Assembly (NCBI GenBank): GCA_965261085.1 | Contig: OZ253442.1 | Span: 2,560,001 to 2,624,000 of the forward strand | Direction of reading: 5' to 3' | DNA from: a bacterium | Lineage (GTDB): Bacteria; UBA8248 | DNA length: 64,000 nucleotides | Shown here: in pieces, positions 1-64,000 of the stretch | How the letters are laid out: each line of letters begins with the position of its first letter | Numbering within the stretch: position 1 is the first letter of the stretch | Translations under genes and position numbers: made by a program | The notes under the pieces: generated by a model | The model's database searches: none | The model's input: only the letters and a program-made list of their open reading frames with translations | Told to the model about the DNA's origin: nothing

Positions 1-205
1 CGCGGCCGAGAGGCTGGAGCCCCACCACGTCACATTCGGCCTCATGGCTCTCGCCAAACAGTTTCATGCCTATTATAATCGCAACCGCATACTGGGACAG
101 CGCGAGGAGATCACACACGCCCGCCTGTGTCTCACGAAGTGCGTGCAAGTCGTCTTGAAAAGCGGCTTGAATTTGATGGGAGTCTCCGCTCCCGAGAAGA
201 TGTAG
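1..205 (+). CDS. argS: Arginyl-tRNA synthetase, C-terminal fragment (truncated by window start)
   Basis: Manual translation of frame 2 gives AAERLEPHHVTFGLMALAKQFHAYYNRNRILG...ARLCLTKCVQVVLKSGLNLMGVSAPEKM*, the DALR-domain end typical of ArgRS. The argS-SPOR gene order is conserved. Confidence 0.92.
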   Translation, partial: AAERLEPHHVTFGLMALAKQFHAYYNRNRILGQREEITHARLCLTKCVQVVLKSGLNLMGVSAPEKM

Positions 206-237
206 TCAGCATCCGCCCACGGAAAACGAGAAGGCCC

Positions 238-1038
238 ATGAAGTCCCGGCGCCGCGCACCCGTAAAGCGCTACCGGATTACTTACGACAAACTCGAAGCC
301 GGCGTTTTCGTGCTCTTCCTCCTCGTGGTGACGGGCGCGTCCTTCGGCTTCGGCTACTTCTGGGGTGCGCGCGGCGCATCGAGTGAGGTGGCCGGGGTTG
401 CGGCCGAACCCGCAGGCCTCGAAAGGGGCAAGGGTGAAAATGCCGCGCCCAAGGCGGTCGTCGCCTTGAAAAAGACGCCCGAACGAAAAAAACCGCCCGA
501 ACGTGAGGTGGCGGACAAACCGGCGGCTCCTATCCAACCGAAATTTTATCAGGACCTGCTCAAGGAAGGACAGGAAAACGAGCAGCCCATCGAACCCATC
601 AAGCTGCCGGTGATGAGAAAGAAAAGAGCGCCTGAAACGACGCCTACGCCCCCGCCTGTGGCGGCGGTGGAGAAGCCTCCCGAGGAGAAGGTTGCCGAGC
701 CGAAGGTTGTCGAGAAGCAAGACGATATGGATGCGCTCGATGAGGAACTCAAAAAGCAGGCGGCGGCGAGTCTGCGCGCCTCCAAACCCTGGACGAAAGC
801 AAGCGGATATACCATTCAGGTTATTTCGGTCAAGACATTCGATGAGGCGCTTCGAACCGTCCGGAGGCTGAGGAACACGGGCTTTCAACCCTACATCAGG
901 AATGCGGATCTCGGCGCCAGGGGAACGTGGTACCGCGTCCGGGTGGGCCACTACCGGGACAAGGAGGAGGCCCGAAAAGCGCTCTCCGAGATCAGGGCGA
1001 AAATGAACCTCGTGGGGGCCAAAATCGCTCCTATGTAA
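238..1038 (+). CDS. SPOR-domain (FtsN-like) membrane-anchored cell division protein
   Basis: Basic N-terminus, one TM helix, Pro/Lys/Glu-rich linker and C-terminal SPOR domain (GYTIQVIS...GTWYRVRVGHY). ATG 238 chosen because the ORF-track start at 127 overlaps argS. Confidence 0.85.
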   Translation: MKSRRRAPVKRYRITYDKLEAGVFVLFLLVVTGASFGFGYFWGARGASSEVAGVAAEPAGLERGKGENAAPKAVVALKKTPERKKPPEREVADKPAAPIQPKFYQDLLKEGQENEQPIEPIKLPVMRKKRAPETTPTPPPVAAVEKPPEEKVAEPKVVEKQDDMDALDEELKKQAAASLRASKPWTKASGYTIQVISVKTFDEALRTVRRLRNTGFQPYIRNADLGARGTWYRVRVGHYRDKEEARKALSEIRAKMNLVGAKIAPM

Positions 1039-1091
1039 AGTAATTTTGAATACAATGATTTGCAGTTTATTTGCTATAAATAGCTTTAATC

Positions 1092-1120
1092 TTGACACCT
1101 GCGGTTTCCGTTCCTAAGAT
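1092..1120 (+). promoter_or_regulatory. Putative sigma70 promoter for the lipA operon
   Basis: TTGACA-N17-TAAGAT preceded by an AT-rich tract. Confidence 0.6.
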
Positions 1121-1155
1121 GCAGCCTCCCGATTCCCGGGAGCGGAGGCAATTCG

Positions 1156-2139
1156 ATGGCTTCTCGACGCTTTCCCCCCTGGCTCGTAAAGCGGCTGCCG
1201 AGTCCGAGCCGTTCTCACGAAGTCAAGGCGCTGATGCGCAACAAGCATCTGCACACCGTGTGCGAGGAAGCCCGATGCCCGAACCTGTTCGAGTGTTTTT
1301 CCCGCAATACGGCCACCTTCATGATTGGCGGGGATGTATGCACCAGAACTTGCGGCTATTGCGCTGTCACGAAGGGCGCGCCGGAGCCTCTGGACGTAAG
1401 GGAGCCGCTGCATGTGGCCGAAGCCGCGAAATTACTGGGTCTGAAGCATGTGGTCGTCACGATGGTGAATCGCGATGATTTGCCCGATGGCGCGGCCGGC
1501 CACGTGGTGGCGACCATCGAAGCGATTCGCGAATTGCTGCCGCAGACCACGGTGGAGGTTCTGGTGAGTGATTTCATGGGCGATTTCGATGCGGTCGAGC
1601 GGGTGGTTCGCGCCGGACCGGATGTTTTTAACCATAACATCGAGACGGTGCGGCGCCTGTTCAAGAGTACACGGCCCAACGGCGATTATGAGCGCTCGCT
1701 GCGCGTCATCGGCATGGCGAGGGATATCGAGCCGGAGATGGTGACGAAAAGCGGCGTCATGGTCGGCATGGGCGAAACGGAAGAGGACGTCCTCTCCTTG
1801 ATGGATGATTTAAGAGACGAGAGGGTCGATTGCCGGGTCATGACGATCGGCCAGTATCTTTCGCCCCAAAAAAAGGCGATTCCCGTTCGCGAATACATTC
1901 ACCCGGACGTATATGCGCGCTACCGGCGCGCGGGCGAGGCGAGGGGTTTCGGGCACGTGTTCGCGGGTCCTTTCGTGAGAAGCTCCTACAATGCGGAGGA
2001 GGCCCTGCACGCCTCCCAAGGGTTGGGGGAGGGGAAATTGCAAGGAGACCCCGAGGGCCGCGCCTTTATGACGACGGATGGCTCGGGCCGTAATGTACCG
2101 GCTCCCTCCCATCGCCTGATATCCTTACCGGTTAGTTGA
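1156..2139 (+). CDS. lipA: Lipoyl synthase
   Basis: CEEARCPNLFEC and CTRTCGYC cluster motifs, plus the RSSY motif. Confidence 0.96.
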   Translation: MASRRFPPWLVKRLPSPSRSHEVKALMRNKHLHTVCEEARCPNLFECFSRNTATFMIGGDVCTRTCGYCAVTKGAPEPLDVREPLHVAEAAKLLGLKHVVVTMVNRDDLPDGAAGHVVATIEAIRELLPQTTVEVLVSDFMGDFDAVERVVRAGPDVFNHNIETVRRLFKSTRPNGDYERSLRVIGMARDIEPEMVTKSGVMVGMGETEEDVLSLMDDLRDERVDCRVMTIGQYLSPQKKAIPVREYIHPDVYARYRRAGEARGFGHVFAGPFVRSSYNAEEALHASQGLGEGKLQGDPEGRAFMTTDGSGRNVPAPSHRLISLPVS

Positions 2140-2151
2140 GGATTCTTGATC

Positions 2152-3348
2152 ATGCATGAGTTCCAGCGCATTACGCGCCTGCCGCCTTATGTCTTCGCGG
2201 GCGTCGATGAACTGAAAATCGAGGCCCGCCGCCGAGGCGTCGACATCATCGATTTCGGTATGGGGAATCCCGACCTCGCCACCCCGCCGCACATCGTGGA
2301 AAAGCTCGTGGAGGCGGCGACGAACCCCAGAAATCACCGCTACAGCGCTTCGCGCGGCATCACCCGGCTGCGGATGGCCATCGCAGATTGGTACGGCCGC
2401 CGCTATGACGTGAATATCGACCCCGAAGAGGAGGCCATCGTCACCATCGGCGTGAAGGAGGGCATCTCCCATCTGGCGTTGGCCATCACGAACCCGGGCG
2501 ATTTGGTCATGGTGCCGAGTCCCACATACCCCATCCATACCTACGCCATGGTGCTGGCGAACGGCAATGTGATTCACGTGCCGCTCTCGCAGGGGGATGA
2601 TTTTTTCGAGAGCATGACCGACATCATCCGTCCGATATGGCCGCGGCCGAAAATTCTCGTCTTGAGTTTTCCGCACAACCCCACCACGGTTTGCGTGGAT
2701 CTTGATTTTTTTGAAAAAGTCGTCGCCTTCGCGAAAGAGTACAACCTCATCATCGTGCATGATTTCGCCTATGCCGACTTAGGCTTCGATGGCTACGAGC
2801 CGCCCAGCATATTGCAGGTGAAGGGCGCCAAGGATGTGAGCGTGGAGTTTTTCTCGCTCTCCAAGAGCTACTCGATGCCCGGCTGGCGGATGGGCTTCGC
2901 CGTGGGGAACCGCGAGATTATCAGCGCGCTCAGGCGCATCAAGAGCTACCTGGACTACGGCGCGTTCCAACCCATCCAGATTGCGTCGATCATCGCGCTG
3001 AACGGCCCTCAGGAATGTGTCGAGGAAATCCGGCAGATCTACCAGAGTCGTCGCGACGCGCTGTGCAACGGGTTGGATAGAATCGGCTGGCACGTTCCAA
3101 AACCCAAAGGCACGATGTTCGTCTGGGCGGAGATTCCCGAACCCTATAAAGAAATGGGTTCTCTGGAGTTCTCCAAGTTCTTGTTGAAGGAAACGGAAGT
3201 GGCCGTATCGCCGGGGGTCGGCTTCGGCGAGTTGGGGGATGGGCACGTACGCTTCGCGCTCGTGGAGAATGAGCACCGCACACGGCAGGCGCTCAAAAAC
3301 CTCCGCTCCATATTTCAGGAAAAGGCGTCCAGGCGAGCGGCGAGCTAG
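2152..3348 (+). CDS. alaC: PLP-dependent class I aminotransferase (AlaC / LL-DAP aminotransferase-like)
   Basis: [20 protein letters not shown] and [12 protein letters not shown] (PLP lysine); usual position upstream of hom. Confidence 0.8.
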
Positions 3349-3374
3349 TCCGCCGCTTGATCGAGACGAGGGAC

Positions 3375-4703
3375 ATGAAGAAAATTTGCGTCGGCATATT
3401 GGGCTTGGGTACGGTCGGAAGCGGTGTGGTGAATCTGCTCGACGAGCAGCGTGAGTTGATCAAAAGGCGTCTTGGCGTGGAGGTATGCGTCTCGAGAATC
3501 GCGGACCGCAGCATCTTCACCAAGAACAAGACGGCGCGCGGAGTGGCTGCCGAGAATCTGGGTACGGATTTCGAGGCGGTAATCGATGCGCCCGACGTGC
3601 ACGTGGTCGCGGAACTCATCGGTGGAACGGATGACGCCAGGCGTCACATCCTGCGGGCGATCGGAAAGAAAAAGCCGGTCGTGACCGCGAACAAGGCGGT
3701 GCTCGCCGTCCACGGGGAGGAGATATTCGCCGCGGCGGAGAAGGCGGGCTGTCCGCTGGGTTTCGAGGCGTCCGTCGCGGGCGGCATTCCGATAATCAGA
3801 AACTTACGCGAGGCTTTCGCGGCGGATAAAATCGAGAGTCTCGCCGGCATCCTGAACGGCACGTGCAACTATATTTTGAGCTGTATGACGGAGATGGGCG
3901 CGGATTTCGGTGAAACGCTAAAGCGTGCGCAGGAACTCGGCTATGCGGAAGCCGATCCGGCTTTTGACATCGACGGTGTCGATGCGTCGCACAAGATAGC
4001 GATTCTGGCGAATCTGGCCTATGGAACACCTGTGGACGTCGAGGCGTACCACACCGAGGGGATTCGCTACATCACGTCCGTTGACATCGACATCGCCAAA
4101 GAACTCGGTTACCGAATCAAGCTCATTGCCATGGCGCAAGAGCAGGACGGGAAACTCGACATCCGCGTTCACCCGACGATGCTTCCCGAGAGCCACCCTC
4201 TCTCGCAGGTGGGAGGGGTCTATAATGCGGTGGCCGTCTCGGGGGCGAATGCAGGGCCCCAGGTTTTCATCGGCAAAGGCGCGGGCTCGGAGGCCACGGC
4301 TTCCGCCGTGGTGGGCGACATCATCGAAGTGGCGAGGTGGCTCAAGAATGGCGGTGACTCGCGTATTCCCGCCGCCGCTTTTTTACCTGACCAGCGCGAG
4401 CGCCTCGACATCCTGGCGCCTCGGGAAATTTCGACGCGCTTCTACGTTCGCTTCGCGGCTGTGGATAAGCCGGGGGTGTTGAGCCGGATCTCCGGCGTTT
4501 TCGGCGAACACGACATCAGCCTCGAAACCGTCGTCCAGAAGGGCCGCGCCGACGAGGACGGTTATGCCCGTCTGGTGCTGCTCACCCACAAGGCGACGGA
4601 GGAGAACATGCAAAACGCGCTCGAGGAGATTTCCCGCCTCGACGTGGTGCAATCTGCTTACGCGCTTATTCGTGTGGAATCGGACGGCATGGCTTTCATG
4701 TGA
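3375..4703 (+). CDS. hom: Homoserine dehydrogenase with C-terminal ACT domain
   Basis: GLGTVGSG, VVTANKA, EASVAGGIP, GYAEADP and the DKPGVL ACT domain. Confidence 0.96.
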   Translation: MKKICVGILGLGTVGSGVVNLLDEQRELIKRRLGVEVCVSRIADRSIFTKNKTARGVAAENLGTDFEAVIDAPDVHVVAELIGGTDDARRHILRAIGKKKPVVTANKAVLAVHGEEIFAAAEKAGCPLGFEASVAGGIPIIRNLREAFAADKIESLAGILNGTCNYILSCMTEMGADFGETLKRAQELGYAEADPAFDIDGVDASHKIAILANLAYGTPVDVEAYHTEGIRYITSVDIDIAKELGYRIKLIAMAQEQDGKLDIRVHPTMLPESHPLSQVGGVYNAVAVSGANAGPQVFIGKGAGSEATASAVVGDIIEVARWLKNGGDSRIPAAAFLPDQRERLDILAPREISTRFYVRFAAVDKPGVLSRISGVFGEHDISLETVVQKGRADEDGYARLVLLTHKATEENMQNALEEISRLDVVQSAYALIRVESDGMAFM

Positions 4704-4728
4704 CCAAGCAGACAAGAGTTCATCCCTG

Positions 4729-5979
4729 ATGCGAAAAATCCTGGTGGTTCTTGCGCGTGGCCTCGCCGACAGGCCGGTGGCGGACTTTGATGGTGAAACT
4801 CCCTTGCAGAGGGCGCGTACACCCGCGCTGGATCGCCTGGCGGATTCGGGGTTTTCCGGGGTTTGGTCTCCAGATTCCGGTGATGCTTATCCATCCCTGG
4901 ATGGGTTTCTCCGAAATTTTTTCGCCTACCCCGGTTCTTTTTCTTCTGGCCTGATGCTCGCCGCCGCCGCCAATGTTCTCCCCAATGTGGGGGAAGCGGT
5001 CTTGCGGCTCAACTTCGTGTGCTTGAAGCCCGGCGCCACGAGCGTCGTTATGCTCGACCCGACGGGCTTCGGCGTCACGGACGAGGAGAACCGCGAACTC
5101 ATCGCTTATCTGGAGCGGCACATGCCGCCCGATGAGGGCGAATCGTTTCGTTTCGAATCTCTGGGTGGCTGCGAGGCGCTTCTTTTTTATCAGCGTGCGG
5201 ATGCGGGGCTCTCACCGGAATCTTTTCGTGGCTTCTCGTCCCCACATGCGATTACCGGAAGACCCATCGGGGATCATCTGCCGGGATCGGAAGCGGCGCG
5301 GCGTTTCGTTCATTTCGTGAACGATTCCCAGATGGTGCTCTCCACCCATGCAGGGTTGAGGGAAAAGGCGGAAACCCGGATGTTCGCGGCGAACTCCGTA
5401 TGGCTTTGGGGTGGCGGCCTCGCTGAAGAGGTGGAGCGAATCTCGGAAAAAACGGGAGGCAGGGATTCTGCGCTGATTACCGACTCACAACTCGCGAAGG
5501 GCTTTGCCAAACTGGGGGGCGCGGATGTATATGAGCCGGGGGAGAAGGCGTCCGCCACCGTGTGCGAGGCGCTCTCGGGTCATGATTTCGTGTTCTCGCT
5601 CCAGGATGTGGACGATATATCCCCCTGGCGCGAGTTGGAGGAGAAAATCGAGGCCATCAAGAGGTTCGACGCCGGGTTCATGTCGCCCTTGTTGGAAGAG
5701 TTGAGCGAGCCGTGCCGCATCCTCGTGGCGGTGGATCATGGATTCAGCGTGGAGTCCCAGGAATGGACCACCGCCGCCGTCCCGTTCGCGATTGCGGATT
5801 TCGATGGAGAGAATCTCACGCCGCCGAAGCGTCCGGGTGGCTTGGCGGGTCTCTGGCGGATGATTCGCGGCGGCGATGGGGAGCAGAAAAATTTGTCCGC
5901 CGGTTTTTCCGAAGAACTGGAGCGGGCGGAGCGTGTCTATTCGCTCGATGCGGTGAAAAAACGATTGTTCAGTGGATGA
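4729..5979 (+). CDS. ApgM / cofactor-independent phosphoglycerate mutase-like protein with degenerate active site
   Basis: GETPLQRARTPALDRLA, ANSVWLWGGG and EEKIEAIKRFD match the ApgM family, but several metal ligands are substituted. Confidence 0.75.
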   Translation: MRKILVVLARGLADRPVADFDGETPLQRARTPALDRLADSGFSGVWSPDSGDAYPSLDGFLRNFFAYPGSFSSGLMLAAAANVLPNVGEAVLRLNFVCLKPGATSVVMLDPTGFGVTDEENRELIAYLERHMPPDEGESFRFESLGGCEALLFYQRADAGLSPESFRGFSSPHAITGRPIGDHLPGSEAARRFVHFVNDSQMVLSTHAGLREKAETRMFAANSVWLWGGGLAEEVERISEKTGGRDSALITDSQLAKGFAKLGGADVYEPGEKASATVCEALSGHDFVFSLQDVDDISPWRELEEKIEAIKRFDAGFMSPLLEELSEPCRILVAVDHGFSVESQEWTTAAVPFAIADFDGENLTPPKRPGGLAGLWRMIRGGDGEQKNLSAGFSEELERAERVYSLDAVKKRLFSG

Positions 5980-5989
5980 TGGGGACAAA

Positions 5990-7198
5990 ATGAGCCTGGT
6001 CGTGAAAAAATTCGGCGGCACCTCGGTCGCGGATCTGGATAAGATTCGCGGCGTGGTGAAGCGGGTGTCAGTGGCGAAAAAATCCTGGGATCGCATCATC
6101 GTCGTGGTGAGCGCGATGGCGGGAGAAACCGATAAGCTGATTCGGCTCGCGCACGAGCTTTCGCCTCAGCCGGTGGGACGGGAGATGGATTTGCTGCTCA
6201 CCTCCGGGGAGCGTATTGCGAGTTCGCTTTTGGCCATCGCTCTCGAAGCCGCCGGGACACCCGCCATATCCCTCACGGGCGGGCAGGCGGGCATTTTGAC
6301 GGAGGGTGCCCATACCCGGGCCCGCGTGCGCTCCATCCGTCCGGCGAGGATTCTCAAGGAACTCAATGAGGGAAAGGTGGTCGTCGCCGCAGGTTTTCAG
6401 GGAGTCGATGAGTTCGATGAGGAGACGACGCTGGGGCGCGGAGGTTCCGACCTTACCGCCGTGGCGTTGGCTGCGGCGCTTGAAGCGGATCGCTGTGAGA
6501 TTTATACCGATGTGGACGGGGTGTACACGGCCGACCCGCGCCTTGTCCCCGACGCGAAGCGCATGGAGCAGATATCGTTCGAGGAGATGATGGAACTCGC
6601 GTCCCTGGGCGTGAAAGTGCTGCAGGCGCGCTCTGTGGATCTGGCGGCGAAGTATGACCTTCCACTCGTTGTCCGCTCTGCGTTTGATGAAGGAGAGGGA
6701 ACATTGATCATTCCAGAGTCGACGGGAATCGAGTCCCCCGCCGTTCGCGGCGTGAGCTGCGATTCGAAGCAATCGAAACTCACGATTAGCGGCGTGCCCG
6801 ACAGGCCCGGCATTGCTGCTGCCTTGTTTGGCCAGTTGGCCGAGAAATCCATCATGGTGGACATGATCGTCCAGAACGTGAGCGAAAACGGTTTGACCGA
6901 CATCTCCATCACGGTGAATAGCGATATGGCGGGGGAGGTGGAGCGCATCATGCATCAATCGCATGAATCCCTGGGCGACGCCGCTATCTCGCGCGACGAT
7001 GAAATAGCAAAGGTCTCCGTCGTGGGCGTGGGCATGAAGAGCCAGGCCGGCGTGGCGGCGCGCGTTTTCTCCGCTTTGGCGAGAAGCCGCATTAACATCA
7101 TGATGATCTCGACTTCCGAGATTTCCATATCCGTGGTGGTGCGTCAGGCGGACTCCGAGAATTCGGTGCGCGTGCTGCATAAGGAGTTTATTGGTTGA
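5990..7198 (+). CDS. lysC: Aspartate kinase
   Basis: [38 protein letters not shown] and two ACT domains. Confidence 0.96.
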
Positions 7199-8172
7199 GC
7201 GATGTGTTGACGTTTCAGGAAGTAATTATGGGGCTGGAGAAGTACTGGTCTCAAAAAGGGTGCGTCATCCAGCAGCCATACGACATCGAGGTCGGCGCGG
7301 GCACGATGAACCCGGCCACTTTTTTGCGCTCTCTCGGCCCCGAACCCTGGAAGGTGGCCTACGTCGAGCCCAGCAGGAGGCCCACGGACGGCCGCTACGG
7401 GGAGAACCCGAACAGGCTCCAGCACTATTATCAGTACCAGGTGATTCTGAAGCCCTCGCCCATCGACGTGCAGGAGCAGTATCTGGAAAGCCTCAAGAGT
7501 TTGGGGGTCGACCCGCTCGAGCACGATATTCGTTTTGTCGAGGATGACTGGGAATCGCCGAACCTCGGCGCGTGGGGCCTGGGCTGGGAGGTGTGGCTCG
7601 ACGGCATGGAAGTCACGCAGTTCACCTATTTTCAGCAGGCAGGCGGGCTGGATTTGGATCTGGTGTCCGCGGAGTTGACTTACGGGCTCGAACGCATCGC
7701 CATGTACCTACAAGGGGTGGAGAGCGTGTACGACCTCGTCTGGGCGCGAGAGGCGGATGGCGGGGTGATCAGATACGCCGACGTGCATTACCAGACGGAA
7801 GTGGAGTTCAGCCACTACAATTTCGAAGAGGCGGACGTAACCATTCATTTTGACATTTTTGATAAATACGAGGCCGAAGGTTTGCGCCTCGTGGAGAAGG
7901 GCCTCACGTTTCCCGCCTATGATCACGCACTCAAGTGTTCGCACACCTTTAATCTTCTGGATGCGCGAGGCGCCATCAGCGTGAGCGAGCGGGCGCGCTA
8001 TATCGGCAGAATCAGAAAAATGGCGCGCGCATGCGCCGAAAGCTATCTGAAATCCCGCTACGCGGCCGGTTTCTCTCTCATCAAGGACGAAGCGCAGCGA
8101 AGGGAGCATATCGCCCTCTACGCCGCGCAATACGACGCGATAGAGGCGAAGCCAAGCGCGGGCAAGGGGTAG
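7195..8172 (+). CDS. glyQ: Glycyl-tRNA synthetase alpha subunit
   Basis: [30 protein letters not shown] and ELTYGLER. Confidence 0.97.
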
Positions 8173-8183
8173 GGGGTTTCGAT

Positions 8184-10388
8184 TTGAGTAAAGAACTGGT
8201 TTTTGAAATCGGGACCGAGGAGATCCCCTCCACCTACATGCCGGGGATGATAGCCGCTCTAAAGGAGCGGGCCGAGGCGGCGTTTGATAACGCGCGCCTG
8301 GATTATGCGGGTTTGGAGACGTTCGGAACGCCCAGGCGACTCGTCTTGCACGTGGCGGAGTTGGCTGAGCGCCAGAAACCGCTTCAAGAGGAAGTGCTGG
8401 GCCCCCCCGTGAAAAACGCATTCGATGAGGACGGGAATCCGACCAAAGCGGCTCTCGGCTTCGCCAGGACGAATGGGGCGGATGTTTCCGAACTGAAGAA
8501 GGTGGATACGCCCAAGGGCGCGCGCCTGATGTATTTCAGACAAGATTTAGGGGATGAGGCCAAAACCGTTTTGGGGCCTTTGCTGACGAAGCTCATCCGG
8601 GAGTTGCCGTCTCCGAAATCCATGCGCTGGGGAGCCGGTAAGTTCTCCTTCGTCCGGCCCGTGCAATGGATTTTGGCCCTTTATGGTCAGGAGTGTGTCG
8701 ACGGTCCCGCATCGAGTGAAGAGGCATCGCTTCCGCCCTTTGGGTCGATCACGTACGGCCATAGATTTCATGCAAATAAAAAATTGCATATCAGTAAGTT
8801 CCAGGATTATATTGATGTATTACGTGAAAATAATGTAGAGCCTTTTGTCGATGACGGAAGCGGTGGCGGGCGCATCCCCATGGTGCGCGCAGGCGTTCTG
8901 GAGGCCACCGAATCCAAGGGCGGTGAACCCGCGGCGGATGCGGAGGCTGTGGAGCGTCTGGTCGAGAAGGTGGCGCATCTGGTGGAGTGGCCGTTTCCGG
9001 TGTCGTGCGGGTTCGATGAAAAATTTTTGGATTTGCCGAGAGAGGTTATCATCTCCACCCTGGAGGTGCACCAAAGATGTTTTGCGCTCAAGGAAAAGGG
9101 TGGTGAACGGCTCATTCCTGCCTTCATCGGCGTGAGCAACACGCAGGCGAAGGATATGGGCGTGGTGCGCAAAGGTTATGAGCGCGTCGTGCGCGCCAGA
9201 TTGGAGGACGCGGATTTTTATTGGCGACAGGACCTCGAAACGCCCCTCGTCGACATGGCGGAGGAATTGAAGGGTGTGGTCTATCATCCGAGGCTGGGCA
9301 CGAGTTGGGACAAGGTCGAACGCTTCAGGCGCCTGAGCGCATGGCTGTGCGAAAAGCTCGCGCCGGGCGACGGAGCTTTGGCGAAAACCGTGGACGAGGC
9401 GGCATCACTGTGTAAGGCGGATTTAACCAGCGGTATGGTCTATGAATTCCCCGAGCTTCAGGGCGTCATGGGCCGGCGCTATGCCGAGCGTGAGGGCAGG
9501 GACGAGGCGGTATCCCGCGCCATATATGAACACTATCTCCCCAGGGGAGAGGGAGACGATTTTCCGGAAGGCCATGCGGGGGCCATCGTGGGGCTTGCCG
9601 ACCGCATGGACACCATCGTCGGTATGGTGGGGCTCGGCTACCTGCCCAGCGGTTCGGAGGATCCTTATGCGCTCAGACGCGCGGCCAACGCGATTCTGCT
9701 CATTCTGGAGGATAAGGGTTTCAGGATATCCTTGCCCGAATGGGTGACAGTAGCGAGCGAACTTCTCGAGGATAAGTTCAAAGACGGCGTCGAGGCGTCA
9801 AAAAGAATTTTGGGCTTTCTGCGCAACCGGTTGTCCGCCTATCTGTCGCGCGGCGGCGCGCGCGGCGACCTGGTGGAGGCGGTGCTCGCGGCGGGAGGCG
9901 ATTCAGGCTGGCGCGACGTGATAGATGCACGGGCGCGTCTCCGCGCCCTGGAGCGGTTGGCGTCGAGCGAAGAGACCTTCGAGCCGCTCACGACGACCTT
10001 CAAGCGGGTGAGCAACATCATCCGCAAGGCCAATGAGGGTGGTGAACATGATGCGGCGGACAATCTGGATGCGCGGCTTCTCGTGGATGACGCCGAGAAG
10101 AAGCTGAACGCATCCTTGGGCGCGGTTTCAGAAGCGGTGAGAGAAGCGCTGGCGAGCGTCCGGCCGGGAGACGCCGCCTCCCTGGAGGAAGCCTACGTTT
10201 CGGCGAATACCTCCATCGAGGAAATCCGGCCCGTGGTGGATGATTTTTTCGAAGAGGTGATGGTGATGGACGAGGATGCCGCCTTGCGAAAAAACCGCCT
10301 TGCGCTGATGGCCGGTGTGGGCGCACTGTTTTCGGCGAACGCGGATTTTACGAAAATTCAATTGAGGGCAACGAAAAAATCGGAGTAG
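8184..10388 (+). CDS. glyS: Glycyl-tRNA synthetase beta subunit
   Basis: FEIGTEEIP, TPRRL, EFPELQGVMG and DPYALRR. TTG 8184 inferred as start; the ORF-track start at 8031 overlaps glyQ. Confidence 0.95.
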   Translation: MSKELVFEIGTEEIPSTYMPGMIAALKERAEAAFDNARLDYAGLETFGTPRRLVLHVAELAERQKPLQEEVLGPPVKNAFDEDGNPTKAALGFARTNGADVSELKKVDTPKGARLMYFRQDLGDEAKTVLGPLLTKLIRELPSPKSMRWGAGKFSFVRPVQWILALYGQECVDGPASSEEASLPPFGSITYGHRFHANKKLHISKFQDYIDVLRENNVEPFVDDGSGGGRIPMVRAGVLEATESKGGEPAADAEAVERLVEKVAHLVEWPFPVSCGFDEKFLDLPREVIISTLEVHQRCFALKEKGGERLIPAFIGVSNTQAKDMGVVRKGYERVVRARLEDADFYWRQDLETPLVDMAEELKGVVYHPRLGTSWDKVERFRRLSAWLCEKLAPGDGALAKTVDEAASLCKADLTSGMVYEFPELQGVMGRRYAEREGRDEAVSRAIYEHYLPRGEGDDFPEGHAGAIVGLADRMDTIVGMVGLGYLPSGSEDPYALRRAANAILLILEDKGFRISLPEWVTVASELLEDKFKDGVEASKRILGFLRNRLSAYLSRGGARGDLVEAVLAAGGDSGWRDVIDARARLRALERLASSEETFEPLTTTFKRVSNIIRKANEGGEHDAADNLDARLLVDDAEKKLNASLGAVSEAVREALASVRPGDAASLEEAYVSANTSIEEIRPVVDDFFEEVMVMDEDAALRKNRLALMAGVGALFSANADFTKIQLRATKKSE

Positions 10389-10442
10389 TTTTTAGCCACC
10401 CAAACTATTGTTCAGACGCGCGAGAGGCGCGGGAGGATGTAG

Positions 10443-13094
10443 GTGATGACGGAGAAGATGATTTATTCCTTTGGCGCCGGGCGAACCGATGGCAGCGCCG
10501 ATATGCGCGAACTGCTGGGTGGTAAGGGCGCGAATCTGGCGGAGATGGCGAGCCTGGATATCCCCGTGCCGCCGGGCTTTACCATCACCACGCAGGTTTG
10601 CGTCGATTATCTGAAACAAAACGCGTTTCCCGAGGGCCTCTGGGAAGACGTGAAAGAGCAGATGGCGCACTTGGAAGATGCAATGGGAGCGCAATTCGGT
10701 GGCGATGAAAATCCGCTTTTGGTGAGCGTGCGCTCAGGCGCACGCGATTCGATGCCGGGCATGATGGATACCGTCCTCAATTTGGGGATGAACGACAAGA
10801 CGGTCGCCGCTCTCGAAAAAAAATCGGGCAGCCGCCGTTTCGCATACGACAGCTATCGCAGGTTCATCAACATGTTCGGCAACGTGGTTCTCGAAATGGA
10901 GCACCACGATTTCGAATCGAAGATCGAGGCGATGAAGCAGCGCAAGGGGGCCGCGTCCGATTTGGACCTGACGGCGGACGACCTAGCCGAGCTGGTGGAT
11001 GAATACGCCGCTCTCGTGCAAGAGAAAACGGGTTCGAGTTTCCCCCAGGACCCTTACGAACAATTGCGGTTATCTATTGAGTCAGTGTTCAAGTCCTGGA
11101 ACAACGATCGCGCCTTCACCTACCGTCGGCTGTATCACATTCCCCACGACTGGGGCACCGCCGTCAACGTGCAGTGCATGGTTTATGGCAACATGGGCGA
11201 GGATTGCTGCACCGGGGTCGCTTTCTCGCGCAATCCCGCGACCGGCGAGCACGCGCTATATGGCGAGATTCTCTTCAACGCCCAGGGCGAAGACGTGGTG
11301 GCGGGCATCAGGACGCCTGAACCCATCGAAAACCTCAGGGGAAAAATGCCCGAGTGTTATGCAGAGTTTGAAAGCATTACCGAAAAGCTCGAAGCCCATT
11401 ACAAAGATATGCAGGACATGGAGTTTACGATTCAGAACGGGCGTCTGTTCATGCTCCAGACGAGAAACGGTAAGCGCACGGCGGCGGCGGCCGTGCGGAT
11501 CGCCATCCAGTTGGTGAGGGAAGGCGTGATAGACAGGCGAGTTGCTTTGCAGATGGTGGACCCCGATAGCCTGGACCAACTGCTGCATCCGATGATCGAT
11601 GTGGAAGGGGAGTTGAAAGTGGTGGCCAAGGGCCTGGCCGCATCGCCGGGCGCCGCCGTGGGCCGGGTTGTGTTCACCGCCACGGATGCGGTGGAGCGGG
11701 CGGAGGCGGGAGATCCCGTCATCCTGGTGCGTCAGGAGACGAGCCCCGAAGACATTAACGGGATGAACGTTTCCCAGGGCATCCTCACGGCGCGGGGCGG
11801 GCTCACCTCGCATGCGGCCGTCGTCGCGAGGCAGATGGGCAAATGCTGCGTCACCGGCTGCAGCGCCCTGAACGTAAGGGGAGATGAGAAGGTGATTCGC
11901 GTGAACGGCGAAACGATATTGGAGGGAGATTTTATTTCCTTGAACGGAAATACCGGCGAGGTGATTCTGGGTGAGGCGAAACTCAAACAACCCGAGCTTT
12001 CGGGGGATTTCGCCACCCTGATGGAATGGGCGGATGAGATCAGGACTTTGGGGGTTCGCGCGAACGCCGACACGGTGACGGATAGCAAGGCGGCTCTCAA
12101 ATTCGGCTGCGAGGGAATCGGCCTGTGCCGCACGGAGCACATGTTCTTCGAGGGGGAGCGCATCGACTATGTGCGCGCGATGATTCTGGCGGCTACGGAG
12201 GAAGAAAGGCGAGATGCGCTCGATCATCTCCTGCCCATGCAGCGCGAGGATTTCATCGGCATCTTCGAAGTGATGAAGGAAAGGCCAGTGACGATCAGGC
12301 TCCTGGATCCGCCGCTTCACGAGTTTTTGCCCAAAACGGAAGAAGACATGGAGCAGGTGGCCAGGTTATTGGGGGTAGGGCTGGATACCGTGCGACACGC
12401 CACGGAAGCGACCGAAGAGCAGAACCCGATGTTGGGCCACCGCGGCTGTCGTCTGGTGGTCACGTATCCCGAAATCGCCGAAATGCAGGTGCGAGCCATC
12501 ATCGAGGCGGCCTGTGAGATGAAATCTCGGGGCATGGACGTGTTGCCTGAAATCATGATTCCCCTCACCTCCGGCATAGGGGAATGGGAGTTCAATCGCG
12601 ACATCGTGCACGATACCGCCGGGAAGGTGATCGAAGAAAAAGGCGTCACGCCCCGCTACCTCACGGGCACGATGATCGAAATTCCCAGGGCCTGCCTCCT
12701 GGCGGGAGAGATTGCCGAGAGTGCGGAATTCTTCAGTTTCGGCACGAACGATCTGACCCAGTTGACCTATGGTTTGAGCCGCGATGACGCGGGCTGGTTT
12801 CTGCCCACGTACATCGAAAAGGATTTGATTTCCAGAGATCCTTTCGTGGCCGTTGATCGTGAGGGAGTGGGCGAGATGGTGCAAATCGGCATGGAGCGCG
12901 GCCGTGCGAGACGGGCGGATCTCGAGGTGGGCATTTGCGGGGAACATGGCGGTGAACCCACGTCGGTTGAATTTTGCCATATGATGAAAATGGATTACGT
13001 CTCCTGCGCTCCGTACCGGGCCCCGATTGCGAGGCTCGCCGCCGCTCAGGCGGCCATAACGCACGGTTCATACCAAACGGTCGAAATCCATTGA
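10443..13094 (+). CDS. ppdK: Pyruvate, phosphate dikinase
   Basis: LGGKGANLAEM, SMPGMMDT, GGLTSHAAVVAR (phospho-His) and GICGEHGG. Confidence 0.97.
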   Translation: MMTEKMIYSFGAGRTDGSADMRELLGGKGANLAEMASLDIPVPPGFTITTQVCVDYLKQNAFPEGLWEDVKEQMAHLEDAMGAQFGGDENPLLVSVRSGARDSMPGMMDTVLNLGMNDKTVAALEKKSGSRRFAYDSYRRFINMFGNVVLEMEHHDFESKIEAMKQRKGAASDLDLTADDLAELVDEYAALVQEKTGSSFPQDPYEQLRLSIESVFKSWNNDRAFTYRRLYHIPHDWGTAVNVQCMVYGNMGEDCCTGVAFSRNPATGEHALYGEILFNAQGEDVVAGIRTPEPIENLRGKMPECYAEFESITEKLEAHYKDMQDMEFTIQNGRLFMLQTRNGKRTAAAAVRIAIQLVREGVIDRRVALQMVDPDSLDQLLHPMIDVEGELKVVAKGLAASPGAAVGRVVFTATDAVERAEAGDPVILVRQETSPEDINGMNVSQGILTARGGLTSHAAVVARQMGKCCVTGCSALNVRGDEKVIRVNGETILEGDFISLNGNTGEVILGEAKLKQPELSGDFATLMEWADEIRTLGVRANADTVTDSKAALKFGCEGIGLCRTEHMFFEGERIDYVRAMILAATEEERRDALDHLLPMQREDFIGIFEVMKERPVTIRLLDPPLHEFLPKTEEDMEQVARLLGVGLDTVRHATEATEEQNPMLGHRGCRLVVTYPEIAEMQVRAIIEAACEMKSRGMDVLPEIMIPLTSGIGEWEFNRDIVHDTAGKVIEEKGVTPRYLTGTMIEIPRACLLAGEIAESAEFFSFGTNDLTQLTYGLSRDDAGWFLPTYIEKDLISRDPFVAVDREGVGEMVQIGMERGRARRADLEVGICGEHGGEPTSVEFCHMMKMDYVSCAPYRAPIARLAAAQAAITHGSYQTVEIH

Positions 13095-13110
13095 GCGGGA
13101 TTCCCCTTTG

Positions 13111-14268
13111 ATGGTTCACCTCTCCGCCGAGCGGAAAAATGAGTTGATGGCAGAAGCCCTGTCCCTCGCGGCGCGCGCGGAGGGAATGACGAGCCCCAAT
13201 CCACTAGTCGGGGCTGTTGTTCTTGACGCCGCCGGAGAGACAGCGGGCCGGGGCTGGCACCGAAAGGCGGGGGAGCCGCACGCGGAAGTCCTGGCTTTGC
13301 AAGACGCGGGTGATCGTGCGCGAGGCGGCGTTTTAATCCTCACTCTGGAGCCATGTTCTCACCAGGGCAGAACTCCCCCTTGCGCGCCTTTCGTGGTGGA
13401 GGCGGGCGTTTCTCACGTCATCGTCGCCGTCTCGGACCCGAACCCACAAGTGTCCGGCAAAGGATTTGCGCACCTGCGCGCGCATGGCGTCGGGGTGGAA
13501 ATTGGCATAATGGCCGAGGAGGCGGTGCGCCAGAATGAAGTCTATTTTCACTGGTGGCAGCGTGGTCGCCCCTTTCTTACCCTGAAGGCCGCTGCGAGTC
13601 TGGACGGGAAAATCGCCACCCGAAGCGGGCAGAGCAGGTGGATAACGGGCGAGGCGGCGAGAAACGCAGGCCATCATTTCAGAAACAAAGTGGACGCCAT
13701 TTTAGTGGGAGTGGAGACGGTCCTGGAGGACGACCCGTTGCTTACGGCGCGGCCCGATGGCGTTCCGGGCAAGCCATTGACGAGAGTTGTCTTGGATTCC
13801 AGGCTCAGGACGCCCTCTCACGCCCGGATTCTGGCCTCTCGGGAGGGGAGTTCCACCATCGTCGCGACTACGGACGCGGCCCCCACGGCCAAAGAAGAGG
13901 CGTTGCGCGAAACGGGTGCGGAAATCATCCGCATAGGAGCGGACCCGCAGGGCCGGGTGTCGCTCGCTCTGCTGTTAGGGGTGTTGGGAAGCCGCGGCGT
14001 TCGTCATATTCTCGTGGAAGGCGGCGGACGGGTGCACGGTTCATTTATTCGGGAGGGTTTGGCGGATCGTCTCCTTTATTTTTTGGCGCCCCTGGTGGTT
14101 GGGGATGCGCAGGCTCCGGGCGCGATTTCCGGACTTGATGAATCGGAATTGCAATCTCTCCCCGGATTATTTAATGTAATACATGAAGTTATTGGGGATG
14201 ATTTGTTGATTCAAGGATATTTCAAAAAACCGATCTGGAAAGACATAGGGGACGGGGCGAGTGTTTAG
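13111..14268 (+). CDS. ribD: Riboflavin biosynthesis deaminase/reductase
   Basis: PNPLVGAV, HAE...LEPCSHQGRTPPC, SLDGKIA and VEGGG. Confidence 0.96.
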   Translation: MVHLSAERKNELMAEALSLAARAEGMTSPNPLVGAVVLDAAGETAGRGWHRKAGEPHAEVLALQDAGDRARGGVLILTLEPCSHQGRTPPCAPFVVEAGVSHVIVAVSDPNPQVSGKGFAHLRAHGVGVEIGIMAEEAVRQNEVYFHWWQRGRPFLTLKAAASLDGKIATRSGQSRWITGEAARNAGHHFRNKVDAILVGVETVLEDDPLLTARPDGVPGKPLTRVVLDSRLRTPSHARILASREGSSTIVATTDAAPTAKEEALRETGAEIIRIGADPQGRVSLALLLGVLGSRGVRHILVEGGGRVHGSFIREGLADRLLYFLAPLVVGDAQAPGAISGLDESELQSLPGLFNVIHEVIGDDLLIQGYFKKPIWKDIGDGASV

Positions 14269-14911
14269 CGGGATCATCGAGACCATCGGCGCGATTCGCT
14301 CATTGAGAAAAGACGCCAAAGGTGCGCGAATCGCCATCGAGGCGCCGGGTCTTTTGAACGGGGTGCGGTTGGGGGATTCCATTGCGCTTAATGGCGTTTG
14401 CGTCACGGTGGTCGATTTTGATGAAAGAAAGTTCGAGGCCGATTTGTCCATCGAGACGCTGAGGCGTACGAATTTAGGGGAACTGGCTGTTGGCGACGGA
14501 TGCAACCTGGAGCGCGCCATGGCGCTGGGAGAACGCTTGGGCGGGCATCTCGTGAGTGGCCACGCGGACGGCGTGGGCAGGATCAAGAATAGAAAAAACG
14601 AGGGCGACTCCATTTGGCTCACATTCGAGGCCCCGGTGGAGGTGATGCGCTATGTCGTCTATAAAGGTTCTATCGCGGTCGATGGAATCAGCCTGACGGT
14701 AGCGGCATGTGACGGTGAGACTTTTTCGGTTTCCATCATCCCGCATACGGGTGAGCAAACGACGCTCACGGATAAGAAAGACGGCGCCGCCGTGAACCTG
14801 GAGGCGGATTTGATTGGAAAATACGTGGAAAAGCTGCTCGTTCCCCACATAGAATCGAGGTCTCCAAGCGGCGTCACGATGGAAAAACTAAAGGAGCAAG
14901 GCTATGCCTGA
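14261..14911 (+). CDS. ribE: Riboflavin synthase (alpha chain)
   Basis: MFSGII N-terminus, GDSIALNGVCVT, GGHLVSGH and VNLEAD. Confidence 0.96.
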   Translation: MFSGIIETIGAIRSLRKDAKGARIAIEAPGLLNGVRLGDSIALNGVCVTVVDFDERKFEADLSIETLRRTNLGELAVGDGCNLERAMALGERLGGHLVSGHADGVGRIKNRKNEGDSIWLTFEAPVEVMRYVVYKGSIAVDGISLTVAACDGETFSVSIIPHTGEQTTLTDKKDGAAVNLEADLIGKYVEKLLVPHIESRSPSGVTMEKLKEQGYA

Positions 14912-16136
14912 GCCGATGGAGGAAAAGGATTTCGACGAAAGTCCTTTCTCCACGATTGAAGAGGCGATGGGCGATATTCGCGAGGGACGCATCGTCGTCC
15001 TCGTGGATGATGAGGATCGCGAGAACGAGGGCGATTTCATCTTGGCGGCCGAGAGGGCTACGCCCGAGGCGATTAACTTCATGACCAAGCACGCGCGCGG
15101 TCTGGTTTGTCTCGCGCTCACGCCGGAGAAGGTCGAATCTCTGGGTCTCCCCATGATGGTGCCCAGCGGCCAGAACGGGTCGGCTTTCGGCACGGCTTTT
15201 ACGGTTTCCATCGAAGCGTGTGAAGGCGTCACGACGGGCATCAGCGCCTTCGACAGGGCACACACCATACAAACCGCGATACAAGAAGACGCCAGGCCGT
15301 CGGACCTGGTGACGCCCGGCCACATTTTCCCGCTGCGAGCGCAGCCGGGCGGCGTGCTCAGGCGAGCGGGCCACACGGAGGGCACGGTGGATTTGGCCCG
15401 CTTGGCTGGCCTTCAGCCCGCGGGTGTTCTTTGTGAGGTTTTGAATGAAGACGGCTCGATGGCGCGCCTCCCCAACCTGCGGAAAATAGCGAAGAAAAAC
15501 AATCTCTCCCTCGTGACCATTAAAGATCTCATCGCTTATCGCATGCGTCACGATCGCCTTGTGGAGCGTGTGGAGGAGGCTGTGGTGCCGACGGCGTTCG
15601 GCACTTTCAAGGTGTATGCGTACCACAATCAAAGCAGCGGAAGGATTCACGCCGCTTTGGTGATGGGGGAATTGAACCCGGATGAACCCACCCACATTCG
15701 AGTGCAGCCTGTGAATGCCATCTGGGATTTGTTGGCGCTCTTACGCTCTGATTGTCCGGATAGAACCAGAAATGCGCTGGCCAAAATTCAGGAAGCGGGC
15801 AAGGGGGTATTGGTTTTTTTGCAGCCCGATTCGATGGGAGAGGAATTTCCCCGAAAAGAGAAGATGTCCCCCAACCCGCGTGATGTGGATGAGAAAATCG
15901 GAATCAAGAGCGCGCCACTCGAAGGGTTGCGCGATTACGGCATTGGCGCCCAGATACTCGTGGACCTGGGCTTGCGGCGGATTCGGATCATGACGAATGA
16001 TGAGCGCAGAATCGTGGCGCTCGAAGGCTATGGCCTGGAACTCGAGGACAGGGTGACGGTGGGTATGGAGCCACCTTTGCCGGCTTTGCAAAAAAAGAGG
16101 AAGGATGGCAAGGAATCCTACTTGCAGCGTCCATAA
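14904..16136 (+). CDS. ribB: 3,4-dihydroxy-2-butanone 4-phosphate synthase fused to a degenerate GTP cyclohydrolase II domain (RibBX)
   Basis: DDEDRENEGD and RAGHTE are intact; the C-terminal domain lacks the RibA zinc motif. Confidence 0.9.
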   Translation: MPEPMEEKDFDESPFSTIEEAMGDIREGRIVVLVDDEDRENEGDFILAAERATPEAINFMTKHARGLVCLALTPEKVESLGLPMMVPSGQNGSAFGTAFTVSIEACEGVTTGISAFDRAHTIQTAIQEDARPSDLVTPGHIFPLRAQPGGVLRRAGHTEGTVDLARLAGLQPAGVLCEVLNEDGSMARLPNLRKIAKKNNLSLVTIKDLIAYRMRHDRLVERVEEAVVPTAFGTFKVYAYHNQSSGRIHAALVMGELNPDEPTHIRVQPVNAIWDLLALLRSDCPDRTRNALAKIQEAGKGVLVFLQPDSMGEEFPRKEKMSPNPRDVDEKIGIKSAPLEGLRDYGIGAQILVDLGLRRIRIMTNDERRIVALEGYGLELEDRVTVGMEPPLPALQKKRKDGKESYLQRP

Positions 16137-16154
16137 AACGCATGTGGAGAGGGA

Positions 16155-16655
16155 ATGGATAATCCGGTGGAAGGCAACCTGAACGGACAGGGTTTGCGGG
16201 TCGGCCTCGTGTCGTCGCGCTTTAACGATTTTATCGTCACGCACCTCGTGGGAGGGGCCGAGACGGCCTTGCGGCAATGCGGCGTGTCCGCAGCCGATGT
16301 GGCGCACGTGCAGGTGCCGGGGTCGTTCGAGCTTCCGGCGGCTGCAATGAAGATGGCGAAATCACAAAAATACGACGCCATCGTATGTTTAGGTTGCGTG
16401 ATACGGGGCGCTACCTCTCACTATGATTTGGTGTGCGCCGAAGCGACGAAGGGCATCGCCCAAGTGGGCGCTCAGACGGGGGTGCCGACCATTTTCGCCG
16501 TCGTCACGACGGATACGATTGAGCAGGCCATAGAGCGTGCGGGAACGAAAATGGGAAACAAGGGATACGATGGTGCCTTGGCGGCCGTGGAGATGGCGAA
16601 TTTGTTTTCGAAAATGGATGAGGATGGGAACGACGCTCTCGAAGAGGGAAAGTAA
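16155..16655 (+). CDS. ribH: Lumazine synthase
   Basis: [22 protein letters not shown] and NKG. Confidence 0.97.
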
Positions 16656-17068
16656 TGGCCGAGAACAGAAAGGCGGGACGAGAGCTTGCGTTTCAAATCC
16701 TTTATCACACCGATCGCATCGGAAGTCTTACGCCGGAGGAGGTCGAGCGCTATTGGCGGTTGCATCCCGCGGATGAGAGTTCAAGAATATTCGCCGATAG
16801 GTTGATATCGATTCTCCTGGATAAGGACCGGCAGATTAACGATTTGCTCACTGGAGCAAGCGCGAGTTGGTCGCTCGAACGCATGGACGCCGTATCGAGA
16901 AGCATATTGCGTCTGGGCGTTTGCGAAATGTATTTCGTTCCGGATATCCCGCCCGCAGTTACGATGGATGAAGCGATTCGTCTGGCCAAGCGATATGGAC
17001 CGGAGAATGCTCCTGGTTTCGTGAACGGCATCCTGGATCGTCTCCACCAAGAGAAAATGGTGGTCTAG
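16655..17068 (+). CDS. nusB: Transcription antitermination factor NusB
   Basis: RELAFQILY, ILRLG, DEAIRLAKRY and FVNGILD; follows ribH. Confidence 0.94.
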   Translation: MAENRKAGRELAFQILYHTDRIGSLTPEEVERYWRLHPADESSRIFADRLISILLDKDRQINDLLTGASASWSLERMDAVSRSILRLGVCEMYFVPDIPPAVTMDEAIRLAKRYGPENAPGFVNGILDRLHQEKMVV

Positions 17069-17069
17069 T

Positions 17070-17624
17070 GTGATACGCCTTCGCCTGTTTCCCCAGGGAC
17101 TCGATGAAGTAAAGAGTTTCGCCGCTGTTTCCATGTTCGCGGTGGAGGATTTTCCGTTTCAAGGGAGATTGGGTGAAATCGATCGCTTGCTGGAGAGCGA
17201 GGCGAGCCGCCTGGTGCAGCAGGGCAAATTGAGCGGCGCATGGGAGTCGCAAGCTTTGCTGGCCTCAAAGGGACGACTCGCGCCAGAATACGTATTGTTC
17301 GCAGGACTCGGTTCTTTGGAGGACTTGACCCTGACGAAGCTCTATCGGCGCGCAAAGGAGATTTTTAGAAGAATGATGAAGGCGTCGGCGAAGAATTTGT
17401 CGATGCAGGTTTCCGGTTTCGCGCAGCTTCCCGATGATTTCGCTCCTGTGGCCACGGAGATCATGAACGGTGCGATACGGGGCGTTATCGGAAACCCTTG
17501 GGATGTCGATATTCTTGTTTGCGAACCAAATGACGAGAAATATGACGAGTTGATTGCGCTGAGCGAGCAAATTGCTTTCAGCAGCGTGAAGAACCGCGAG
17601 CTCTCCCTGGAGGTTTTGATTTGA
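17070..17624 (+). CDS. Stand-alone leucyl aminopeptidase (M17) N-terminal-domain-like protein
   Basis: PFQGRLGEIDRLL, LLASKGRL and VLFAGLG resemble the PepA N-terminal domain; no catalytic domain is present. Confidence 0.55.
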   Translation: MIRLRLFPQGLDEVKSFAAVSMFAVEDFPFQGRLGEIDRLLESEASRLVQQGKLSGAWESQALLASKGRLAPEYVLFAGLGSLEDLTLTKLYRRAKEIFRRMMKASAKNLSMQVSGFAQLPDDFAPVATEIMNGAIRGVIGNPWDVDILVCEPNDEKYDELIALSEQIAFSSVKNRELSLEVLI

Positions 17625-18157
17625 GCGAGGCGCTTTTGAGGACGATTTACAAGTTTCATTTCGCTCTCCTGTTGAGCGTTTTCCTGGCGGCGGGCTGCGG
17701 CTACGAGCTCGAGGGAACCCGCCGCCCCGAGAACCTAAAAGGCGTGCGCACGATTTCGATACCTCCATTCCTGAACCAGACGAGCGAGCCGGGCCTCGGG
17801 CGCGCAGTTACGAAAACGGTGCGAGGAAGATTCTTGCGGGACGGCCGCCTCCGGGTTTCTGACTCCCCAGATGCGGATATCACTCTCGAAGGTGTTTTGC
17901 GGGAGTATCGTCTCTCTCCGATTGGCTTCACTCACGCCGACAGGGTTCAGCAATACCGCGTCGTCGTGCGCACCCGGATACGGCTGCGCGACAAGGGGCG
18001 GAGGAAATTGCTCATCAATCAGGATGTGGAGTCCTATGCCGAGTTCGAGGTTTCCTCATCCATCGCGCAAAGCGACGCGAACCGCTCGAGTGCGAATCAG
18101 CGAGTGGCCGATACTCTATCGGAAGACGTCGTCAGCCTCGTGCTAGAGGGCTTTTAG
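17621..18157 (+). CDS. lptE: LPS assembly lipoprotein LptE family
   Basis: Lipobox LAAGC followed by GY, IPPFLNQT, and position upstream of holA. Confidence 0.85.
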   Translation: MSEALLRTIYKFHFALLLSVFLAAGCGYELEGTRRPENLKGVRTISIPPFLNQTSEPGLGRAVTKTVRGRFLRDGRLRVSDSPDADITLEGVLREYRLSPIGFTHADRVQQYRVVVRTRIRLRDKGRRKLLINQDVESYAEFEVSSSIAQSDANRSSANQRVADTLSEDVVSLVLEGF

Positions 18158-18158
18158 A

Positions 18159-19202
18159 TTGGCTCCGAGTCGCAAGAAGCCAAAGAGTTCCTTGGCGGCG
18201 ATCTCCGATGTGCAAAGCGCGCCGATTCGGCCCATATACCTTTTGGAAGGCAAGGACTCTTTTTTGCGGGATGAATACTTGCGCGTCATTCGCCGCAAGG
18301 TTTTTGGCGATGGACCGGATGACTTCAACCATGATCGCTTCGACTGGACCGAGGCCGATATTTCCGAAATCATTACCATTGCCCAGACGCTGCCGTTCAT
18401 GGCGGAAAAGCGCCTCATCGAAATCTTCAATTTCATCAGACCCGGCGAGAAGGATGAAGCCATCTTTCTCTCTTATCTCGACCACCCGTCTGTGTCCACG
18501 GTTCTGGTATTTTGCGTGGAGAACCCCGATATGCGGACGACTTTCTTCCAACGCCTGGTGAAGGCGAGCGTGGTTTGTCGGGTGGATATCCTGGAGGGGG
18601 AAGAATTAAAGAAATGGCTTCATGGGCGTTCCGTAGAGGTGGGGTTCGAACTGCGGCCAGAGGCCGCCGATATGCTGGTCGAAATGGTCAAGCCCTCGAT
18701 GATGAGACTCAGCACGGAACTCGAGAAGATTGCCTCCTACCTGATGCCGGGAACACTCGCCGGCGTGGATGAGATTCGTGAAATAGTCGGACACTCCAAA
18801 GAGGAGTTGCTCTATAAGTTGGGTGATTCGCTTAGCCAGGGGAGCCTGGGTGGAACCCTCGTTCTCTTGCGCCGGATGATGGAAACCGAACACCCCGTCG
18901 TGTTCGTTGGATTGTTGCGCAATTTGATTCGGCGTTGGACGATTACAAAAGCCTTGATTAGAAGTGGCCGGGGCGCCCAGGGGATTTCTCAGGTACTGGG
19001 TCTACCGCCCTTTGTGGCGAAAAGGCTCGAGAGTCAGGTAAGGGGATTACGTTCCGCCTATTTGCGCGAGTTGTACGGGAAACTGCTTCAGGTGGATCGC
19101 AAGCTAAAACGGACGAGCGACATGAAGGTCGCTCGTCAGGCGCTCGAGTTGTTTTTAGTGGATGTGCGTTTCTCCAGAAGCGGGACGCACAAGGTTGCTT
19201 AG
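18159..19202 (+). CDS. holA: DNA polymerase III delta subunit
   Basis: PIYLLEG, TLPFMAEKRL, ELEKI and DRKLK; lptE-holA-rpsT gene order. Confidence 0.9.
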   Translation: MAPSRKKPKSSLAAISDVQSAPIRPIYLLEGKDSFLRDEYLRVIRRKVFGDGPDDFNHDRFDWTEADISEIITIAQTLPFMAEKRLIEIFNFIRPGEKDEAIFLSYLDHPSVSTVLVFCVENPDMRTTFFQRLVKASVVCRVDILEGEELKKWLHGRSVEVGFELRPEAADMLVEMVKPSMMRLSTELEKIASYLMPGTLAGVDEIREIVGHSKEELLYKLGDSLSQGSLGGTLVLLRRMMETEHPVVFVGLLRNLIRRWTITKALIRSGRGAQGISQVLGLPPFVAKRLESQVRGLRSAYLRELYGKLLQVDRKLKRTSDMKVARQALELFLVDVRFSRSGTHKVA

Positions 19203-19457
19203 CTATTTGGAAGATGCCGCGTGAACTCTCTTGGCCAATCTTCCCGCGCGTCTCGACGCTGTTTTTTTGTGGATAATTCCTTTGGTGGCTGCGCGGTCCA
19301 GTTGCGACTGGGCTTTTTTCAGCAGTTCTTCGGGATTTTCTTCGCTATTCAAAACCTCTTTGATGGTGTTGCGAAACTGGGTTCGAATAGCGCGGTTTTT
19401 GGCGCGGAGAACGATATTCTGGCGATTGCGCTTTTTAGCCGAACGAATATGTGGCAA
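19203..19457 (-). CDS. rpsT: 30S ribosomal protein S20
   Basis: PHIRSAKKR...LDRAATKGIIHKKTASR. Confidence 0.96.
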   Translation of the reverse strand: MPHIRSAKKRNRQNIVLRAKNRAIRTQFRNTIKEVLNSEENPEELLKKAQSQLDRAATKGIIHKKTASRRAGRLAKRVHAASSK

Positions 19458-19575
19458 TTTGTTTGATTCTCCGTGAATATGGTTTAAATGTTCCTCTTGA
19501 GGCCGCTTCGCAGCACGGGTAAAATACCACGGAACAAAGGGTTGTCAAGCTCACCGCCCCGGTGTCAGGAATTTT

Positions 19576-21255
19576 GTGACCACGCCACCTGAATCCTCGA
19601 ATCCAGGACAAGAAGAAAGTGCATCTGGTGCTGCGCCGGTAGAAAATGGTGATTCCCCGGCGGAGGAGAGCATCTCCAGATTTGCGGGTCCCGTCAGTCT
19701 GGCGACTCTCATCAGCCGGGTGGCGGGTTTTTTCCGAGATATGCTGATCGCCAAATTCTTTGGCGCCGCGATGATGGCCGATGCCTTTTTCGTTGCCTTC
19801 GCGATTCCCAATCTTTTCAGGCGCATGTTTATGGAAGGGGCGCTGAGTTCCTCGTTTCTTCCTGTTTACTCCGATGTGCGTGAGCAATCCGGAGCCAGGC
19901 AGGCCCGAAAATTCGCCGGTGGCATGTTGGTGTTTCTAGTCTTCGCGGGAAGCGCGGGCTGTGCGATTGGGATTTGGTTCGCAGATCCTTTAATGAGAGC
20001 GCTGGCGCCTGGTTTTTCGAGCAACCCGGAAAAGCTGGATCTCGCGGCGCAACTCACCAGAATTATGTTCCCGTTCATCATTTTTATCGGCCTGTGGGCG
20101 GTTGCGGCCGGTATGTTGAATGCGGCGCGCCGCTTTTTCGTGCCCGCTTTCGCGCCCGCGCTCCAGAACGTGGTCATCATATTTGCTCTTTTGCTCGCAG
20201 GTTTTTTAGTGAGTAGGGCGGAAGCCATCCGTTGGCTCGCCTGGGCCGTCGTAATCGGCGGGGCAGCGCAGTTTTTCTTCCAGCTTCCTTTCATGGGGAA
20301 ACTACGAATTTTGCCGCTTCCCTCCATTCCCTGGAGGGTGGAGGGCGTCGGCAGATGCTTGGCGCTGATGGGACCGGCGGCTCTTGGAGGCGCTATTTTT
20401 CAGGTCAATGTTCTCATTGACCGGTGGCTGGCTTCGTTCCTGGCCGAAGGCTCCATTTCTTATCTCTACTATGCGAATCGATTGGTTCAACTTCCTCACG
20501 GCATATTGAGTCTCGCTGTGGTGTCCGCAGTTTTGCCGGTTTTGTCTGATTATGCGGCGAAAAACAGGGAAAATTCCGTATCCGGAGATGCCGAGCGCAA
20601 CACCATGCTCGAAGCGGGGCGTCTGACGCTGTTCATTACTATTCCCTCTACATTCGGTCTCATGGCTTTAGCCCATCCGATCATGGAGGTTATTTTCGAG
20701 CGGGGCGCGTTTACGGAAAACCATACTCTTGCGAGCGCAGCCGCACTGCGGGCGTATGCGGCGGGGCTGATGTTTTTCGGAATCACGAGACTGTTGGCCG
20801 GGGTATTTCATGCTCGGTTGAACACGAGTTTCCCGCTAAGGTGCGCCAATATTTCTGTCCTCGCGAACGTAGCGCTCAGCGTCGGTTTGATGTTTCCTCT
20901 CGGATTTGTCGGGCTCGCACTAGCCACATCGTGCTCAAGCGCTTTGAACGCGGTGTTGTTGCTGAGGGGCGTCATGCGGGAGTGGAGCGATTTTCCGAAA
21001 AAAGAGTTGTTCCGTTCCCTGAGCAGGCTTCTGGCGCTTGGAATCTTGACGGGGGTGTTCGCGTATTTCGCTCATCTTCAACTCGTTTATCTGCAACTAT
21101 GGGATGCCCAGGGTTCGTCGGTGCTAAAATTGCTGCTGATGCTGCTTGAGGTGTCCTTGGCTGCTTGCTTCTACATTTTCATAGCGAAGAAATTCGATGC
21201 TTCCTCGTATGAAACCTGGTGTCGTTTCACTCGCCTCACACGGAGGAAATCCTGA
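19576..21255 (+). CDS. murJ: Lipid II flippase MurJ (MviN)
   Basis: SRVAGFFRD, PNLFRRMFMEGA, YANRLVQLP and multiple TM helices. Confidence 0.95.
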   Translation: MTTPPESSNPGQEESASGAAPVENGDSPAEESISRFAGPVSLATLISRVAGFFRDMLIAKFFGAAMMADAFFVAFAIPNLFRRMFMEGALSSSFLPVYSDVREQSGARQARKFAGGMLVFLVFAGSAGCAIGIWFADPLMRALAPGFSSNPEKLDLAAQLTRIMFPFIIFIGLWAVAAGMLNAARRFFVPAFAPALQNVVIIFALLLAGFLVSRAEAIRWLAWAVVIGGAAQFFFQLPFMGKLRILPLPSIPWRVEGVGRCLALMGPAALGGAIFQVNVLIDRWLASFLAEGSISYLYYANRLVQLPHGILSLAVVSAVLPVLSDYAAKNRENSVSGDAERNTMLEAGRLTLFITIPSTFGLMALAHPIMEVIFERGAFTENHTLASAAALRAYAAGLMFFGITRLLAGVFHARLNTSFPLRCANISVLANVALSVGLMFPLGFVGLALATSCSSALNAVLLLRGVMREWSDFPKKELFRSLSRLLALGILTGVFAYFAHLQLVYLQLWDAQGSSVLKLLLMLLEVSLAACFYIFIAKKFDASSYETWCRFTRLTRRKS

Positions 21256-21272
21256 GCAATGAGGTTCGGACG

Positions 21273-22226
21273 ATGACGAAGGGAAAATTTTCGACTGGAG
21301 GTCATGAAAAAAATAATGGAGCTTCGCTGGATGCGCGCTTGATTGATATTTTAAGGACTTTCAGGGATTTTCTCCTGATCGAGCGCCGCCGTGCGGTGAA
21401 TACCGTGGAGAGTTATGGGCGCGACATCGAATCGTTTTTCTTCTGGCTGCAGGAAAACGAGGACGCTTCACCGGAGAATTGGTCGAAAAGCACAGTGATC
21501 GATTACCTCAAGGATAAGCGGGAGAAGGGAAAATCAGACACAACGCTGCGTCGTCACCTGGCGTCCATCCGTGCGCTAGCCAGGCTGTTGGTTCGCGATG
21601 GGTACATACGTGAAGATTTTACTGCGGACATCGTGCAACCTTCGAAATGGAAGCGTTTGCCCAAGACTCTTTCGCAAGAAGATATGTCCAAGATTTTACA
21701 GGCACCCGATGACAAAACGCCGCAGGCAGTTCGAGACAGGGCCATGTTCGAGCTTTTGTACGCCACCGGCATGCGCGTCAGCGAGATCATTCGACTCAAG
21801 CTTAATCAAATTGAACTTGAATCGGGATTTTGCATCGTCCATGGAAAGGGAGACAAATCCCGGCTTGTTCCCATAGGAGATGCAGCGAAAGATATGCTTG
21901 CGTATTATCTTGATACCGCCCGGCTTAGTCTTCTGCGCGCCCGGAAGTCGGATTATGTATTTCTCACGGGCCGGGGAGGGCCCATGACCCGTCAAGCTTT
22001 TTGGGCGAGGGTCAAAAGATGGGCAAAAGAAGCGGGTGTGGGAAAAAGTGTGAGCCCACATATGTTTCGTCACAGCTTCGCGACGCATTTGCTCAATCAT
22101 GGGGCTGATTTGCGGGCTGTCCAGGCGATGCTCGGACATTCCGATATTTCCACCACCGAGGTTTACACGCATGTGGATCGGGAGAATCTTCGGCGGCTTT
22201 TGGACAAGAGCCACCCGAGGGGGTAG
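21273..22226 (+). CDS. xerD: Site-specific tyrosine recombinase XerD
   Basis: LYATGMRVSE, GKGDKSRLVP, SPHMFRHSFATHLL, LGHSDISTTEVY and C-terminal HPR. Confidence 0.9.
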   Translation: MTKGKFSTGGHEKNNGASLDARLIDILRTFRDFLLIERRRAVNTVESYGRDIESFFFWLQENEDASPENWSKSTVIDYLKDKREKGKSDTTLRRHLASIRALARLLVRDGYIREDFTADIVQPSKWKRLPKTLSQEDMSKILQAPDDKTPQAVRDRAMFELLYATGMRVSEIIRLKLNQIELESGFCIVHGKGDKSRLVPIGDAAKDMLAYYLDTARLSLLRARKSDYVFLTGRGGPMTRQAFWARVKRWAKEAGVGKSVSPHMFRHSFATHLLNHGADLRAVQAMLGHSDISTTEVYTHVDRENLRRLLDKSHPRG

Positions 22227-22261
22227 GGAATGAAAAGCGAAATAAAAATAAAGTTCTTTTG

Positions 22262-22290
22262 TTGACGCCTAAAATTATAGAGCATACGAT
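22262..22290 (+). promoter_or_regulatory. Putative sigma70 promoter for the phoH operon
   Basis: TTGACG-N17-TACGAT with an A-rich upstream region. Confidence 0.55.
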
Positions 22291-22300
22291 CTGATCGCGC

Positions 22301-23311
22301 ATGGGACTTCGATTTCGAAAAGCCGATCATGTAGATACGGGGAGCCTGAATCTTTTGGCGACAAGGATGTCTGCAATCCCGTTGGCCGGGCCGGACAGGT
22401 TGGTTCATATTATTGGAAACCAGGATGAATCCCTCAAGGCCGTGGAGAGGGCGTTTGAGGTAAAAATCAGAATCGCATCAGAGGGGTTCGTGGTGGAAGG
22501 CGCACCGGATGCCGCCGAGAAAGCCCGACTTTTCCTTGATGAGTTGACCGAATGCGTGGACGAGGGGTTTCGGTTCGATCCGTTGAACGTCAAGACACTG
22601 GCTCAGACCGTTGCTGTGGAACAAGACGTTACGCTTCGTTCCTTGGTGATGAATCGGATCTCGGTTTCATCGAAGAAGCGATACATCGTTCCCAAAGGCC
22701 CGGTTCAGAGTGAATACATCAGGGCGATTCGTGAAAAGGGGGTAACATTCGGAATCGGACCGGCCGGTACGGGGAAAACCTACCTGGCTATGGCCATGGC
22801 GGTTTCCGGATTGTTGGAGAAGGCATACGCCAGCATCGTGTTGACGAGGCCGGTGGTAGAGGCAGGCGAGAAGCTCGGATTTTTGCCTGGTGATTTGCAG
22901 GAAAAGGTGAATCCATATCTCAGGCCGTTGTTTGACGCTCTGAACGATATGGTGGAATTCGAGCGGGTGGAGCGTTTCATTGAAAGGGGCGAGATAGAGA
23001 TAGCGCCGCTCGCATTTATGAGGGGTCGTTCGCTGAAAGATTCTTTCATCATTCTGGATGAGGCGCAGAACACGACGCCCGAGCAGATGAAAATGTTCCT
23101 CACCCGCCTCGGCGCCCGGAGCAAGGCGGTTGTAACGGGAGATATTACGCAAATCGATTTGCCCGAAACTTCGGGGTGCGGGCTGATTCATGCCCAAGAC
23201 GTCTTGGGAGATTTAGAAGACGTTCGTTTCGTCTATTTTAGTGAACGAGATGTGGTTCGCACGCAATTGGTGAGAAAAATTGTTGCTGCATACGAGGCCC
23301 ACAGTTTATAA
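22301..23311 (+). CDS. phoH: PhoH-family ATPase (YbeZ)
   Basis: GPAGTGKT, LGFLPGDL, AFMRGR and LDEAQN; the true start may be a later ATG. Confidence 0.93.
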   Translation: MGLRFRKADHVDTGSLNLLATRMSAIPLAGPDRLVHIIGNQDESLKAVERAFEVKIRIASEGFVVEGAPDAAEKARLFLDELTECVDEGFRFDPLNVKTLAQTVAVEQDVTLRSLVMNRISVSSKKRYIVPKGPVQSEYIRAIREKGVTFGIGPAGTGKTYLAMAMAVSGLLEKAYASIVLTRPVVEAGEKLGFLPGDLQEKVNPYLRPLFDALNDMVEFERVERFIERGEIEIAPLAFMRGRSLKDSFIILDEAQNTTPEQMKMFLTRLGARSKAVVTGDITQIDLPETSGCGLIHAQDVLGDLEDVRFVYFSERDVVRTQLVRKIVAAYEAHSL

Positions 23312-23410
23312 GCGAGTTTTCCAAAGAGTGCTTGCATAGCCGGGGGCGTTCACATATAGCCGATACGTCCACGATCCCTTCGATGCTGAAGGATTCTGGA
23401 GGTTGATCGC

Positions 23411-25897
23411 GTGATCCATCGATCCGGCGTCGGAAAAACTGCCGGGAAACCCAAAAACATCTTTTTGCGACTAACTGCGTCGGCGGGGCGCTTGCTCGCG
23501 GATTGCGCCTTGTCGTTTGCCGGCATGAGGGCTTATCCGTGGATTCTGGGCGGAACGCTAGCTGTTGTGCTCTCGTTTTTGCTCACCACCGATCTTTCGG
23601 CGCCTCGCGTGTCTTTTGAGGTGGGTGATGTCGTCCCCAGGGACATTAAGGCCCCTCAAGATATGCGCGTGGTCGCTCCCATCGCCACGAATGCGAAGCG
23701 CCAGGCGGCCAGAGAAAAAGTCTTGCCACGTTACGATATCGATACCCAGCTTTCGCGAGTTGTCCTCGCTAAATTGAATGGCGCTTTTGAATCCATTCAG
23801 CGAACGATAGACAAAGAGCTCGAAAAAGTGAAAGCCGAGCAGTTGAGCCTACGTGCCAAGCAGAAGAGCCGGACGCTTTTATCCGAGTCGGAAGCCTATC
23901 GGGAAATGTACGCCAGTCCCGCCTTCATCAAGGCGGAGAGCGCGTTTCATGAGCTGGTGGGTGGCGCCGTTCCAAAGAAATTGTCGAATTGGTTGAGAAA
24001 TGAGAGATTCTCGAGCTGGATACGGGAAGATATCGCCAAGTTGTTGAAGGCGGCGTTCTCACGCCAAATCGTCAGTGATAAGCGGCTATACGCCACCCAT
24101 GCGGCGAAGGGAATTACGGCGCGCGACATCAGAACGGGGAATCGCGTCTCCCTCAGTCCATCCATGAATCCCCTGGAACTCAGACAGGTCGATAAATTAC
24201 TCAAGCAAGCAACCCGGAAGATGTCCCTCGGAATTCCTCGGCGTATGCGCGACTTGTTGGTCTCCCAAGTTTTGAAGATGGTTCAACCGACGTTGACGTT
24301 CAACAACAGAGCAACCCTTGAGAGCAGAGAAAAGGCTGCGGCCTCTGTTCCGCCTGTTTCAGAGATTCTCAAACAAGGGGAGATGATTGTTCGCGAAGGA
24401 GAACGAGTAAGCGAAGGACAAATCATAGAACTCAAAAGCCTGGAAAAAATCTACCGACAAAGCCATGTGCTAGGCAACTTTACCGGAACGGCTTTGGTGA
24501 TTTTCATCTTGCTACTTCTGGCATGGATTTGTGTGCAGAAGTATGACGTGAGTTTTTTGGCATCTCAAAAAAACGTAACACTTTTTGTGATCCTGCTTTT
24601 GACCCAAGTTGTTTTGCTGAAAATGGGAATTCTCTTCTCCGAGGTGTTGCATGAAACTTTTCGGGGTATTCCCCTACACTCGTTTTACTACGTCATTCCA
24701 TTTTGCTCTGCCTCTCTTCTCGCTGCAATCTTGCTGGGACGCTCATCCGCAGTGTTGATGGCGGTTTTCTCCGCCGTTCTGACCGGGCTGATCTTGCCGA
24801 ATTACATCAACTTCAGTCTCATCGCCTTGTCCGGCGGCGTGCTGGCAGCCATTCGCTGGAAGGAATATCGGCGCAGAACTTCTGTACTCATCGTGGCGTT
24901 CATCCTGGGTTTGTTAGGTGCCGCGCTCGCTCTGGGCTTCAACATGCAGGAGGGTTTCGGCGCCGTAATTGCGCAGTGGACGGATGTTCCCATCGCTTTG
25001 CTCGGCGGCCTTTCTAACGTCATTATCGTGGCGGGGGCCATGCCCTTGCTTGAGTCGATTTTCAAGCTCACGACGGATATGCGTCTTCTGGAGTTGGCCG
25101 ACCAGAATCACCCGCTGCTGAGAAAGATGGTCGTCAGTGCGCCGGGTACCTATCACCACAGCCTTCTCGTGGGCAATTTGGCCGAAGAGGCCTCCGAGGC
25201 GATCGGTGCGAATCCGCTTCTAACCCGTGTGGGTGCGTATTTCCACGATATCGGCAAGATGATGAAGCCGGAGTATTTCATCGAAAACCAGGGGCGCGAA
25301 AACCGTCACGATAGACTCAAGCCCAACATGAGCGCGCTTATCCTGATCAGCCATGTCAAAGAGGGCGTCGAACTCGCCAGAAGCCATCAACTGCCCAGAG
25401 AAATTATCGATTTAATTCGACAACATCATGGCACATCCTTGATTCAGTTTTTCTACGAGAAAGCGAAGAAGCAAAATGGGGATGACGTGACAGAAGAATT
25501 TTTTCGCTATCCGGGGCCGAGACCTCAGACGAGAGAGGCAGGCATCCTGATGCTGGCCGACATGGTGGAGGCATCGTCACACTCGCTTTCGGACCATTCT
25601 CTCGGGCGTCTGAGCGCTTTGGTGGATAGAACCGTCCAGAGTGCTTTTGTGGAGGGTCAATTGGATAATTGCAGTCTCACGCTCAGGGATTTGAGCAACA
25701 TTCAGGAAGCTTTCATGCGCGTTCTGGTTGGCATTCATCACCACCGGATTCATTATCCAGGACAAGAAGACGCTCCCAAGAAAGGCGCTGCGAATGGAAG
25801 TTCTCATCAAAAACGAGCAAGAGCTGTTCGATCTGGATCACAAGGCGCTGAGGCGGCGCTTGGAGGTCATACGGAGAGCACTCCGGTTCGAAGATGA
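23411..25897 (+). CDS. 7TM-HD (HDIG) membrane phosphodiesterase, PgpH-like
   Basis: Extracytoplasmic domain, 7TM block and APGTYHHS...HDIGK...ISHV...HHG...MLAD; phoH-HD-ybeY gene order. Confidence 0.88.
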   Translation: MIHRSGVGKTAGKPKNIFLRLTASAGRLLADCALSFAGMRAYPWILGGTLAVVLSFLLTTDLSAPRVSFEVGDVVPRDIKAPQDMRVVAPIATNAKRQAAREKVLPRYDIDTQLSRVVLAKLNGAFESIQRTIDKELEKVKAEQLSLRAKQKSRTLLSESEAYREMYASPAFIKAESAFHELVGGAVPKKLSNWLRNERFSSWIREDIAKLLKAAFSRQIVSDKRLYATHAAKGITARDIRTGNRVSLSPSMNPLELRQVDKLLKQATRKMSLGIPRRMRDLLVSQVLKMVQPTLTFNNRATLESREKAAASVPPVSEILKQGEMIVREGERVSEGQIIELKSLEKIYRQSHVLGNFTGTALVIFILLLLAWICVQKYDVSFLASQKNVTLFVILLLTQVVLLKMGILFSEVLHETFRGIPLHSFYYVIPFCSASLLAAILLGRSSAVLMAVFSAVLTGLILPNYINFSLIALSGGVLAAIRWKEYRRRTSVLIVAFILGLLGAALALGFNMQEGFGAVIAQWTDVPIALLGGLSNVIIVAGAMPLLESIFKLTTDMRLLELADQNHPLLRKMVVSAPGTYHHSLLVGNLAEEASEAIGANPLLTRVGAYFHDIGKMMKPEYFIENQGRENRHDRLKPNMSALILISHVKEGVELARSHQLPREIIDLIRQHHGTSLIQFFYEKAKKQNGDDVTEEFFRYPGPRPQTREAGILMLADMVEASSHSLSDHSLGRLSALVDRTVQSAFVEGQLDNCSLTLRDLSNIQEAFMRVLVGIHHHRIHYPGQEDAPKKGAANGSSHQKRARAVRSGSQGAEAALGGHTESTPVRR

Positions 25898-26273
25898 CTG
25901 GTTCAGCATCGCATTCATTCGAGACGAAGAGATGCGAGTGTTGAATTCTCGATATAGGAGGGAAGACGAAACAACGGATGTGTTGGCTTTTCCGCCAGCA
26001 GATTTCTTCCCGTCCGTGGGTGAGCAAGAAGAGAGAAAGACATTTTTAGGAGAAGTGGTCATTTGCGTGGATGAGGTGCGTCGCCAGGCGGAGGCCGAGG
26101 CGGTTGATTATGGAGTCCTGGCGGATCGTCTGCTCGTGCATGGTCTTTTACATCTCAAGGGATATGATCATTACACTAAGTCGGAATCTGCGCGTATGAT
26201 TGAGGAAGAAAAAAGGATAACCTGTCTGCTTGACGGTGGATGGCTTTCTCGACCAGAGCCGGGGCATCGTTGA
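25794..26273 (+). CDS. ybeY: rRNA maturation endoribonuclease YbeY
   Basis: LNSRYR, TDVLAF and HGLLHLKGYDH. Confidence 0.93.
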   Translation: MEVLIKNEQELFDLDHKALRRRLEVIRRALRFEDDWFSIAFIRDEEMRVLNSRYRREDETTDVLAFPPADFFPSVGEQEERKTFLGEVVICVDEVRRQAEAEAVDYGVLADRLLVHGLLHLKGYDHYTKSESARMIEEEKRITCLLDGGWLSRPEPGHR

Positions 26274-26281
26274 GTGGAAAA

Positions 26282-26419
26282 ATTGCAGGTGCCATGGCGC
26301 ATGAATTACCGACCGTTTGCATATGCTCATCGTTCCTCGCTGGGAGGAGGATCATAATCTTATGCCCGACCTCAGTGGCGTGCGGGTGCCCCCCCGAGAG
26401 TATAGAGACGACCTACAAT
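26282..26419. ncRNA. Candidate rod-shaped structured RNA (possibly 6S-like), unassigned
   Basis: Terminal arms ATTGCAGGT/ACCTACAAT, nested CGCATG/CGTGCG and GCATA/TATGC, and an apical TCCTC/GAGGA hairpin in an intergenic gap. Confidence 0.3.
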
Positions 26420-26469
26420 CAATTCCGCCCAGATTTTGAAATTTAAAACCCGTTGGACTTGGTGGTGAT

Positions 26470-26868
26470 ATGGGTAGTCTTCGACTCATCATCGGCTTGA
26501 TTCTGGCATTAGCAATTTCGAGCTTCGGTGTCATCAACATGAAGCCGGTGACTGTTTCCTATTATCAGGGCAGCATCAACTTGTCTCTTTTTTATGTCCT
26601 GTTGGTTGTGTTTGCATGCGGGTTCATGGTGGCATGGTTTGGCGGGGCATTGGACAGATTGAAGTTCAGGACTCAAATTGGAAAATTGAAACGCGAAGTA
26701 AAGACGTTGGAGAATAATCTGGATGAGGTGCGGGAGAATAGCGGTAAGCTCCTCACGATGGGAAATCCAGAAACCGATAAATCCGTGCCTGCACGTGATG
26801 AACGTGCATCGCAAACTGGTTCCAAACCTCAGATGAGCCTATCCCCCCGTGAATCAAAGGCGGAGTAG
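26470..26868 (+). CDS. lapA: LapA-domain (DUF1049) membrane protein
   Basis: TM helix, NMKPVTVSY, second TM helix, then a coiled coil, matching the LapA architecture. Confidence 0.7.
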   Translation: MGSLRLIIGLILALAISSFGVINMKPVTVSYYQGSINLSLFYVLLVVFACGFMVAWFGGALDRLKFRTQIGKLKREVKTLENNLDEVRENSGKLLTMGNPETDKSVPARDERASQTGSKPQMSLSPRESKAE

Positions 26869-26870
26869 GT

Positions 26871-29561
26871 ATGTCTCCCCCCAAAGGTATTCTGCAAGCT
26901 AAGAAAGAAACAAATGCATCAGGTAATAAGAGCCGGGCTCCATCTCCTGCGATGCGCCAATACTTGGAAATAAAAAGGCGCTACCCGGACGCGATGCTGT
27001 TTTTTCAGTTGGGTGATTTTTTCGAGATGTTTTATGAAGACGCGAAGCTCGGGGCGAAAGTACTGGAACTCACGCTGACGTCGCGACAGAGTGATGACAA
27101 GGGGCCCATTCCAATGTGTGGCGTGCCGTGTCATTCGGCATCCTCTTATTGTGGGCGATTACTGGAAGCAGGTTTTAAAGTCGCCATATGCGAACAGGTG
27201 GAAGATGCGGGAGAAAGTAGGGGAGTTGTGAAGCGCGAGGTGACTCGCGTCCTCACTCCGGGTACCTCGATTGCCGACCTTGAGTTACTGGATGGCAAGG
27301 AATCTCAATACTTGGCGGGGATTACGGTATCGGCAAAAGAAGGAGAGGCGCTTTGGGGAATAGCATGGCTCGATAGTTCGACTGGTGAGTTTTGTGCGAC
27401 CCAGGCGGAAGGCGATGGTGCCGAGACGCTCATTTGCAATCAATTGGAGAGGCTTTCTCCTCGCGAACTCATCTTGCCGGATGTATTTTCTCCGCCCGAT
27501 GAGTTGAAAAGAAAAATTGATGAACTAGGCATTTATATTGAAAAAAGGCCAGCCGCCACTTTTTATGAGCCGCTTGATTTCAAAAGCTTGGACGCCATAT
27601 TTCCGGATGAAGCGAATGTTCTGGCGAATCCGGCGGCGGTGGATTCCGCCGTCGGCGTTTTGACGTATCTCAAAGAAAACCAGCCTGGTGATTTTCCCCA
27701 TCTCAAACCTGTTTTTTTCTCCCGACTTTCGGACACAATGATTCTCGATGCAGCCACGTTGCGAAATTTAGAACTCACACGTTCATCCGTGGATCGTGGG
27801 AAAAAGGGCACTTTATTTGGTTTGTTGGATGAGACGCTGACTGGGATGGGAGGACGTCTGCTGAATAAATGGGTCCTTTCCCCTTTGATTCAAAAAAAGG
27901 CCATCGATTATCGCTCCGAATCCGTACAGGAACTCGTTGATAACCTCGAAATCCTGAATATGCTCAAAAATGCCCTTGAACCCGTTCAAGATATCGAGCG
28001 GCTCCTGGGGCGTGTGGGTTCTCAAACTGCAAACGCTCGAGACTTGGCGGGGCTCGGCGCATCTTTGGCCATGTTGCCAGAGGTTTGTGAGGCGATAACG
28101 GGGATGGAATCAGAGTTGTTTCGCTCCGTCTTGTCGGGGTGGGATTTTATCGAGGACGTAACGTTGGAACTGGAGAGCGCGATTGTGGATGACCCGCCCG
28201 TTTCGATTCGAGAGGGTGGAATGTTTCGCGCAGATTATGACCAAGAACTCTCTCAATTGAGAAGGGCGCAGCAGGAGGGCGATAAGTGGCTGAAAAATTA
28301 TGAAAGCAAGGAAAAAGAACGAACGGGACTGCCTCTAAAAATCGGGTTTAATCGTGTTTTTGGGTATTATCTCGAAATAACCAAACGCTTCAGTGAACAG
28401 GCGCCGACGGAATATACGCGCAAGCAAACCCTCGTTTCTGCAGAGCGGTACATCACATCCGAGTTAAAGAAGATGGAAGAGGACATTCTTGGCGCGGAGG
28501 AGAAAGACCATCATCTCGAGTTCATGCTTTTTGGACGCTTAAGAGCGCAAATATCAAAACAGGCCAAGCGCATACTCGCTGCCGCGGAGAGGATAGCGAT
28601 TCTTGATGCCGTTCTATCCTTGGCGCTAGTTGCGCGCAAATATGGATACGTCAGGCCCCAAATTATGGATTCCAGGGATCTTGAAATTATCGAGGGCAGG
28701 CATCCTGTCATGGAGGCGGAAAATCCTGGTCTCTCTTTCGTGCCGAACGATTTGTCGATTCGCGATGATCGTCGAATACTCATTATTACAGGGCCGAATA
28801 TGGCCGGAAAATCCACTTACCTGCGTCAATCGGCGCTCATCATTCTGATGGCGCAAATTGGCAGCTTCGTACCCGCCAAGAGCGCGAAAATCGGTTTGGT
28901 CGATAGGGTGTTCACTCGCGTTGGCGCGCATGACCGACTTTTGGAGGGGCAGAGCACCTTCATGGTCGAGATGGTGGAGACGGCCACTATACTAAGAGAG
29001 TCGACGCAAAAAAGTTTCATCGTTCTGGACGAAGTCGGGCGAGGCACGAGTACTTTTGATGGAGTGAGCATCGCCTGGTCGATTGTAGAGTATCTTCATA
29101 ATGAAGTTCGCCACAGTGCGAGGACTTTGTTCGCGACCCATTATCATGAATTGGCTGAACTCTCTCAAGAACTCACTTGTGTGAAAAATTTGACGGTAGA
29201 TGTTCGAGAATGGGGCGATGAAATCGTTTTTTTACGAAAAGTAGTCGATGGCAGTTGCGATAGAAGCTACGGAATTCAAGTAGGCAGGTTGGCGGGACTT
29301 CCAGAAGAGGTCATTGATCGGGCGAAAACTTTGCTCTCCAAGTTTGAGAGTGCAGAGGCCATGTCCCGTTATGGCGGGGAAAAATCTTTTTTGGAAAATC
29401 GCCGGGAAAAAGGGCAATTGCCTTTGTTTTTACGCGCGGAATCACAAGTCGAGGAGGTGTTGAAAGACCTTGACCCGGATTCCATGACACCTCGCCAAGC
29501 TCTAGAAGCCCTATATGAACTCCGAAAAACCATGGAGAGCGGTGGGCAATCGCAAAAATGA
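26871..29561 (+). CDS. mutS: DNA mismatch repair protein MutS
   Basis: GDFFEMF, TGPNMAGKST, STFMVEM, DEVGRGTS and FATHYHEL. Confidence 0.97.
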   Translation: MSPPKGILQAKKETNASGNKSRAPSPAMRQYLEIKRRYPDAMLFFQLGDFFEMFYEDAKLGAKVLELTLTSRQSDDKGPIPMCGVPCHSASSYCGRLLEAGFKVAICEQVEDAGESRGVVKREVTRVLTPGTSIADLELLDGKESQYLAGITVSAKEGEALWGIAWLDSSTGEFCATQAEGDGAETLICNQLERLSPRELILPDVFSPPDELKRKIDELGIYIEKRPAATFYEPLDFKSLDAIFPDEANVLANPAAVDSAVGVLTYLKENQPGDFPHLKPVFFSRLSDTMILDAATLRNLELTRSSVDRGKKGTLFGLLDETLTGMGGRLLNKWVLSPLIQKKAIDYRSESVQELVDNLEILNMLKNALEPVQDIERLLGRVGSQTANARDLAGLGASLAMLPEVCEAITGMESELFRSVLSGWDFIEDVTLELESAIVDDPPVSIREGGMFRADYDQELSQLRRAQQEGDKWLKNYESKEKERTGLPLKIGFNRVFGYYLEITKRFSEQAPTEYTRKQTLVSAERYITSELKKMEEDILGAEEKDHHLEFMLFGRLRAQISKQAKRILAAAERIAILDAVLSLALVARKYGYVRPQIMDSRDLEIIEGRHPVMEAENPGLSFVPNDLSIRDDRRILIITGPNMAGKSTYLRQSALIILMAQIGSFVPAKSAKIGLVDRVFTRVGAHDRLLEGQSTFMVEMVETATILRESTQKSFIVLDEVGRGTSTFDGVSIAWSIVEYLHNEVRHSARTLFATHYHELAELSQELTCVKNLTVDVREWGDEIVFLRKVVDGSCDRSYGIQVGRLAGLPEEVIDRAKTLLSKFESAEAMSRYGGEKSFLENRREKGQLPLFLRAESQVEEVLKDLDPDSMTPRQALEALYELRKTMESGGQSQK

Positions 29562-29688
29562 AGATAGGGTCCGCGACACACCACCCAGTTCGGTTTGCTG
29601 AAGCCTTGAAGGCAGAGAAGCCAAACAAGGGATTGAGAGCTTTTTTCTTATGCGATAGCATTGTGAACTTAGAGCCCAAGGGGAACAT

Positions 29689-30294
29689 ATGTTGTCTAAC
29701 ACCCAGAAAACATTTGTTCTGAGAAAATTTGCGATAGTCATCTGTTTGCACTTCGTTCTAGTGGGGCCGGCACTTTCCGCAACGGACAACCAGGGTGGAA
29801 TCCGAATAGAAGATATTATCGTCATTGAGAAGAATGGGCAGTTGCTCGTTTTTGGTTCTCTCTTGAGTGCATTTTCACCAAAACTGTTGGAAGCCATTCA
29901 CAGCGGTGTGACCACGAAGTTTATCTTTGATGTAAGTCTCCTCCGCTCTCGCAAGCTGATTTATGATTTGGAAGTCACCTCGCGGCAATTACATCATCAA
30001 GTGAAATATAGCGCTTTGAAAAAAACATACACTTTTCATCTTAAAGAAGGTGCGAAAGACATCGAGAGAAAAGTGACAAGAAGCCAAGGTGAAATGACGG
30101 ACTGGATGCGAGAGTTGAATGGTGTGCCCATCGTCTCTGGCGAGGCACTGTCTCCAAATAGTCAATTTTATGTCAAAATCAGTGCGCGGTTGAGTCATGT
30201 GGATTTTGTTTTTCCCTTTAACTATTTACTCGCTTTTTGGGGGAAGAAGTCTGATTGGAGCTATTCCCCAAAATTTAGTTCTAAAGGAATGTGA
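29689..30294 (+). CDS. DUF4390-like exported protein (NtrY-associated)
   Basis: Signal peptide, LLEAIHSGVTTKFIF and position immediately upstream of the NtrY-like kinase. Confidence 0.7.
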   Translation: MLSNTQKTFVLRKFAIVICLHFVLVGPALSATDNQGGIRIEDIIVIEKNGQLLVFGSLLSAFSPKLLEAIHSGVTTKFIFDVSLLRSRKLIYDLEVTSRQLHHQVKYSALKKTYTFHLKEGAKDIERKVTRSQGEMTDWMRELNGVPIVSGEALSPNSQFYVKISARLSHVDFVFPFNYLLAFWGKKSDWSYSPKFSSKGM

Positions 30295-30297
30295 GTT

Positions 30298-32562
30298 GTG
30301 CACTCAAAGCGACTGAAAAATCAAGAAACTTCTTCACGCCGGCGAAGGACACTTCTGCGGTCCTTCATCGCTTTGATCATTATTGCGACTCTTTCGTTCA
30401 CGGCTTGGATTTATTTCAAAGAGCTCGAGCCAGGAGTCCCTCTACTGAACAACGTCGTCGTATTTGCGCTCGTGAACCTGAGTATCATTCTGCTCATGGT
30501 GGTGATTCTCTTGGTGGCGAAGAACTTGGTGCGTCTTTACTACGAGGGGAGAACGGGTGCCGGTCGCTCACGTTTGCAATTAAAGCTTGTATTGGCTTTT
30601 GTCGGATTTACGCTCATACCTGTAGTGGCTCTTTTTGTGGTGGCCAGCGGCTTGATAAACCAAAGTTTTAACGCCTTGTTCAACATGAATGTGGAGAGAG
30701 CGCTTAAAGGATCGTTCGAGGTAGCTCAAACCTATTATCGCGAGGTGGAGCGAAACGCACTGGTCAGCGCGAGTCGACTTGCGCTTATATTGGAGAAGAC
30801 ATCCCCCGACATAGTGGAAAACCCCAAGGCGGTTGAAAACATATTGGAGTCCGAGAGGAAGAGCTTGGGGGTGGATTTCATCCAGCTCTACGATAGAGAA
30901 CGAAAGGAGATCGTATCGGTCAAGCGCCCGGGGTTGGAACGAGCCATTATGTTCTCGCCACTGGTGGGATACGTGGATCAGGTGATTGATGGGGAGTCGC
31001 GCTCAAGTGTAGAGAATTGGGAAAAAGGAGATGTCATCTATGGCGTGGCTCCTTTGAAGATTCAAAAAAAAGTGGTGGGGTTTGTCGTTGTATCCAAATA
31101 TGTCTCTGATAGGCTCGTTGAGAAGATAAGAGGCATATCGGATTCTTTTGTGAATTATAAAGAGTTGGAATTGTCCAAGAATCCAATTAAAGCTAACTAC
31201 ATCGTCACTTTTTTGGTGGTCACTCTGCTCATTCTGTTCGCTGCCATATGGTTTGGTTTCTACCTCGCTCGCGGTATCACGGTTCCCATCGAAAAATTAG
31301 CGGAAGCCACAAGGGCGGTGTCGGATGGCGATCTCGAACATCGCGTAGATGCGCAAGCGGATGGCGAGGTGGGGATTTTGGTCAGCGCATTCAACAGCAT
31401 GACGGAAGAATTGTCGGCTAACAAGGAGAAAATCGAAGAGTCCTCTGAAATTCTGCGCCGCTCCAACATGGAAATCGACAGAAGGCGCAGATATATGGAA
31501 GCGATGCTCGAAAATATCGGAGCTGGTGTGATATCAATCAATCGCCGAGGGCGCGTTACTATTCTCAACACAGCGGCTGGAGAGTTGCTGAGTATTGAGC
31601 CTCAGAATGCCGTGGGACGAATGTTCAGCGAGGTTTTTGAAAGCGCGCATCTCGAACCCGTTCGTCAGTTGATGCGCTCAATGAGGGATCGAAAACACCA
31701 AAGCGCTTCGGAGCAAGTGGAGCTCATGATTGATGGCCGCGTACTGACGCTACGCGCGAGCTTGACCCTGCTCAAAAGCGCGGATGGTGGTAGGCTCGGT
31801 GCAGTCATTGTGTTTGATGATATGACGGCTTTGATACGGGCTCAAAAAGTGGCTGCATGGCAAGAAGTGGCTCGCGGCATCGCGCATGAGATCAAAAATC
31901 CGCTGACGCCGATTCAACTCTCTGCTCAAAGAATGAGAAGAAAATTTGAAAGCGGAGCCTATGATTTTGCGGAAGTATTTGAATCTTGTACGGATACCAT
32001 TATCAATCAGGTGACGAGTCTGCTTGAAATGGTGAATGAATTCAGCCGGTTTGCGCGAATGCCGGAGCCGAGATTAAGGGTTTGCGGGTTTGTTCCCCTC
32101 ATTGAGGATGTTGCAAATTTATATCGTGGCAGAAAAGGGGATGTAAAATTTTCCATTCATATCAATGCCGGGGATGCAGCCGTCATGGCGGATCCAGAGC
32201 AGTTGCAACGCGTATTCATCAATTTGCTGGAAAACGCTTTCGAATCCCACGAGATCGAAGGCGAGATAGATTTACAAGCATGGGGTGATAAGAGCAGAAA
32301 TATGATAGTTCTTGAGGTTGCTGACCAGGGGCAGGGTATATCGGAAGATATGAAAGGCCATATATTCTCGCCTTACTTTTCTACAAAAGATAGAGGCTCC
32401 GGGTTAGGTTTGGCTATATGTCACCGCATTGTGGCAGATCATAATGGAACAATAAGCGTGCGAGATAACCATCCAGCGGGTTCTGTTTTTCGTGTAACGT
32501 TGCCGCTGGCGCCTGCTGCGGACATCACACCTGAAAAGCAAAGGACGGCTTCCATTGGATAA
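30298..32562 (+). CDS. ntrY: NtrY-like membrane sensor histidine kinase (periplasmic, HAMP, PAS, HisKA, HATPase domains)
   Basis: AWQEVARGIAHEIKNPLTPIQLSA (H-box), NLLENA, DQGQG and GSGLGL; three N-terminal TM segments plus HAMP and PAS. Confidence 0.9.
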   Translation: MHSKRLKNQETSSRRRRTLLRSFIALIIIATLSFTAWIYFKELEPGVPLLNNVVVFALVNLSIILLMVVILLVAKNLVRLYYEGRTGAGRSRLQLKLVLAFVGFTLIPVVALFVVASGLINQSFNALFNMNVERALKGSFEVAQTYYREVERNALVSASRLALILEKTSPDIVENPKAVENILESERKSLGVDFIQLYDRERKEIVSVKRPGLERAIMFSPLVGYVDQVIDGESRSSVENWEKGDVIYGVAPLKIQKKVVGFVVVSKYVSDRLVEKIRGISDSFVNYKELELSKNPIKANYIVTFLVVTLLILFAAIWFGFYLARGITVPIEKLAEATRAVSDGDLEHRVDAQADGEVGILVSAFNSMTEELSANKEKIEESSEILRRSNMEIDRRRRYMEAMLENIGAGVISINRRGRVTILNTAAGELLSIEPQNAVGRMFSEVFESAHLEPVRQLMRSMRDRKHQSASEQVELMIDGRVLTLRASLTLLKSADGGRLGAVIVFDDMTALIRAQKVAAWQEVARGIAHEIKNPLTPIQLSAQRMRRKFESGAYDFAEVFESCTDTIINQVTSLLEMVNEFSRFARMPEPRLRVCGFVPLIEDVANLYRGRKGDVKFSIHINAGDAAVMADPEQLQRVFINLLENAFESHEIEGEIDLQAWGDKSRNMIVLEVADQGQGISEDMKGHIFSPYFSTKDRGSGLGLAICHRIVADHNGTISVRDNHPAGSVFRVTLPLAPAADITPEKQRTASIG

Positions 32563-34687
32563 GGGACATATCCTCATCGTCGATGATGAGCGCGAAATAC
32601 TCGCGAGCCTGGAAGATGTTTTGCACGATGAAGGGTATCGTGTAGAGAGGGCAGAGTCAGGAGAAACTGCCCTTCAGTTGGTTCGAACCGAAACTCCGGA
32701 TGTGGTTTTAGTTGATGTGTGGATGCCGGGTATTGATGGAATCAAGACTTTGCAAGCGGTGAAAGAGTCGAACGCGGATATAGAAGTCGTCGTGATGTCG
32801 GGTCACGGAAACATTGAAACCGCCGTGGCCGCAACAAAGTTAGGGGCTTTCAATTTTATTGAAAAACCTCTGTCTATCGATGCAGTTTTACGAATAGTCG
32901 ATTCCGCTGTTCAAGCGCGAAGAGCCAAGGAACTCAAGGCGAATGATGTCGTCGATGTGATGCTTGACGGCGCTAGCAAGAGTATTCAAAGGGTTGGAAA
33001 AGCCATCAGGAGAGCGGCGAAAGATATTGACCCCTTACTGATTGCAGGTGAAAGAGGAACCGGCAAGCGTTTTATAGCCAGGGTGATTCATAAGAACGGT
33101 ACCAGCAAAGAAGAAGGTTTTAGGCCTGTTCATTGCCGCTCCCTGTTTCCGATGGCGGAGGTAAACGAATGGGAAGAGGCACTGGAGCGGTTGGTGCCCG
33201 ATACTTTTCAAGGGACGGTATATCTGGATGGTCTGGAGCAGCTACCCATGGCGGAGCGTGAGAGATTTCTCGCTCGATTCCTTGGGCATACGAAGGACTC
33301 AATGCGTTTAATGGTATCCGTTGATCACATGGGAACCCCGAAAGACAAGGCCTACGTGCGAGCCTTGTCCACCAAAATAGGCGCCGATGTAATACATTTG
33401 CCCTCTTTACGTGAACGCAAAGAGGACATTTTACCGTTGGCCAACAGATTTTTGAATGAATGTGCCGAAGTTGGTAGGTATGAAAAGGAATTCTCAGAAG
33501 ATGTCATTGCGCTTCTGGAAGACTATGACTGGCCGGGCAATATCGCAGAATTAAAAGGGGCGGTGACCAAAGCGGCATATTCATCACAAGGATCGGAGAT
33601 TCGCATCGGCCACTTGCCGTATGCGATACGCGAAGCTTCTGATTTCGAAGTGGACACATCAGAAAACGACGCCCCTTCTAATTTTAGTGCGGCCAGAACC
33701 GAGTGGGAGAGACAGTATCTTTCCTTCCATTTGGAGGAGCACGGTTGGGATATCAACAAAACCGCCCAGGCGGTGGGCATGACGGAATCTGGGTTAAAGC
33801 GTAAAATTAAAGCATACAACATAGAGCCCGTATTACCGGCGTCGACGACGCTTCGAGAAACAAATCAAAGGAGTATTTCGAAAAGTGTCGTCTTGTATGG
33901 CCGGGGGCTTCATTCAGGGCTGAAAACCGGCTTGATCATTGAACCCTTGCCGCCGGGGAGCGGAATTCAGTTCGGTAGCCTGACGAGCCCCGATACTGTG
34001 AGGGCGAATGTCGATTTTGTGGATGGCACCAACCATGCGACGAACTTGCGCAATGGAGCTGTGACGGCTCGAACGATAGAGCATCTCATGAGCGCGCTGC
34101 ACGCATACAAGATAAGCAATATACTCATTAAAATGAGTGAGGAAGTGCCTGTCATGGATGGGTCGGCAGTGGAGTTTTGCCGCTTGCTTGAAGAAGCGGG
34201 CATCGAGGATCAAAAGGAAAAACGCGCAGACTTGTGGGTTGATAAGGTTTACGAGGTAGGAGAACCGGGCGACGATAAAGGTTATATTCGTATAGAGTCG
34301 GCGGATTCTTTTTCGGTTTCATATCTCATCGATTATCCTGAGCCGATTGGAAAACAATCCTACCTGTATGAACATAAGAACGCGTTGAGTTTTCAAGAAG
34401 AAATCGCGCCTGCCCGTACGTTTGGTTTTGTTTCTGAACTGGAGTCGCTCGAGAAAATGGGCTTGGCCGAGGGAGGTCGTTGGGATAACGTGATTCTTGT
34501 GGACAAAGCGCGTGTCGTAAATACCCAATTGCGATTTCCTAACGAGTTTGTTCGCCATAAAATTCTTGACGTTATAGGAGATCTGTATTTAACCGGTCGC
34601 CCTATTCGAGGAAAAGTGACCGCCGAGAGAAGTGGCCACCGGCATAATGTCGCCTTGGTCAAAAAGTTGATGGAAGTCCATGGCTGA
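32555..34687 (+). CDS. lpxC: NtrX-like response regulator (REC, degenerate AAA+, HTH) fused to UDP-3-O-acyl-GlcNAc deacetylase LpxC
   Basis: REC residues D10/D11/D54/S82/K104; GERGTGK; WPGN; Fis-type HTH; from aa 438 QRSI...GRGLHSG...TIEHLMSAL...PVMDGSA...APARTFGF...RHKILDVIGDL...SGH. Confidence 0.93.
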   Translation: MDKGHILIVDDEREILASLEDVLHDEGYRVERAESGETALQLVRTETPDVVLVDVWMPGIDGIKTLQAVKESNADIEVVVMSGHGNIETAVAATKLGAFNFIEKPLSIDAVLRIVDSAVQARRAKELKANDVVDVMLDGASKSIQRVGKAIRRAAKDIDPLLIAGERGTGKRFIARVIHKNGTSKEEGFRPVHCRSLFPMAEVNEWEEALERLVPDTFQGTVYLDGLEQLPMAERERFLARFLGHTKDSMRLMVSVDHMGTPKDKAYVRALSTKIGADVIHLPSLRERKEDILPLANRFLNECAEVGRYEKEFSEDVIALLEDYDWPGNIAELKGAVTKAAYSSQGSEIRIGHLPYAIREASDFEVDTSENDAPSNFSAARTEWERQYLSFHLEEHGWDINKTAQAVGMTESGLKRKIKAYNIEPVLPASTTLRETNQRSISKSVVLYGRGLHSGLKTGLIIEPLPPGSGIQFGSLTSPDTVRANVDFVDGTNHATNLRNGAVTARTIEHLMSALHAYKISNILIKMSEEVPVMDGSAVEFCRLLEEAGIEDQKEKRADLWVDKVYEVGEPGDDKGYIRIESADSFSVSYLIDYPEPIGKQSYLYEHKNALSFQEEIAPARTFGFVSELESLEKMGLAEGGRWDNVILVDKARVVNTQLRFPNEFVRHKILDVIGDLYLTGRPIRGKVTAERSGHRHNVALVKKLMEVHG

Positions 34688-34738
34688 TTTTGAATTCATT
34701 TCGCACGATTCCGCCCGCCAAATCATGGAACAGCACTT

Positions 34739-35791
34739 TTGAGCGAACATCGTCTGACATACCGCGACGTGGGCGTCGATGTGGATTTGGGAGAGGGTTT
34801 CGTTCAGGCTATCGCCCAGGCTATGAAGTCCACCCATGATAGCCAAAAAGGTCGTATCCTGGAGGGAGCGTCGGATTTTGCGGGTTTGTTCCGCTTGGGT
34901 GGGGGATATGAAGATCCTGTACTCGTTTCAGGCACCGACGGCGTCGGCACGAAATTGCTCCTGGCCCAGGAATTCGAACGCCACGATTCCGTTGGGATTG
35001 ACTTGGTGGCCATGTGTGTCAACGATATCTTGACCACGGGAGCAGAACCCCTTTTTTTCCTTGACTACATTGCGACGGGCCAGATCGATCAAAACGTATT
35101 GAAAGTAGTTCTATCTGGGATTGCCCAAGGCTGCCGGGAGGCGGGGTGCGCCCTCGTCGGAGGCGAGACGGCCGAGATGCCTGATATGTATGAGCCGGGT
35201 GTGTATGACCTCGCCGGATTCGCTGTGGGGGTGGTTGAACGTAAAAATTTGGACAATAAAATGCCTGTGAAAGCTGGTGACGCCATACTGGCGCTTCCTT
35301 CCTCAGGAATTCATAGCAACGGGTATTCCTTGGTGCGAAAAGTATTTGGGTCAAAAGAAAAACGAGATGTGGCGGCGCAAAGGCTGGGCGTTTCCATTGA
35401 AGATGTTTTATTGGAGCCAACGCGGATTTACGCCAAAGGGGCTAAGTCCGTTTGGGGAGAAGAGGGGATAAGCGGCATCGCGCACATCACGGGAGGCGGT
35501 ATTCCGGGAAATGTGAGCCGTGTGATTCCAGATGATTTGCAGGCTAACTTTCATCCTGAAAAGTGGGCGATGCCAGAGATATTTCCACTGATTCAGGAGT
35601 TCGGCCCGGTTGAGAGCGTGGAGATGTATCGCACTTTTAACATGGGTTTAGGCTTTGTCTTCCTCGTGAGGGCGGAGCAAGCGGAATCTTTGCTCGAGTC
35701 TTTGAAAAATGCGGGAGAACAAGCCATGATTGTCGGCGAGGTCGTCAAAAAAACGAGAGGTGGCCATTCTGTCGCTATTGAGGGCATATAA
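34739..35791 (+). CDS. purM: Phosphoribosylaminoimidazole (AIR) synthetase
   Basis: GTDGVGTK, DLVAMCVND, GGETAEMP, HSNGYSL and AHITGGG. Confidence 0.97.
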   Translation: MSEHRLTYRDVGVDVDLGEGFVQAIAQAMKSTHDSQKGRILEGASDFAGLFRLGGGYEDPVLVSGTDGVGTKLLLAQEFERHDSVGIDLVAMCVNDILTTGAEPLFFLDYIATGQIDQNVLKVVLSGIAQGCREAGCALVGGETAEMPDMYEPGVYDLAGFAVGVVERKNLDNKMPVKAGDAILALPSSGIHSNGYSLVRKVFGSKEKRDVAAQRLGVSIEDVLLEPTRIYAKGAKSVWGEEGISGIAHITGGGIPGNVSRVIPDDLQANFHPEKWAMPEIFPLIQEFGPVESVEMYRTFNMGLGFVFLVRAEQAESLLESLKNAGEQAMIVGEVVKKTRGGHSVAIEGI

Positions 35792-35802
35792 TAGTGCATT
35801 CA

Positions 35803-36447
35803 ATGGCGCGATTACGCGTGGGTGTTTTGGCCTCGGGACGAGGGTCGAATCTGCAAGCCCTCATTGATGCCGGTCGGAACACGGATTTTCCGGCGGAAGT
35901 TGTATTGGTGCTGAGCGACAAAGAAAAGGCATATGCACTCGAGCGCGCCTCGATAGCTGGAATACGAAATAGATACCTTGCACCCAAGGAGGATGGTTTT
36001 TATCGGAGGGTGGGTGATGAGATCGAAAATTGCGGAATCGAACTCGTCTGTTGCGCTGGTTTTATGCGCATTTTACCGCCGGAGTTTGTGGGTCATTTTG
36101 CAGGGAGAATCATCAACATTCATCCCTCGCTTTTGCCGAGTTTCCCTGGTCTTCACGCACAAAAAAAAGCCTTGGATGCCGGAGTGAGAGTGACTGGCTG
36201 CACGGTCCACTTTGTGGATGAGGGGGTGGATGCGGGGCCGATTATTTTACAAGCCGCTGTGCCGGTGTTGCCCTATGACGATGAGAAAACCCTTTCGGAG
36301 AGAATCCTCATTTATGAGCACCGAATATACCCACTGGCGGTGCGACTCATCGCCGAGGGGAGCGTTCGTTGCGTTGGTGGTGTTGTGCAATATGCAGGAG
36401 ACGCTCTTCTGAATAGCAGTGGTTTCATCTCACCCGTTTCAGAGTAG
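35803..36447 (+). CDS. purN: Phosphoribosylglycinamide formyltransferase
   Basis: SGRGSNLQA, NIHPSLLP and GCTVHFV. Confidence 0.96.
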   Translation: MARLRVGVLASGRGSNLQALIDAGRNTDFPAEVVLVLSDKEKAYALERASIAGIRNRYLAPKEDGFYRRVGDEIENCGIELVCCAGFMRILPPEFVGHFAGRIINIHPSLLPSFPGLHAQKKALDAGVRVTGCTVHFVDEGVDAGPIILQAAVPVLPYDDEKTLSERILIYEHRIYPLAVRLIAEGSVRCVGGVVQYAGDALLNSSGFISPVSE

Positions 36448-36472
36448 TTATTCACAAAGGAATACGTGAGTT

Positions 36473-37201
36473 TTGCGTAAATCGAGTTTCTTGATATTAG
36501 TATTTGTTTTTTTGCTTTTCGCGTTTTCGCAAGAGCGTGCTCTCAGCGCATCTATGGCGGAAGAATCGCGTCTGAAGGCGGAGAAAATAATCACGACGCT
36601 TCAGGAAAAATTTGAGGCTCTCGAATCTCTGCAAGCCTCTTTCGAGCAGAAAAATGAAATAAAATCCCTTGGGCGAACAACGACGTCGAGCGGGAGTCTC
36701 TCGTGGAAGAAGCCCGGCAAATTGCGCATGGAGTATGTCAAGCCTGAAAAGCAGGTTCTGGTCTCTGATGGTCATACGTTTTGGCTCTACACCGCTCGCT
36801 TCAGACAGGTGATGGTTTCCAAAACCGGGGGTTCTGGGTTTGGAGCCACCCCTTTGTTATTTTTGTCGGGCGAGGGGAATTTGAAAAAGAATTTTCATGT
36901 AATCGTGGAAGAGATTGGAATTGCCAGACGAAGTGAAGGAATCTGGAGAGCCGGTCAGCCCCATCGCATTCGGCTGGAGCCGAAGTCTCCGGGCGCATCA
37001 TTTAGCCGAATGTGGGTTGAGGTGGAACCTGAGAATTTCGTAATCCTCACTTTGGCGTATATTGATAATATCGGCAACAAAAGTCACTTGCGGTTTTCAA
37101 ACGTCAAAGAAAACGTCAAAATCGCAGAAGAGGAATTTCAGTTTGTTGTGCCGCCAAATGTCGAAGTACTACAAATGCCGGCTCAGAGCGGCCAGCGATA
37201 A
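36473..37201 (+). CDS. lolA: Outer-membrane lipoprotein carrier LolA
   Basis: Signal peptide, ASFEQ, KKPGKLRMEY and VSDGHTFWLY. Confidence 0.88.
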   Translation: MRKSSFLILVFVFLLFAFSQERALSASMAEESRLKAEKIITTLQEKFEALESLQASFEQKNEIKSLGRTTTSSGSLSWKKPGKLRMEYVKPEKQVLVSDGHTFWLYTARFRQVMVSKTGGSGFGATPLLFLSGEGNLKKNFHVIVEEIGIARRSEGIWRAGQPHRIRLEPKSPGASFSRMWVEVEPENFVILTLAYIDNIGNKSHLRFSNVKENVKIAEEEFQFVVPPNVEVLQMPAQSGQR

Positions 37202-37219
37202 ATAAGGACTTATTCGAGA

Positions 37220-38416
37220 ATGGCGATGCAAATCATAAACTGGGTGATGGGTTTGGGGCAGACGATTTTCTGGGCTGTACTGGTTCTGGGGTTACTCATT
37301 TTTATCCATGAGTTGGGCCACCATCTCGTCGCAAAATGGCTCAAAATCGGCGTTTCCACATTTTCTTTAGGCTTCGGTCGCCGCATTTGGGGCTTTCAAC
37401 GAGGAGAGACTGAATATCGTATTTCGCTCATCCCCTTGGGTGGTTATGTAAAGCTTGTGGGAGAAGATCCAGAAGCGCAACCTGATAATCCCGATGCGCC
37501 CAAAGAGCCGGATGAGCCGGAGAAATCCTTCTACTTGCGGCCTGTGAGCCACCGATTGGCTGTCATTTCGGCGGGCCCCTTGTTTAATGTCGTCCTGGCG
37601 ATTCTCCTCAGTTGGGGATTGCACTTTGGCGGCATTCCTGTGCCGGGAACGTGGGTTGGCGGTGTTTTGCCTGATACGCCTGCGCAAAAAGCGAACCTTC
37701 AAACTGGCGATCATATCGTGGCTATTGATGGAAAACGAATTCAAAAATGGTCCGAGCTCGTCGAAATTGTACGAAAAAATGCCGATAAAAAACTCGTGTT
37801 GACGGTGGAGCGTAGCCGCAATTCCTTTGAAACGCTCATTGTTCCGACATCGAGGAGCGCGACGGGCAAAGAATTGGGTTATGGCCGGATCGGCATTAGT
37901 ATCGGCCAAGGCGCCTACTCCGAGCGTTTTGGCTTCCTTGAGTCTTTGGGGAAGGGAATCGAGCAAAACTACCGCATCGCCAGCTTAACGGTCTTTACGC
38001 TGTATTCGATGCTCACGAAGACCATTCCTGCGGATATCGGAGGGCCGATTCGTATTTCTATGGTGGCCGCGGAGCAGGCGCAGCGCGGATTCCGCTACCT
38101 CGTCATGTTCACGATTTTGCTCAGCGTCAATCTGGCGATTTTGAACTTGCTGCCAATCCCGGTTCTCGATGGTGGGCACATTTTTTTCTTGCTTGTTGAA
38201 GGCTTGCGTGGCAAACCTATTAGCCTGAGAATCCGGGAACTGGCCATGCAGGTGGGCACCGTTCTACTAATCGGGTTGATGATCTTTGCCACTTACAAGG
38301 ACAGTGTGTATTATCTTTTTAGTAGTGAATCGTCATCGATAACGAAAAATGAGAAGCAAGAAGGGAAAGTGAAGAGCGCAACGAAGCCATCTCCAGAAAG
38401 CAGAAAAGGCGAATAG
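37220..38416 (+). CDS. rseP: RIP metalloprotease RseP
   Basis: HELGH, PLGGYVK, AGPLFN, PDZ domain and NLLPIPVLDGG. Confidence 0.95.
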   Translation: MAMQIINWVMGLGQTIFWAVLVLGLLIFIHELGHHLVAKWLKIGVSTFSLGFGRRIWGFQRGETEYRISLIPLGGYVKLVGEDPEAQPDNPDAPKEPDEPEKSFYLRPVSHRLAVISAGPLFNVVLAILLSWGLHFGGIPVPGTWVGGVLPDTPAQKANLQTGDHIVAIDGKRIQKWSELVEIVRKNADKKLVLTVERSRNSFETLIVPTSRSATGKELGYGRIGISIGQGAYSERFGFLESLGKGIEQNYRIASLTVFTLYSMLTKTIPADIGGPIRISMVAAEQAQRGFRYLVMFTILLSVNLAILNLLPIPVLDGGHIFFLLVEGLRGKPISLRIRELAMQVGTVLLIGLMIFATYKDSVYYLFSSESSSITKNEKQEGKVKSATKPSPESRKGE

Positions 38417-38426
38417 GGCCTTGACT

Positions 38427-39671
38427 ATGTTTGAGCCATTTGCAGACGATGTATTTTACAAGAAACCCATTCCGGGAATAGGTCTACCGCCCAAAGAGCA
38501 AAACAGCGCTACTCTGCCGATACTTGGAGCGGATGACACCGGCGAGGCGTTGCCTTGCGCGGATCCATCTTTGTTTCCTCTGAATCGAAGAAGAAGTACC
38601 CAAGTCGAAGTGCGTGGCGTCAAAATTGGCGGTGGTGCTCCTATCGTTGTGCAATCGATGTGCAACACCTACACGCATGATGTAGAGGGGACCGTAGGAC
38701 AAATTGAACGACTGGAAGCCGCTGGGTGTGAAATCGTGCGCCTGGCTGTTCCCGATGAGAAATCGGCCGAGGCGCTCCCTGAAATCAGAAAACGCACCGA
38801 AATGCCATTGGTGGCGGATATTCATTTCGACTATCGCTATGCCCTGATGGCGGCGGATGCAGGGATCGATTGCCTGCGCATCAACCCCGGCAACATCAAC
38901 GGGGAAGAAAGGGTGAGCGAGGTAGTCGCTGCGGCGAAAGACCACGGCTTGCCGATCCGCGTAGGCGTGAACGCCGGCTCTTTGGAAAAGCATCTCCTTG
39001 ATCGCTTTGGGGGCGCCACGCCCGAGGCGATGGTGGAAAGTGGATTGCGCCATGTCGCTATGCTGGAGAAGCGAAATTTTTATGACACGAAAATCTCCCT
39101 GAAGGCCTCGGATGTGGCCAGGGCGGTGAAAGCCTATCGGTTGATCGCGAAACGCGTCGAGTATCCTCTCCATCTGGGCATCACGGAGAGTGGGAGCCTC
39201 CAAACTGGCAGCATAAAAAGCGCAGTTGGTTTGGGTGTTCTGCTTTCTGAAGGCATTGGGGATACTATCCGCGTCTCTTTGGCGGCGGACCCGGTAGAAG
39301 AAGTGCGTGTCGGCTACGAAATTCTCAAAAGTCTGAAGTTGCGCCAAAAGGGCGTAAATGTCGTCGCATGTCCATCGTGCGGGCGCGTCCAGATTGACGT
39401 CGATAAGCTCACGATGGAAGTAGAGCAAGAACTTGCTCATATCAATGCCCCCATCACGGTGGCCGTCATGGGTTGTGAAGTGAACGGTCCCGGTGAGGCA
39501 AGAGATGCCGACATCGGTGTGGCCGGAGGCCATAAGCGCGCTCTGATTTTTATGAAAGGCGAGAAGTCGGGTTTGGTATCCTATGAGGATATCAAGAAAA
39601 ACCTGGTCGAGCGCGTAGAGGAACTCGCGGCGCAATACGAAAAAGGTCAATTCGAAACATCTCACTCCTGA
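38427..39671 (+). CDS. ispG: HMBPP synthase IspG (GcpE)
   Basis: VQSM, ADIHF, RINPGNI, CPSCGR and MGCEVNGPGE; about 50 aa of N-terminal extension, so the start is uncertain. Confidence 0.95.
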   Translation: MFEPFADDVFYKKPIPGIGLPPKEQNSATLPILGADDTGEALPCADPSLFPLNRRRSTQVEVRGVKIGGGAPIVVQSMCNTYTHDVEGTVGQIERLEAAGCEIVRLAVPDEKSAEALPEIRKRTEMPLVADIHFDYRYALMAADAGIDCLRINPGNINGEERVSEVVAAAKDHGLPIRVGVNAGSLEKHLLDRFGGATPEAMVESGLRHVAMLEKRNFYDTKISLKASDVARAVKAYRLIAKRVEYPLHLGITESGSLQTGSIKSAVGLGVLLSEGIGDTIRVSLAADPVEEVRVGYEILKSLKLRQKGVNVVACPSCGRVQIDVDKLTMEVEQELAHINAPITVAVMGCEVNGPGEARDADIGVAGGHKRALIFMKGEKSGLVSYEDIKKNLVERVEELAAQYEKGQFETSHS

Positions 39672-39685
39672 GAAAAATCTGATTC

Positions 39686-41398
39686 ATGCGATTCTCACGA
39701 GGGTTTTTACCCACATTAAAAGAAGCGCCCGCCGAAGCGGAAGTCGTCAGCCATAAACTTATGGTGCGCTCGGGCATGATTCGCCGCTTGGCGGCGGGTG
39801 TATATACGCTTTTGCCCCTCGGTGTGCGCGTGCAGCGCAAAGTCGAGCAGATACTGCGTGAGGAGTTGAATCGCGCAGGCGCGCAAGAGGTTTTCCTGCC
39901 TACGCTGAATCCCGCCGAGCTTTGGCGAAAAACGGGACGATGGGAAGCATATGGGAAAGAATTGATCCGCTTGAAAGATCGCCATGAGCGTGATTTTTGT
40001 CTGGGCCCCACACACGAGGAGGTGGTTACCGATTTGGTAGCGCGCGAGGTAAGAAGCTATCGGGATCTGCCGCTCAATCTCTATCAGATTCAAACGAAAT
40101 TCAGAGACGAGATCAGGCCCCGGTTTGGTGTGATGCGCGGGCGAGAATTTACGATGAAGGACGGCTACAGCTTTGATCGGGACGAGGCGGGCGCAGAGCG
40201 GAGCTATGAAGAAATGGTGGAAGTCTACACGCGGATATTTAGGCGTTGTGGACTGAAGTTCAGCGCTGTAGAGGCGGATTCTGGGGCCATCGGCGGGAGT
40301 TTTTCGCACGAATTCATGGTCATGGCTGATACGGGGGAGGAAGCGATCACCGTTTGTGATTCGTGTGGGTATGCGGCGAATGTGGAAAAATCTTCGGTTC
40401 GTTTGAAGTTGCCTGAGAATGAGGAAGGCGAACTTAAAAAAGTCCATACTCCCGGTGCTCATACGATAGAAGAGGTTGCGGAATTCTTTTCTTTGCCTGC
40501 ATATCGGATGGTGAAAACCCTTTTATATGTCGCAGACGGTGAGTCGGTGGCCGCACTGATTCCAGGCCATAGGGAATTAAATGAAATCAAATTAAAAAAT
40601 GCGCTTGATGCGCTGGATATCGAGCTTGCTGACTCCGAGACGGTAGAGAAGCTCACGAACTCTGAAGTGGGCTTCGCAGGACCTGTCGGCTTGTCGAATG
40701 TTCGGCTCGTAGCGGATTCCTCCATTGAAAATAGTGGCGGGCTCATCGTCGGGGCGAATCAAACAGATTATCACTACACAGGCGTGCGCGAAGGCCGTGA
40801 CTTTGCGGCGAATAAATTTGCAGACCTAACCGTTGCCCAAGAAGGAGATGCCTGTCCTAAATGCGAGGCAGGGCTCAGCATCAGGCGCGGCATCGAAGTG
40901 GGGCATGTCTTCAAGCTGGGTTGTAAGTATTCTGAATCCCTGGATGCTACCTTTCAGGATGAGAATGGCGAGACGCACACCATCGTCATGGGTTGTTATG
41001 GGATCGGCGTGGGCCGCACAGTGGCGGCGGCCATAGAGCAGAACCATGATGAGGATGGCATCATCTGGCCTACTCCCATCGCCCCATATCATGTGGATAT
41101 CATTCCGGTGAGGGTGGATGATGAAACTATGAAGGTTTGTGAGCACATATACGACTCGCTTGAGTTCACGGGGCTGGATGTCATTCTTGATGACAGGGAT
41201 GAACGTCCGGGCGTGAAATTCAAGGATGCTGATCTCATGGGGTTCCCCTACAAAGCGGTCATAGGACCCAGGGGTCTCAAGGAAGGGAAAATCGAGATAA
41301 AATCAAGAAAAACGGGAGAAACACAACTAGTAGCGATGAACGAGGCAGTGTCTTTTTTGGAAAATCTGATTTCCGAAGAGATGAAATCCGCTGGATAA
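39686..41398 (+). CDS. proS: Prolyl-tRNA synthetase with INS editing domain
   Basis: GPTHEE, KFRDEIRPRFG and MGCYGIG. Confidence 0.97.
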   Translation: MRFSRGFLPTLKEAPAEAEVVSHKLMVRSGMIRRLAAGVYTLLPLGVRVQRKVEQILREELNRAGAQEVFLPTLNPAELWRKTGRWEAYGKELIRLKDRHERDFCLGPTHEEVVTDLVAREVRSYRDLPLNLYQIQTKFRDEIRPRFGVMRGREFTMKDGYSFDRDEAGAERSYEEMVEVYTRIFRRCGLKFSAVEADSGAIGGSFSHEFMVMADTGEEAITVCDSCGYAANVEKSSVRLKLPENEEGELKKVHTPGAHTIEEVAEFFSLPAYRMVKTLLYVADGESVAALIPGHRELNEIKLKNALDALDIELADSETVEKLTNSEVGFAGPVGLSNVRLVADSSIENSGGLIVGANQTDYHYTGVREGRDFAANKFADLTVAQEGDACPKCEAGLSIRRGIEVGHVFKLGCKYSESLDATFQDENGETHTIVMGCYGIGVGRTVAAAIEQNHDEDGIIWPTPIAPYHVDIIPVRVDDETMKVCEHIYDSLEFTGLDVILDDRDERPGVKFKDADLMGFPYKAVIGPRGLKEGKIEIKSRKTGETQLVAMNEAVSFLENLISEEMKSAG

Positions 41399-41505
41399 TT
41401 CATGTGGTTCTCGGGTTCATTTTGAAACGATTTCTTGATTCCCTCTACCAAGCGTTCATCGGATATGCAGGTTGAAATCAGAGGAAACCGAAAAAAATAG
41501 AAAAC

Positions 41506-41535
41506 TTGACGTTTTTGGGGCTGGGCATTTATATT
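41506..41535 (+). promoter_or_regulatory. Putative sigma70 promoter for the small ORF-tRNA-tilS unit
   Basis: TTGACG-N18-TATATT with an upstream A-tract. Confidence 0.45.
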
Positions 41536-41575
41536 TTACTCCTGTAGCCGAGGCGTGCTTCGAGAGGAGAGGGGT

Positions 41576-41767
41576 ATGGCCTATGAGGGAGTTCGTGAAT
41601 GTGCTATTTGTGCTTGGCGAGAGAATTGCCGCCTGAAGTATCGCAATGAGCCGAACGGGGCGATTTTTTGTCCGGAATTTTCACCGGACTTAAGATTACA
41701 GCGAGCGGAATCGAAAGGAATGTCGTCTTCGTCCGAAGGCCTAGAACGGGGAGCAAATGACAAATGA
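41576..41767 (+). CDS. Small Cys-rich hypothetical protein (CxxCAWRxxC...CPxF)
   Basis: Strong SD (GAGGAGAGGGG) before ATG 41576; four Cys residues in a metal-binding-like pattern. Confidence 0.7.
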   Translation: MAYEGVRECAICAWRENCRLKYRNEPNGAIFCPEFSPDLRLQRAESKGMSSSSEGLERGANDK

Positions 41768-41919
41768 GGCGTGAAATCGAGATTCTGATCTTTCTCTTTT
41801 TGGGGTATTTGTGTTTGATGGTAGGCTTTCGCATGGAAGACATTGGCATGCAGGTTTTTTTCTATATTCTCTCGGCCATGTTTTTTTTCGCCATATTCCG
41901 ACCCAAGCAGTCTCCCTGA
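41764..41919 (+). CDS. Putative 51-aa two-TM membrane microprotein (absent from the ORF track)
   Basis: ATGA overlap with the upstream stop; MRREIEILIFLFLGYLCLMVGFRMEDIGMQVFFYILSAMFFFAIFRPKQSP. Confidence 0.55.
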   Translation: MRREIEILIFLFLGYLCLMVGFRMEDIGMQVFFYILSAMFFFAIFRPKQSP

Positions 41920-41932
41920 CGAAGTGTATTCT

Positions 41933-42009
41933 GGCGGCGTAGCTCAACCGGTTAGAGCATACGGCTCATATCCGTAGTGTTGGGGGTTCAAGTCCCTCCG
42001 CCGCTACCA
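41933..42009 (+). tRNA. tRNA-Met (CAT), elongator type
   Basis: Cloverleaf GGCGGCG...CGCCGCT-A-CCA; anticodon arm TACGG-CTCATAT-CCGTA; TTCAA T-loop; encoded CCA. Confidence 0.93.
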
Positions 42010-42039
42010 TTCCTCGCCGACTAGGGGAGGATATTTTCG

Positions 42040-43524
42040 ATGACCTCGGACGCCTTGCAAGTAACTGCTTTGAAGATAAAAAAAACATTTAAAGCCAAGG
42101 TGAGAAAGGGTCTCAAAAAATCAGCTTATGAGGCCAAGTCTGCGCCTTTGCTCGTCGGTTTTTCGGGTGGTGCGGATTCCACAGCTCTTTTGGTGTCCTT
42201 AAAGTCGCTCTTGCCGGCATCACAGCCCCTATGTGCCGTTCATGTCGAACATGGGCTCCGTGGCGATCTGTCAAAAAAAGATGCTGAGCATACCAAGCAT
42301 ATGTGTCATCGGTACGAAATAGATTTTCGTTGCGAGCAGGTTTGTGTGTCTCGAATAGCGCACTTGGGCCTCGAAGGAGCTGCTCGCGAATCGAGGCGAT
42401 CGGCATTCCTGGCTGTCGCTAAGGAGATGGGCGCCAATACCCTCGCGTTGGCCCACAACATGGATGATCAAGCCGAAACCGTGCTCATGCGTTTATTTGA
42501 AGGAGCAGGCGTGAGAGGGATTTCAGGCATGAGATGGCGGACCCCGCTATCGTCGAACAAAGAAGATGGACTTCACATTATCCGACCCTTGCTGAATGTG
42601 TCGCGCACGGAAATTTTGGAGTATTTAGAGGCGCAGGGCATCGCCTGGATTGAGGATGAAACGAATGCAGACGAGAGCCGTCTTAGGAATCGGATAAGAA
42701 AAATAATTATACCGGTAGTTCGAGAGTATATGGGCGATGCGGCCATCAGCGGAATTGCCAAGAGCGCGGAGATATCGGCCCCCCTTATCTCTTTCATGGA
42801 CCAAATGTCCCGGGAATTGAATGCGAAATTTATCCACGAAGATGATGGGAAATTCGTTATTTTTCCTTTGCATGAGGTGACAGAACTCACTCAATCGCTT
42901 AGGGCCGGGCTTTGGCGCTCGGTACTGAGTATGCTCAGGTACGAATCGCCCGCTCAGGCTCGCAGACGCCCTCTCCGAAAGTGGATTGAAGACTTGGATG
43001 GCCTAGCAATGGGGGATAAGCCTTCGGGGGTGTTGAGTTTGCCTGGCGACTTGGAAGCAAGAAGGGAATATGACCGCCTTATCTTCGGGCCTTCCCATTT
43101 TGATTCGAAGTTGCTTGAGGAGAAAAAGCTCCGGATTCCAGGAAAAACGGTTCATCATTCATTAGGCCTTGCAATAGAAACTTCATGCGATTTTACGCAT
43201 CATCCGAGAGGAACATGGGTAGTACGTCTCGATATAGAAAAACTGGGGATGGATGCCTGTATTCGGACCCGGCGCGATGGAGATCGGTTCCATCCTTTAG
43301 GCCGAAAAAAGGCAAAGAAACTCAAGGATTACTTTATAGAGCAAAAAATACCGAAACCCTTAAGAAATCAGATACCTCTCTTGGCGGCAGGGGATAAAGT
43401 GGCTTGGATTATTGGTCACCAAGTTTCAGCGGAATTCGTACTTGATGGCAATGAAAAGAGGGGGATTACCCTTAAAGCGTTGCTAGAGAATGAAGACAGT
43501 AAACTCTTAAGTTCGTTGAGCTAG
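42040..43524 (+). CDS. tilS: tRNA(Ile)-lysidine synthetase
   Basis: SGGADS, HGLR, AHNMDDQAET, IRPLL and RNRIR, plus the TilS C-terminal domain. Confidence 0.95.
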   Translation: MTSDALQVTALKIKKTFKAKVRKGLKKSAYEAKSAPLLVGFSGGADSTALLVSLKSLLPASQPLCAVHVEHGLRGDLSKKDAEHTKHMCHRYEIDFRCEQVCVSRIAHLGLEGAARESRRSAFLAVAKEMGANTLALAHNMDDQAETVLMRLFEGAGVRGISGMRWRTPLSSNKEDGLHIIRPLLNVSRTEILEYLEAQGIAWIEDETNADESRLRNRIRKIIIPVVREYMGDAAISGIAKSAEISAPLISFMDQMSRELNAKFIHEDDGKFVIFPLHEVTELTQSLRAGLWRSVLSMLRYESPAQARRRPLRKWIEDLDGLAMGDKPSGVLSLPGDLEARREYDRLIFGPSHFDSKLLEEKKLRIPGKTVHHSLGLAIETSCDFTHHPRGTWVVRLDIEKLGMDACIRTRRDGDRFHPLGRKKAKKLKDYFIEQKIPKPLRNQIPLLAAGDKVAWIIGHQVSAEFVLDGNEKRGITLKALLENEDSKLLSSLS

Positions 43525-43619
43525 TGATTTGGAATTTAACTCGTAGACGGATGGGGAAAATCCTGATAACTTGTTTGAGAGTTTAGGAAGACGCTCACCC
43601 GAACAAGAAGGAATGTATT

Positions 43620-45539
43620 TTGAATCAATTTTACAAGAATTTAGCGCTTTGGCTGATTATTGGGTTGATAATGGTGGGTTTGTTTCAAGCCTTCAATAGC
43701 CCGCGATCGACGGACAGAACGGTTATCTACAGCGATTTTCTGCAAGCGGTATCTGATGGACAGGTGAGTGAGGTGGTTGTCCAAGGAGACAACATAAGGG
43801 GTCTCTACCTTAGCGGCAGATCTTTTCATACCCACGCTCCCAAGGACCCGAAATTGATCGACACACTCAGGGCCAAAGGCGTTCGCATCACGTCGCAGCC
43901 CGTGGAACAAAACTCTTGGTATATGAGTATGTTGTTGAGTTGGTTGCCTATGCTGGTGATGCTGGGTGTTTGGATTTTCTTCATGCGTCAGATGCAGATG
44001 GGTGGCTCTAAAGCTATGTCGTTTGGGAAAAGCAAAGCACGAATGATGCCCGAATCTGCGAAGAAAAAGGTTACATTCGCGGATGTGGCCGGCATCGAGG
44101 AAGCAAAGGAAGAACTCGAAGAACTCGTTGATTTTCTCCGTGACCCGCAAAAATTCACACGCTTGGGTGCTCGTATTCCCAAGGGTGTTCTTATGGTTGG
44201 TCCTCCGGGCACGGGTAAAACCCTGCTGGCACGGGCTATCGCGGGCGAAGCGGATGTGCCGTTTTTCTCTATAAGTGGTTCAAGTTTTGTGGAGATGTTT
44301 GTCGGGGTCGGGGCGTCGAGGGTCCGGGATTTATTCGAGCAGGGCAAAGCGCATGCGCCTTGCATCATTTTCATCGATGAGATTGATGCTGTCGGGCGAC
44401 ATAGGGGCGCTGGCCTCGGTGGCGGCCACGATGAGCGTGAGCAGACGCTCAATCAACTTCTTGTCGAAATGGATGGTTTTGAATCGAATGATGGGGTCAT
44501 CTTGATAGCGGCGACGAACCGGCCCGACGTGTTGGATCCGGCTCTCCTCAGGCCTGGCCGCTTTGACCGCCAGATTGTCGTTTCCTTGCCCGATATCAAA
44601 GGACGCTTGGCGATTTTGGAGGTGCATGCCGCGAAGGTGCCGCTCAGCGAATCCGTCGACTTGAATCTGATAGCGCGGGGAACTCCGCGATTTGCGGGCG
44701 CTGATTTGGCCAACCTTTTAAACGAATCCGCACTCTTGGCGGCGCGCCGTGGAAAACATTCGGTCGGAAATGACGACTTGATGGAAGCGAAAGATAAAGT
44801 ATTGATGGGCAAGGAGCGGCGCAGTTTGGTGCTCAGTGAAAAGGAGAAGAAGAACACAGCTTTCCATGAGGCGGGACACGCCCTTGTTTCATTGCTGATA
44901 CCGGGGACGGACCCCGTCGAGAAGGTGACGATTATCCCGCGAGGTTTTTCGTTGGGAAGTACATGGTCTTCGCCTGTTGAGGATCGCTATAGCAACGACA
45001 AAACATTTTTGACGAACCAGCTTGCTTGCCTCATGGGTGGACGTGCGGCGGAGATGCTGGTTTTTCAAGAGTTGACGACAGGAGCGAAAGCCGACATCCA
45101 GACGTCGACTGACCTGGGGAGAAGCATGGTTTGTGAATGGGGGATGAGCGAGAAACTCGGTCCTTTGGCCTACGGAAAAAAACAGGAGCAAATTTTCCTG
45201 GGTCGTGAAATCTCACAGCACAGGGATTATAGCGACCAGGTGGCCCTGGAAATTGATAATGAAGTGAAAAGCATGGTCTCGTCGAGTTATGAGAGAGCGT
45301 ATAAATTGCTCGAGGAAAATCGGGACAAGCTCGATTTGCTCGCCAATGCGCTGCTTGAGTATGAAACCATCGATCTCAAAGACATCAAGTCTTTGATGGA
45401 AACCGGGGAGATTTCCAGGAGTCGTAAGCGAAAAGACGAGGTTGGCGAAGAAAACGTTTCAGTCTCTCCACAGCCGGAGAAAAACCCTCGCGAGGATCCG
45501 CAGGCGTCGCCGACGGACTTGGCGCCCGGACAAGCCTAG
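43620..45539 (+). CDS. ftsH: ATP-dependent zinc metalloprotease FtsH
   Basis: [20 protein letters not shown] and HEAGH. Confidence 0.98.
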
Positions 45540-45652
45540 TTTCTCCCTATATTTCGATTTATGATGTCGTATAGAAGCGCCTCTGGATTCTGGCGCATTG
45601 GACGTGAAAGTCCAAATGACATGACGTTGTATTTGTGGTGTCGAGGAGAAAG

Positions 45653-46381
45653 ATGGCTAAGCTCTGTGTGAATGTAGATCATGTCGCCACCATCCGGGAA
45701 GCGCGAAAGACGAACGAGCCTGATCCTGTGGCAACTGCTCTTATCGCTGAACGTGCGGGCGCTATAGGCATCACCATTCACCTGCGGGAAGACAGAAGGC
45801 ATATCCAGGATAGGGACCTCACGTTGATGCGCCAGGTGGTTCGGGGCAAGCTCAACCTGGAGATGGCGCCTGTATCCGAGATGCAGGGCATCGCGCTCGA
45901 TGTGAAGCCGGAGCAGGTCACCCTGGTTCCGGAGCGACGTGAGGAGATAACGACCGAGGGCGGCTTGCATGTGGCTGGCAACATCGAACAAATAGCCGAC
46001 TTGATGAAACCGCTGCGAGAAGCAGGGATCCTCTTGAGTCTATTTATCGATCCCCATCCCGCCCAAATTGAAGCCGCAAAGGAGTTGAACGCGGATTTCG
46101 TGGAGTTGAACACGGCGGCTTATTCTGAGGCGAAAGATTTATTCTCTCAAGAAAAAGAGTTGGCTTCACTTCGCGATGCTTCCTTGCAGGCCCACGACCT
46201 CGGTATCGGCGTTCACGCAGGCCACGGCCTCACCTATCTAAACGTGCACGCCGTGGCCTCTCTTCCCCATCTGCAAGAACTGAACATTGGCCACAGCATT
46301 GTCTCGCATTCTGTTTTTGTCGGTTTTGAGAGAGCCGTGCGCGAGATGTCGGATATCATCGAACGAGTAGGCGCCGCCTGA
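45653..46381 (+). CDS. pdxJ: Pyridoxine 5'-phosphate synthase
   Basis: [23 protein letters not shown] and NIGHS. Confidence 0.96.
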
Positions 46382-46383
46382 GC

Positions 46384-47970
46384 ATGCCGATTCCGGTCGT
46401 TACAGCTCAGGAAATGTCGAATATCGACAACCGGGCGATTCAGGAATATGGAATTCCCTCCGCATGCTTAATGGAAACGGCAGGGGTAAAATCCGCTCAA
46501 AAGATCTGGGAAAAATATGGCAGAGCCGGTCTCCGTGTTTTGATTGTTTGCGGGAAAGGGAACAACGGTGGAGATGGTTTCGTCATTGCCAGACATTTAT
46601 GCAATTCCGGGGCCGATGTTGATGTCGCGGCCTTGTTTCCCCTAAGCGAAGCCACTGATGATCCCGCCGTTTTTCTGAAAACGCTCGAAAAGATGGAAAT
46701 TTCCGTCTTGGAGGTGGAGGAGAAAAACGCCTCATTGTTGGAGGCGATGACAAAAAACGCAGATTTGGTAGTAGATGCCATTCTGGGAACCGGATATCGT
46801 CCACCTGCCCGAGGCCTTCCGGAGGAGGCAATCCGTATCTTGTCCGCCTGTGAGACCCCGATAGTGGCCATCGACATGCCATCCGGGCTTGATTCCACTG
46901 CCGGCAGGGCCGAGCCTCCACATATAGATGCAAAAATCACGTTGGCGCTGGGAGCACTCAAGCGGGGACATCTTCTTATGCCGGCTGCTGAGCATGTGGG
47001 GGAGGTCATATCTCTCGATGTCGGGATTCCGCAAAAGTGTCTGTATGAAGAAAATATTTCGCTTCACGTCACGGAACCCTCCGATGTGGCTGAGAATTTG
47101 CCCGAAAGACGTCCCGATGCGCACAAAGGGGATGCTGGCCACCTTTTGTTGATAGCAGGCGCGCCCGGTATGTCGGGAGCCGCCTTGATGACGGCCATGT
47201 CGGCTCTTCGTTCGGGTGCCGGTCGGGTGACACTTGCCGTGCCGGAAAGTATTTATCCCCTCGTGGAGAGCAAATATCCCGAAGTCATGACGTTATCTTT
47301 ACCGGCCACGGAATCCGGCTCTGTTGACGCATCGGCGTTCGATTTTATCGTCGAGCGTTCAGAAGACATGAGTGCTTTGGTCGTAGGCCCTGGACTGATG
47401 ACGAACCCGAGAACAATCGAGCTTGTCCACCTCCTCATCCAACATGTCGATGCCCCCATTGTCCTCGATGCCGATGGCCTGAATGCGCTTGCTCAAGATT
47501 TGACCATCCTGGATGGCAGACTCGCACAACTGATTTTGACGCCTCACCCGGGCGAAATGGCGAGGCTCCTTGGAATTTCGACGAGAGAAGTGCAAGAAGA
47601 TCGCATCACTCACGCAAGCCTGTTTGCCGTGCACCATCAACTTGATATAGCCCTGAAGGGCTGGGGAACGATTGTCGCCACATCGAATGGGGAAATCTGG
47701 TACAACCCCACCGGAAACTCCGATATGGCAACTGCCGGTAGTGGAGATGTATTGGCGGGCGTCATTGGCGCCTTGCTCGCTCAGGGGCTTTCTCGTAAGT
47801 GGGCTTTGGCATGCGGAGTTTATCTGCATGGTTTGTCTGGCGAATTGGCGTCCTTGGAAGTGGGTGGACTCGGAATCACGGCAACCGATATTCTACAAGC
47901 CCTTCCTAAGGCGAGAAGGGAAGTGTTCATGGAAACAGGAGGCTCCAAAACTGCTCGAATTTCCCTTTGA
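46384..47970 (+). CDS. nnr: Bifunctional NAD(P)H-hydrate epimerase/dehydratase (YjeF)
   Basis: GKGNNGGDG, DAILGTG, DMPSG, LTPHPGE and GSGDVLAG. Confidence 0.95.
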   Translation: MPIPVVTAQEMSNIDNRAIQEYGIPSACLMETAGVKSAQKIWEKYGRAGLRVLIVCGKGNNGGDGFVIARHLCNSGADVDVAALFPLSEATDDPAVFLKTLEKMEISVLEVEEKNASLLEAMTKNADLVVDAILGTGYRPPARGLPEEAIRILSACETPIVAIDMPSGLDSTAGRAEPPHIDAKITLALGALKRGHLLMPAAEHVGEVISLDVGIPQKCLYEENISLHVTEPSDVAENLPERRPDAHKGDAGHLLLIAGAPGMSGAALMTAMSALRSGAGRVTLAVPESIYPLVESKYPEVMTLSLPATESGSVDASAFDFIVERSEDMSALVVGPGLMTNPRTIELVHLLIQHVDAPIVLDADGLNALAQDLTILDGRLAQLILTPHPGEMARLLGISTREVQEDRITHASLFAVHHQLDIALKGWGTIVATSNGEIWYNPTGNSDMATAGSGDVLAGVIGALLAQGLSRKWALACGVYLHGLSGELASLEVGGLGITATDILQALPKARREVFMETGGSKTARISL

Positions 47971-48385
47971 GATGCAAAGTGATTCGATTGGACAAACGGC
48001 CGAGTTGGCTGCTCGATTGGCGAAAGTATCGAGACCCGGCGAGGTTATTTTGCTCGATGGTGACTTAGGCGCCGGAAAAACCGTTTTTGCAAAAGGTTTT
48101 ATCGAATCGATGTCGGGGGGAGAGGGACAAATTATCAGGAGTCCCACTTTTGTCTATATTCGCCATTATCCGACCATTCCGCCCGTTCACCATATCGACC
48201 TGTATCGACTTCCAAAGGATTCAGATATCAAGGAAATGGGTTTGTGGGATCATATAGGTGAGAGCGATTTTGTATTGATCGAGTGGCCTAACCATGTGGA
48301 AAAATGGCGCTTCTCTGTATCAACGCACGTCAAGTTTGACATTGTGGGAGATGAAAATCGACGCCTCTATATTTTCCGGCCATGA
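47951..48385 (+). CDS. tsaE: tRNA threonylcarbamoyladenosine biosynthesis ATPase TsaE
   Basis: GDLGAGKT, SPTF, HIDLYRL and IEW. The start is either CTG 47951 (after AGGAGG) or ATG 47972. Confidence 0.92.
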   Translation: MLEFPFEMQSDSIGQTAELAARLAKVSRPGEVILLDGDLGAGKTVFAKGFIESMSGGEGQIIRSPTFVYIRHYPTIPPVHHIDLYRLPKDSDIKEMGLWDHIGESDFVLIEWPNHVEKWRFSVSTHVKFDIVGDENRRLYIFRP

Positions 48386-48428
48386 AATAATTCTTCTTTA
48401 CAAAAAAAGAAAAGGGTGGCAATCTAAC

Positions 48429-48446
48429 AGGGCATTATTTTTGCAT
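48429..48446 (+). promoter_or_regulatory. Candidate sigma54 (-24/-12) promoter upstream of lptC-lptA-lptB-rpoN
   Basis: AGGGCATTATTTTTGCAT: GG at 48431-32 and GC at 48443-44 with the canonical 10-nt spacing. Confidence 0.4.
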
Positions 48447-48574
48447 GTATTAATTGAGGAAGAGACGTAACCGGAGTGGGAAGATAAATTTCGTGATTCT
48501 GGAGGGATGAGTTTTTTATCGCAGATATCGCATGTGTTGACGTTGAATGCCGCCTGTGTTTTAGAAGGTTTGCG

Positions 48575-49186
48575 ATGCTTTTCCGTAAGATGCTGAGAAT
48601 GGTGTTGCTGGGCTTTCTACTCGCGATTGGCGGTACAATTGCCTATTTTATCGTGAGTTCTTCGGATCATCTTCTGAATATAGGAGAATTTTCGTTCACA
48701 GACTCGGATGCGGACTTCAATATAGATAAAGTGCATGTAGTTGAAAACACAAAAGGCGTCAGGGAGTGGGAGTTGTGGGCGGACTCCGCCAAGGTGTACC
48801 GGCAAAAAGATTTGACCATTCTGAAGAATCTGAAGCTTCGTTTTTATCCGAAAGAAGGTGAACCGGCGCATGTGACCGCCCAGGAAGGAACCATGCAGAA
48901 CGAGAGTCGAAACATTAGAATCAGCGGCAATGTCACCATCTTAGCGTCGAATGGCGTTTCAATGAAAACAGACTCTTTGTATTTTCGCTCAAAAGAAAAA
49001 CGCATTGATTCGGATTCGCAGGTTTTGATGGAAGGGGCTCGCTTTCGCTTGATCGGCACTGGCCTACAAGGGCAAACAGATCTGGGGAATTACAAATTGA
49101 AGGAAAATGTGAGCGCTACGATATACGGTGCGAGCAATGATTTCCTCAACCAGGAAAGAGGAAATAAGCTTATTCGCGCCAAATAA
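48575..49186 (+). CDS. lptC: LPS export ABC transporter periplasmic protein LptC
   Basis: N-terminal TM, WELWADSA and beta-jellyroll repeats; lptCAB-rpoN gene order. Confidence 0.85.
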   Translation: MLFRKMLRMVLLGFLLAIGGTIAYFIVSSSDHLLNIGEFSFTDSDADFNIDKVHVVENTKGVREWELWADSAKVYRQKDLTILKNLKLRFYPKEGEPAHVTAQEGTMQNESRNIRISGNVTILASNGVSMKTDSLYFRSKEKRIDSDSQVLMEGARFRLIGTGLQGQTDLGNYKLKENVSATIYGASNDFLNQERGNKLIRAK

Positions 49187-49221
49187 GGGAGCATACGGCC
49201 GATCCCGAATGGAGGGCTGTT

Positions 49222-49815
49222 TTGAAACCGAAAAACTACCGCCTGAAGCGTTTTGGCCCCATTGGTATAGGGTTATGCTTAGTTTTTTCATTGTGGACTG
49301 GCTCTTACTCATTCGCACAGCCAAAAAACAAGCAAAGCCGATTAAACCGCAAGGCTCCGATTCACATTACCTCCAACAAGATGGAAGTGAACAGCCGGAA
49401 GAATCTCATCGTGTTCATCGGGGATGTAAAGGCGAATCAGGGAAACATGCGCATAAAAGCGGATCGTCTCGAAGTATATACGCTGGAAGCTAAGCGACCG
49501 GGCTCGAAGCGTAGGCTGGCCCCCAAGGACAGGGCAGGGGAAGTCGATAGAATTGTGGCCATCGGAAACGTGAACATGGATCAAGCGAAAAGAAGGTTTG
49601 CCACTGCAGCTCGGCTTGAATATCGAGAATCCACCGGCATCGCTGTATTGACAGGAAGCCCTCGCGTGTGGGAAGGAAAGAATCAGCTAGTCGGCGCCAA
49701 AATAGAATTGAATTTGAAAGAAGAAAAAACGATAGTTCATGGCTCACCTCGCCGGAGAGTCAGCGTTACCCTTTTTCCTTCCAGCGAGACACCACGCCGC
49801 AAAAAATCCAATTAG
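49222..49815 (+). CDS. lptA: LPS transport periplasmic protein LptA
   Basis: Signal peptide, [21 protein letters not shown] and LTGSP. Confidence 0.88.
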
Positions 49816-49819
49816 ACTC

Positions 49820-50584
49820 ATGGCTACGAGAACCGACGGCAATGCGATTCGACACGGCGGGGTTGTCTCAATTCTCGCCACTGGATTAACGAAAAGCTAT
49901 TCTGGCCGAAAGGTTGTCTCCGGCGTGGAGCTCGAAGTACATCCCGGCGAAATTGTGAGTTTGCTTGGACCAAACGGGGCCGGCAAAACGACGATATTCT
50001 ATATGATTGTCGGGTTAATCGTTCCAGATTCGGGAAAAATATTTTTGAACGGCAGGGAAATCACCGACCAGCCCATGTATATGCGCGCCAAGCAGGGAAT
50101 CAGCTATTTGCCTCAGGAGGCGTCTGTGTTTCGTCGTCTTTCGGTGAGGCAAAACATCATGGCGGTGCTTGAATTGGTTTCGAGTGATCCAAACCAGCGC
50201 GAGAAACGATTGTATGAAATTTTAGAGGACCTGGATATCAAGCACATTCAATCTGTGAAGGGATATGCCCTCTCCGGCGGTGAACGTAGGCGTGTGGAAA
50301 TTGCCAGGGCATTGGCCACAAATCCCGATTTTATGCTCCTTGATGAGCCTTTTGCCGGTATTGATCCGATCGTGGTTCACGATATCCAGAACATTGTGGC
50401 GGGCTTAAAAGCTCGTGGAATTGGAGTCATTATCACGGACCACAATGTGCGCGAGGCCTTTCAGATATCCGACAGGGTATACATCATCAATGAGGGACAG
50501 ATACTGGAGTCTGGTATCCCTGAGGAAATTGCCGCCAGCGATAAGGCTCGGGATGTTTATCTGGGCGAAAAATTTCGTCTTTGA
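49820..50584 (+). CDS. lptB: LPS export ABC ATPase LptB
   Basis: [27 protein letters not shown] and [10 protein letters not shown]. Confidence 0.96.
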
Positions 50585-50601
50585 AGGCGAGAGGAATAAA
50601 C

Positions 50602-52044
50602 ATGGCTTTGCAGCATAAGATGGTAATGAAGACGGAGCAACGTCTCGTCATGACCGCCATGTTGCGGCAGGCGATTGGCCTTTTGCCTCTGGGCCGCACG
50701 GAAATGCAGCAAGCCGTTCAGCAGGAAATGTTGAACAATCCCTTGCTGGAAGAAATCCAGGATGAAATGAAAGAGGTAGCTGACGGCGATATGCCGGAAT
50801 TGAGAGACGATGTTCCCGAGAGTCAAAATGATGAAAGAGGCGAAGTGGAAATCGATTGGGGAAACATTGTGCAGGACAATTATGATGATTTCTCGCCTAC
50901 AACCTTCGATGATGAATTCCCCTCTCATGAACAGACCTTGGCGCGGCCCGATACGTTGCATGAGCACTTGGCATGGCAATTGAGTCTTTCGGTGGTTCCT
51001 GAGCCGATAGCAAGGGTTGCCGAGCAAATAATTTGGAATGTAAATGACGAGGGTTATATTGAGGTTGATGCGGAGGGGTTGGCGGACAGTGTGGGTCTGG
51101 GGCCTCTTGAGGCTGATAAGGCATTGGCTTTAGTGCAAGGATTCAATCCACCTGGCGTTGCTGCGAGAACACTTCAAGAGTGTCTCATTATACAATTGAA
51201 AAATTATGAATTATCTATGAATGGCAATAGCCGTTTTGTGGATTTGGCGCGAGTCTTGTTGCTTGAAGACATTGAGAAGATAGGTGAGCGGCAATATGCG
51301 AAACTGGCCAAGGCTAACGGCGTAGATGAAGACGATATCATTCAGGCCATCCACATCATTCGCAGTCTTGATCCTTACCCGGGGTTGCGTTTTTCCGAGC
51401 AAAGAGTGGAGGTAGTGACCCCGGACGTGAGCGTCACTAAGAGGGGAGATGATTATGAGGTAATACTCAACGACGATGGCCTACCTCCCCTGCGTGTGAA
51501 TTCTCTTTATGCAGCTATGGCAGCCGACAAAGCGGGGACTTCTCTAGATACGCGGAAATATTTAGAGGAAAGGCTCAGGGCGGCTGCATGGTTCGTCAAA
51601 AGCATAGAGCAAAGAAGACAGACGATTCTGAAAGTTTGCCGAAGCATTGTGCGTTTTCAAAAGGATTTCTTGGAAGATGGCGTGAGTTGCTTAAAACCCC
51701 TGATTTTGAGGGATGTGGCCCAAGATATCGGGATGCACGAATCGACCGTGAGTCGTGTTACGACAGGCAAGTATATGGATACGCCGCAGGGTGTTTTGAG
51801 CTTCAAGTATTTTTTCCACAGCGGGTTGGAATCGAGTGAGGGGAAGAGCACCTCTTCGGTAGCAGTAAAGGAGACCATCAAGAAAATAGTGGAACAGGAA
51901 AACCGTGAGAAGCCGCTCACCGACCAACATATTGTGGATAGACTCAAGCAAGACAACGTGGCGATAGCGAGGCGGACGGTGACAAAATACCGCAAAGAAC
52001 TGCGCATCTCTCCCGCTAGTAAAAGGCGCAAAATGCATCGATGA
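50602..52044 (+). CDS. rpoN: RNA polymerase sigma-54 factor
   Basis: NPLLE, PPGVAAR, HESTVSR and RpoN box ARRTVTKYR. Confidence 0.96.
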   Translation: MALQHKMVMKTEQRLVMTAMLRQAIGLLPLGRTEMQQAVQQEMLNNPLLEEIQDEMKEVADGDMPELRDDVPESQNDERGEVEIDWGNIVQDNYDDFSPTTFDDEFPSHEQTLARPDTLHEHLAWQLSLSVVPEPIARVAEQIIWNVNDEGYIEVDAEGLADSVGLGPLEADKALALVQGFNPPGVAARTLQECLIIQLKNYELSMNGNSRFVDLARVLLLEDIEKIGERQYAKLAKANGVDEDDIIQAIHIIRSLDPYPGLRFSEQRVEVVTPDVSVTKRGDDYEVILNDDGLPPLRVNSLYAAMAADKAGTSLDTRKYLEERLRAAAWFVKSIEQRRQTILKVCRSIVRFQKDFLEDGVSCLKPLILRDVAQDIGMHESTVSRVTTGKYMDTPQGVLSFKYFFHSGLESSEGKSTSSVAVKETIKKIVEQENREKPLTDQHIVDRLKQDNVAIARRTVTKYRKELRISPASKRRKMHR

Positions 52045-52294
52045 CACTAGATGCGGCCTGTGCATTGACTCATATTTCGTGCCCACGCACACCGTGGTTC
52101 GTAGAGGTGGGGCAAGAGGCTCCATGGGCTTGTGATTAATCTGAAATGATTTTGAATGTTTGTTATTATCCATAGAATCTGGGCGTTATATTCTCCGGGG
52201 CGCAGTATGGTGGCTCCAAGTTTCGTGTAGGGCGTTCACTCGTATCACCAGAATGGACATTCAGTCCCTTGGGGCGTATTGAACGTCGAGGAAA

Positions 52295-53236
52295 GTGATG
52301 AGTAAACTCTCGGTATCTCAATTGTACGAAGATCTGCGGGAAGAGTTGAAGTTATCCATACTCTCGGGCGAATCTGGCATGAGCCGCTGGATTAATCATA
52401 CGCACTTTCAGAAAAATGGTTTGCCTCTTGCTGGATTTTTGAAAGCTGTGCACCCGGATAGGGTTCAGGTATGGGGCAGCACAGAAGTAGGTTTTCTGGA
52501 AGACCTGAAAGAGGAGGAGAGAATCGAAGCGGTGCGTAAATATTTTCGTATGCCTCTGTGCGCCGTACTGGTTACGGGAGGAAAATATATTTCTCCGAGT
52601 ATCAGGGATGTATCGGATCAATCAGGGGTGCCGATTATACTCTCGGGCTTGCATGGCAAGGATTTGATGCCGAAATTGTCGGGGTATCTCGAGGAGCATC
52701 TCTCCCCGCATGCGCGGCTCCACGGCGTCCTTGTTGATTTGTACGGTGTCGGGGTATTTATTCAAGGCAAAAGCGGCATTGGTAAAAGCGAGTGCGCACT
52801 CCATCTCGTCACGCGGGGTCATCGGCTCGTTGCAGACGATGTGGTGGATATTCAGTTGCGCGGAAATGAGTTGGTTGGAAAAAGCACAGAACTACTTAAA
52901 CACCACATCGAGGTAAGGGGGCTTGGAATACTGAATCTGAAAGACCTGTTTGGCGTGGTCGCGATTCGGTATGAAAAAAATGTCGACATCATCGTGGAGT
53001 TGATTCCTTGGAGTCCGGATTTGGCTTTCGAGCGTCTCGGAATCGATATCGAGACCCAAAATGTCTTGGGTAAATACCTGCCGCACGTGAAAATCCCCGT
53101 TGCTCCAGGGAGGAATATACCCACGCTGATCGAGGTGGCTGCCAGGAACCTGTTGTTGCAGAGAATGGGTTATTTCTCCGCAGAAGAATTCAGCCGCACC
53201 CTCTCTGCCCGGATCGCGCTCGAATCGACGGATTAG
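52295..53236 (+). CDS. hprK: HPr(Ser) kinase/phosphorylase
   Basis: HGVLVD, GKSGIGKSE, LVADD and EVRGLGI. Confidence 0.95.
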   Translation: MMSKLSVSQLYEDLREELKLSILSGESGMSRWINHTHFQKNGLPLAGFLKAVHPDRVQVWGSTEVGFLEDLKEEERIEAVRKYFRMPLCAVLVTGGKYISPSIRDVSDQSGVPIILSGLHGKDLMPKLSGYLEEHLSPHARLHGVLVDLYGVGVFIQGKSGIGKSECALHLVTRGHRLVADDVVDIQLRGNELVGKSTELLKHHIEVRGLGILNLKDLFGVVAIRYEKNVDIIVELIPWSPDLAFERLGIDIETQNVLGKYLPHVKIPVAPGRNIPTLIEVAARNLLLQRMGYFSAEEFSRTLSARIALESTD

Positions 53237-53263
53237 AAGGATAAAAGGAAAAAGAGGTTTCGC

Positions 53264-53686
53264 ATGATTGGTTTGGTGATCGTCGGTCATGGAGATTATC
53301 CGAATGCATTGTTGAATGCGGCCGAATCTGTCCTGTCCGGCGCAACTCAAATGAAGGCGCTGTCCTTGAAACCTGACGCCGACCCCGCCGGATTCACGGA
53401 AAAAATAGAAAAAGCGGTTACTGAGGTAGACGCGGGTGAGGGGGTGATAATTATGACGGATATGATGGGAGGTGCTCCTACGAATGCGGCTCTCGCCATG
53501 CTCAATCATCCGAGGGTAGAGGTAGTGACAGGAGTGAATTTACCGATGCTCTTGAAATTGTCGTTCATCAAGGGAAAGACTGTTTCTGAAGCGGCGCGTT
53601 TTTTGGTGGAGTATGGAAGGCGAAACCTGGCCCAGCCGAGCGAAATGATCAATTCAGTGAAACAGCAAACAACCAAGGAGGAATGA
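53264..53686 (+). CDS. PTS EIIA component, mannose family
   Basis: VIVGHG (phospho-His), TDMMGGAP and GVNLPML. Confidence 0.9.
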   Translation: MIGLVIVGHGDYPNALLNAAESVLSGATQMKALSLKPDADPAGFTEKIEKAVTEVDAGEGVIIMTDMMGGAPTNAALAMLNHPRVEVVTGVNLPMLLKLSFIKGKTVSEAARFLVEYGRRNLAQPSEMINSVKQQTTKEE

Positions 53687-53964
53687 ACGCCGTTATGGCG
53701 GAACAAAGAGTCAGAATCAGCAATCAAATGGGACTTCATGCCAGGGCAGCGGCGAAATTCGTGAGGCTATCGAGTAAATTCGAGAGCGAAATTTTTGTTC
53801 GATTTCGTGATATGGAGGTAGACGGGAAAAGTATCATGGGCGTCATGATGCTTGCAGCCACTCCTGACTCGGAACTCCTGATAAGCGCATATGGTTCGGA
53901 TGAAGATGCTGCAGTGGCGGAATTGGCGGAAATGGTTCGAACTGGCTTTGGGGAGATGAGATAG
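53683..53964 (+). CDS. ptsH: Phosphocarrier protein HPr
   Basis: GLHARAA (His15) and GKSIMG (Ser46). Confidence 0.95.
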   Translation: MNAVMAEQRVRISNQMGLHARAAAKFVRLSSKFESEIFVRFRDMEVDGKSIMGVMMLAATPDSELLISAYGSDEDAAVAELAEMVRTGFGEMR

Positions 53965-54262
53965 AATTTAGTGAGAATGTGTAGGACATTGAAAGCGTAT
54001 AATATTCAGGTGAAATATAGGGAATTATATATAATGTATTGATAATAAATATTATACTAAATATTATTTACATGAGTAATTTTTTCACATTTGGCATGTG
54101 CTCAACAATTCTCCGATAAGTAGTTTTGCGAATAAACGACATTTATCCCGTGCGCTTCCGTCCAAATTCAAGAAATGATACAAGACGCCAGAAAACGCAT
54201 GTCGTCTGGCGAGGAGTTCTTGTTTGACTCGATGGCGACCTCCAATTCTTGGGAGACTGTAG

Positions 54263-55441
54263 ATGGGTTCCAATCATGGGAGAAATTACATTTTCACTTC
54301 CGAATCTGTTTCTGAAGGGCATCCTGACAAAATTGCCGATCAGATAAGCGATTCCGTTTTAGACGCTATTTTTCATGAAGACCCCAATGGCCGCGTTGCT
54401 TGTGAAACGCTTGTCACGACGGGCATTGTATTCATTGCCGGTGAGATTACGACGACGGCGCATTACGATGCGCGTGAGATCGCGCGCGAGACGATTCGGC
54501 AAATCGGCTACGACGATTCGGCATACGGCTTTGATTGCAATACATGTGCGGTCGTTACGGCGATTGATAAGCAATCCCCCAACATCTCCCAAGGGGTAAC
54601 GGAGGGGGAGGGTCTGTTCCATGAACAAGGTGCAGGCGATCAAGGCATGATGTTTGGATTCGCCTGTCGTGAATCCGAAGAGTTGATGCCCCTGCCCATC
54701 ATGTTGGCCCACAAGTTGGTTCGCAGGACATCGGAAGTAAGAAGAAATGGTGCTTTAGACTATCTGAGGCCCGACAGCAAAAGCCAGGTATCTATTCGCT
54801 ATGAAGATGGCAAACCCGTGGCAATCGACAATGTTGTCATATCCGCCCAGCATTCAGAGGAAGTGGGGCTCGATCAGATCCGTGAAGACATCGTTCGCGA
54901 AGTCATACGCCCCATTCTCCCGGAAGACATGACGACAGAGGACACTAAATTTTATGTGAATCCAACCGGCCTTTTCATCATTGGGGGGCCCATGTGTGAC
55001 ACGGGGCTCACGGGCCGGAAAATCATCGTGGATACCTATGGAGGATACAGCAGGCACGGCGGTGGCGCATTTTCAGGCAAGGACCCCTCGAAGGTGGACC
55101 GATCAGCCGCCTATATGGGGCGATATATCGCCAAAAACATCGTTGCGGCCGGACTTGCTGATAAAGCGGAAGTGCAACTCGCCTACGCCATCGGCATGGC
55201 GGATCCCGTTTCCGTTTTGGTTGAGGATTTTGGAACGGGCCATGTGGATTCGAATGTCTTATCGAGGGCCGTCCGCGAAGTATTCGGCCTCAAACCCAGA
55301 GAAATTATCGAACACCTCGACTTGCGCCGCCCTATCTTCAAAAACACGGCGGCTTATGGACACTTTGGCCGGAATGAACCTGAGTTCACTTGGGAGAAAA
55401 CAGATAAGATAGCCGATTTGAAGACTGCTGTCGGGGCGTAA
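54263..55441 (+). CDS. metK: S-adenosylmethionine synthetase
   Basis: [17 protein letters not shown] and GGGAFSGKD. Confidence 0.98.
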
Positions 55442-55471
55442 AATAAGGTAACGCTGACTGGCCGATTTTAG

Positions 55472-56752
<1,281 letters not shown>

Positions 56753-56797
56753 CGTTTCTCCGCAACCGATACGCTGCCCGCTGCGGGGGAAGTTTCT

Positions 56798-58117
56798 GTG
56801 GCCGGAAATTTGTTCGCCACGCTGTGCAGGAGAAAAAAAACAAAACGACTGTTGAGGAATTTATTTCTCATCTTTGTTTTTTTTCTTGTTTTTTGGACGC
56901 AAGGTGAAGGGGTCACATTTGGCGCGCGCGGATTGGGCGCGAGAATTCTCGGAGTTCGAGAATTCTCCACGGCAGGTTATGCGCGGATAGTTTTCATATT
57001 GAACCGCGAAACGTTTGATTTTAAATCGGGCCTCTTGAAGAAACCCACGCGAATTTTTCTTGATATCCCTCGCGGGCGAATCGGGCGGGGTGCTCAAATT
57101 CCGAAATTTTCTCCAGGAAGAAGCATCGTATCTCGTCTCAGGTTCGGCAAACCGAGGAAGAACAACCTACGCCTCGTGATTGATATCGCGAAAAAAAATG
57201 TCAAATACCGAGTTTTCACCCTACCGAGTCCGCAACGCCTTGTGGTTGACGTATGGGCCAAAAGCGCGGCTATCTCAAAACTTCCCAAAAGGGGAGGTAG
57301 CAAGCGCCCGGAGCAGGAAAAATCCGCGCGCGCGCGCAGGGTGCCTCCTCGCCGAAAAACTGCCGCAAAGCTGAAGCGCCGCGAGATGAATTTAACGCAA
57401 AGATTTCGTCACAATCTTGGCAGAATCGTCCTGGACCCAGGACATGGGGGCAAGGATCCGGGCGCGGTTGGTTTGTTCGGCTTGAGAGAAAAAAGTGTCG
57501 CCCTAGACATTGCCCGGAGAGCCAGACGGGTGCTGAGGCGCGTCTTGCCCGGCAACCGGATCTATCTCACCAGAACTACTGATAGGTACGTTTCCCTTCC
57601 CTATAGAACATCGTTCGCAAATGAGCATGACGCTGATATTTTCGTGTCGATTCATGCGAACAGTGCGCGTTCACGGCGCATACACGGAATCGAAACCTAT
57701 CTTTTGAGCGAGGCCTCATCGGGCAGAGCACTCAGATTGGCGGCCAGGGAAAGCGGAACGACCCTTGCGCGCATGACCGATTTGCAAAAGATCCTGAATG
57801 ACCTGGGGTTGAGGTCGAAGGTCACGGAGTCCCAGCAACTGGCCCGGCAGGTTCAGCAAGCGATGCTCTCGCGTTTGAGGCCTGGTTATCACGGCATCCG
57901 CAATATGGGCGTGAAACGTGGGCCCTTTTATGTGCTACTCGGCGCCCGGATGCCGAGTATTTTGCTCGAGGTCGCCTTCATCTCGAATCGGCGGGAAGCG
58001 CGGCGAATGGGTAGCCCGAAATACCGCCAAGCGCTTGCAGAAGGTATCGCAAGAGGTATCATGCAGTTTGTAGGCGTCGGTTCCAGAAAAGCCGGAATGA
58101 ACGCCCTGAAACGCTAA
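56798..58117 (+). CDS. N-acetylmuramoyl-L-alanine amidase (AMIN plus Amidase_3 domains)
   Basis: PTRIFLD/PQRLVVD AMIN motifs, LDPGHGGKDPGA, SIHAN and LLEVAFISN; start uncertain. Confidence 0.9.
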   Translation: MAGNLFATLCRRKKTKRLLRNLFLIFVFFLVFWTQGEGVTFGARGLGARILGVREFSTAGYARIVFILNRETFDFKSGLLKKPTRIFLDIPRGRIGRGAQIPKFSPGRSIVSRLRFGKPRKNNLRLVIDIAKKNVKYRVFTLPSPQRLVVDVWAKSAAISKLPKRGGSKRPEQEKSARARRVPPRRKTAAKLKRREMNLTQRFRHNLGRIVLDPGHGGKDPGAVGLFGLREKSVALDIARRARRVLRRVLPGNRIYLTRTTDRYVSLPYRTSFANEHDADIFVSIHANSARSRRIHGIETYLLSEASSGRALRLAARESGTTLARMTDLQKILNDLGLRSKVTESQQLARQVQQAMLSRLRPGYHGIRNMGVKRGPFYVLLGARMPSILLEVAFISNRREARRMGSPKYRQALAEGIARGIMQFVGVGSRKAGMNALKR

Positions 58118-58145
58118 AAACCATTTTTCATCTGGAAACGCCTCC

Positions 58146-59513
58146 ATGCCTTCTCCCGTCTTCGTAATCGTCGGTCGCCCGAATGTGGGGAAATCCACTT
58201 TCTTCAATCGTCTCATCGGCAGACGTGCCGCTATTGTGCAAGCAGAACCGGGGGTGACGCGGGACAGGCGCTACGGCGAGGGGGAATGGGAGGGCAAGAA
58301 ATTTCTCGCTGTTGATACGGGTGGTATCGCCGCAACGGGAAGTGACCCGTTCTTGCCGAAAATTCAAGAACAGACGGTGATCGCCATCGAGGAAAGTGAT
58401 GTTGTTTTGTTTCTTGTTGATGGAATCGAAGGTCTCCTTCCCGGAGATCATGAAGTCGCGCAAATGATCCGCGTCTCGCAAAAACCGGTGCTTCTCATCG
58501 TGAATAAATCGGATTCCAAGCGCACGCGCGAGACGGAATGGGATTTTTACCAACTGGGTCTTGGTGAAGTTCGGCCCGTTTCGGCGGAGCATGGCACAGG
58601 CGTGTCCGATGTGATGGATGAGGCGATTCGTATCGCTTCGAGTGAAATCGGAACCGAGGAAGTGGGAGATGCGGATGAGCGCCGTATCGCCGTCGTCGGC
58701 CGTCAGAACGTGGGGAAATCCTCTTTCGTGAATCAAATTATGGGAAGCGAGCGGACCTTGGTGAGTTCCGTGCCGGGCACGACGCGAGACCCGGTGGATT
58801 CCCTATGTGTGAGAGAGGGGAAATCTTATCGTCTCGTGGATACGGCCGGCATCAGAAGAAGGGGAAAGATTGGCAAGCGCCAGGTAGAGGTGGTGAGCAT
58901 GATTATGGCCTATCGCAGCATTGAGCGCGCCCAGGTCGCTTTGCTTCTGATTGACGCGACTGAAGGCCCGAAGACGATGGATGCGCAGATAGCCCGCCAC
59001 ATCAAGGAATCTGGTCGCGCGTGTGCGATTTTGTTGAATAAATGGGATCTCCTGGCGAAGGAGACCAAGACGTTTGATGAAAAAGTACGTGAGATCAAGG
59101 ACAAACTGGTTCACATCCATTTCGCGCCGGTTCTTTCGGTGTCCGCTCTGACGGGGCAGAGGTGTGAGCGTGTTTTCGATGTAGTAGACAAGATACATGA
59201 GTCTCATCTCAGGCGTGTTCCCACCGGGCAATTGAATCGGGCGATAACGGAAATCGTTCATGCGCATCCTCCGCCCACCGCTTCGGGAGGGCGGCGTCCC
59301 AAGGTGTATTATTCTACGCAGAGCAGCGTTTCTCCGCCCCACGTCATACTCTTTGCGAGCCTCGTAAGCCAAATCCCCGTGGAGCAATACGGGAGATATG
59401 TGGAAAACAGATTGAGAGAGCGGTTTGATTTTGAGGGTACGCCGCTTAGGGTGAGCTTTCGCCAAAGAGGGACGAGCGCCCCGCGAAGACGAAGTGGAAG
59501 AGCAAGACGATAA
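58146..59513 (+). CDS. der: Ribosome biogenesis GTPase Der (EngA)
   Basis: Two G domains (GRPNVGKS and GRQNVGKS), DTGG/DTAG and a KH-like C-terminus. Confidence 0.96.
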   Translation: MPSPVFVIVGRPNVGKSTFFNRLIGRRAAIVQAEPGVTRDRRYGEGEWEGKKFLAVDTGGIAATGSDPFLPKIQEQTVIAIEESDVVLFLVDGIEGLLPGDHEVAQMIRVSQKPVLLIVNKSDSKRTRETEWDFYQLGLGEVRPVSAEHGTGVSDVMDEAIRIASSEIGTEEVGDADERRIAVVGRQNVGKSSFVNQIMGSERTLVSSVPGTTRDPVDSLCVREGKSYRLVDTAGIRRRGKIGKRQVEVVSMIMAYRSIERAQVALLLIDATEGPKTMDAQIARHIKESGRACAILLNKWDLLAKETKTFDEKVREIKDKLVHIHFAPVLSVSALTGQRCERVFDVVDKIHESHLRRVPTGQLNRAITEIVHAHPPPTASGGRRPKVYYSTQSSVSPPHVILFASLVSQIPVEQYGRYVENRLRERFDFEGTPLRVSFRQRGTSAPRRRSGRARR

Positions 59514-59730
59514 CTTCAAGGATTTTCGAGAATTTAGAGCAAACGCACAAGTTCATAGTTCATACCTAGCTTTAATGATGCCCTGCAAGTAATTCATTCT
59601 GATTGACAAAGCGAACCTTGAATGGCAGGATTCCAGAAATACTTGTTTTCGCATTTATCACCAAGTCAGGCGCGAGATTATTTCAAATCGTCACGTTGCC
59701 AAAGGGCTGATATCAGAGGAGTTGAGGTAG

Positions 59731-61818
59731 ATGGCGGCGCACGAAACAGACAAAATTCGAAACGTTGCTTTGGTGGGGGAGGGAGGAAATGGAAAAACTT
59801 CTCTCGTTGAAGCCTGCCTCTTCACCGCGGGAAGCACGGACAGGCAAGGGAAGGTTGATGCGGGTAGCACGATTCTCGACTCGGAACCCGAAGAGGTCAA
59901 GAGAAACTCCTCGATCTTGGGAGCAGTGGCCTACGCCGATTGGAACAGGCATCGCTTCAATCTTTTCGATACGCCGGGGTATTCGAATTTCATATCGGAT
60001 ACCGTCGCGGCCATTCGCGCATGTGACAACGCCGTCGTCGTCCTGAATTCTCATTCAGAGCCGAAAGTGATTACCGAAAAAGTTCTGGGCTGGGCCGAGG
60101 AAGAAGGCTTGGCCACATTCATATATCTGAACCAGATGGATCATGAACAAGCCGATTTGAGCCGTGCGATGGAATATGCGGAAAAGACGATCAATAAACG
60201 TCTCGTCGTATTGCAGCTCCCCATGAACCCGGGTGCCGATTTCAACGGGGTTGTCGATCTTATCTCGGGCAAAGCTTACACCTACCAGGTGGAAGGTAAT
60301 GGAAAAGGTGTGGAAAGCGACGTTCCGGCGGAACTTGCAGATGCCTATGAAGAGTATCGTGGGCAGCTCATCGAGTTCGCGGCGGAGGCGAACGAAGAAG
60401 TCCTCGAGAAATATCTGGAGGGAGAGGAACTTTCGCCGGATGAGATCGTTCAGGGGTTGCGCCATGGCATTCAGGAAGGTTCTTTCTTTCCGGTTTTGTG
60501 CGGGTGTGGTTTGAAAAACGTAGGTACGGACCTTTTACTCAAAGCGATTGAGCAGTTTGGCGCCTCGCCTTTGGCGCATGAATTCAAAGCGAAAGACACG
60601 AACGGCGAGGAAATGAGCATCAAAGCGGATTCAGACGAGCCTTTCCGCGCCTTGGTGTTCAAGACGGTAGTGGACGCTTTCGCCGGCAAGTTGAATTATT
60701 TCCGGGTGGTCTCGGGCGAGGTTTCTTCCGATGCCAGTGTTCTCAACACCACGCAATCGGAGAAAGAGAGAATCGGTTCTTTGCTCTTCATTCAGGGGAA
60801 AGGACAGTCTCCCGTCTCCGACAAACTTGTGCCGGGAGATATCGCCGCGCTCGCCAAGCTGAAAACCACGAGAACGGGGGATACGCTTTGCGACGAGGCC
60901 GGCGCCGTTGTGTTCGAGCCCATCAACTTCCCATCGCCCGTCATCTCCTATGCAGTGGCTTCCAAGACCAAGGGCGATGAGGAAAAACTCAGCACGGCCC
61001 TCGCGCGTTTGCGCGATGAGGACCCCGCGCTGACCATCAGCCGTGACCCCCAAACAAAAGAGATGCTTCTTTCGGGCCTGGGCGTTTTGCATATCGAGGT
61101 GATGGTCGAACGCATCAAGCGCAAATATGGCGTAGAAGTGGAGATGAAGACACCGCGCGTGCCCTACAAGGAAACGATTAAGGGCAGAACCAAGGTGCAG
61201 GGCCGCTACAAGAAGCAAACCGGTGGACGAGGGCAGTTTGGAGACACCTGGCTTGAGATTGAACCGCTGCAGCGAGGAGGCGGGTTCGAGTTCGTGGACA
61301 AGATTGTGGGCGGAGCGATTCCCAAGACATACATTCCGGCCGTGGCGAAGGGGATTGTGGAGGCGATGGATTCTGGAACTTTGGCCGGCTACCCCGTGAC
61401 GGATCTGAAAATCACGCTTTACGACGGCAGTTTTCACAACGTCGACAGTTCCGAAATGGCGTTCAAAATAGCTGGTTCGCTCGGTTTCAAGAAAGGCGTT
61501 CAGGAATGCAGGCCAACTCTCATCGAGCCTATTATGAACATGCAAATCGTTGTTCCCGAAGAGTACATGGGCGACATCATCGGGGACATGAATTCACGTA
61601 GGGGCAGGGTGCTTGGGATGGATCCCGGCATTGGCGGCAAGCAGGCCATCAAGTCTCAAGTTCCCATGGCGGAGGTTTTGAACTATGCGCCCGCGCTGCG
61701 ATCGCTTACCGCAGATCGTGGTGATTTCTCTATGGAATTTTCTCATTACGAGGAAGTGCCGGGACAGATTACTGAAAAAATTATATCTGAAGCGGCGATT
61801 GCCCGTGAGAGCGAATAA
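59731..61818 (+). CDS. fusA: Elongation factor G paralog (EF-G2-like)
   Basis: Full EF-G domain set (KKQTGGRGQFG, GSFHNVDSSEMAF), located outside the str operon, with divergent G motifs. Confidence 0.9.
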   Translation: MAAHETDKIRNVALVGEGGNGKTSLVEACLFTAGSTDRQGKVDAGSTILDSEPEEVKRNSSILGAVAYADWNRHRFNLFDTPGYSNFISDTVAAIRACDNAVVVLNSHSEPKVITEKVLGWAEEEGLATFIYLNQMDHEQADLSRAMEYAEKTINKRLVVLQLPMNPGADFNGVVDLISGKAYTYQVEGNGKGVESDVPAELADAYEEYRGQLIEFAAEANEEVLEKYLEGEELSPDEIVQGLRHGIQEGSFFPVLCGCGLKNVGTDLLLKAIEQFGASPLAHEFKAKDTNGEEMSIKADSDEPFRALVFKTVVDAFAGKLNYFRVVSGEVSSDASVLNTTQSEKERIGSLLFIQGKGQSPVSDKLVPGDIAALAKLKTTRTGDTLCDEAGAVVFEPINFPSPVISYAVASKTKGDEEKLSTALARLRDEDPALTISRDPQTKEMLLSGLGVLHIEVMVERIKRKYGVEVEMKTPRVPYKETIKGRTKVQGRYKKQTGGRGQFGDTWLEIEPLQRGGGFEFVDKIVGGAIPKTYIPAVAKGIVEAMDSGTLAGYPVTDLKITLYDGSFHNVDSSEMAFKIAGSLGFKKGVQECRPTLIEPIMNMQIVVPEEYMGDIIGDMNSRRGRVLGMDPGIGGKQAIKSQVPMAEVLNYAPALRSLTADRGDFSMEFSHYEEVPGQITEKIISEAAIARESE

Positions 61819-61841
61819 TTCGCATATAGAGGGTTCTTATC

Positions 61842-62999
61842 ATGGCGAGAAAAGGGGTGAATCTTCTGGAAGGCGATGATGAGGAAAGGGAAGGCGATTC
61901 GGAGGAAGACTCCGGAGACGACGGAGGAAGTTACGAACGGCGCAGAGGTGGTTTCGTCGATGTCTTGATGGTCATCCTGTTCGTGTGTGTCATGCTGGGT
62001 GGAGTGGCATGGGCGGGATATCAGTTTTGGTGGCTTCCCAAAATGAAAAATGCGGCGCAACTCAAAAGAGCCCGCATAACTCAAGAGAAGCAAAGAAGAA
62101 TTCGTTTGGCGAAGATGAGAATATCGGCTGAGGGTATGAAACGGGCTCCTGGCGCCCCTGGACAACTTCAGCAAGCCGAGAGCGCCCAGGAGCAAAAAAG
62201 AACTCTTGATGAATCGGCTCGAACAGAGCAGCCCGAGCGCCCCGCACCTTCAAGGCCAGCCGAAAAACCAGATACCCCTGCTAAATCGATGATGAAACAA
62301 AAAGCCAAGCCCTTAAAGCCGGATAAAAAGCCGGCGCGGGAGATGATGGTGGCCGCTAAAATGCCCGAGAAAAAAGCTCCGGCTAAAACAACAGAACCCA
62401 GGCGGCCGAGTCCCGTGAGAAAACAGGTTGTTGGGGAAAAAGCTGAGACGGCGAAACCGGGGAAAGCGAAAATCCGAAGTGGGGCAGGCGTCCGTAAACC
62501 GTCTCAGGGTTTTTACTATAGCGTTCAGGTGGCTTCCTGCCTTACCGGGCGTTGCGCGGAATCATTTTCAAAACGCTTGAGGGGTAAGGGCTTTACCCCC
62601 TTCAAGATTGCAGGAGCAAGCCGCGCGAGGAGGCGCAGTGGTCGAATGACGGAGGTGCGACTCGGCTCGTTTTCGAGTCTTGCCGAGGCCCGGGCCTTGG
62701 CGAGCGAGGCGAGGAAGAAAAAGATCGGAGCCAGGGTGTACCGATATAAAAATCAATGGAGAGTGGCTGCAGGAAGTTTTAGAAATTTAGAAGATGCAGC
62801 CCTTCTCTTGGATCGTGCGGAAGATTCTGGTTTTCGTGGCGAGCTTGTCTCGCGGCTTGAAAGTGGCGGGACAAGGCGGCTTTACAAAATAAGAACCGGA
62901 AAATTCGAGAGTCTTCGTGATGCTTTGGCATTCAGGAAAAAAATCCGCCTTGCCGGATTTTCGGATGCCATCGTAGTTCGCCGAAGGTCGAGAAAATAG
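61842..62999 (+). CDS. SPOR-domain membrane protein
   Basis: Acidic N-terminus, TM helix, Pro/Lys-rich linker and SPOR-like segments (YSVQVAS, VRLGSF, VAAGSF, IRTGKF). Confidence 0.75.
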
Positions 63000-63010
63000 G
63001 GAGTTTGGCC

Positions 63011-63433
63011 ATGCCCCAGACCGCCCGGAATCAGCACATACCCGACAAGTTGTTTTTCAAGATCGGTGAAGTGGCGGAATTGACGGGTACGAAGCCCCAT
63101 GTATTGCGTTACTGGGAGAGTGAATTCCGAATGCTCCGGCCGGCGAAAGGTGATTCTGGACAACGCATTTATCGCCGCAAAGACGTTGAACTCGTTTTTT
63201 CGATCAAACAATTGTTGTATGAAGAGAACTTCACCATTGCCGGAGCCAAGAAACAGCTTCATAAGCAAAGAGCAGCGAGAGCTGAGGCGAATAAGGCGAA
63301 AAAGCCTGTCGAAGCCAAGCCGGAAATTGCTCCTGTGTTGCCGTTTGAAAGCTCAAGTCGGGAAAACATCGATCTGGCGTGGATTCGCAAAGAACTCAGG
63401 GAAATTATCGGAATTCTTAATAGGGGCCGTTGA
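63011..63433 (+). CDS. MerR-family HTH transcriptional regulator
   Basis: [13 protein letters not shown]...[10 protein letters not shown]...GQRIY...TIAGA. Confidence 0.9.
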
Positions 63434-63488
63434 GGCTTGCCTGGATTCGATTTACTTACTTCGCGCCGGTCCGCATTTCGAAAAGCGA

Positions 63489-63517
63489 TTGACGGATCGG
63501 CCCGTTCCGCTTATTGT
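63489..63517 (+). promoter_or_regulatory. Putative sigma70 promoter
   Basis: TTGACG-N17-TATTGT. Confidence 0.5.
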
Positions 63518-63654
63518 GCCACCGCTCATTTCCAAGGACGGAAACCGCGCAAGAGGTTTTTTGAATCTGGATAGCTGACGCGAGAATGGTTCATAGATTT
63601 CGGTGGCGCCATTGTCGCTGATATGGGATTTTAACCCTAAAGGATTATGGTGAG

Positions 63655-64000
63655 ATGGCCAGGACTTTCAGGAAAGAAATCCGGCAGCCGGATGCATTGC
63701 AGACTTATGGAAGAAAAATGGTTCTTTGGTTCATTGAGAACCAGAAGATTTTCTATGTGGGGCTGGGCGCTGTTATTGTGGTGGCGGCCATTTTTGTGGG
63801 CTACCGTATGTGGGATGAGCGCGCAAGAGAAAAAGCGTCCTTGGCCTATGGTTTGGCCAAATTCGCTTCTCCGGACGGCAAGGGGGAAGCAGCGGAGGCC
63901 GCGTTTCAAAAAGTGGCTGACGAGTATCCACGCTCGCGCCCGGGCCTTCTGGCTCGATTACATCTGGCGGCTTTGCTGCGTGATAGAAAACAAATTCAAG
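63655..64000 (+). CDS. YfgM-like TM/TPR protein, N-terminal part (truncated by window end)
   Basis: Manual translation MARTFRKEIRQPDAL...WFIENQK-TM-...FQKVADEYPRS...ARLHLA stays open to the window edge. Confidence 0.7.
   Translation, partial: MARTFRKEIRQPDALQTYGRKMVLWFIENQKIFYVGLGAVIVVAAIFVGYRMWDERAREKASLAYGLAKFASPDGKGEAAEAAFQKVADEYPRSRPGLLARLHLAALLRDRKQIQ

Follow-up and report, generated by a model that had tools for sequence, protein, structure and literature searches.

A three-gene module linking a DUF4390 protein and an NtrY-type kinase to a response regulator fused to LpxC: a candidate lpxC-dedicated signalling system

LpxC is the control point of lipopolysaccharide (LPS) synthesis, commits the cell to lipid A and is a long-standing antibiotic target. 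In the window, by which we mean the whole 64-kb stretch of DNA that was analysed, we identified an LpxC enzyme fused to a response regulator and encoded directly after the genes for an exported DUF4390 (PlrP-like) protein and an NtrY-type sensor histidine kinase. Our analysis favours, with a probability of roughly 0.6, the reading that these genes constitute a system dedicated to lpxC, in which a putative direct control of the enzyme by phosphorylation has replaced control of its transcription. The job of the pathway appears to be the control of outer-membrane lipid synthesis, because in relatives the pathway is encoded next to an lpxC gene that stands alone.

Architecture of the module

The features of the module are listed below; domain positions in amino acid residues (aa) refer to the protein concerned.

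29633..29661, + strand: candidate sigma-70-like promoter, TTGAGA-N17-TAGCAT, score 9/12, 28 nt 5' of the DUF4390 start codon
29689..30294, + strand: exported DUF4390 (PlrP-like) protein, 201 aa, ATG start (Pfam PF14334, E=2.7e-25)
30298..32562, + strand: NtrY-type sensor histidine kinase, 754 aa, GTG start (Pfam NtrY_N, HAMP, PAS, HisKA, HATPase_c)
30658..31194, + strand: kinase periplasmic domain, aa 121-299, flanked by membrane segments 3 and 4 (hydropathy scan)
31264..31416, + strand: HAMP domain of the kinase, aa 323-373 (PF00672, E=1.7e-13)
31492..31824, + strand: PAS domain of the kinase, aa 399-509 (PF00989, E=5.8e-15)
31858..32511, + strand: HisKA (aa 521-588; PF00512, E=6.3e-11) and HATPase_c (aa 632-738; PF02518, E=1.6e-23) of the kinase
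32555..34687, + strand: fusion protein of REC, decayed AAA+, lid, HTH and LpxC, 710 aa, TTG start (Pfam, NCBIfam)
32570..32896, + strand: REC domain of the fusion, aa 6-114 (Response_reg, PF00072, E=6.7e-30)
32969..33649, + strand: decayed AAA+ module and lid, aa 139-365 (weak Sigma54_activat; AAA_lid_14, 2.4e-20)
33701..33817, + strand: Fis-type HTH (HTH_8), aa 383-421 (PF02954, E=5e-6; 26.6 bits, cut-off 22)
33866..34672, + strand: LpxC domain, aa 438-706 (PF03331, E=1.5e-81)

The three genes lie closely spaced on one strand, with a gap of 3 nt (30295-30297) between the DUF4390 gene and the kinase gene and an overlap of 8 nt between the kinase and fusion genes, the TTG start standing at 32555 and the TAA stop at 32560-32562; AAAGGA is found 9 nt 5' of this TTG. 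Two related loci, L002 and L003, have the identical three-gene layout, including the 3-nt gap and the 8-nt overlap. Chance can be ruled out as the source of the three reading frames, because they are long, give strong family matches and recur in the same layout in these two loci. The promoter candidate is kept there as TTGAGG-N17-TAGCAT, and it is one of 6 sigma-70-like sites in the scanned region, where shuffles lead one to expect 5.4, that is, no excess.

The DUF4390 protein scored 89.1 bits with PF14334, against a cut-off of 27, and begins with a hydrophobic signal (residues ~1-32); the hydropathy scan gave a hydrophobic segment at residues 7-33. Its AlphaFold2 model (pLDDT 81.6, pTM 0.72) consists of an N-terminal helix followed by about nine strands arranged as a beta-sandwich, and no solved structure matched it at E<=1e-3. 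Family match, export signal and a position directly 5' of an NtrY-type kinase gene together assign it to the DUF4390/PlrP type.

The kinase is assigned to the NtrY type by its multi-pass N-terminus with four membrane segments (hydropathy scan), its periplasmic domain, the order HAMP-PAS-HisKA-HATPase_c and a match to NtrY_N that barely passed (23.5 bits against a cut-off of 23.2); it reached no NCBIfam equivalog. The H-box is intact (AHEIKNPL). The periplasmic region can be aligned across 13 kinases (alignment A5) and, by analogy with the description of PlrS in PMC13001219, may adopt a PDC fold. In the loci compared, kinase homologues that share this N-terminal region precede both fused and unfused regulators, and these adjacent kinases match at E=2e-224 to 6e-33.

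The REC domain of the fusion protein contains the acidic pocket D10 and D11, the phospho-acceptor D54, and S82 and K104. The AAA+ module that follows gives only weak matches to Sigma54_activat and Sigma54_activ_2 (aa 139-285) ahead of AAA_lid_14 (aa 286-365); its Walker A reads GERGTGKR, its Walker B reads YLDGLE, and both marks of a sigma-54 enhancer-binding protein are missing, the GAFTGA loop by deletion and the acidic pair from Walker B. The protein has the architecture of NtrX, with REC, a GAFTGA-less AAA+ module and an HTH of the Fis type, and its gene immediately follows that of an NtrY-type kinase. The NtrX equivalog NF051870 is the top-scoring family for residues 5-421, yet its score of 248.8 bits stays below the cut-off of 600. 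Among solved structures, these residues match 5m7n best (E=1.8e-46), which we take to be the Brucella NtrX, a dimeric regulator without GAFTGA.

The LpxC domain scored 274.3 bits with PF03331 (cut-off 27), covering profile positions 1-267 of 268, and 232.9 with NCBIfam TIGR00325 (lpxC; cut-off 187.25). The catalytic and zinc residues E509, H510, T622, F623, H668, K669, D672, D676 and H695 are intact, among them, presumably, the two His and one Asp that bind zinc and the catalytic Glu and His, and the motifs TIEHL, FVRHKILDxIGD and SGH align with their counterparts in the solved LpxC 6moo_A. As predicted from these residues, the attached LpxC is most likely catalytically competent. In the AlphaFold2 model of the whole protein, the domains are well folded (mean pLDDT 82) and joined by low-confidence linkers at 129-134, 363-376 and 427-432; given these linkers and a pTM of 0.48, the model contains no fixed contact between REC and LpxC.

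A first-pass annotation, made from the sequence alone, had described a DUF4390-like first product, a kinase with periplasmic, HAMP and PAS domains and an intact H-box, and close coupling through a 3-nt gap and an 8-nt overlap. Pfam, the hydropathy scan and the AHEIKNPL motif agree with the first two descriptions, and the third can be read directly off the sequence. Its name for the third product, NtrX-LpxC, holds for the LpxC part and for the lack of GAFTGA; as a statement of NtrX family membership it falls to the failed cut-off.

Relatives of the fusion and their gene neighbourhoods

The fusion is not peculiar to the window. Among the 120 best relatives, 111 have REC, AAA/HTH and LpxC, five have REC and LpxC, and four are N-terminally cut; the architecture is kept down to 39% identity, in organisms named as Nitrospinota, Tectomicrobia, Schekmanbacteria and Thermodesulfobacteriota. 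Clustering at 50% identity leaves 15 long fusions and 37 REC-LpxC forms among the best 150 clusters; these short forms are widespread. In REC, D10, D11, D54 and K104 do not vary among 11 diverse fusions and reach at least 90% conservation across 80 long ones, E509, H510, H668, D672 and H695 of LpxC are invariant or at least 90% conserved in the same two sets (alignments A1 and A2), and the equivalents of the key residues of both domains are conserved in 35 short forms. The motif GAF[TS]GA occurred in none of the 120 best relatives and in none of the 58 fused clusters among the best 150, and all the fusions aligned have a degenerate Walker B.

Mean identity to the window protein over 80 fusions was 0.62 for REC and 0.61 for LpxC, against 0.42 for the lid, 0.42 for the HTH and 0.33 for the AAA+ module, the least conserved part. 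Judged by these values, the rate of evolution of the middle domains is about double that of REC and LpxC, and the pair kept by selection is, on this pattern, REC and LpxC. In the LpxC tree, the fused domains form a group of their own, set off from canonical LpxC by a long branch with an SH-aLRT of 100, and short forms are nested among long forms; one Nitrospinota short form has an HTH remnant. The regulator halves of all 29 long fusions form one group (support 98) in the regulator tree, which also includes the GAFTGA-less clade and the GAFTGA-bearing cluster regulators.

Gene neighbourhoods were compared in the best 80 of at least 604 stretches from one ranked scan, a ranking that may favour loci with both query halves. 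Unfused regulators in this sample had an NtrY-like kinase directly upstream in all 10 loci, DUF4390 in 8 of 10 and lpxC directly upstream of DUF4390 in 7 of 10; in two more loci, lpxC-DUF4390 was found where the contig ends. The order lpxC-DUF4390-ntrY-RR was found in Desulfobacterota, Acidobacteriota and Methylomirabilota. Six of the seven regulators from such lpxC clusters have an intact GAFTGA and all seven have intact Walker motifs, so that on their motifs they are predicted sigma-54 activators. Sigma-54-type sites that agree with TGGCACG-N4-TTGCW at 10 or more of its 12 positions were located no more than ~70 nt from the start of lpxC in five of nine lpxC-DUF4390 loci, that of L043 having emerged only after the scanned stretch was widened; the background was 57 sites in 1,186,058 nt. 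Three related loci of Acidobacteriota also have, ~120 nt farther upstream, the palindrome TGTGG-N8-CCACA.

Around the fusions, an NtrY-like kinase gene is adjacent in four of eight long-fusion loci (L001-L004) and in one of 14 short-fusion loci (L017, in the order DUF4390, kinase, short REC-LpxC), and the Nitrospinota loci L008 and L077 have neither kinase nor DUF4390 beside the fusion. DUF4390 was seen 13 times in 78 loci, each time beside an NtrY-type kinase or at a contig end, and relatives of it occur on contigs equal in size to 13 fusion-bearing contigs, including that of a short form, P0053. The association of ntrY-type loci with lpxC, for which a survey of neighbourhoods had been suggested at annotation, was found in both states, fused in 111 of 120 relatives and as unfused clusters in seven of 10 loci.

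Comparison with known systems

In Desulfovibrio, lpxC is reported as the sole target of the regulator DVU2934/Dde_3003 and the kinase DVU2931/Dde_3000 (PMC3333781, PMC4045070). Dde_3003 is described as a sigma-54 activator, lpxC has a sigma-54 site, and only lpxC rises in the kinase mutant Dde_3000 (PMC4045070); in Syntrophobacter, lpxC lies directly upstream of an operon with a regulator orthologous to DVU2934 (PMC3333781). This placement of lpxC beside a regulator operon matches the lpxC-DUF4390-ntrY-RR clusters, and the Desulfovibrio lpxC promoter, as published, resembles the sites found in five of nine clusters. The excerpts of the two papers that we consulted mention neither DUF4390 nor NtrY, and the Desulfovibrio system may be orthologous to the NtrY/DUF4390 clusters, as the published Syntrophobacter synteny suggests. 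It differs from the module of the window in that its reported control is transcriptional and its activator a working one, whereas here LpxC is built into the regulator, which has lost its activator motifs.

The Bordetella DUF4390 protein PlrP is described as the third component of PlrSR, a system of the NtrYX family; it restrains the phosphatase activity of PlrS, an effect proposed to act via the periplasmic domain of PlrS, which is described as a PDC fold (PMC13001219). The order exported DUF4390 protein, NtrY-type kinase, regulator, with small overlaps, is common to PlrP-PlrS-PlrR and the window, but PlrR is reported as free-standing (PMC13001219). The term 'lpxC' appears nowhere in that paper, whose survey covered proteobacteria only.

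Alphaproteobacterial NtrYX has a kinase of the same type and a regulator likewise without GAFTGA. It is reported to lower lpxC transcription in Rhodobacter sphaeroides and Caulobacter, and its loss raised lpxC mRNA ~9-fold and increased LPS (PMC7240162, PMC12444477). Unlike in the window, this effect is described as indirect, within a regulon of dozens of genes, and no fusion is described; according to PMC13001219, none of the alphaproteobacterial genomes surveyed has a DUF4390 gene. The first-pass annotation had placed in the Alphaproteobacteria both a link of NtrYX to the envelope, which the repression of lpxC upholds, and an upstream DUF4390 gene, which belongs instead to the beta- and gamma-proteobacteria.

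A response regulator whose receiver controls an attached enzyme is represented by CheB, a receiver joined to a methylesterase, in which phosphorylation of the receiver relieves inhibition of the enzyme. The short REC-LpxC forms share its layout of receiver, flexible linker and enzyme; they differ from CheB in enzyme family and pathway, the long fusions contain two extra domains, and no REC/LpxC contact is predicted. The bifunctional LpxC/FabZ family NF009667 (NCBIfam) was also matched, but that protein joins two lipid-synthesis enzymes, whereas the fusion of the window joins LpxC to a signalling domain. In E. coli, LpxC is reported to be subject to FtsH/LapB-dependent proteolysis (PMC12444477). 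This enterobacterial control uses a C-terminal degron; the window protein has no comparable C-terminal extension, because its alignment to solved LpxC reaches residue 706 of 710.

Alternative readings, proposed mechanism and significance

The two halves of the protein might be independent, with an NtrX-like regulator that binds DNA through its HTH without sigma-54 and a constitutive LpxC fused to it for joint production. The HTH_8 match above its Pfam cut-off, the NtrX structure 5m7n as best solved relative and the model without fixed domain packing fit this reading, which we nevertheless regard as unlikely: the HTH and AAA+ parts that it needs are the least conserved, they are gone in the many lineages where REC-LpxC stays (37 of the best 150 clusters), and the nesting of short among long forms, together with the HTH remnant in one of them, speaks against it too. 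Joint production alone, moreover, needs no invariant phospho-acceptor in forms that have no DNA-binding part. Less probable still is that housekeeping falls to a canonical LpxC encoded elsewhere and that the fused copy is a paralogue with an accessory or sensory role, providing extra conditional capacity or reading a UDP-sugar intermediate as a signal. The fused domains do form a group of their own on a long branch, the class Thermoanaerobaculia has both REC-LpxC and cluster-type canonical lpxC, though in different genomes, and in L006 a second, partial LpxC-like reading frame lies beside REC-LpxC. A purely sensory domain, however, would not require the catalytic and zinc residues that are invariant in long and short forms, none of the 120 best short LpxC matches lies on a contig equal in size to a fusion-bearing long contig, and the 64-kb window contains no second lpxC. 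A weak further argument is that the best 80 of at least 604 stretches include no canonical lpxC from Nitrospinota among 46 LpxC-only loci, against five loci with the fusion, of which L001, L008 and L077 are named Nitrospinota/Nitrospinaceae and L002 and L003 closely resemble the window.

A classical NtrYX system for nitrogen or redox control, with the lpxC fusion an accident of assembly or gene calling, was also considered, since several relatives are named 'nitrogen regulation response regulator NtrX' by JGI and NtrX is the best N-terminal NCBIfam match. We give this almost no credence and rejected it, as it is contradicted by the conservation of the fusion: more than 100 independent clusters, whose identities range from 99% to 39%, have the in-frame fusion, which also occurs on contigs as long as 4.39 Mb, and its reading frame has no stop codon and no frame change. 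The NtrX score is far below the equivalog cut-off, and the module is flanked by mutS upstream and purM and purN downstream, with no nitrogen-metabolism genes seen among the flanking genes.

In the lpxC-dedicated system that we favour, the exported DUF4390 beta-sandwich would act on the periplasmic domain of the kinase and set its kinase/phosphatase balance, as the genetics of Bordetella suggests, and the kinase would pass phosphate to Asp54 of the downstream regulator, as the intact motifs and the translational coupling suggest. The ancestral arrangement would be that of the relatives, a probable sigma-54 activator encoded beside lpxC, with a sigma-54-type promoter before five of nine such lpxC genes. 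In the lineage of the window, lpxC would have come to lie directly 3' of the regulator gene and been fused to it in frame, after which the activator machinery (GAFTGA, Walker B) would have decayed, and many lineages would have deleted it wholly, leaving REC-linker-LpxC. The GAFTGA-less state looks like such decay after fusion, because the unfused neighbours of lpxC appear to be true sigma-54 activators. By analogy with CheB, phosphorylation of the receiver most likely acts on LpxC itself, altering its activity, its oligomeric state or its stability. Indirect evidence for such gating is that the phospho-acceptor and the catalytic residues are conserved together in the short forms, which contain no further domain. 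That it switches LpxC on is a guess, made because the phosphorylated activator of unfused relatives would raise lpxC expression. The retained HTH may provide a second output by DNA binding, e.g. autoregulation, so that the enzyme is perhaps not the sole output; of the circuit ending directly in an LPS enzyme that had been proposed at annotation, the LpxC fusion stands, and the enzyme as its only output is less certain.

A wider reading, which we advance tentatively and at somewhat less than even odds, is that LpxC is switched by Asp phosphorylation through a periplasm-sensing three-component relay, apart from FtsH/LapB proteolysis, that a transcriptional circuit was replaced stepwise by gene fusion, ATPase decay and ATPase deletion, and that NtrY/DUF4390 systems, NtrYX and PlrSR among them, had as their core ancestral task the adjustment of lipid A synthesis to envelope state, with DUF4390 as the part that reads this state.

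The regulation of LpxC outside the enterobacteria is described as poorly understood in a 2025 review (PMC12444477). Through the LpxC-receiver fusion, lipid A control is connected to the enigmatic, pleiotropic NtrYX/PlrSR family and to DUF4390 as the partner of that family, a tie that would account for the recurrence of lpxC in NtrYX regulons. It joins the Desulfovibrio lpxC system, alphaproteobacterial NtrYX and Bordetella PlrP, three literatures that do not cite one another on this point. Since it has one protein, one phosphorylation site and one enzyme activity, it is a simple system in which to ask what signal the pathway reads. In evolutionary terms, it would be an example in which allosteric control replaces transcriptional control, with the decaying AAA+ module as the remaining trace.

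The three-gene module and its surroundings

The module consists of three consecutive open reading frames:

29689-30294, + strand: ORF1, ATG start, 201 aa, DUF4390 (PlrP-like) protein
30298-32562, + strand: ORF2, GTG start, 754 aa, NtrY-type kinase
32555-34687, + strand: ORF3, TTG start, 710 aa, fusion of a receiver (REC), an AAA+/HTH part and LpxC

Reading the sequence directly bore out the gene order, coordinates and tight coupling described in the first-pass annotation: ORF1 and ORF2 are separated by 3 nt, ORF2 and ORF3 overlap by 8 nt, and a purine-rich AAAGGA is located 9 nt 5' of the ORF3 TTG. ORF1 was assigned to DUF4390 with Pfam (E=2.7e-25), and a hydropathy scan indicated a hydrophobic signal at its N-terminus. 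In the kinase, Pfam identified NtrY_N (barely over the cut-off), HAMP, PAS, HisKA, and HATPase_c domains, and by the hydropathy scan it crosses the membrane four times, with approximately residues 121-299 in the periplasm. ORF3 contains Response_reg (6-114), weak Sigma54_activat matches (139-285), AAA_lid_14, HTH_8, and a complete LpxC domain (438-706, E=1.5e-81), and it exceeds the NCBIfam equivalog cut-off for lpxC. The earlier interpretation of an envelope module with LpxC as output is supported, but not the name NtrX for the regulatory half: NtrX is the top NCBIfam family for the N-terminal part, with a score of 248.8 that is far under the cut-off of 600. A better description of this half is a decayed sigma-54 activator belonging to the NtrY-associated family.

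A sigma-70-like promoter candidate, TTGAGA-N17-TAGCAT, is present in the window and common to two other long-fusion loci (L002 and L003), and no sigma-54 promoter was detected 5' of the DUF4390 gene, either in the window (29301-29710) or in the 11 loci scanned. The genome has sigma-54, since rpoN is found in a cluster of lptC, lptB, rpoN, hprK, and a PTS-EIIA gene at 48575-53686, yet the fused regulator is without the motifs to use it.

Housekeeping genes, nearly all on the + strand, make up the window, an unremarkable piece of chromosome, and the module is flanked by mutS upstream and by purM, purN, lolA, and rseP downstream. The genes for the outer-membrane lipoprotein chaperone LolA and the envelope-stress protease RseP (36473-38416) are on the same strand, 2-3 kb 3' of the module and past purM/purN. 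A purN gene also follows the fusion in two other loci, L008 and L077, where kinase and DUF4390 genes are absent beside the fusion. G+C content is about 0.59 over 1-14 kb and drops to 0.48-0.50 over 26-44 kb; GC skew is positive across the whole window. The sole RNA gene found in the window, tRNA-Met (CAT) at 41933-42009, is directly 5' of tilS (42040-43524). Seven ORFs of 132-385 aa, located at 73-1098 (-), 4021-4482, 17070-18157, 26470-26868, and 61842-63578, have no NCBIfam match at E<=1e-10.

Distribution of the fusion and decay of its ATPase

A word-indexed search followed by a domain check showed that the best 120 relatives comprise 111 proteins with REC+AAA/HTH+LpxC, 4 that are N-terminally cut, and 5 with REC+LpxC. 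Their identities range from 99% to 39%, and some are encoded on contigs of up to 4.39 Mb. Source names among these 120 include Nitrospinae/Nitrospinota, Candidatus Tectomicrobia, Candidatus Schekmanbacteria, and Thermodesulfobacteriota, the closest named relatives among the matches listed being Nitrospinae/Nitrospinota. NCBI annotates such proteins as plain LpxC and JGI often as NtrX. An exhaustive search of 50%-identity representatives yielded, among the best 150, fused proteins (15 long, 6 N-terminally cut, and 37 REC+LpxC) and proteins that are not fused (17 with LpxC only, 74 REC+AAA regulators, and 1 REC). Because the fusion is conserved among relatives, an artefact is ruled out.

Two loci have unusual arrangements. 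In a Thermodesulfobacteriota MAG (L005, 3173-5670), the long fusion is divided into two ORFs, one with REC and a partial AAA+ and the other with the remaining AAA+/HTH and LpxC, the cause being either a frameshift from sequencing or a genuine split. Downstream of a REC-LpxC gene in a Thermoanaerobaculia genome (L006, 2023-4616) is a 299-aa ORF whose match to the LpxC profile is confined to positions 181-244 of 268; it could be a second LpxC copy that has decayed or diverged.

The catalytic residues of LpxC and the phospho-acceptor of the receiver are intact. Across 11 diverse long fusions, D10, D11, D54, and K104 of REC and E509, H510, T622, F623, H668, K669, D672, D676, and H695 of LpxC are invariant (numbering of the window fusion), and when 80 long fusions were compared, the LpxC residues were still invariant and the REC residues at least 90% conserved. 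The equivalent residues are likewise conserved in 35 short forms, which lack the AAA+/HTH part, and the LpxC motifs of the fusion line up with their counterparts in 6moo_A, a solved LpxC enzyme.

The ATPase module of the fusions is a ruin. The motif GAF[TS]GA was found in none of the best 120 relatives and in none of the 58 fused clusters among the best 150 representatives. The window fusion has a deletion in place of the GAFTGA loop and the sequence YLDGLE at Walker B, and the alignment shows differently defective versions of the ATPase motifs in distant fusions. Mean identity to the window protein over 80 fusions is 0.62 for REC and 0.61 for LpxC, and 0.33, 0.42, and 0.42 for AAA+, lid, and HTH, respectively.

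Unfused lpxC clusters and phylogeny

Species-representative genomes were scanned with the fusion alignment as query and patterns in its LpxC and REC parts. The best 80 of at least 604 stretches gave 78 loci, which were classed by local searches and Pfam.

Table. Classes among the 78 loci
Long fusion: 8 loci; NtrY-like kinase directly upstream in 4 (L001-L004), DUF4390 in L002 and L003
Short fusion: 14 loci; DUF4390 and kinase upstream in L017 only
Unfused regulator: 10 loci; NtrY-like kinase directly upstream in 10/10, DUF4390 in 8/10
LpxC only: 46 loci; DUF4390 directly downstream, at the contig end, in 2 (L059, L072)

The suspected association of unfused lpxC with DUF4390-ntrY-regulator genes in other phyla was indeed found: among the matches listed, lpxC is directly upstream of DUF4390 in 7 of the 10 unfused regulator loci (L040, L043, L055, L061, L062, L066, where lpxC is partly hidden by a run of N, and L069), a proportion that is not an unbiased frequency because loci holding both halves of the query may have been ranked preferentially. 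These lpxC-DUF4390-ntrY-regulator clusters were located in genomes named Desulfobacteraceae, Desulfobacterales or Deltaproteobacteria, Thermoanaerobaculia or Acidobacteria, and Methylomirabilota. Their regulators are intact sigma-54 activators, with Walker A GENGxGKE and Walker B FLDE in 7/7 cases and GAFTGA in 6/7. In 5 of 9 lpxC-DUF4390 loci, sites resembling the -24/-12 sigma-54 promoter (at least 10 of 12 consensus positions; background 57 sites in 1.19 Mb) are found no more than about 70 nt from the start of lpxC, one of the five appearing only after the scanned stretch was widened. Three related Acidobacteriota loci have in common a palindrome, TGTGG-N8-CCACA, about 120 nt further upstream.

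Other neighbours were also recorded. Instead of NtrY and DUF4390, the fusion has beside it a different kinase and an OmpR-type regulator in L013 (7250-11782) and hybrid kinases in L014 (41-8277), which may reflect rewiring to other inputs in these two genomes. In two Desulfobacterota clusters (L040, 10347-11446; L055, 10366-11495), an rsmD-like methyltransferase gene (Cons_hypoth95) and a cytidylyltransferase-like gene come after the regulator gene, a neighbourhood that recalls Bordetella plrP, which is flanked by the rRNA methyltransferase gene rsmB (PMC13001219).

In the LpxC trees, whose supports are SH-aLRT values from quick searches, one branch (SH-aLRT 100) separates all fused domains, long and short, from all canonical (unfused) ones, including those of the clusters. 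The 128-row tree (LG+G4) sets 57 canonical rows against 67 fused rows and 4 short rows of 283-292 aa, possibly fragments; the 67-row tree, made with a site-mixture model, sets 41 fused against 26 canonical rows. The short REC-LpxC forms branch from among the long ones, two of them inside the window's own clade, and one of these two, the Nitrospinota protein P0053, retains the last HTH helix (E=4.9e-4). No HTH remnant was detected in the other 34 of the 35 short forms, and therefore some of these may be old deletions or separate fusions. In the tree of the regulator half, all 29 long fusions form one group (support 98), with no resolved placement relative to the GAFTGA-bearing cluster regulators or a 34-row clade without GAFTGA. 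The data are compatible with a single origin of the long fusion. With the trees unrooted, we infer the direction of change from the pattern of decay.

Regulatory precedents and a possible role for the fusion

Two-component control of lpxC, a DUF4390 third component, and receivers with enzyme outputs are already known. In Desulfovibrio vulgaris, DVU2934, encoded in the same operon as kinase DVU2931, is reported to have one genomic binding place, upstream of lpxC, and in Syntrophobacter fumaroxidans the orthologous regulator operon is directly preceded by lpxC (Rajeev et al. 2011, PMC3333781). In D. alaskensis, a transposon insertion in kinase Dde_3000 is described as raising lpxC and essentially nothing else; Dde_3003 belongs to the sigma-54 activators, and lpxC carries a sigma-54 site (Kuehl et al. 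2014, PMC4045070). Loss of NtrYX in Rhodobacter gave about 9-fold higher lpxC mRNA (Lemmer et al. 2020, PMC7240162), and NtrYX also lowers lpxC transcription in Caulobacter (2025 review, PMC12444477), an effect that is indirect and belongs to a large regulon. Bordetella PlrSR requires a third component, the DUF4390 protein PlrP, which, by genetic evidence, restrains the phosphatase activity of the kinase via its periplasmic domain (Wolber et al. 2026, PMC13001219); lpxC is not mentioned in that paper. Among the papers listed that need no subscription, no description of a receiver-LpxC or NtrX-LpxC fusion, or of an lpxC-DUF4390-ntrY cluster, was found; neither the fusion nor the gene cluster that accounts for it appears to have been described before.

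Modelling of the DUF4390 protein predicted a signal helix followed by a beta-sandwich (pLDDT 81.6, pTM 0.72). Foldseek found nothing in the PDB at E<=1e-3 (best query-normalised TM-score 0.39, to generic Ig/FnIII-like sandwiches), and the ESM Atlas gave no usable match; the predicted fold offers no ligand clue. The closest solved structures to the fusion are 5m7n, which we take to be Brucella NtrX, for residues 5-421, and many LpxC entries for residues 437-705.

The main alternative is that the regulator half and the LpxC half work independently. For the full-length fusion, AlphaFold2 folded the individual domains with confidence (mean pLDDT 82) and the linkers with low confidence, and with a pTM of 0.48 the domain arrangement is not fixed; the model is therefore silent on domain contacts and shows no fixed REC-LpxC docking. 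Beside this stand the receiver and LpxC residues conserved in long and short forms alike, and we regard independent halves as unlikely. The fused copy could also be an accessory or sensory paralogue beside a housekeeping lpxC. No second lpxC is present elsewhere in the 64-kb window, and a search for shorter LpxC proteins as a second copy in the same genome gave, among the best 120 matches, mainly fragments from contigs 1-5 kb long, none of them on a contig equal in length to one of the long contigs that bear a fusion; with the LpxC catalytic residues invariant, a paralogue of this kind seems less likely still.

We favour, with a probability of roughly 0.6, a non-activating regulator that has LpxC as its output under phosphorylation control. 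By analogy with published experiments on relatives, the DUF4390 protein would tune the kinase from the periplasm; in Desulfovibrio, lpxC is the sole gene under the control of a kinase and sigma-54 regulator pair. In the lineage of the window, the regulator would have given up transcription activation and would instead carry LpxC itself, so that phosphorylation of D54 may alter the activity, assembly or stability of the enzyme.

Follow-up and report, generated by a model that had tools for sequence, protein, structure and literature searches.

[quoted passage not shown] These questions are raised by a gene in the window, the whole 64,000-nucleotide stretch of DNA analysed here, from the genome (G000) of a Nitrospinota bacterium. 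An initial annotation, made from the sequence alone, had reported an uninterrupted frame of 710 aa, and this frame is borne out at 32555-34687 on the forward strand. Its features and the two genes upstream are as follows.

29689..30294, + strand: DUF4390 (PlrP-like) protein, 201 aa; Pfam PF14334, 89.1 bits against a cut-off of 27.
30298..32562, + strand: NtrY-type membrane histidine kinase, 754 aa; Pfam NtrY_N, HAMP, PAS, HisKA and HATPase_c.
32555..34687, + strand: fusion gene, NtrX-like response regulator and LpxC; single 710-aa ORF with a TTG start.
32570..32896, + strand: REC, aa 6-114; Pfam PF00072 Response_reg, 104 bits.
32714-32716, + strand: D54, phospho-acceptor codon of REC.
32969..33649, + strand: degenerate AAA+ region with lid, aa 139-365; Pfam.
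33701..33817, + strand: Fis-type HTH_8, aa 383-421; Pfam PF02954, 26.6 bits against a cut-off of 22.
33827..33865, + strand: linker PVLPASTTLRETN, aa 425-437, 13 aa; contains no start codon.
33866..34672, + strand: complete LpxC deacetylase domain (predicted), aa 438-706; Pfam PF03331 and TIGR00325.

The fusion gene shares its first 8 nt with the end of the kinase gene. There are 437 response-regulator residues before the LpxC domain and four after it, with no long C-terminal tail. At the junction, the absence of an ATG that had been claimed holds for the linker, and the claimed absence of a Shine-Dalgarno sequence does not, as there is an SD-like AGGAG at 33869-33873, formed by the codons of R439-S440. 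A separate LpxC start is nevertheless unlikely, because no start-type codon occurs in the linker and the first in-frame one past it, a TTG at 33893 (L447), 19 nt downstream, is already within the first LpxC strand. In the AF2 model, residues 427-430, at the linker, have pLDDT <50.

It is a genuine fusion and is conserved throughout the phylum. An independent contig of run X3, 11.9 kb in length, spans 32300-34900 in one piece with eight substitutions and no gaps, and a contig of X5 spans 33425-34900, also with no gaps; an assembly error, which had been named as a possible refutation, is thereby ruled out. A full-length open frame is found in relatives at 40-99% identity. LpxC matches are present in 50 of the 51 genomes analysed for the phylum, and 45 of these matches are complete: 34 are in open frames of at least 700 aa, nine in frames of 432-538 aa, one in a contig-cut frame of 646 aa, and one in a frame of 356 aa. 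Separate ntrX and lpxC genes in all relatives, another refutation that had been proposed, are not what is seen, as the fused frame recurs across the phylum and occurs under other phylum labels as well. Contigs from RNA libraries cover the fusion gene patchily and may include DNA.

Judged by its profile matches and residues, the fusion encodes a true housekeeping LpxC, and the only LpxC, of this Nitrospinota bacterium, with predicted deacetylase activity. The domain scores 274.3 bits against PF03331 (cut-off 27) over profile positions 1-267 of 268, so that the complete LpxC proposed from Q438 is upheld, and 232.9 bits against NCBIfam lpxC TIGR00325 (cut-off 187.25). Its alignment with solved LpxC chains has E about 1e-46, and E509/H510, H668, D672, and H695 fall on the TxEH, HKxLD, and SGH motifs of those chains, where the initial annotation had described TIEHL, HKILD, and SGH as intact. 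From this alignment the positions of the zinc ligands (His, His, Asp) and of the catalytic Glu and His were placed, in the roles that we take these residues to have. Seven positions, E509, H510, H668, K669, D672, D676, and H695, are invariant in all 102 fused sequences. A second, stand-alone lpxC was looked for in G000 and none was found, the window fusion being the only PF03331 match; lpxA (250.9 bits, cut-off 231.05) and lpxB (243.2 bits, cut-off 190.25) are both present. The fused gene is likewise the only LpxC match in the seven further genomes checked (G009, G023, G024, G026, G036, G061, and G062), and in G009, G023, and G061 this sole LpxC is a short REC-LpxC form with no HTH. A Desulfopila genome (G058) has a stand-alone LpxC besides REC-LpxC, and G059 and G060 have partial second matches.

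The fused set of 102 sequences comprises 77 long forms and 25 short forms without HTH, the latter with a linker of 27-65 residues. Throughout the set, D10, D11, D54, and K104 of the receiver are each invariant (102/102); position 82 is S, T, or C (66, 35, and 1) and position 101 is F or Y (80 and 22). The claim of a complete phospho-site is therefore well founded, with position 82 read as S/T/C. The middle of the protein is kept less well. The Fis-type HTH that had been described is present, with HTH_8 above the Pfam cut-off at aa 383-421. The AAA+ region is also present, matching Sigma54_activ_2 at aa 139-285 (39.6 bits) and AAA_lid_14 at aa 286-365, but the implication of a working NtrC-type sigma54 activator fails: the window protein retains Walker A (GERGTGK) but has DG at Walker B and lacks the GAFTGA loop. 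Among the long forms, no GAFTGA-like motif was found (0/77) and the Walker B DE is missing in 73 and present in four, with the Walker A lysine in 76. The unfused neighbour regulators have the Walker B DE in 14 out of 14 and G[AS]FTGA in 12 out of 14, as read by eye from the alignment. As judged from these residues, selection acts on REC and LpxC rather than on the AAA+/HTH middle.

Assignment of the regulator as a sigma54-dependent enhancer-binding protein of the NtrC type was rejected, given the lack of a GAFTGA-like motif and the Walker B DG. It has instead an NtrX-like architecture, with REC, AAA+ without GAFTGA, HTH_8, and an adjoining NtrY-type kinase. The best-scoring family is the NtrX equivalog NF051870, at 248.8 bits and below its cut-off of 600, and the best solved relative of the regulator part is Brucella NtrX (5m7n; E 9e-47, residues 5-421).

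The genes upstream indicate what might feed this receiver. The DUF4390 gene lies directly 5′ of the kinase gene (stop 30294, kinase start 30298), as in three-component modules. Its product is probably exported, since it has an N-terminal hydrophobic stretch ending in ALSA, and is likely to be a periplasmic partner of the kinase. Taken with the fusion, the DUF4390/PlrP-like protein and the NtrY-type kinase form one predicted envelope-signalling module. In reciprocal searches with 15 kinases, taken from both unfused and fused loci, the window kinase was each time the best match in G000, scoring 375-546 bits with a runner-up of at most 127. When 14 unfused regulators were tested in this way, every one of them scored higher against a canonical G000 paralogue (at 1571482) than against the fusion, so that it is the neighbouring kinase and DUF4390 genes that support orthology of the regulator part, and not the regulator itself. 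The 17 unfused loci, which were sampled through the unfused regulator without selection for LpxC, all have the order lpxC-(DUF4390)-ntrY-regulator on one strand. DUF4390 homologues were found by phmmer directly upstream of ntrY in ten of the 17 and in locus L041. Among short-form loci, only three out of 28 have an NtrY-type kinase directly upstream. With a threshold of at least 10 matches out of 12, sigma54-type -24/-12 elements occur within 300 nt upstream of lpxC in six of 16 loci (0.16 expected), and with at least nine matches in nine of 16 (0.78 expected), the expected counts being taken from the background rate of the loci themselves. At 10 or more of 12 matches, no such element was found in the window.

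An LpxC tree places all 42 fused domains on one side of a branch with 100% SH-aLRT support and 39 stand-alone domains on the other. It was made by a quick method, is unrooted, and covers a similarity-ranked sample, the best 80 of at least 600 pattern matches. Its starred branches force at least four changes between long and short forms, with the AAA+/HTH part gained or lost. The short-form genome G009 nests within the window's own genus. From sequence we infer the direction of these changes: P0054, a protein of the same genus (458 aa, with PF00072 and PF03331 only), retains a remnant of the HTH region, which points to deletion.

Together, these observations suggest a history in which lpxC would originally have stood beside a DUF4390-NtrY-sigma54 activator system, as in the unfused relatives, and would in the lineage of the window have become joined to the regulator gene at its 3′ end. 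Loss of the sigma54-contact loop and the catalytic glutamate from the AAA+ module may have followed, and several lineages may have deleted AAA+ and HTH, giving REC-LpxC. It is probable, on a cautious assessment, that a dedicated lpxC regulator was thus fused to its target enzyme and that phosphorylation of the receiver now controls LpxC directly, the latter being the step that we infer. The initial annotation had likewise put forward a candidate phosphorylation-controlled enzyme, and the sequence evidence agrees with that proposal. NtrY, modulated by the DUF4390 protein, would set the phosphorylation state of D54, and the receiver would control the output of LpxC after translation, with phosphorylation presumably changing its activity, assembly, stability, or location. 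The favoured form is CheB-like, in which the receiver would dock on the enzyme or be released from it, or receiver-driven dimerisation would alter the state of the enzyme; in variants of this scheme, LpxC would be subject to regulated proteolysis or be recruited to the kinase in the membrane. By analogy with CheB, REC is hypothesized to occlude the LpxC active site. For a 445-aa short form with a disordered linker of 33 residues, AF2 still gives pTM 0.75, compared with about 0.6 by our own estimate for independently placed domains, which may hint at structure. For the long form pTM is 0.48, therefore there is no confident inter-domain packing. The stronger proposal, that two-component control of an essential biosynthetic enzyme has become purely post-translational, taking the place of an ancestral lpxC-dedicated sigma54 transcriptional circuit, is one to which we give even chances.

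The alternative that survives best is a neutral or convenient fusion, in which co-regulated neighbours were merely joined, LpxC is constitutive, the receiver acts through the DNA-binding part, for example in autoregulation of the operon, and control stays transcriptional. The HTH_8 of the window protein, above its cut-off, would fit this, as would the lack of confident packing in the long-form model and the transcriptional control of lpxC in unfused relatives that the available parts of two papers describe (PMC3333781, PMC4045070). A neutral fusion should, however, break up or drop its receiver, yet the four or more changes between long and short forms leave REC joined to LpxC, the phospho-site is invariant in all 102 sequences, the 25 without HTH included, and neither a sigma54 promoter, at 10 or more of 12 matches, nor GAFTGA remains here. 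It is therefore considered unlikely, at perhaps one chance in a handful.

Far less probable is a role for the LpxC domain as a ligand sensor for UDP-3-O-acyl-GlcNAc or its product, in a protein whose main function would be that of a flux-sensing transcription factor. Transcription factors with sensor domains derived from enzymes are a known kind, and the window protein retains its HTH. Against this, the domain is the only LpxC in a genome with lpxA and lpxB, and all of the catalytic and zinc residues are invariant. G009, G023, and G061, where REC-LpxC without HTH is the sole LpxC, speak against the initial suggestion that LpxC senses a metabolite for the DNA-binding part. That ntrX and lpxC are really separate genes, with a stop deleted or a frame made between them by a sequencing or assembly error, can be dismissed, given the independent contigs without indels, the same open frame at 700 aa or more in 34 out of 45 complete phylum matches and under other phylum labels, and a linker without a start codon for a separate LpxC.

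A sole LpxC permanently fused to a phosphorylation-receiver protein suggests an undescribed control of outer-membrane synthesis. If the purely post-translational control proposed above is correct, lipid A/LPS homeostasis would be the core function of this branch of the NtrYX family.

Compared with the solved stand-alone LpxC of P. aeruginosa, A. aeolicus, and E. coli, the fusion has TxEH, RTFGF, HKxLD..GD, and SGH in common. It differs in that the fused domains branch apart, in the 437-residue N-terminal regulator, and in the lack of a long C-terminal tail, which in E. coli LpxC is the FtsH degron. The bifunctional LpxC/FabZ (NCBIfam NF009667; window match 207 bits, cut-off 465) is also a natural LpxC fusion, although its partner is a C-terminal pathway enzyme and here the partner is an N-terminal signalling domain. 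In CheB-type response regulators a receiver is joined through a flexible linker to a catalytic domain; that domain is unrelated to LpxC, and the likeness is in the receiver-linker-enzyme layout of the short forms. The initial annotation knew of no characterized protein with such an architecture, and no description of a REC-LpxC fusion was found in print.

The NtrY/NtrX systems of alphaproteobacteria (Brucella, R. sphaeroides, and C. crescentus) have the same REC, AAA+ without GAFTGA, HTH_8, and NtrY-type kinase. The fusion, in contrast, scores below the equivalog cut-off, its Walker B is degenerate, and its link to LpxC is covalent, not transcriptional. In two alphaproteobacteria, the parts of the reports available describe repression of lpxC by NtrYX, with lower lpxC transcripts and LPS (PMC7240162, PMC12444477). 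In Bordetella, PlrP is proposed as the third component of PlrSR, and the PlrP-PlrS-PlrR genes have the same DUF4390-ntrY-regulator order, overlapping or abutting (PMC13001219). That survey covered proteobacteria, and neither 'lipid A' nor 'LPS' appears anywhere in its main text, whereas here the triad is found in Nitrospinota and under other phylum labels and is tied to lpxC.

A further comparison is with Desulfovibrio, where DVU2931/DVU2934 and Dde_3000/Dde_3003 each pair a kinase with an NtrC-family regulator and lpxC is the only target reported in the sections available (PMC3333781, PMC4045070). For DVU2934, lpxC was the single DAP-chip target (PMC3333781); in D. alaskensis, Dde_3000 signals to Dde_3003, with lpxC, which has a sigma54 site, apparently the only target (PMC4045070). 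In S. fumaroxidans, the operon of the orthologous regulator has lpxC immediately upstream (PMC3333781), and this lpxC-kinase-regulator synteny is the order seen in 17 out of 17 unfused loci here. It is likely, from the statements on orthologues and synteny in these papers, that the module of the unfused relatives is the lpxC-dedicated sigma54 system of Desulfovibrio. There, the regulator is a separate protein with GAFTGA (present in DVU2934; PMC4641369) that activates a sigma54 promoter, whereas in the window it is fused to LpxC and has lost both GAFTGA and the Walker B glutamate.

The fusion gene is one uninterrupted open reading frame that opens on a TTG overlapping the stop of the upstream kinase gene by 8 nt. 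With a complete LpxC at its C-terminus, it bears out the initial annotation of a 710-aa protein.

Features of the fusion gene and its upstream partners (nt, window positions; aa, residues of the 710-aa protein).
29689-30294: DUF4390 protein, 201 aa, hydrophobic N-terminus, directly upstream of the kinase gene
30298-32562: kinase, 754 aa, with NtrY_N, HAMP, PAS, HisKA and HATPase_c, directly upstream of the fusion
32555-34687, + strand: fusion gene, 710 aa
aa 6-114: Response_reg (Pfam)
aa 139-285: Sigma54_activ_2, weak match (Pfam)
aa 286-365: AAA_lid_14 (Pfam)
aa 383-421: HTH_8 (Pfam)
aa 438-706: LpxC, complete (Pfam, 274 bits, profile 1-267 of 268)

The top-ranked NCBIfam family for the N-terminal part is NtrX (248.8 bits, under the 600-bit equivalog cut-off), and the C-terminal part passes the lpxC equivalog cut-off (232.9 vs 187.25 bits). 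Among solved structures, Brucella NtrX (5m7n) aligned end to end with residues 5-421 (E 9e-47) and the C-terminal 277 aa matched LpxC of P. aeruginosa, A. aeolicus, and E. coli (E near 1e-46), the TxEH, RTFGF, HKxLD..GD, and SGH motifs being in register. At the junction, the initial annotation reported neither an ATG nor a Shine-Dalgarno sequence. The first part stands, the linker (aa 425-437) being without any start-type codon; the second does not, there being an AGGAG at 33869-33873 in the R439-S440 codons. The first in-frame start-type codon after it is a TTG (33893, L447), 19 nt on. As the linker has no start codon and this next start lies inside the first LpxC strand, separate translation of LpxC appears unlikely.

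An assembly error at the junction, a possibility raised initially, is contradicted by the public sequencing runs. Sampled words of the gene are 86-90 % present in fourteen runs from five studies; in run X3 a single contig spans 32300-34900 gap-free, differing by 8 substitutions, and in run X5 a contig over 33425-34900 crosses the junction without gaps. Two alternative 114-nt contigs in X5 over the AAA-lid region (33341-33454), with 0 and 11 differences from the window, indicate co-existing strains. In the two RNA libraries (X15 and X16), contigs patchily cover both halves of the gene, and X15 record 5 (33836-34027) has 30 letters to the left of nt 33866, the bridging threshold being 31 letters. 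This cover fits expression of the fusion gene, short of proof.

The full-length frame is also open in relatives. Across the 41 genomes searched, its identity is 71-99 % within the genus, 56 % in the family, 48 % in the order, and 43-46 % in the class, with a single genome beyond the phylum (G036) at 40 %. The LpxC family was matched in 50 of the 51 genomes of the phylum (Nitrospinota) examined, 45 of the matches being complete. Frames of at least 700 aa surround 34 of these 45, a contig-cut frame of 646 aa surrounds one (G025), frames of 432-538 aa surround nine (G009, G023, G049, G050, G052, G053, G054, G055, and G057), and one of 356 aa surrounds the last (G042, 67 % complete). Five further genomes have LpxC fragments alone and G031 has none; this search found a clear extra stand-alone lpxC in none of the 51. 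Two long-form genes look broken, each owing to a frameshift or else to an error of assembly: locus L022 (3173-5667) is split into REC-AAA and AAA-HTH-LpxC frames, and in the 8-Mb bin G016 (C19:33661-35593) the LpxC match is divided between two frames. Two fusions stand under unexpected labels, a long one on a 3.2-kb contig of a Promethearchaeota archaeon bin (L018, coverage 0.34 in its name) and a short one on a 4.4-kb contig filed under Enterobacteriaceae (L031). Both are probably mis-binned, because the tree groups them with rows labelled Thermodesulfobacteriota, Binatia or Myxococcota.

The initial annotation had also left room for a second, stand-alone lpxC. The genome of the window (G000; a single 4.27-Mb contig, 96 % complete) has one PF03331 match, the fusion, and contains lpxA (with an lpxD-like neighbour) and lpxB, both above cut-offs. 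The fused gene is likewise the sole LpxC match in short-form (REC-LpxC) genomes G009 and G023, in long-form (REC-AAA+-HTH-LpxC) genomes G024, G026, and G036, and in G061 and G062, labelled Thermodesulfovibrionia and Desulfomonile. This status is not universal: G058, the genome with the Desulfopila locus, encodes REC-LpxC and also a stand-alone LpxC, and partial second matches accompany the fusion in G059 and G060. The fusion is almost certainly real, functional, and the housekeeping LpxC. The LapB zinc-ribbon model (PF18073) had no match in G000; it also matches 10 of 14 control genomes, including Gram-positives, and is little informative. In the Thermoanaerobaculia-labelled locus L028, a second LpxC-like frame (3717-4613) closely follows REC-LpxC (2023-3360); it was a partial match with one internal TGA in the whole-genome search and may be a duplicate in decay.

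Alignment of 102 fused proteins (77 long, 25 short) upheld the earlier reading that the phospho-site and the catalytic and zinc residues are intact. The receiver residues D10, D11, D54, and K104 are invariant, as are E509, H510, H668, K669, D672, D676, and H695 of LpxC; S, T or C occupies position 82, and F or Y position 101. In the same alignment the central AAA+ part is decaying. A GAFTGA-like loop was found in 0 of 77 long forms and the Walker B Asp-Glu is left in four (DG in the window), while the Walker A lysine is retained in 76. With this pattern, nucleotide binding by the region may persist, and sigma54 contact and ATP hydrolysis have probably been lost. In the short forms a poorly conserved spacer of 27-65 residues joins REC to LpxC.

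In an unrooted tree of LpxC domains (81 rows, built by a quick method with SH-aLRT as the only support), a 100 % branch separates all 42 fused domains from the 39 stand-alone ones. Starred branches force at least four changes between long and short; among the short-form genomes, G009 is nested in the window's genus and G023 has the long-form G024 as its sister. A 458-aa short form of the same genus (P0054) still has a remnant of the HTH region. The simplest reading would be a single fusion origin followed by repeated deletion of AAA+/HTH, the receiver always being left on the enzyme. The natural series from separate genes through the long fusion to a minimal REC-LpxC reveals which part of the coupling is kept by selection.

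DUF4390 genes lie directly 5′ of NtrY-type kinase genes in the window (29689-30294) and in L041, L050, L054, L055, L060, L061, L066, L068, L073, L074, and L087, loci whose labels span Nitrospinota, Nitrospirota, Thermodesulfobacteriota, Acidobacteriota, and Methylomirabilota. In Bordetella, the DUF4390 protein PlrP has been proposed as a periplasmic third component, said to hold in check the phosphatase activity of PlrS, an NtrY-family kinase; the survey in this 2026 paper, in its accessible text, covers proteobacteria only (PMC13001219). In two Desulfomonile-type loci (L020, 1-5274; L021, 167-6363) the long fusion is preceded by several multi-receiver proteins rather than NtrY, including a hybrid kinase scoring about 53 bits to the window kinase, which suggests a different phosphorelay input. 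Downstream of the fusion are purM, purN, lolA, an RseP-like M50 protease gene, ispG, and proS; the LolA-family lipoprotein carrier and the M50/PDZ protease (36473-38416), just past purM/purN, both have envelope functions, and LolA and PurN likewise follow the fusion in L023. Further upstream, before mutS, is an 828-aa 7TM receptor with an intracellular HD hydrolase (23411-25897; 7TMR-HDED, 7TM-7TMR_HD, HD). Scans of 29400-35000 gave no excess of sigma70 promoters (6 sites, 6.0 expected by shuffling) or terminators (6 sites, 5.9 expected).

Named genomes were also scanned, and the top 80 of at least 600 pattern matches were classified with HMMs built from our own alignment. These 80 comprise eight complete long fusions, two broken ones (L016 and L022), 28 short REC-LpxC loci, 17 loci that entered solely through an unfused NtrC-type regulator, and, as the remainder, stand-alone lpxC. 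LpxC was no selection criterion for the 17, and all 17 have lpxC-(DUF4390)-ntrY-regulator on one strand, DUF4390 being detected in ten; among their record labels are Geobacteraceae, Desulfuromonadales, Desulfobacterales, Acidobacteriota, and Methylomirabilota. When 15 kinases from unfused loci and from short and long fusions were compared with G000, the window kinase was the best match for every one (375-546 bits vs 127 or less for the runner-up). Orthology of the regulator part is given no support by reciprocal best hits: for 14 of 14 unfused regulators, the fusion is outscored by a canonical paralogue at 1571482, and the kinase is relied on instead. This paralogue, a GAFTGA-bearing NtrC-type regulator, lies beside a second kinase gene (G000, C1:1569251-1572858).

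The unfused regulators are, by their motifs, canonical sigma54 activators: all 14 that were aligned have Walker B DE and 12 have G[AS]FTGA, with one GAFDGA and one degenerate (alignment read by eye). In the 300 nt preceding lpxC, six of 16 unfused loci have sigma54-type -24/-12 elements with at least 10 of 12 matches (0.16 expected from these loci's own background rate), and nine have them with at least 9 of 12 (0.78 expected); at 10 of 12 or better there is none anywhere in the window. In D. vulgaris, lpxC is described as the single DAP-chip target of the regulator DVU2934; orthologues are mentioned for Geobacter and Acidobacterium, and the orthologous operon of S. fumaroxidans is directly preceded by lpxC (PMC3333781). 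GAFTGA is present in DVU2934 (PMC4641369). In D. alaskensis G20, lpxC is reported as strongly up-regulated in a kinase mutant (Dde_3000) and as apparently the sole target of the regulator Dde_3003, with a sigma54 site upstream of its transcription start (PMC4045070). From the synteny described in those papers, we infer that the Desulfovibrio system is the counterpart of the window module. In R. sphaeroides lacking NtrYX, lpxC mRNA is reported to rise 8.8-fold and LPS to increase (PMC7240162).

Beyond the observed gene with its intact sites, uniqueness in the genome, conservation, and synteny, it is on balance expected that phosphorylation controls LpxC post-translationally. Ancestrally, DUF4390-NtrY together with a sigma54 activator would have controlled lpxC alone, and this circuit may have been short-circuited by fusion of the enzyme to the regulator. 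The activator functions would then have decayed, and NtrY would phosphorylate D54 of the receiver and so set LpxC output directly. In the favoured form the receiver would dock and be released in the manner of CheB, or would drive dimerisation; variants are regulated proteolysis and recruitment to the membrane-bound kinase. In the AF2 model of the 710-aa protein (mean pLDDT 86.9, pTM 0.48) every domain is confidently folded, with low confidence at residues 365-374 and 427-430, and the predicted domains are not confidently packed together. For a 445-aa short form (pLDDT 85.2, one disordered stretch at 135-167) pTM is 0.75, about 0.6 being our rough arithmetic for independently placed domains, and the model hints that REC may sit against LpxC. 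Complex prediction of REC (1-125) with LpxC (434-710), with alignments, gave a score of 0.05 (mark, 0.32), from which nothing is concluded.

LpxC, long pursued as an antibiotic target, is the essential, flux-controlling step in the synthesis of lipid A. According to the accessible text of the 2025 review 'The regulation of lipid A biosynthesis', its regulation in other organisms is far less settled, and NtrYX control is transcriptional and non-specific for LpxC; in the main text, 'fused' and 'fusion' occur 0 times (PMC12444477). The architecture is already in databases, named either LpxC or NtrX, and every member of a 381-member ESM Atlas cluster has Sigma54_activat and LpxC; within openly accessible article texts, no published description or test of a REC-LpxC fusion was found. 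The phylum-wide fusion of the sole LpxC to a phospho-receiver, beside a kinase, makes a concrete hypothesis that is testable in vitro. It connects three distinct bodies of literature, on the Desulfovibrio lpxC-only sigma54 two-component system, on the envelope phenotypes seen in NtrYX mutants, and on the new PlrP/DUF4390 third component. The fusion belongs with two known kinds of system, response regulators in which a receiver is joined to an enzyme and the systems that control LpxC.
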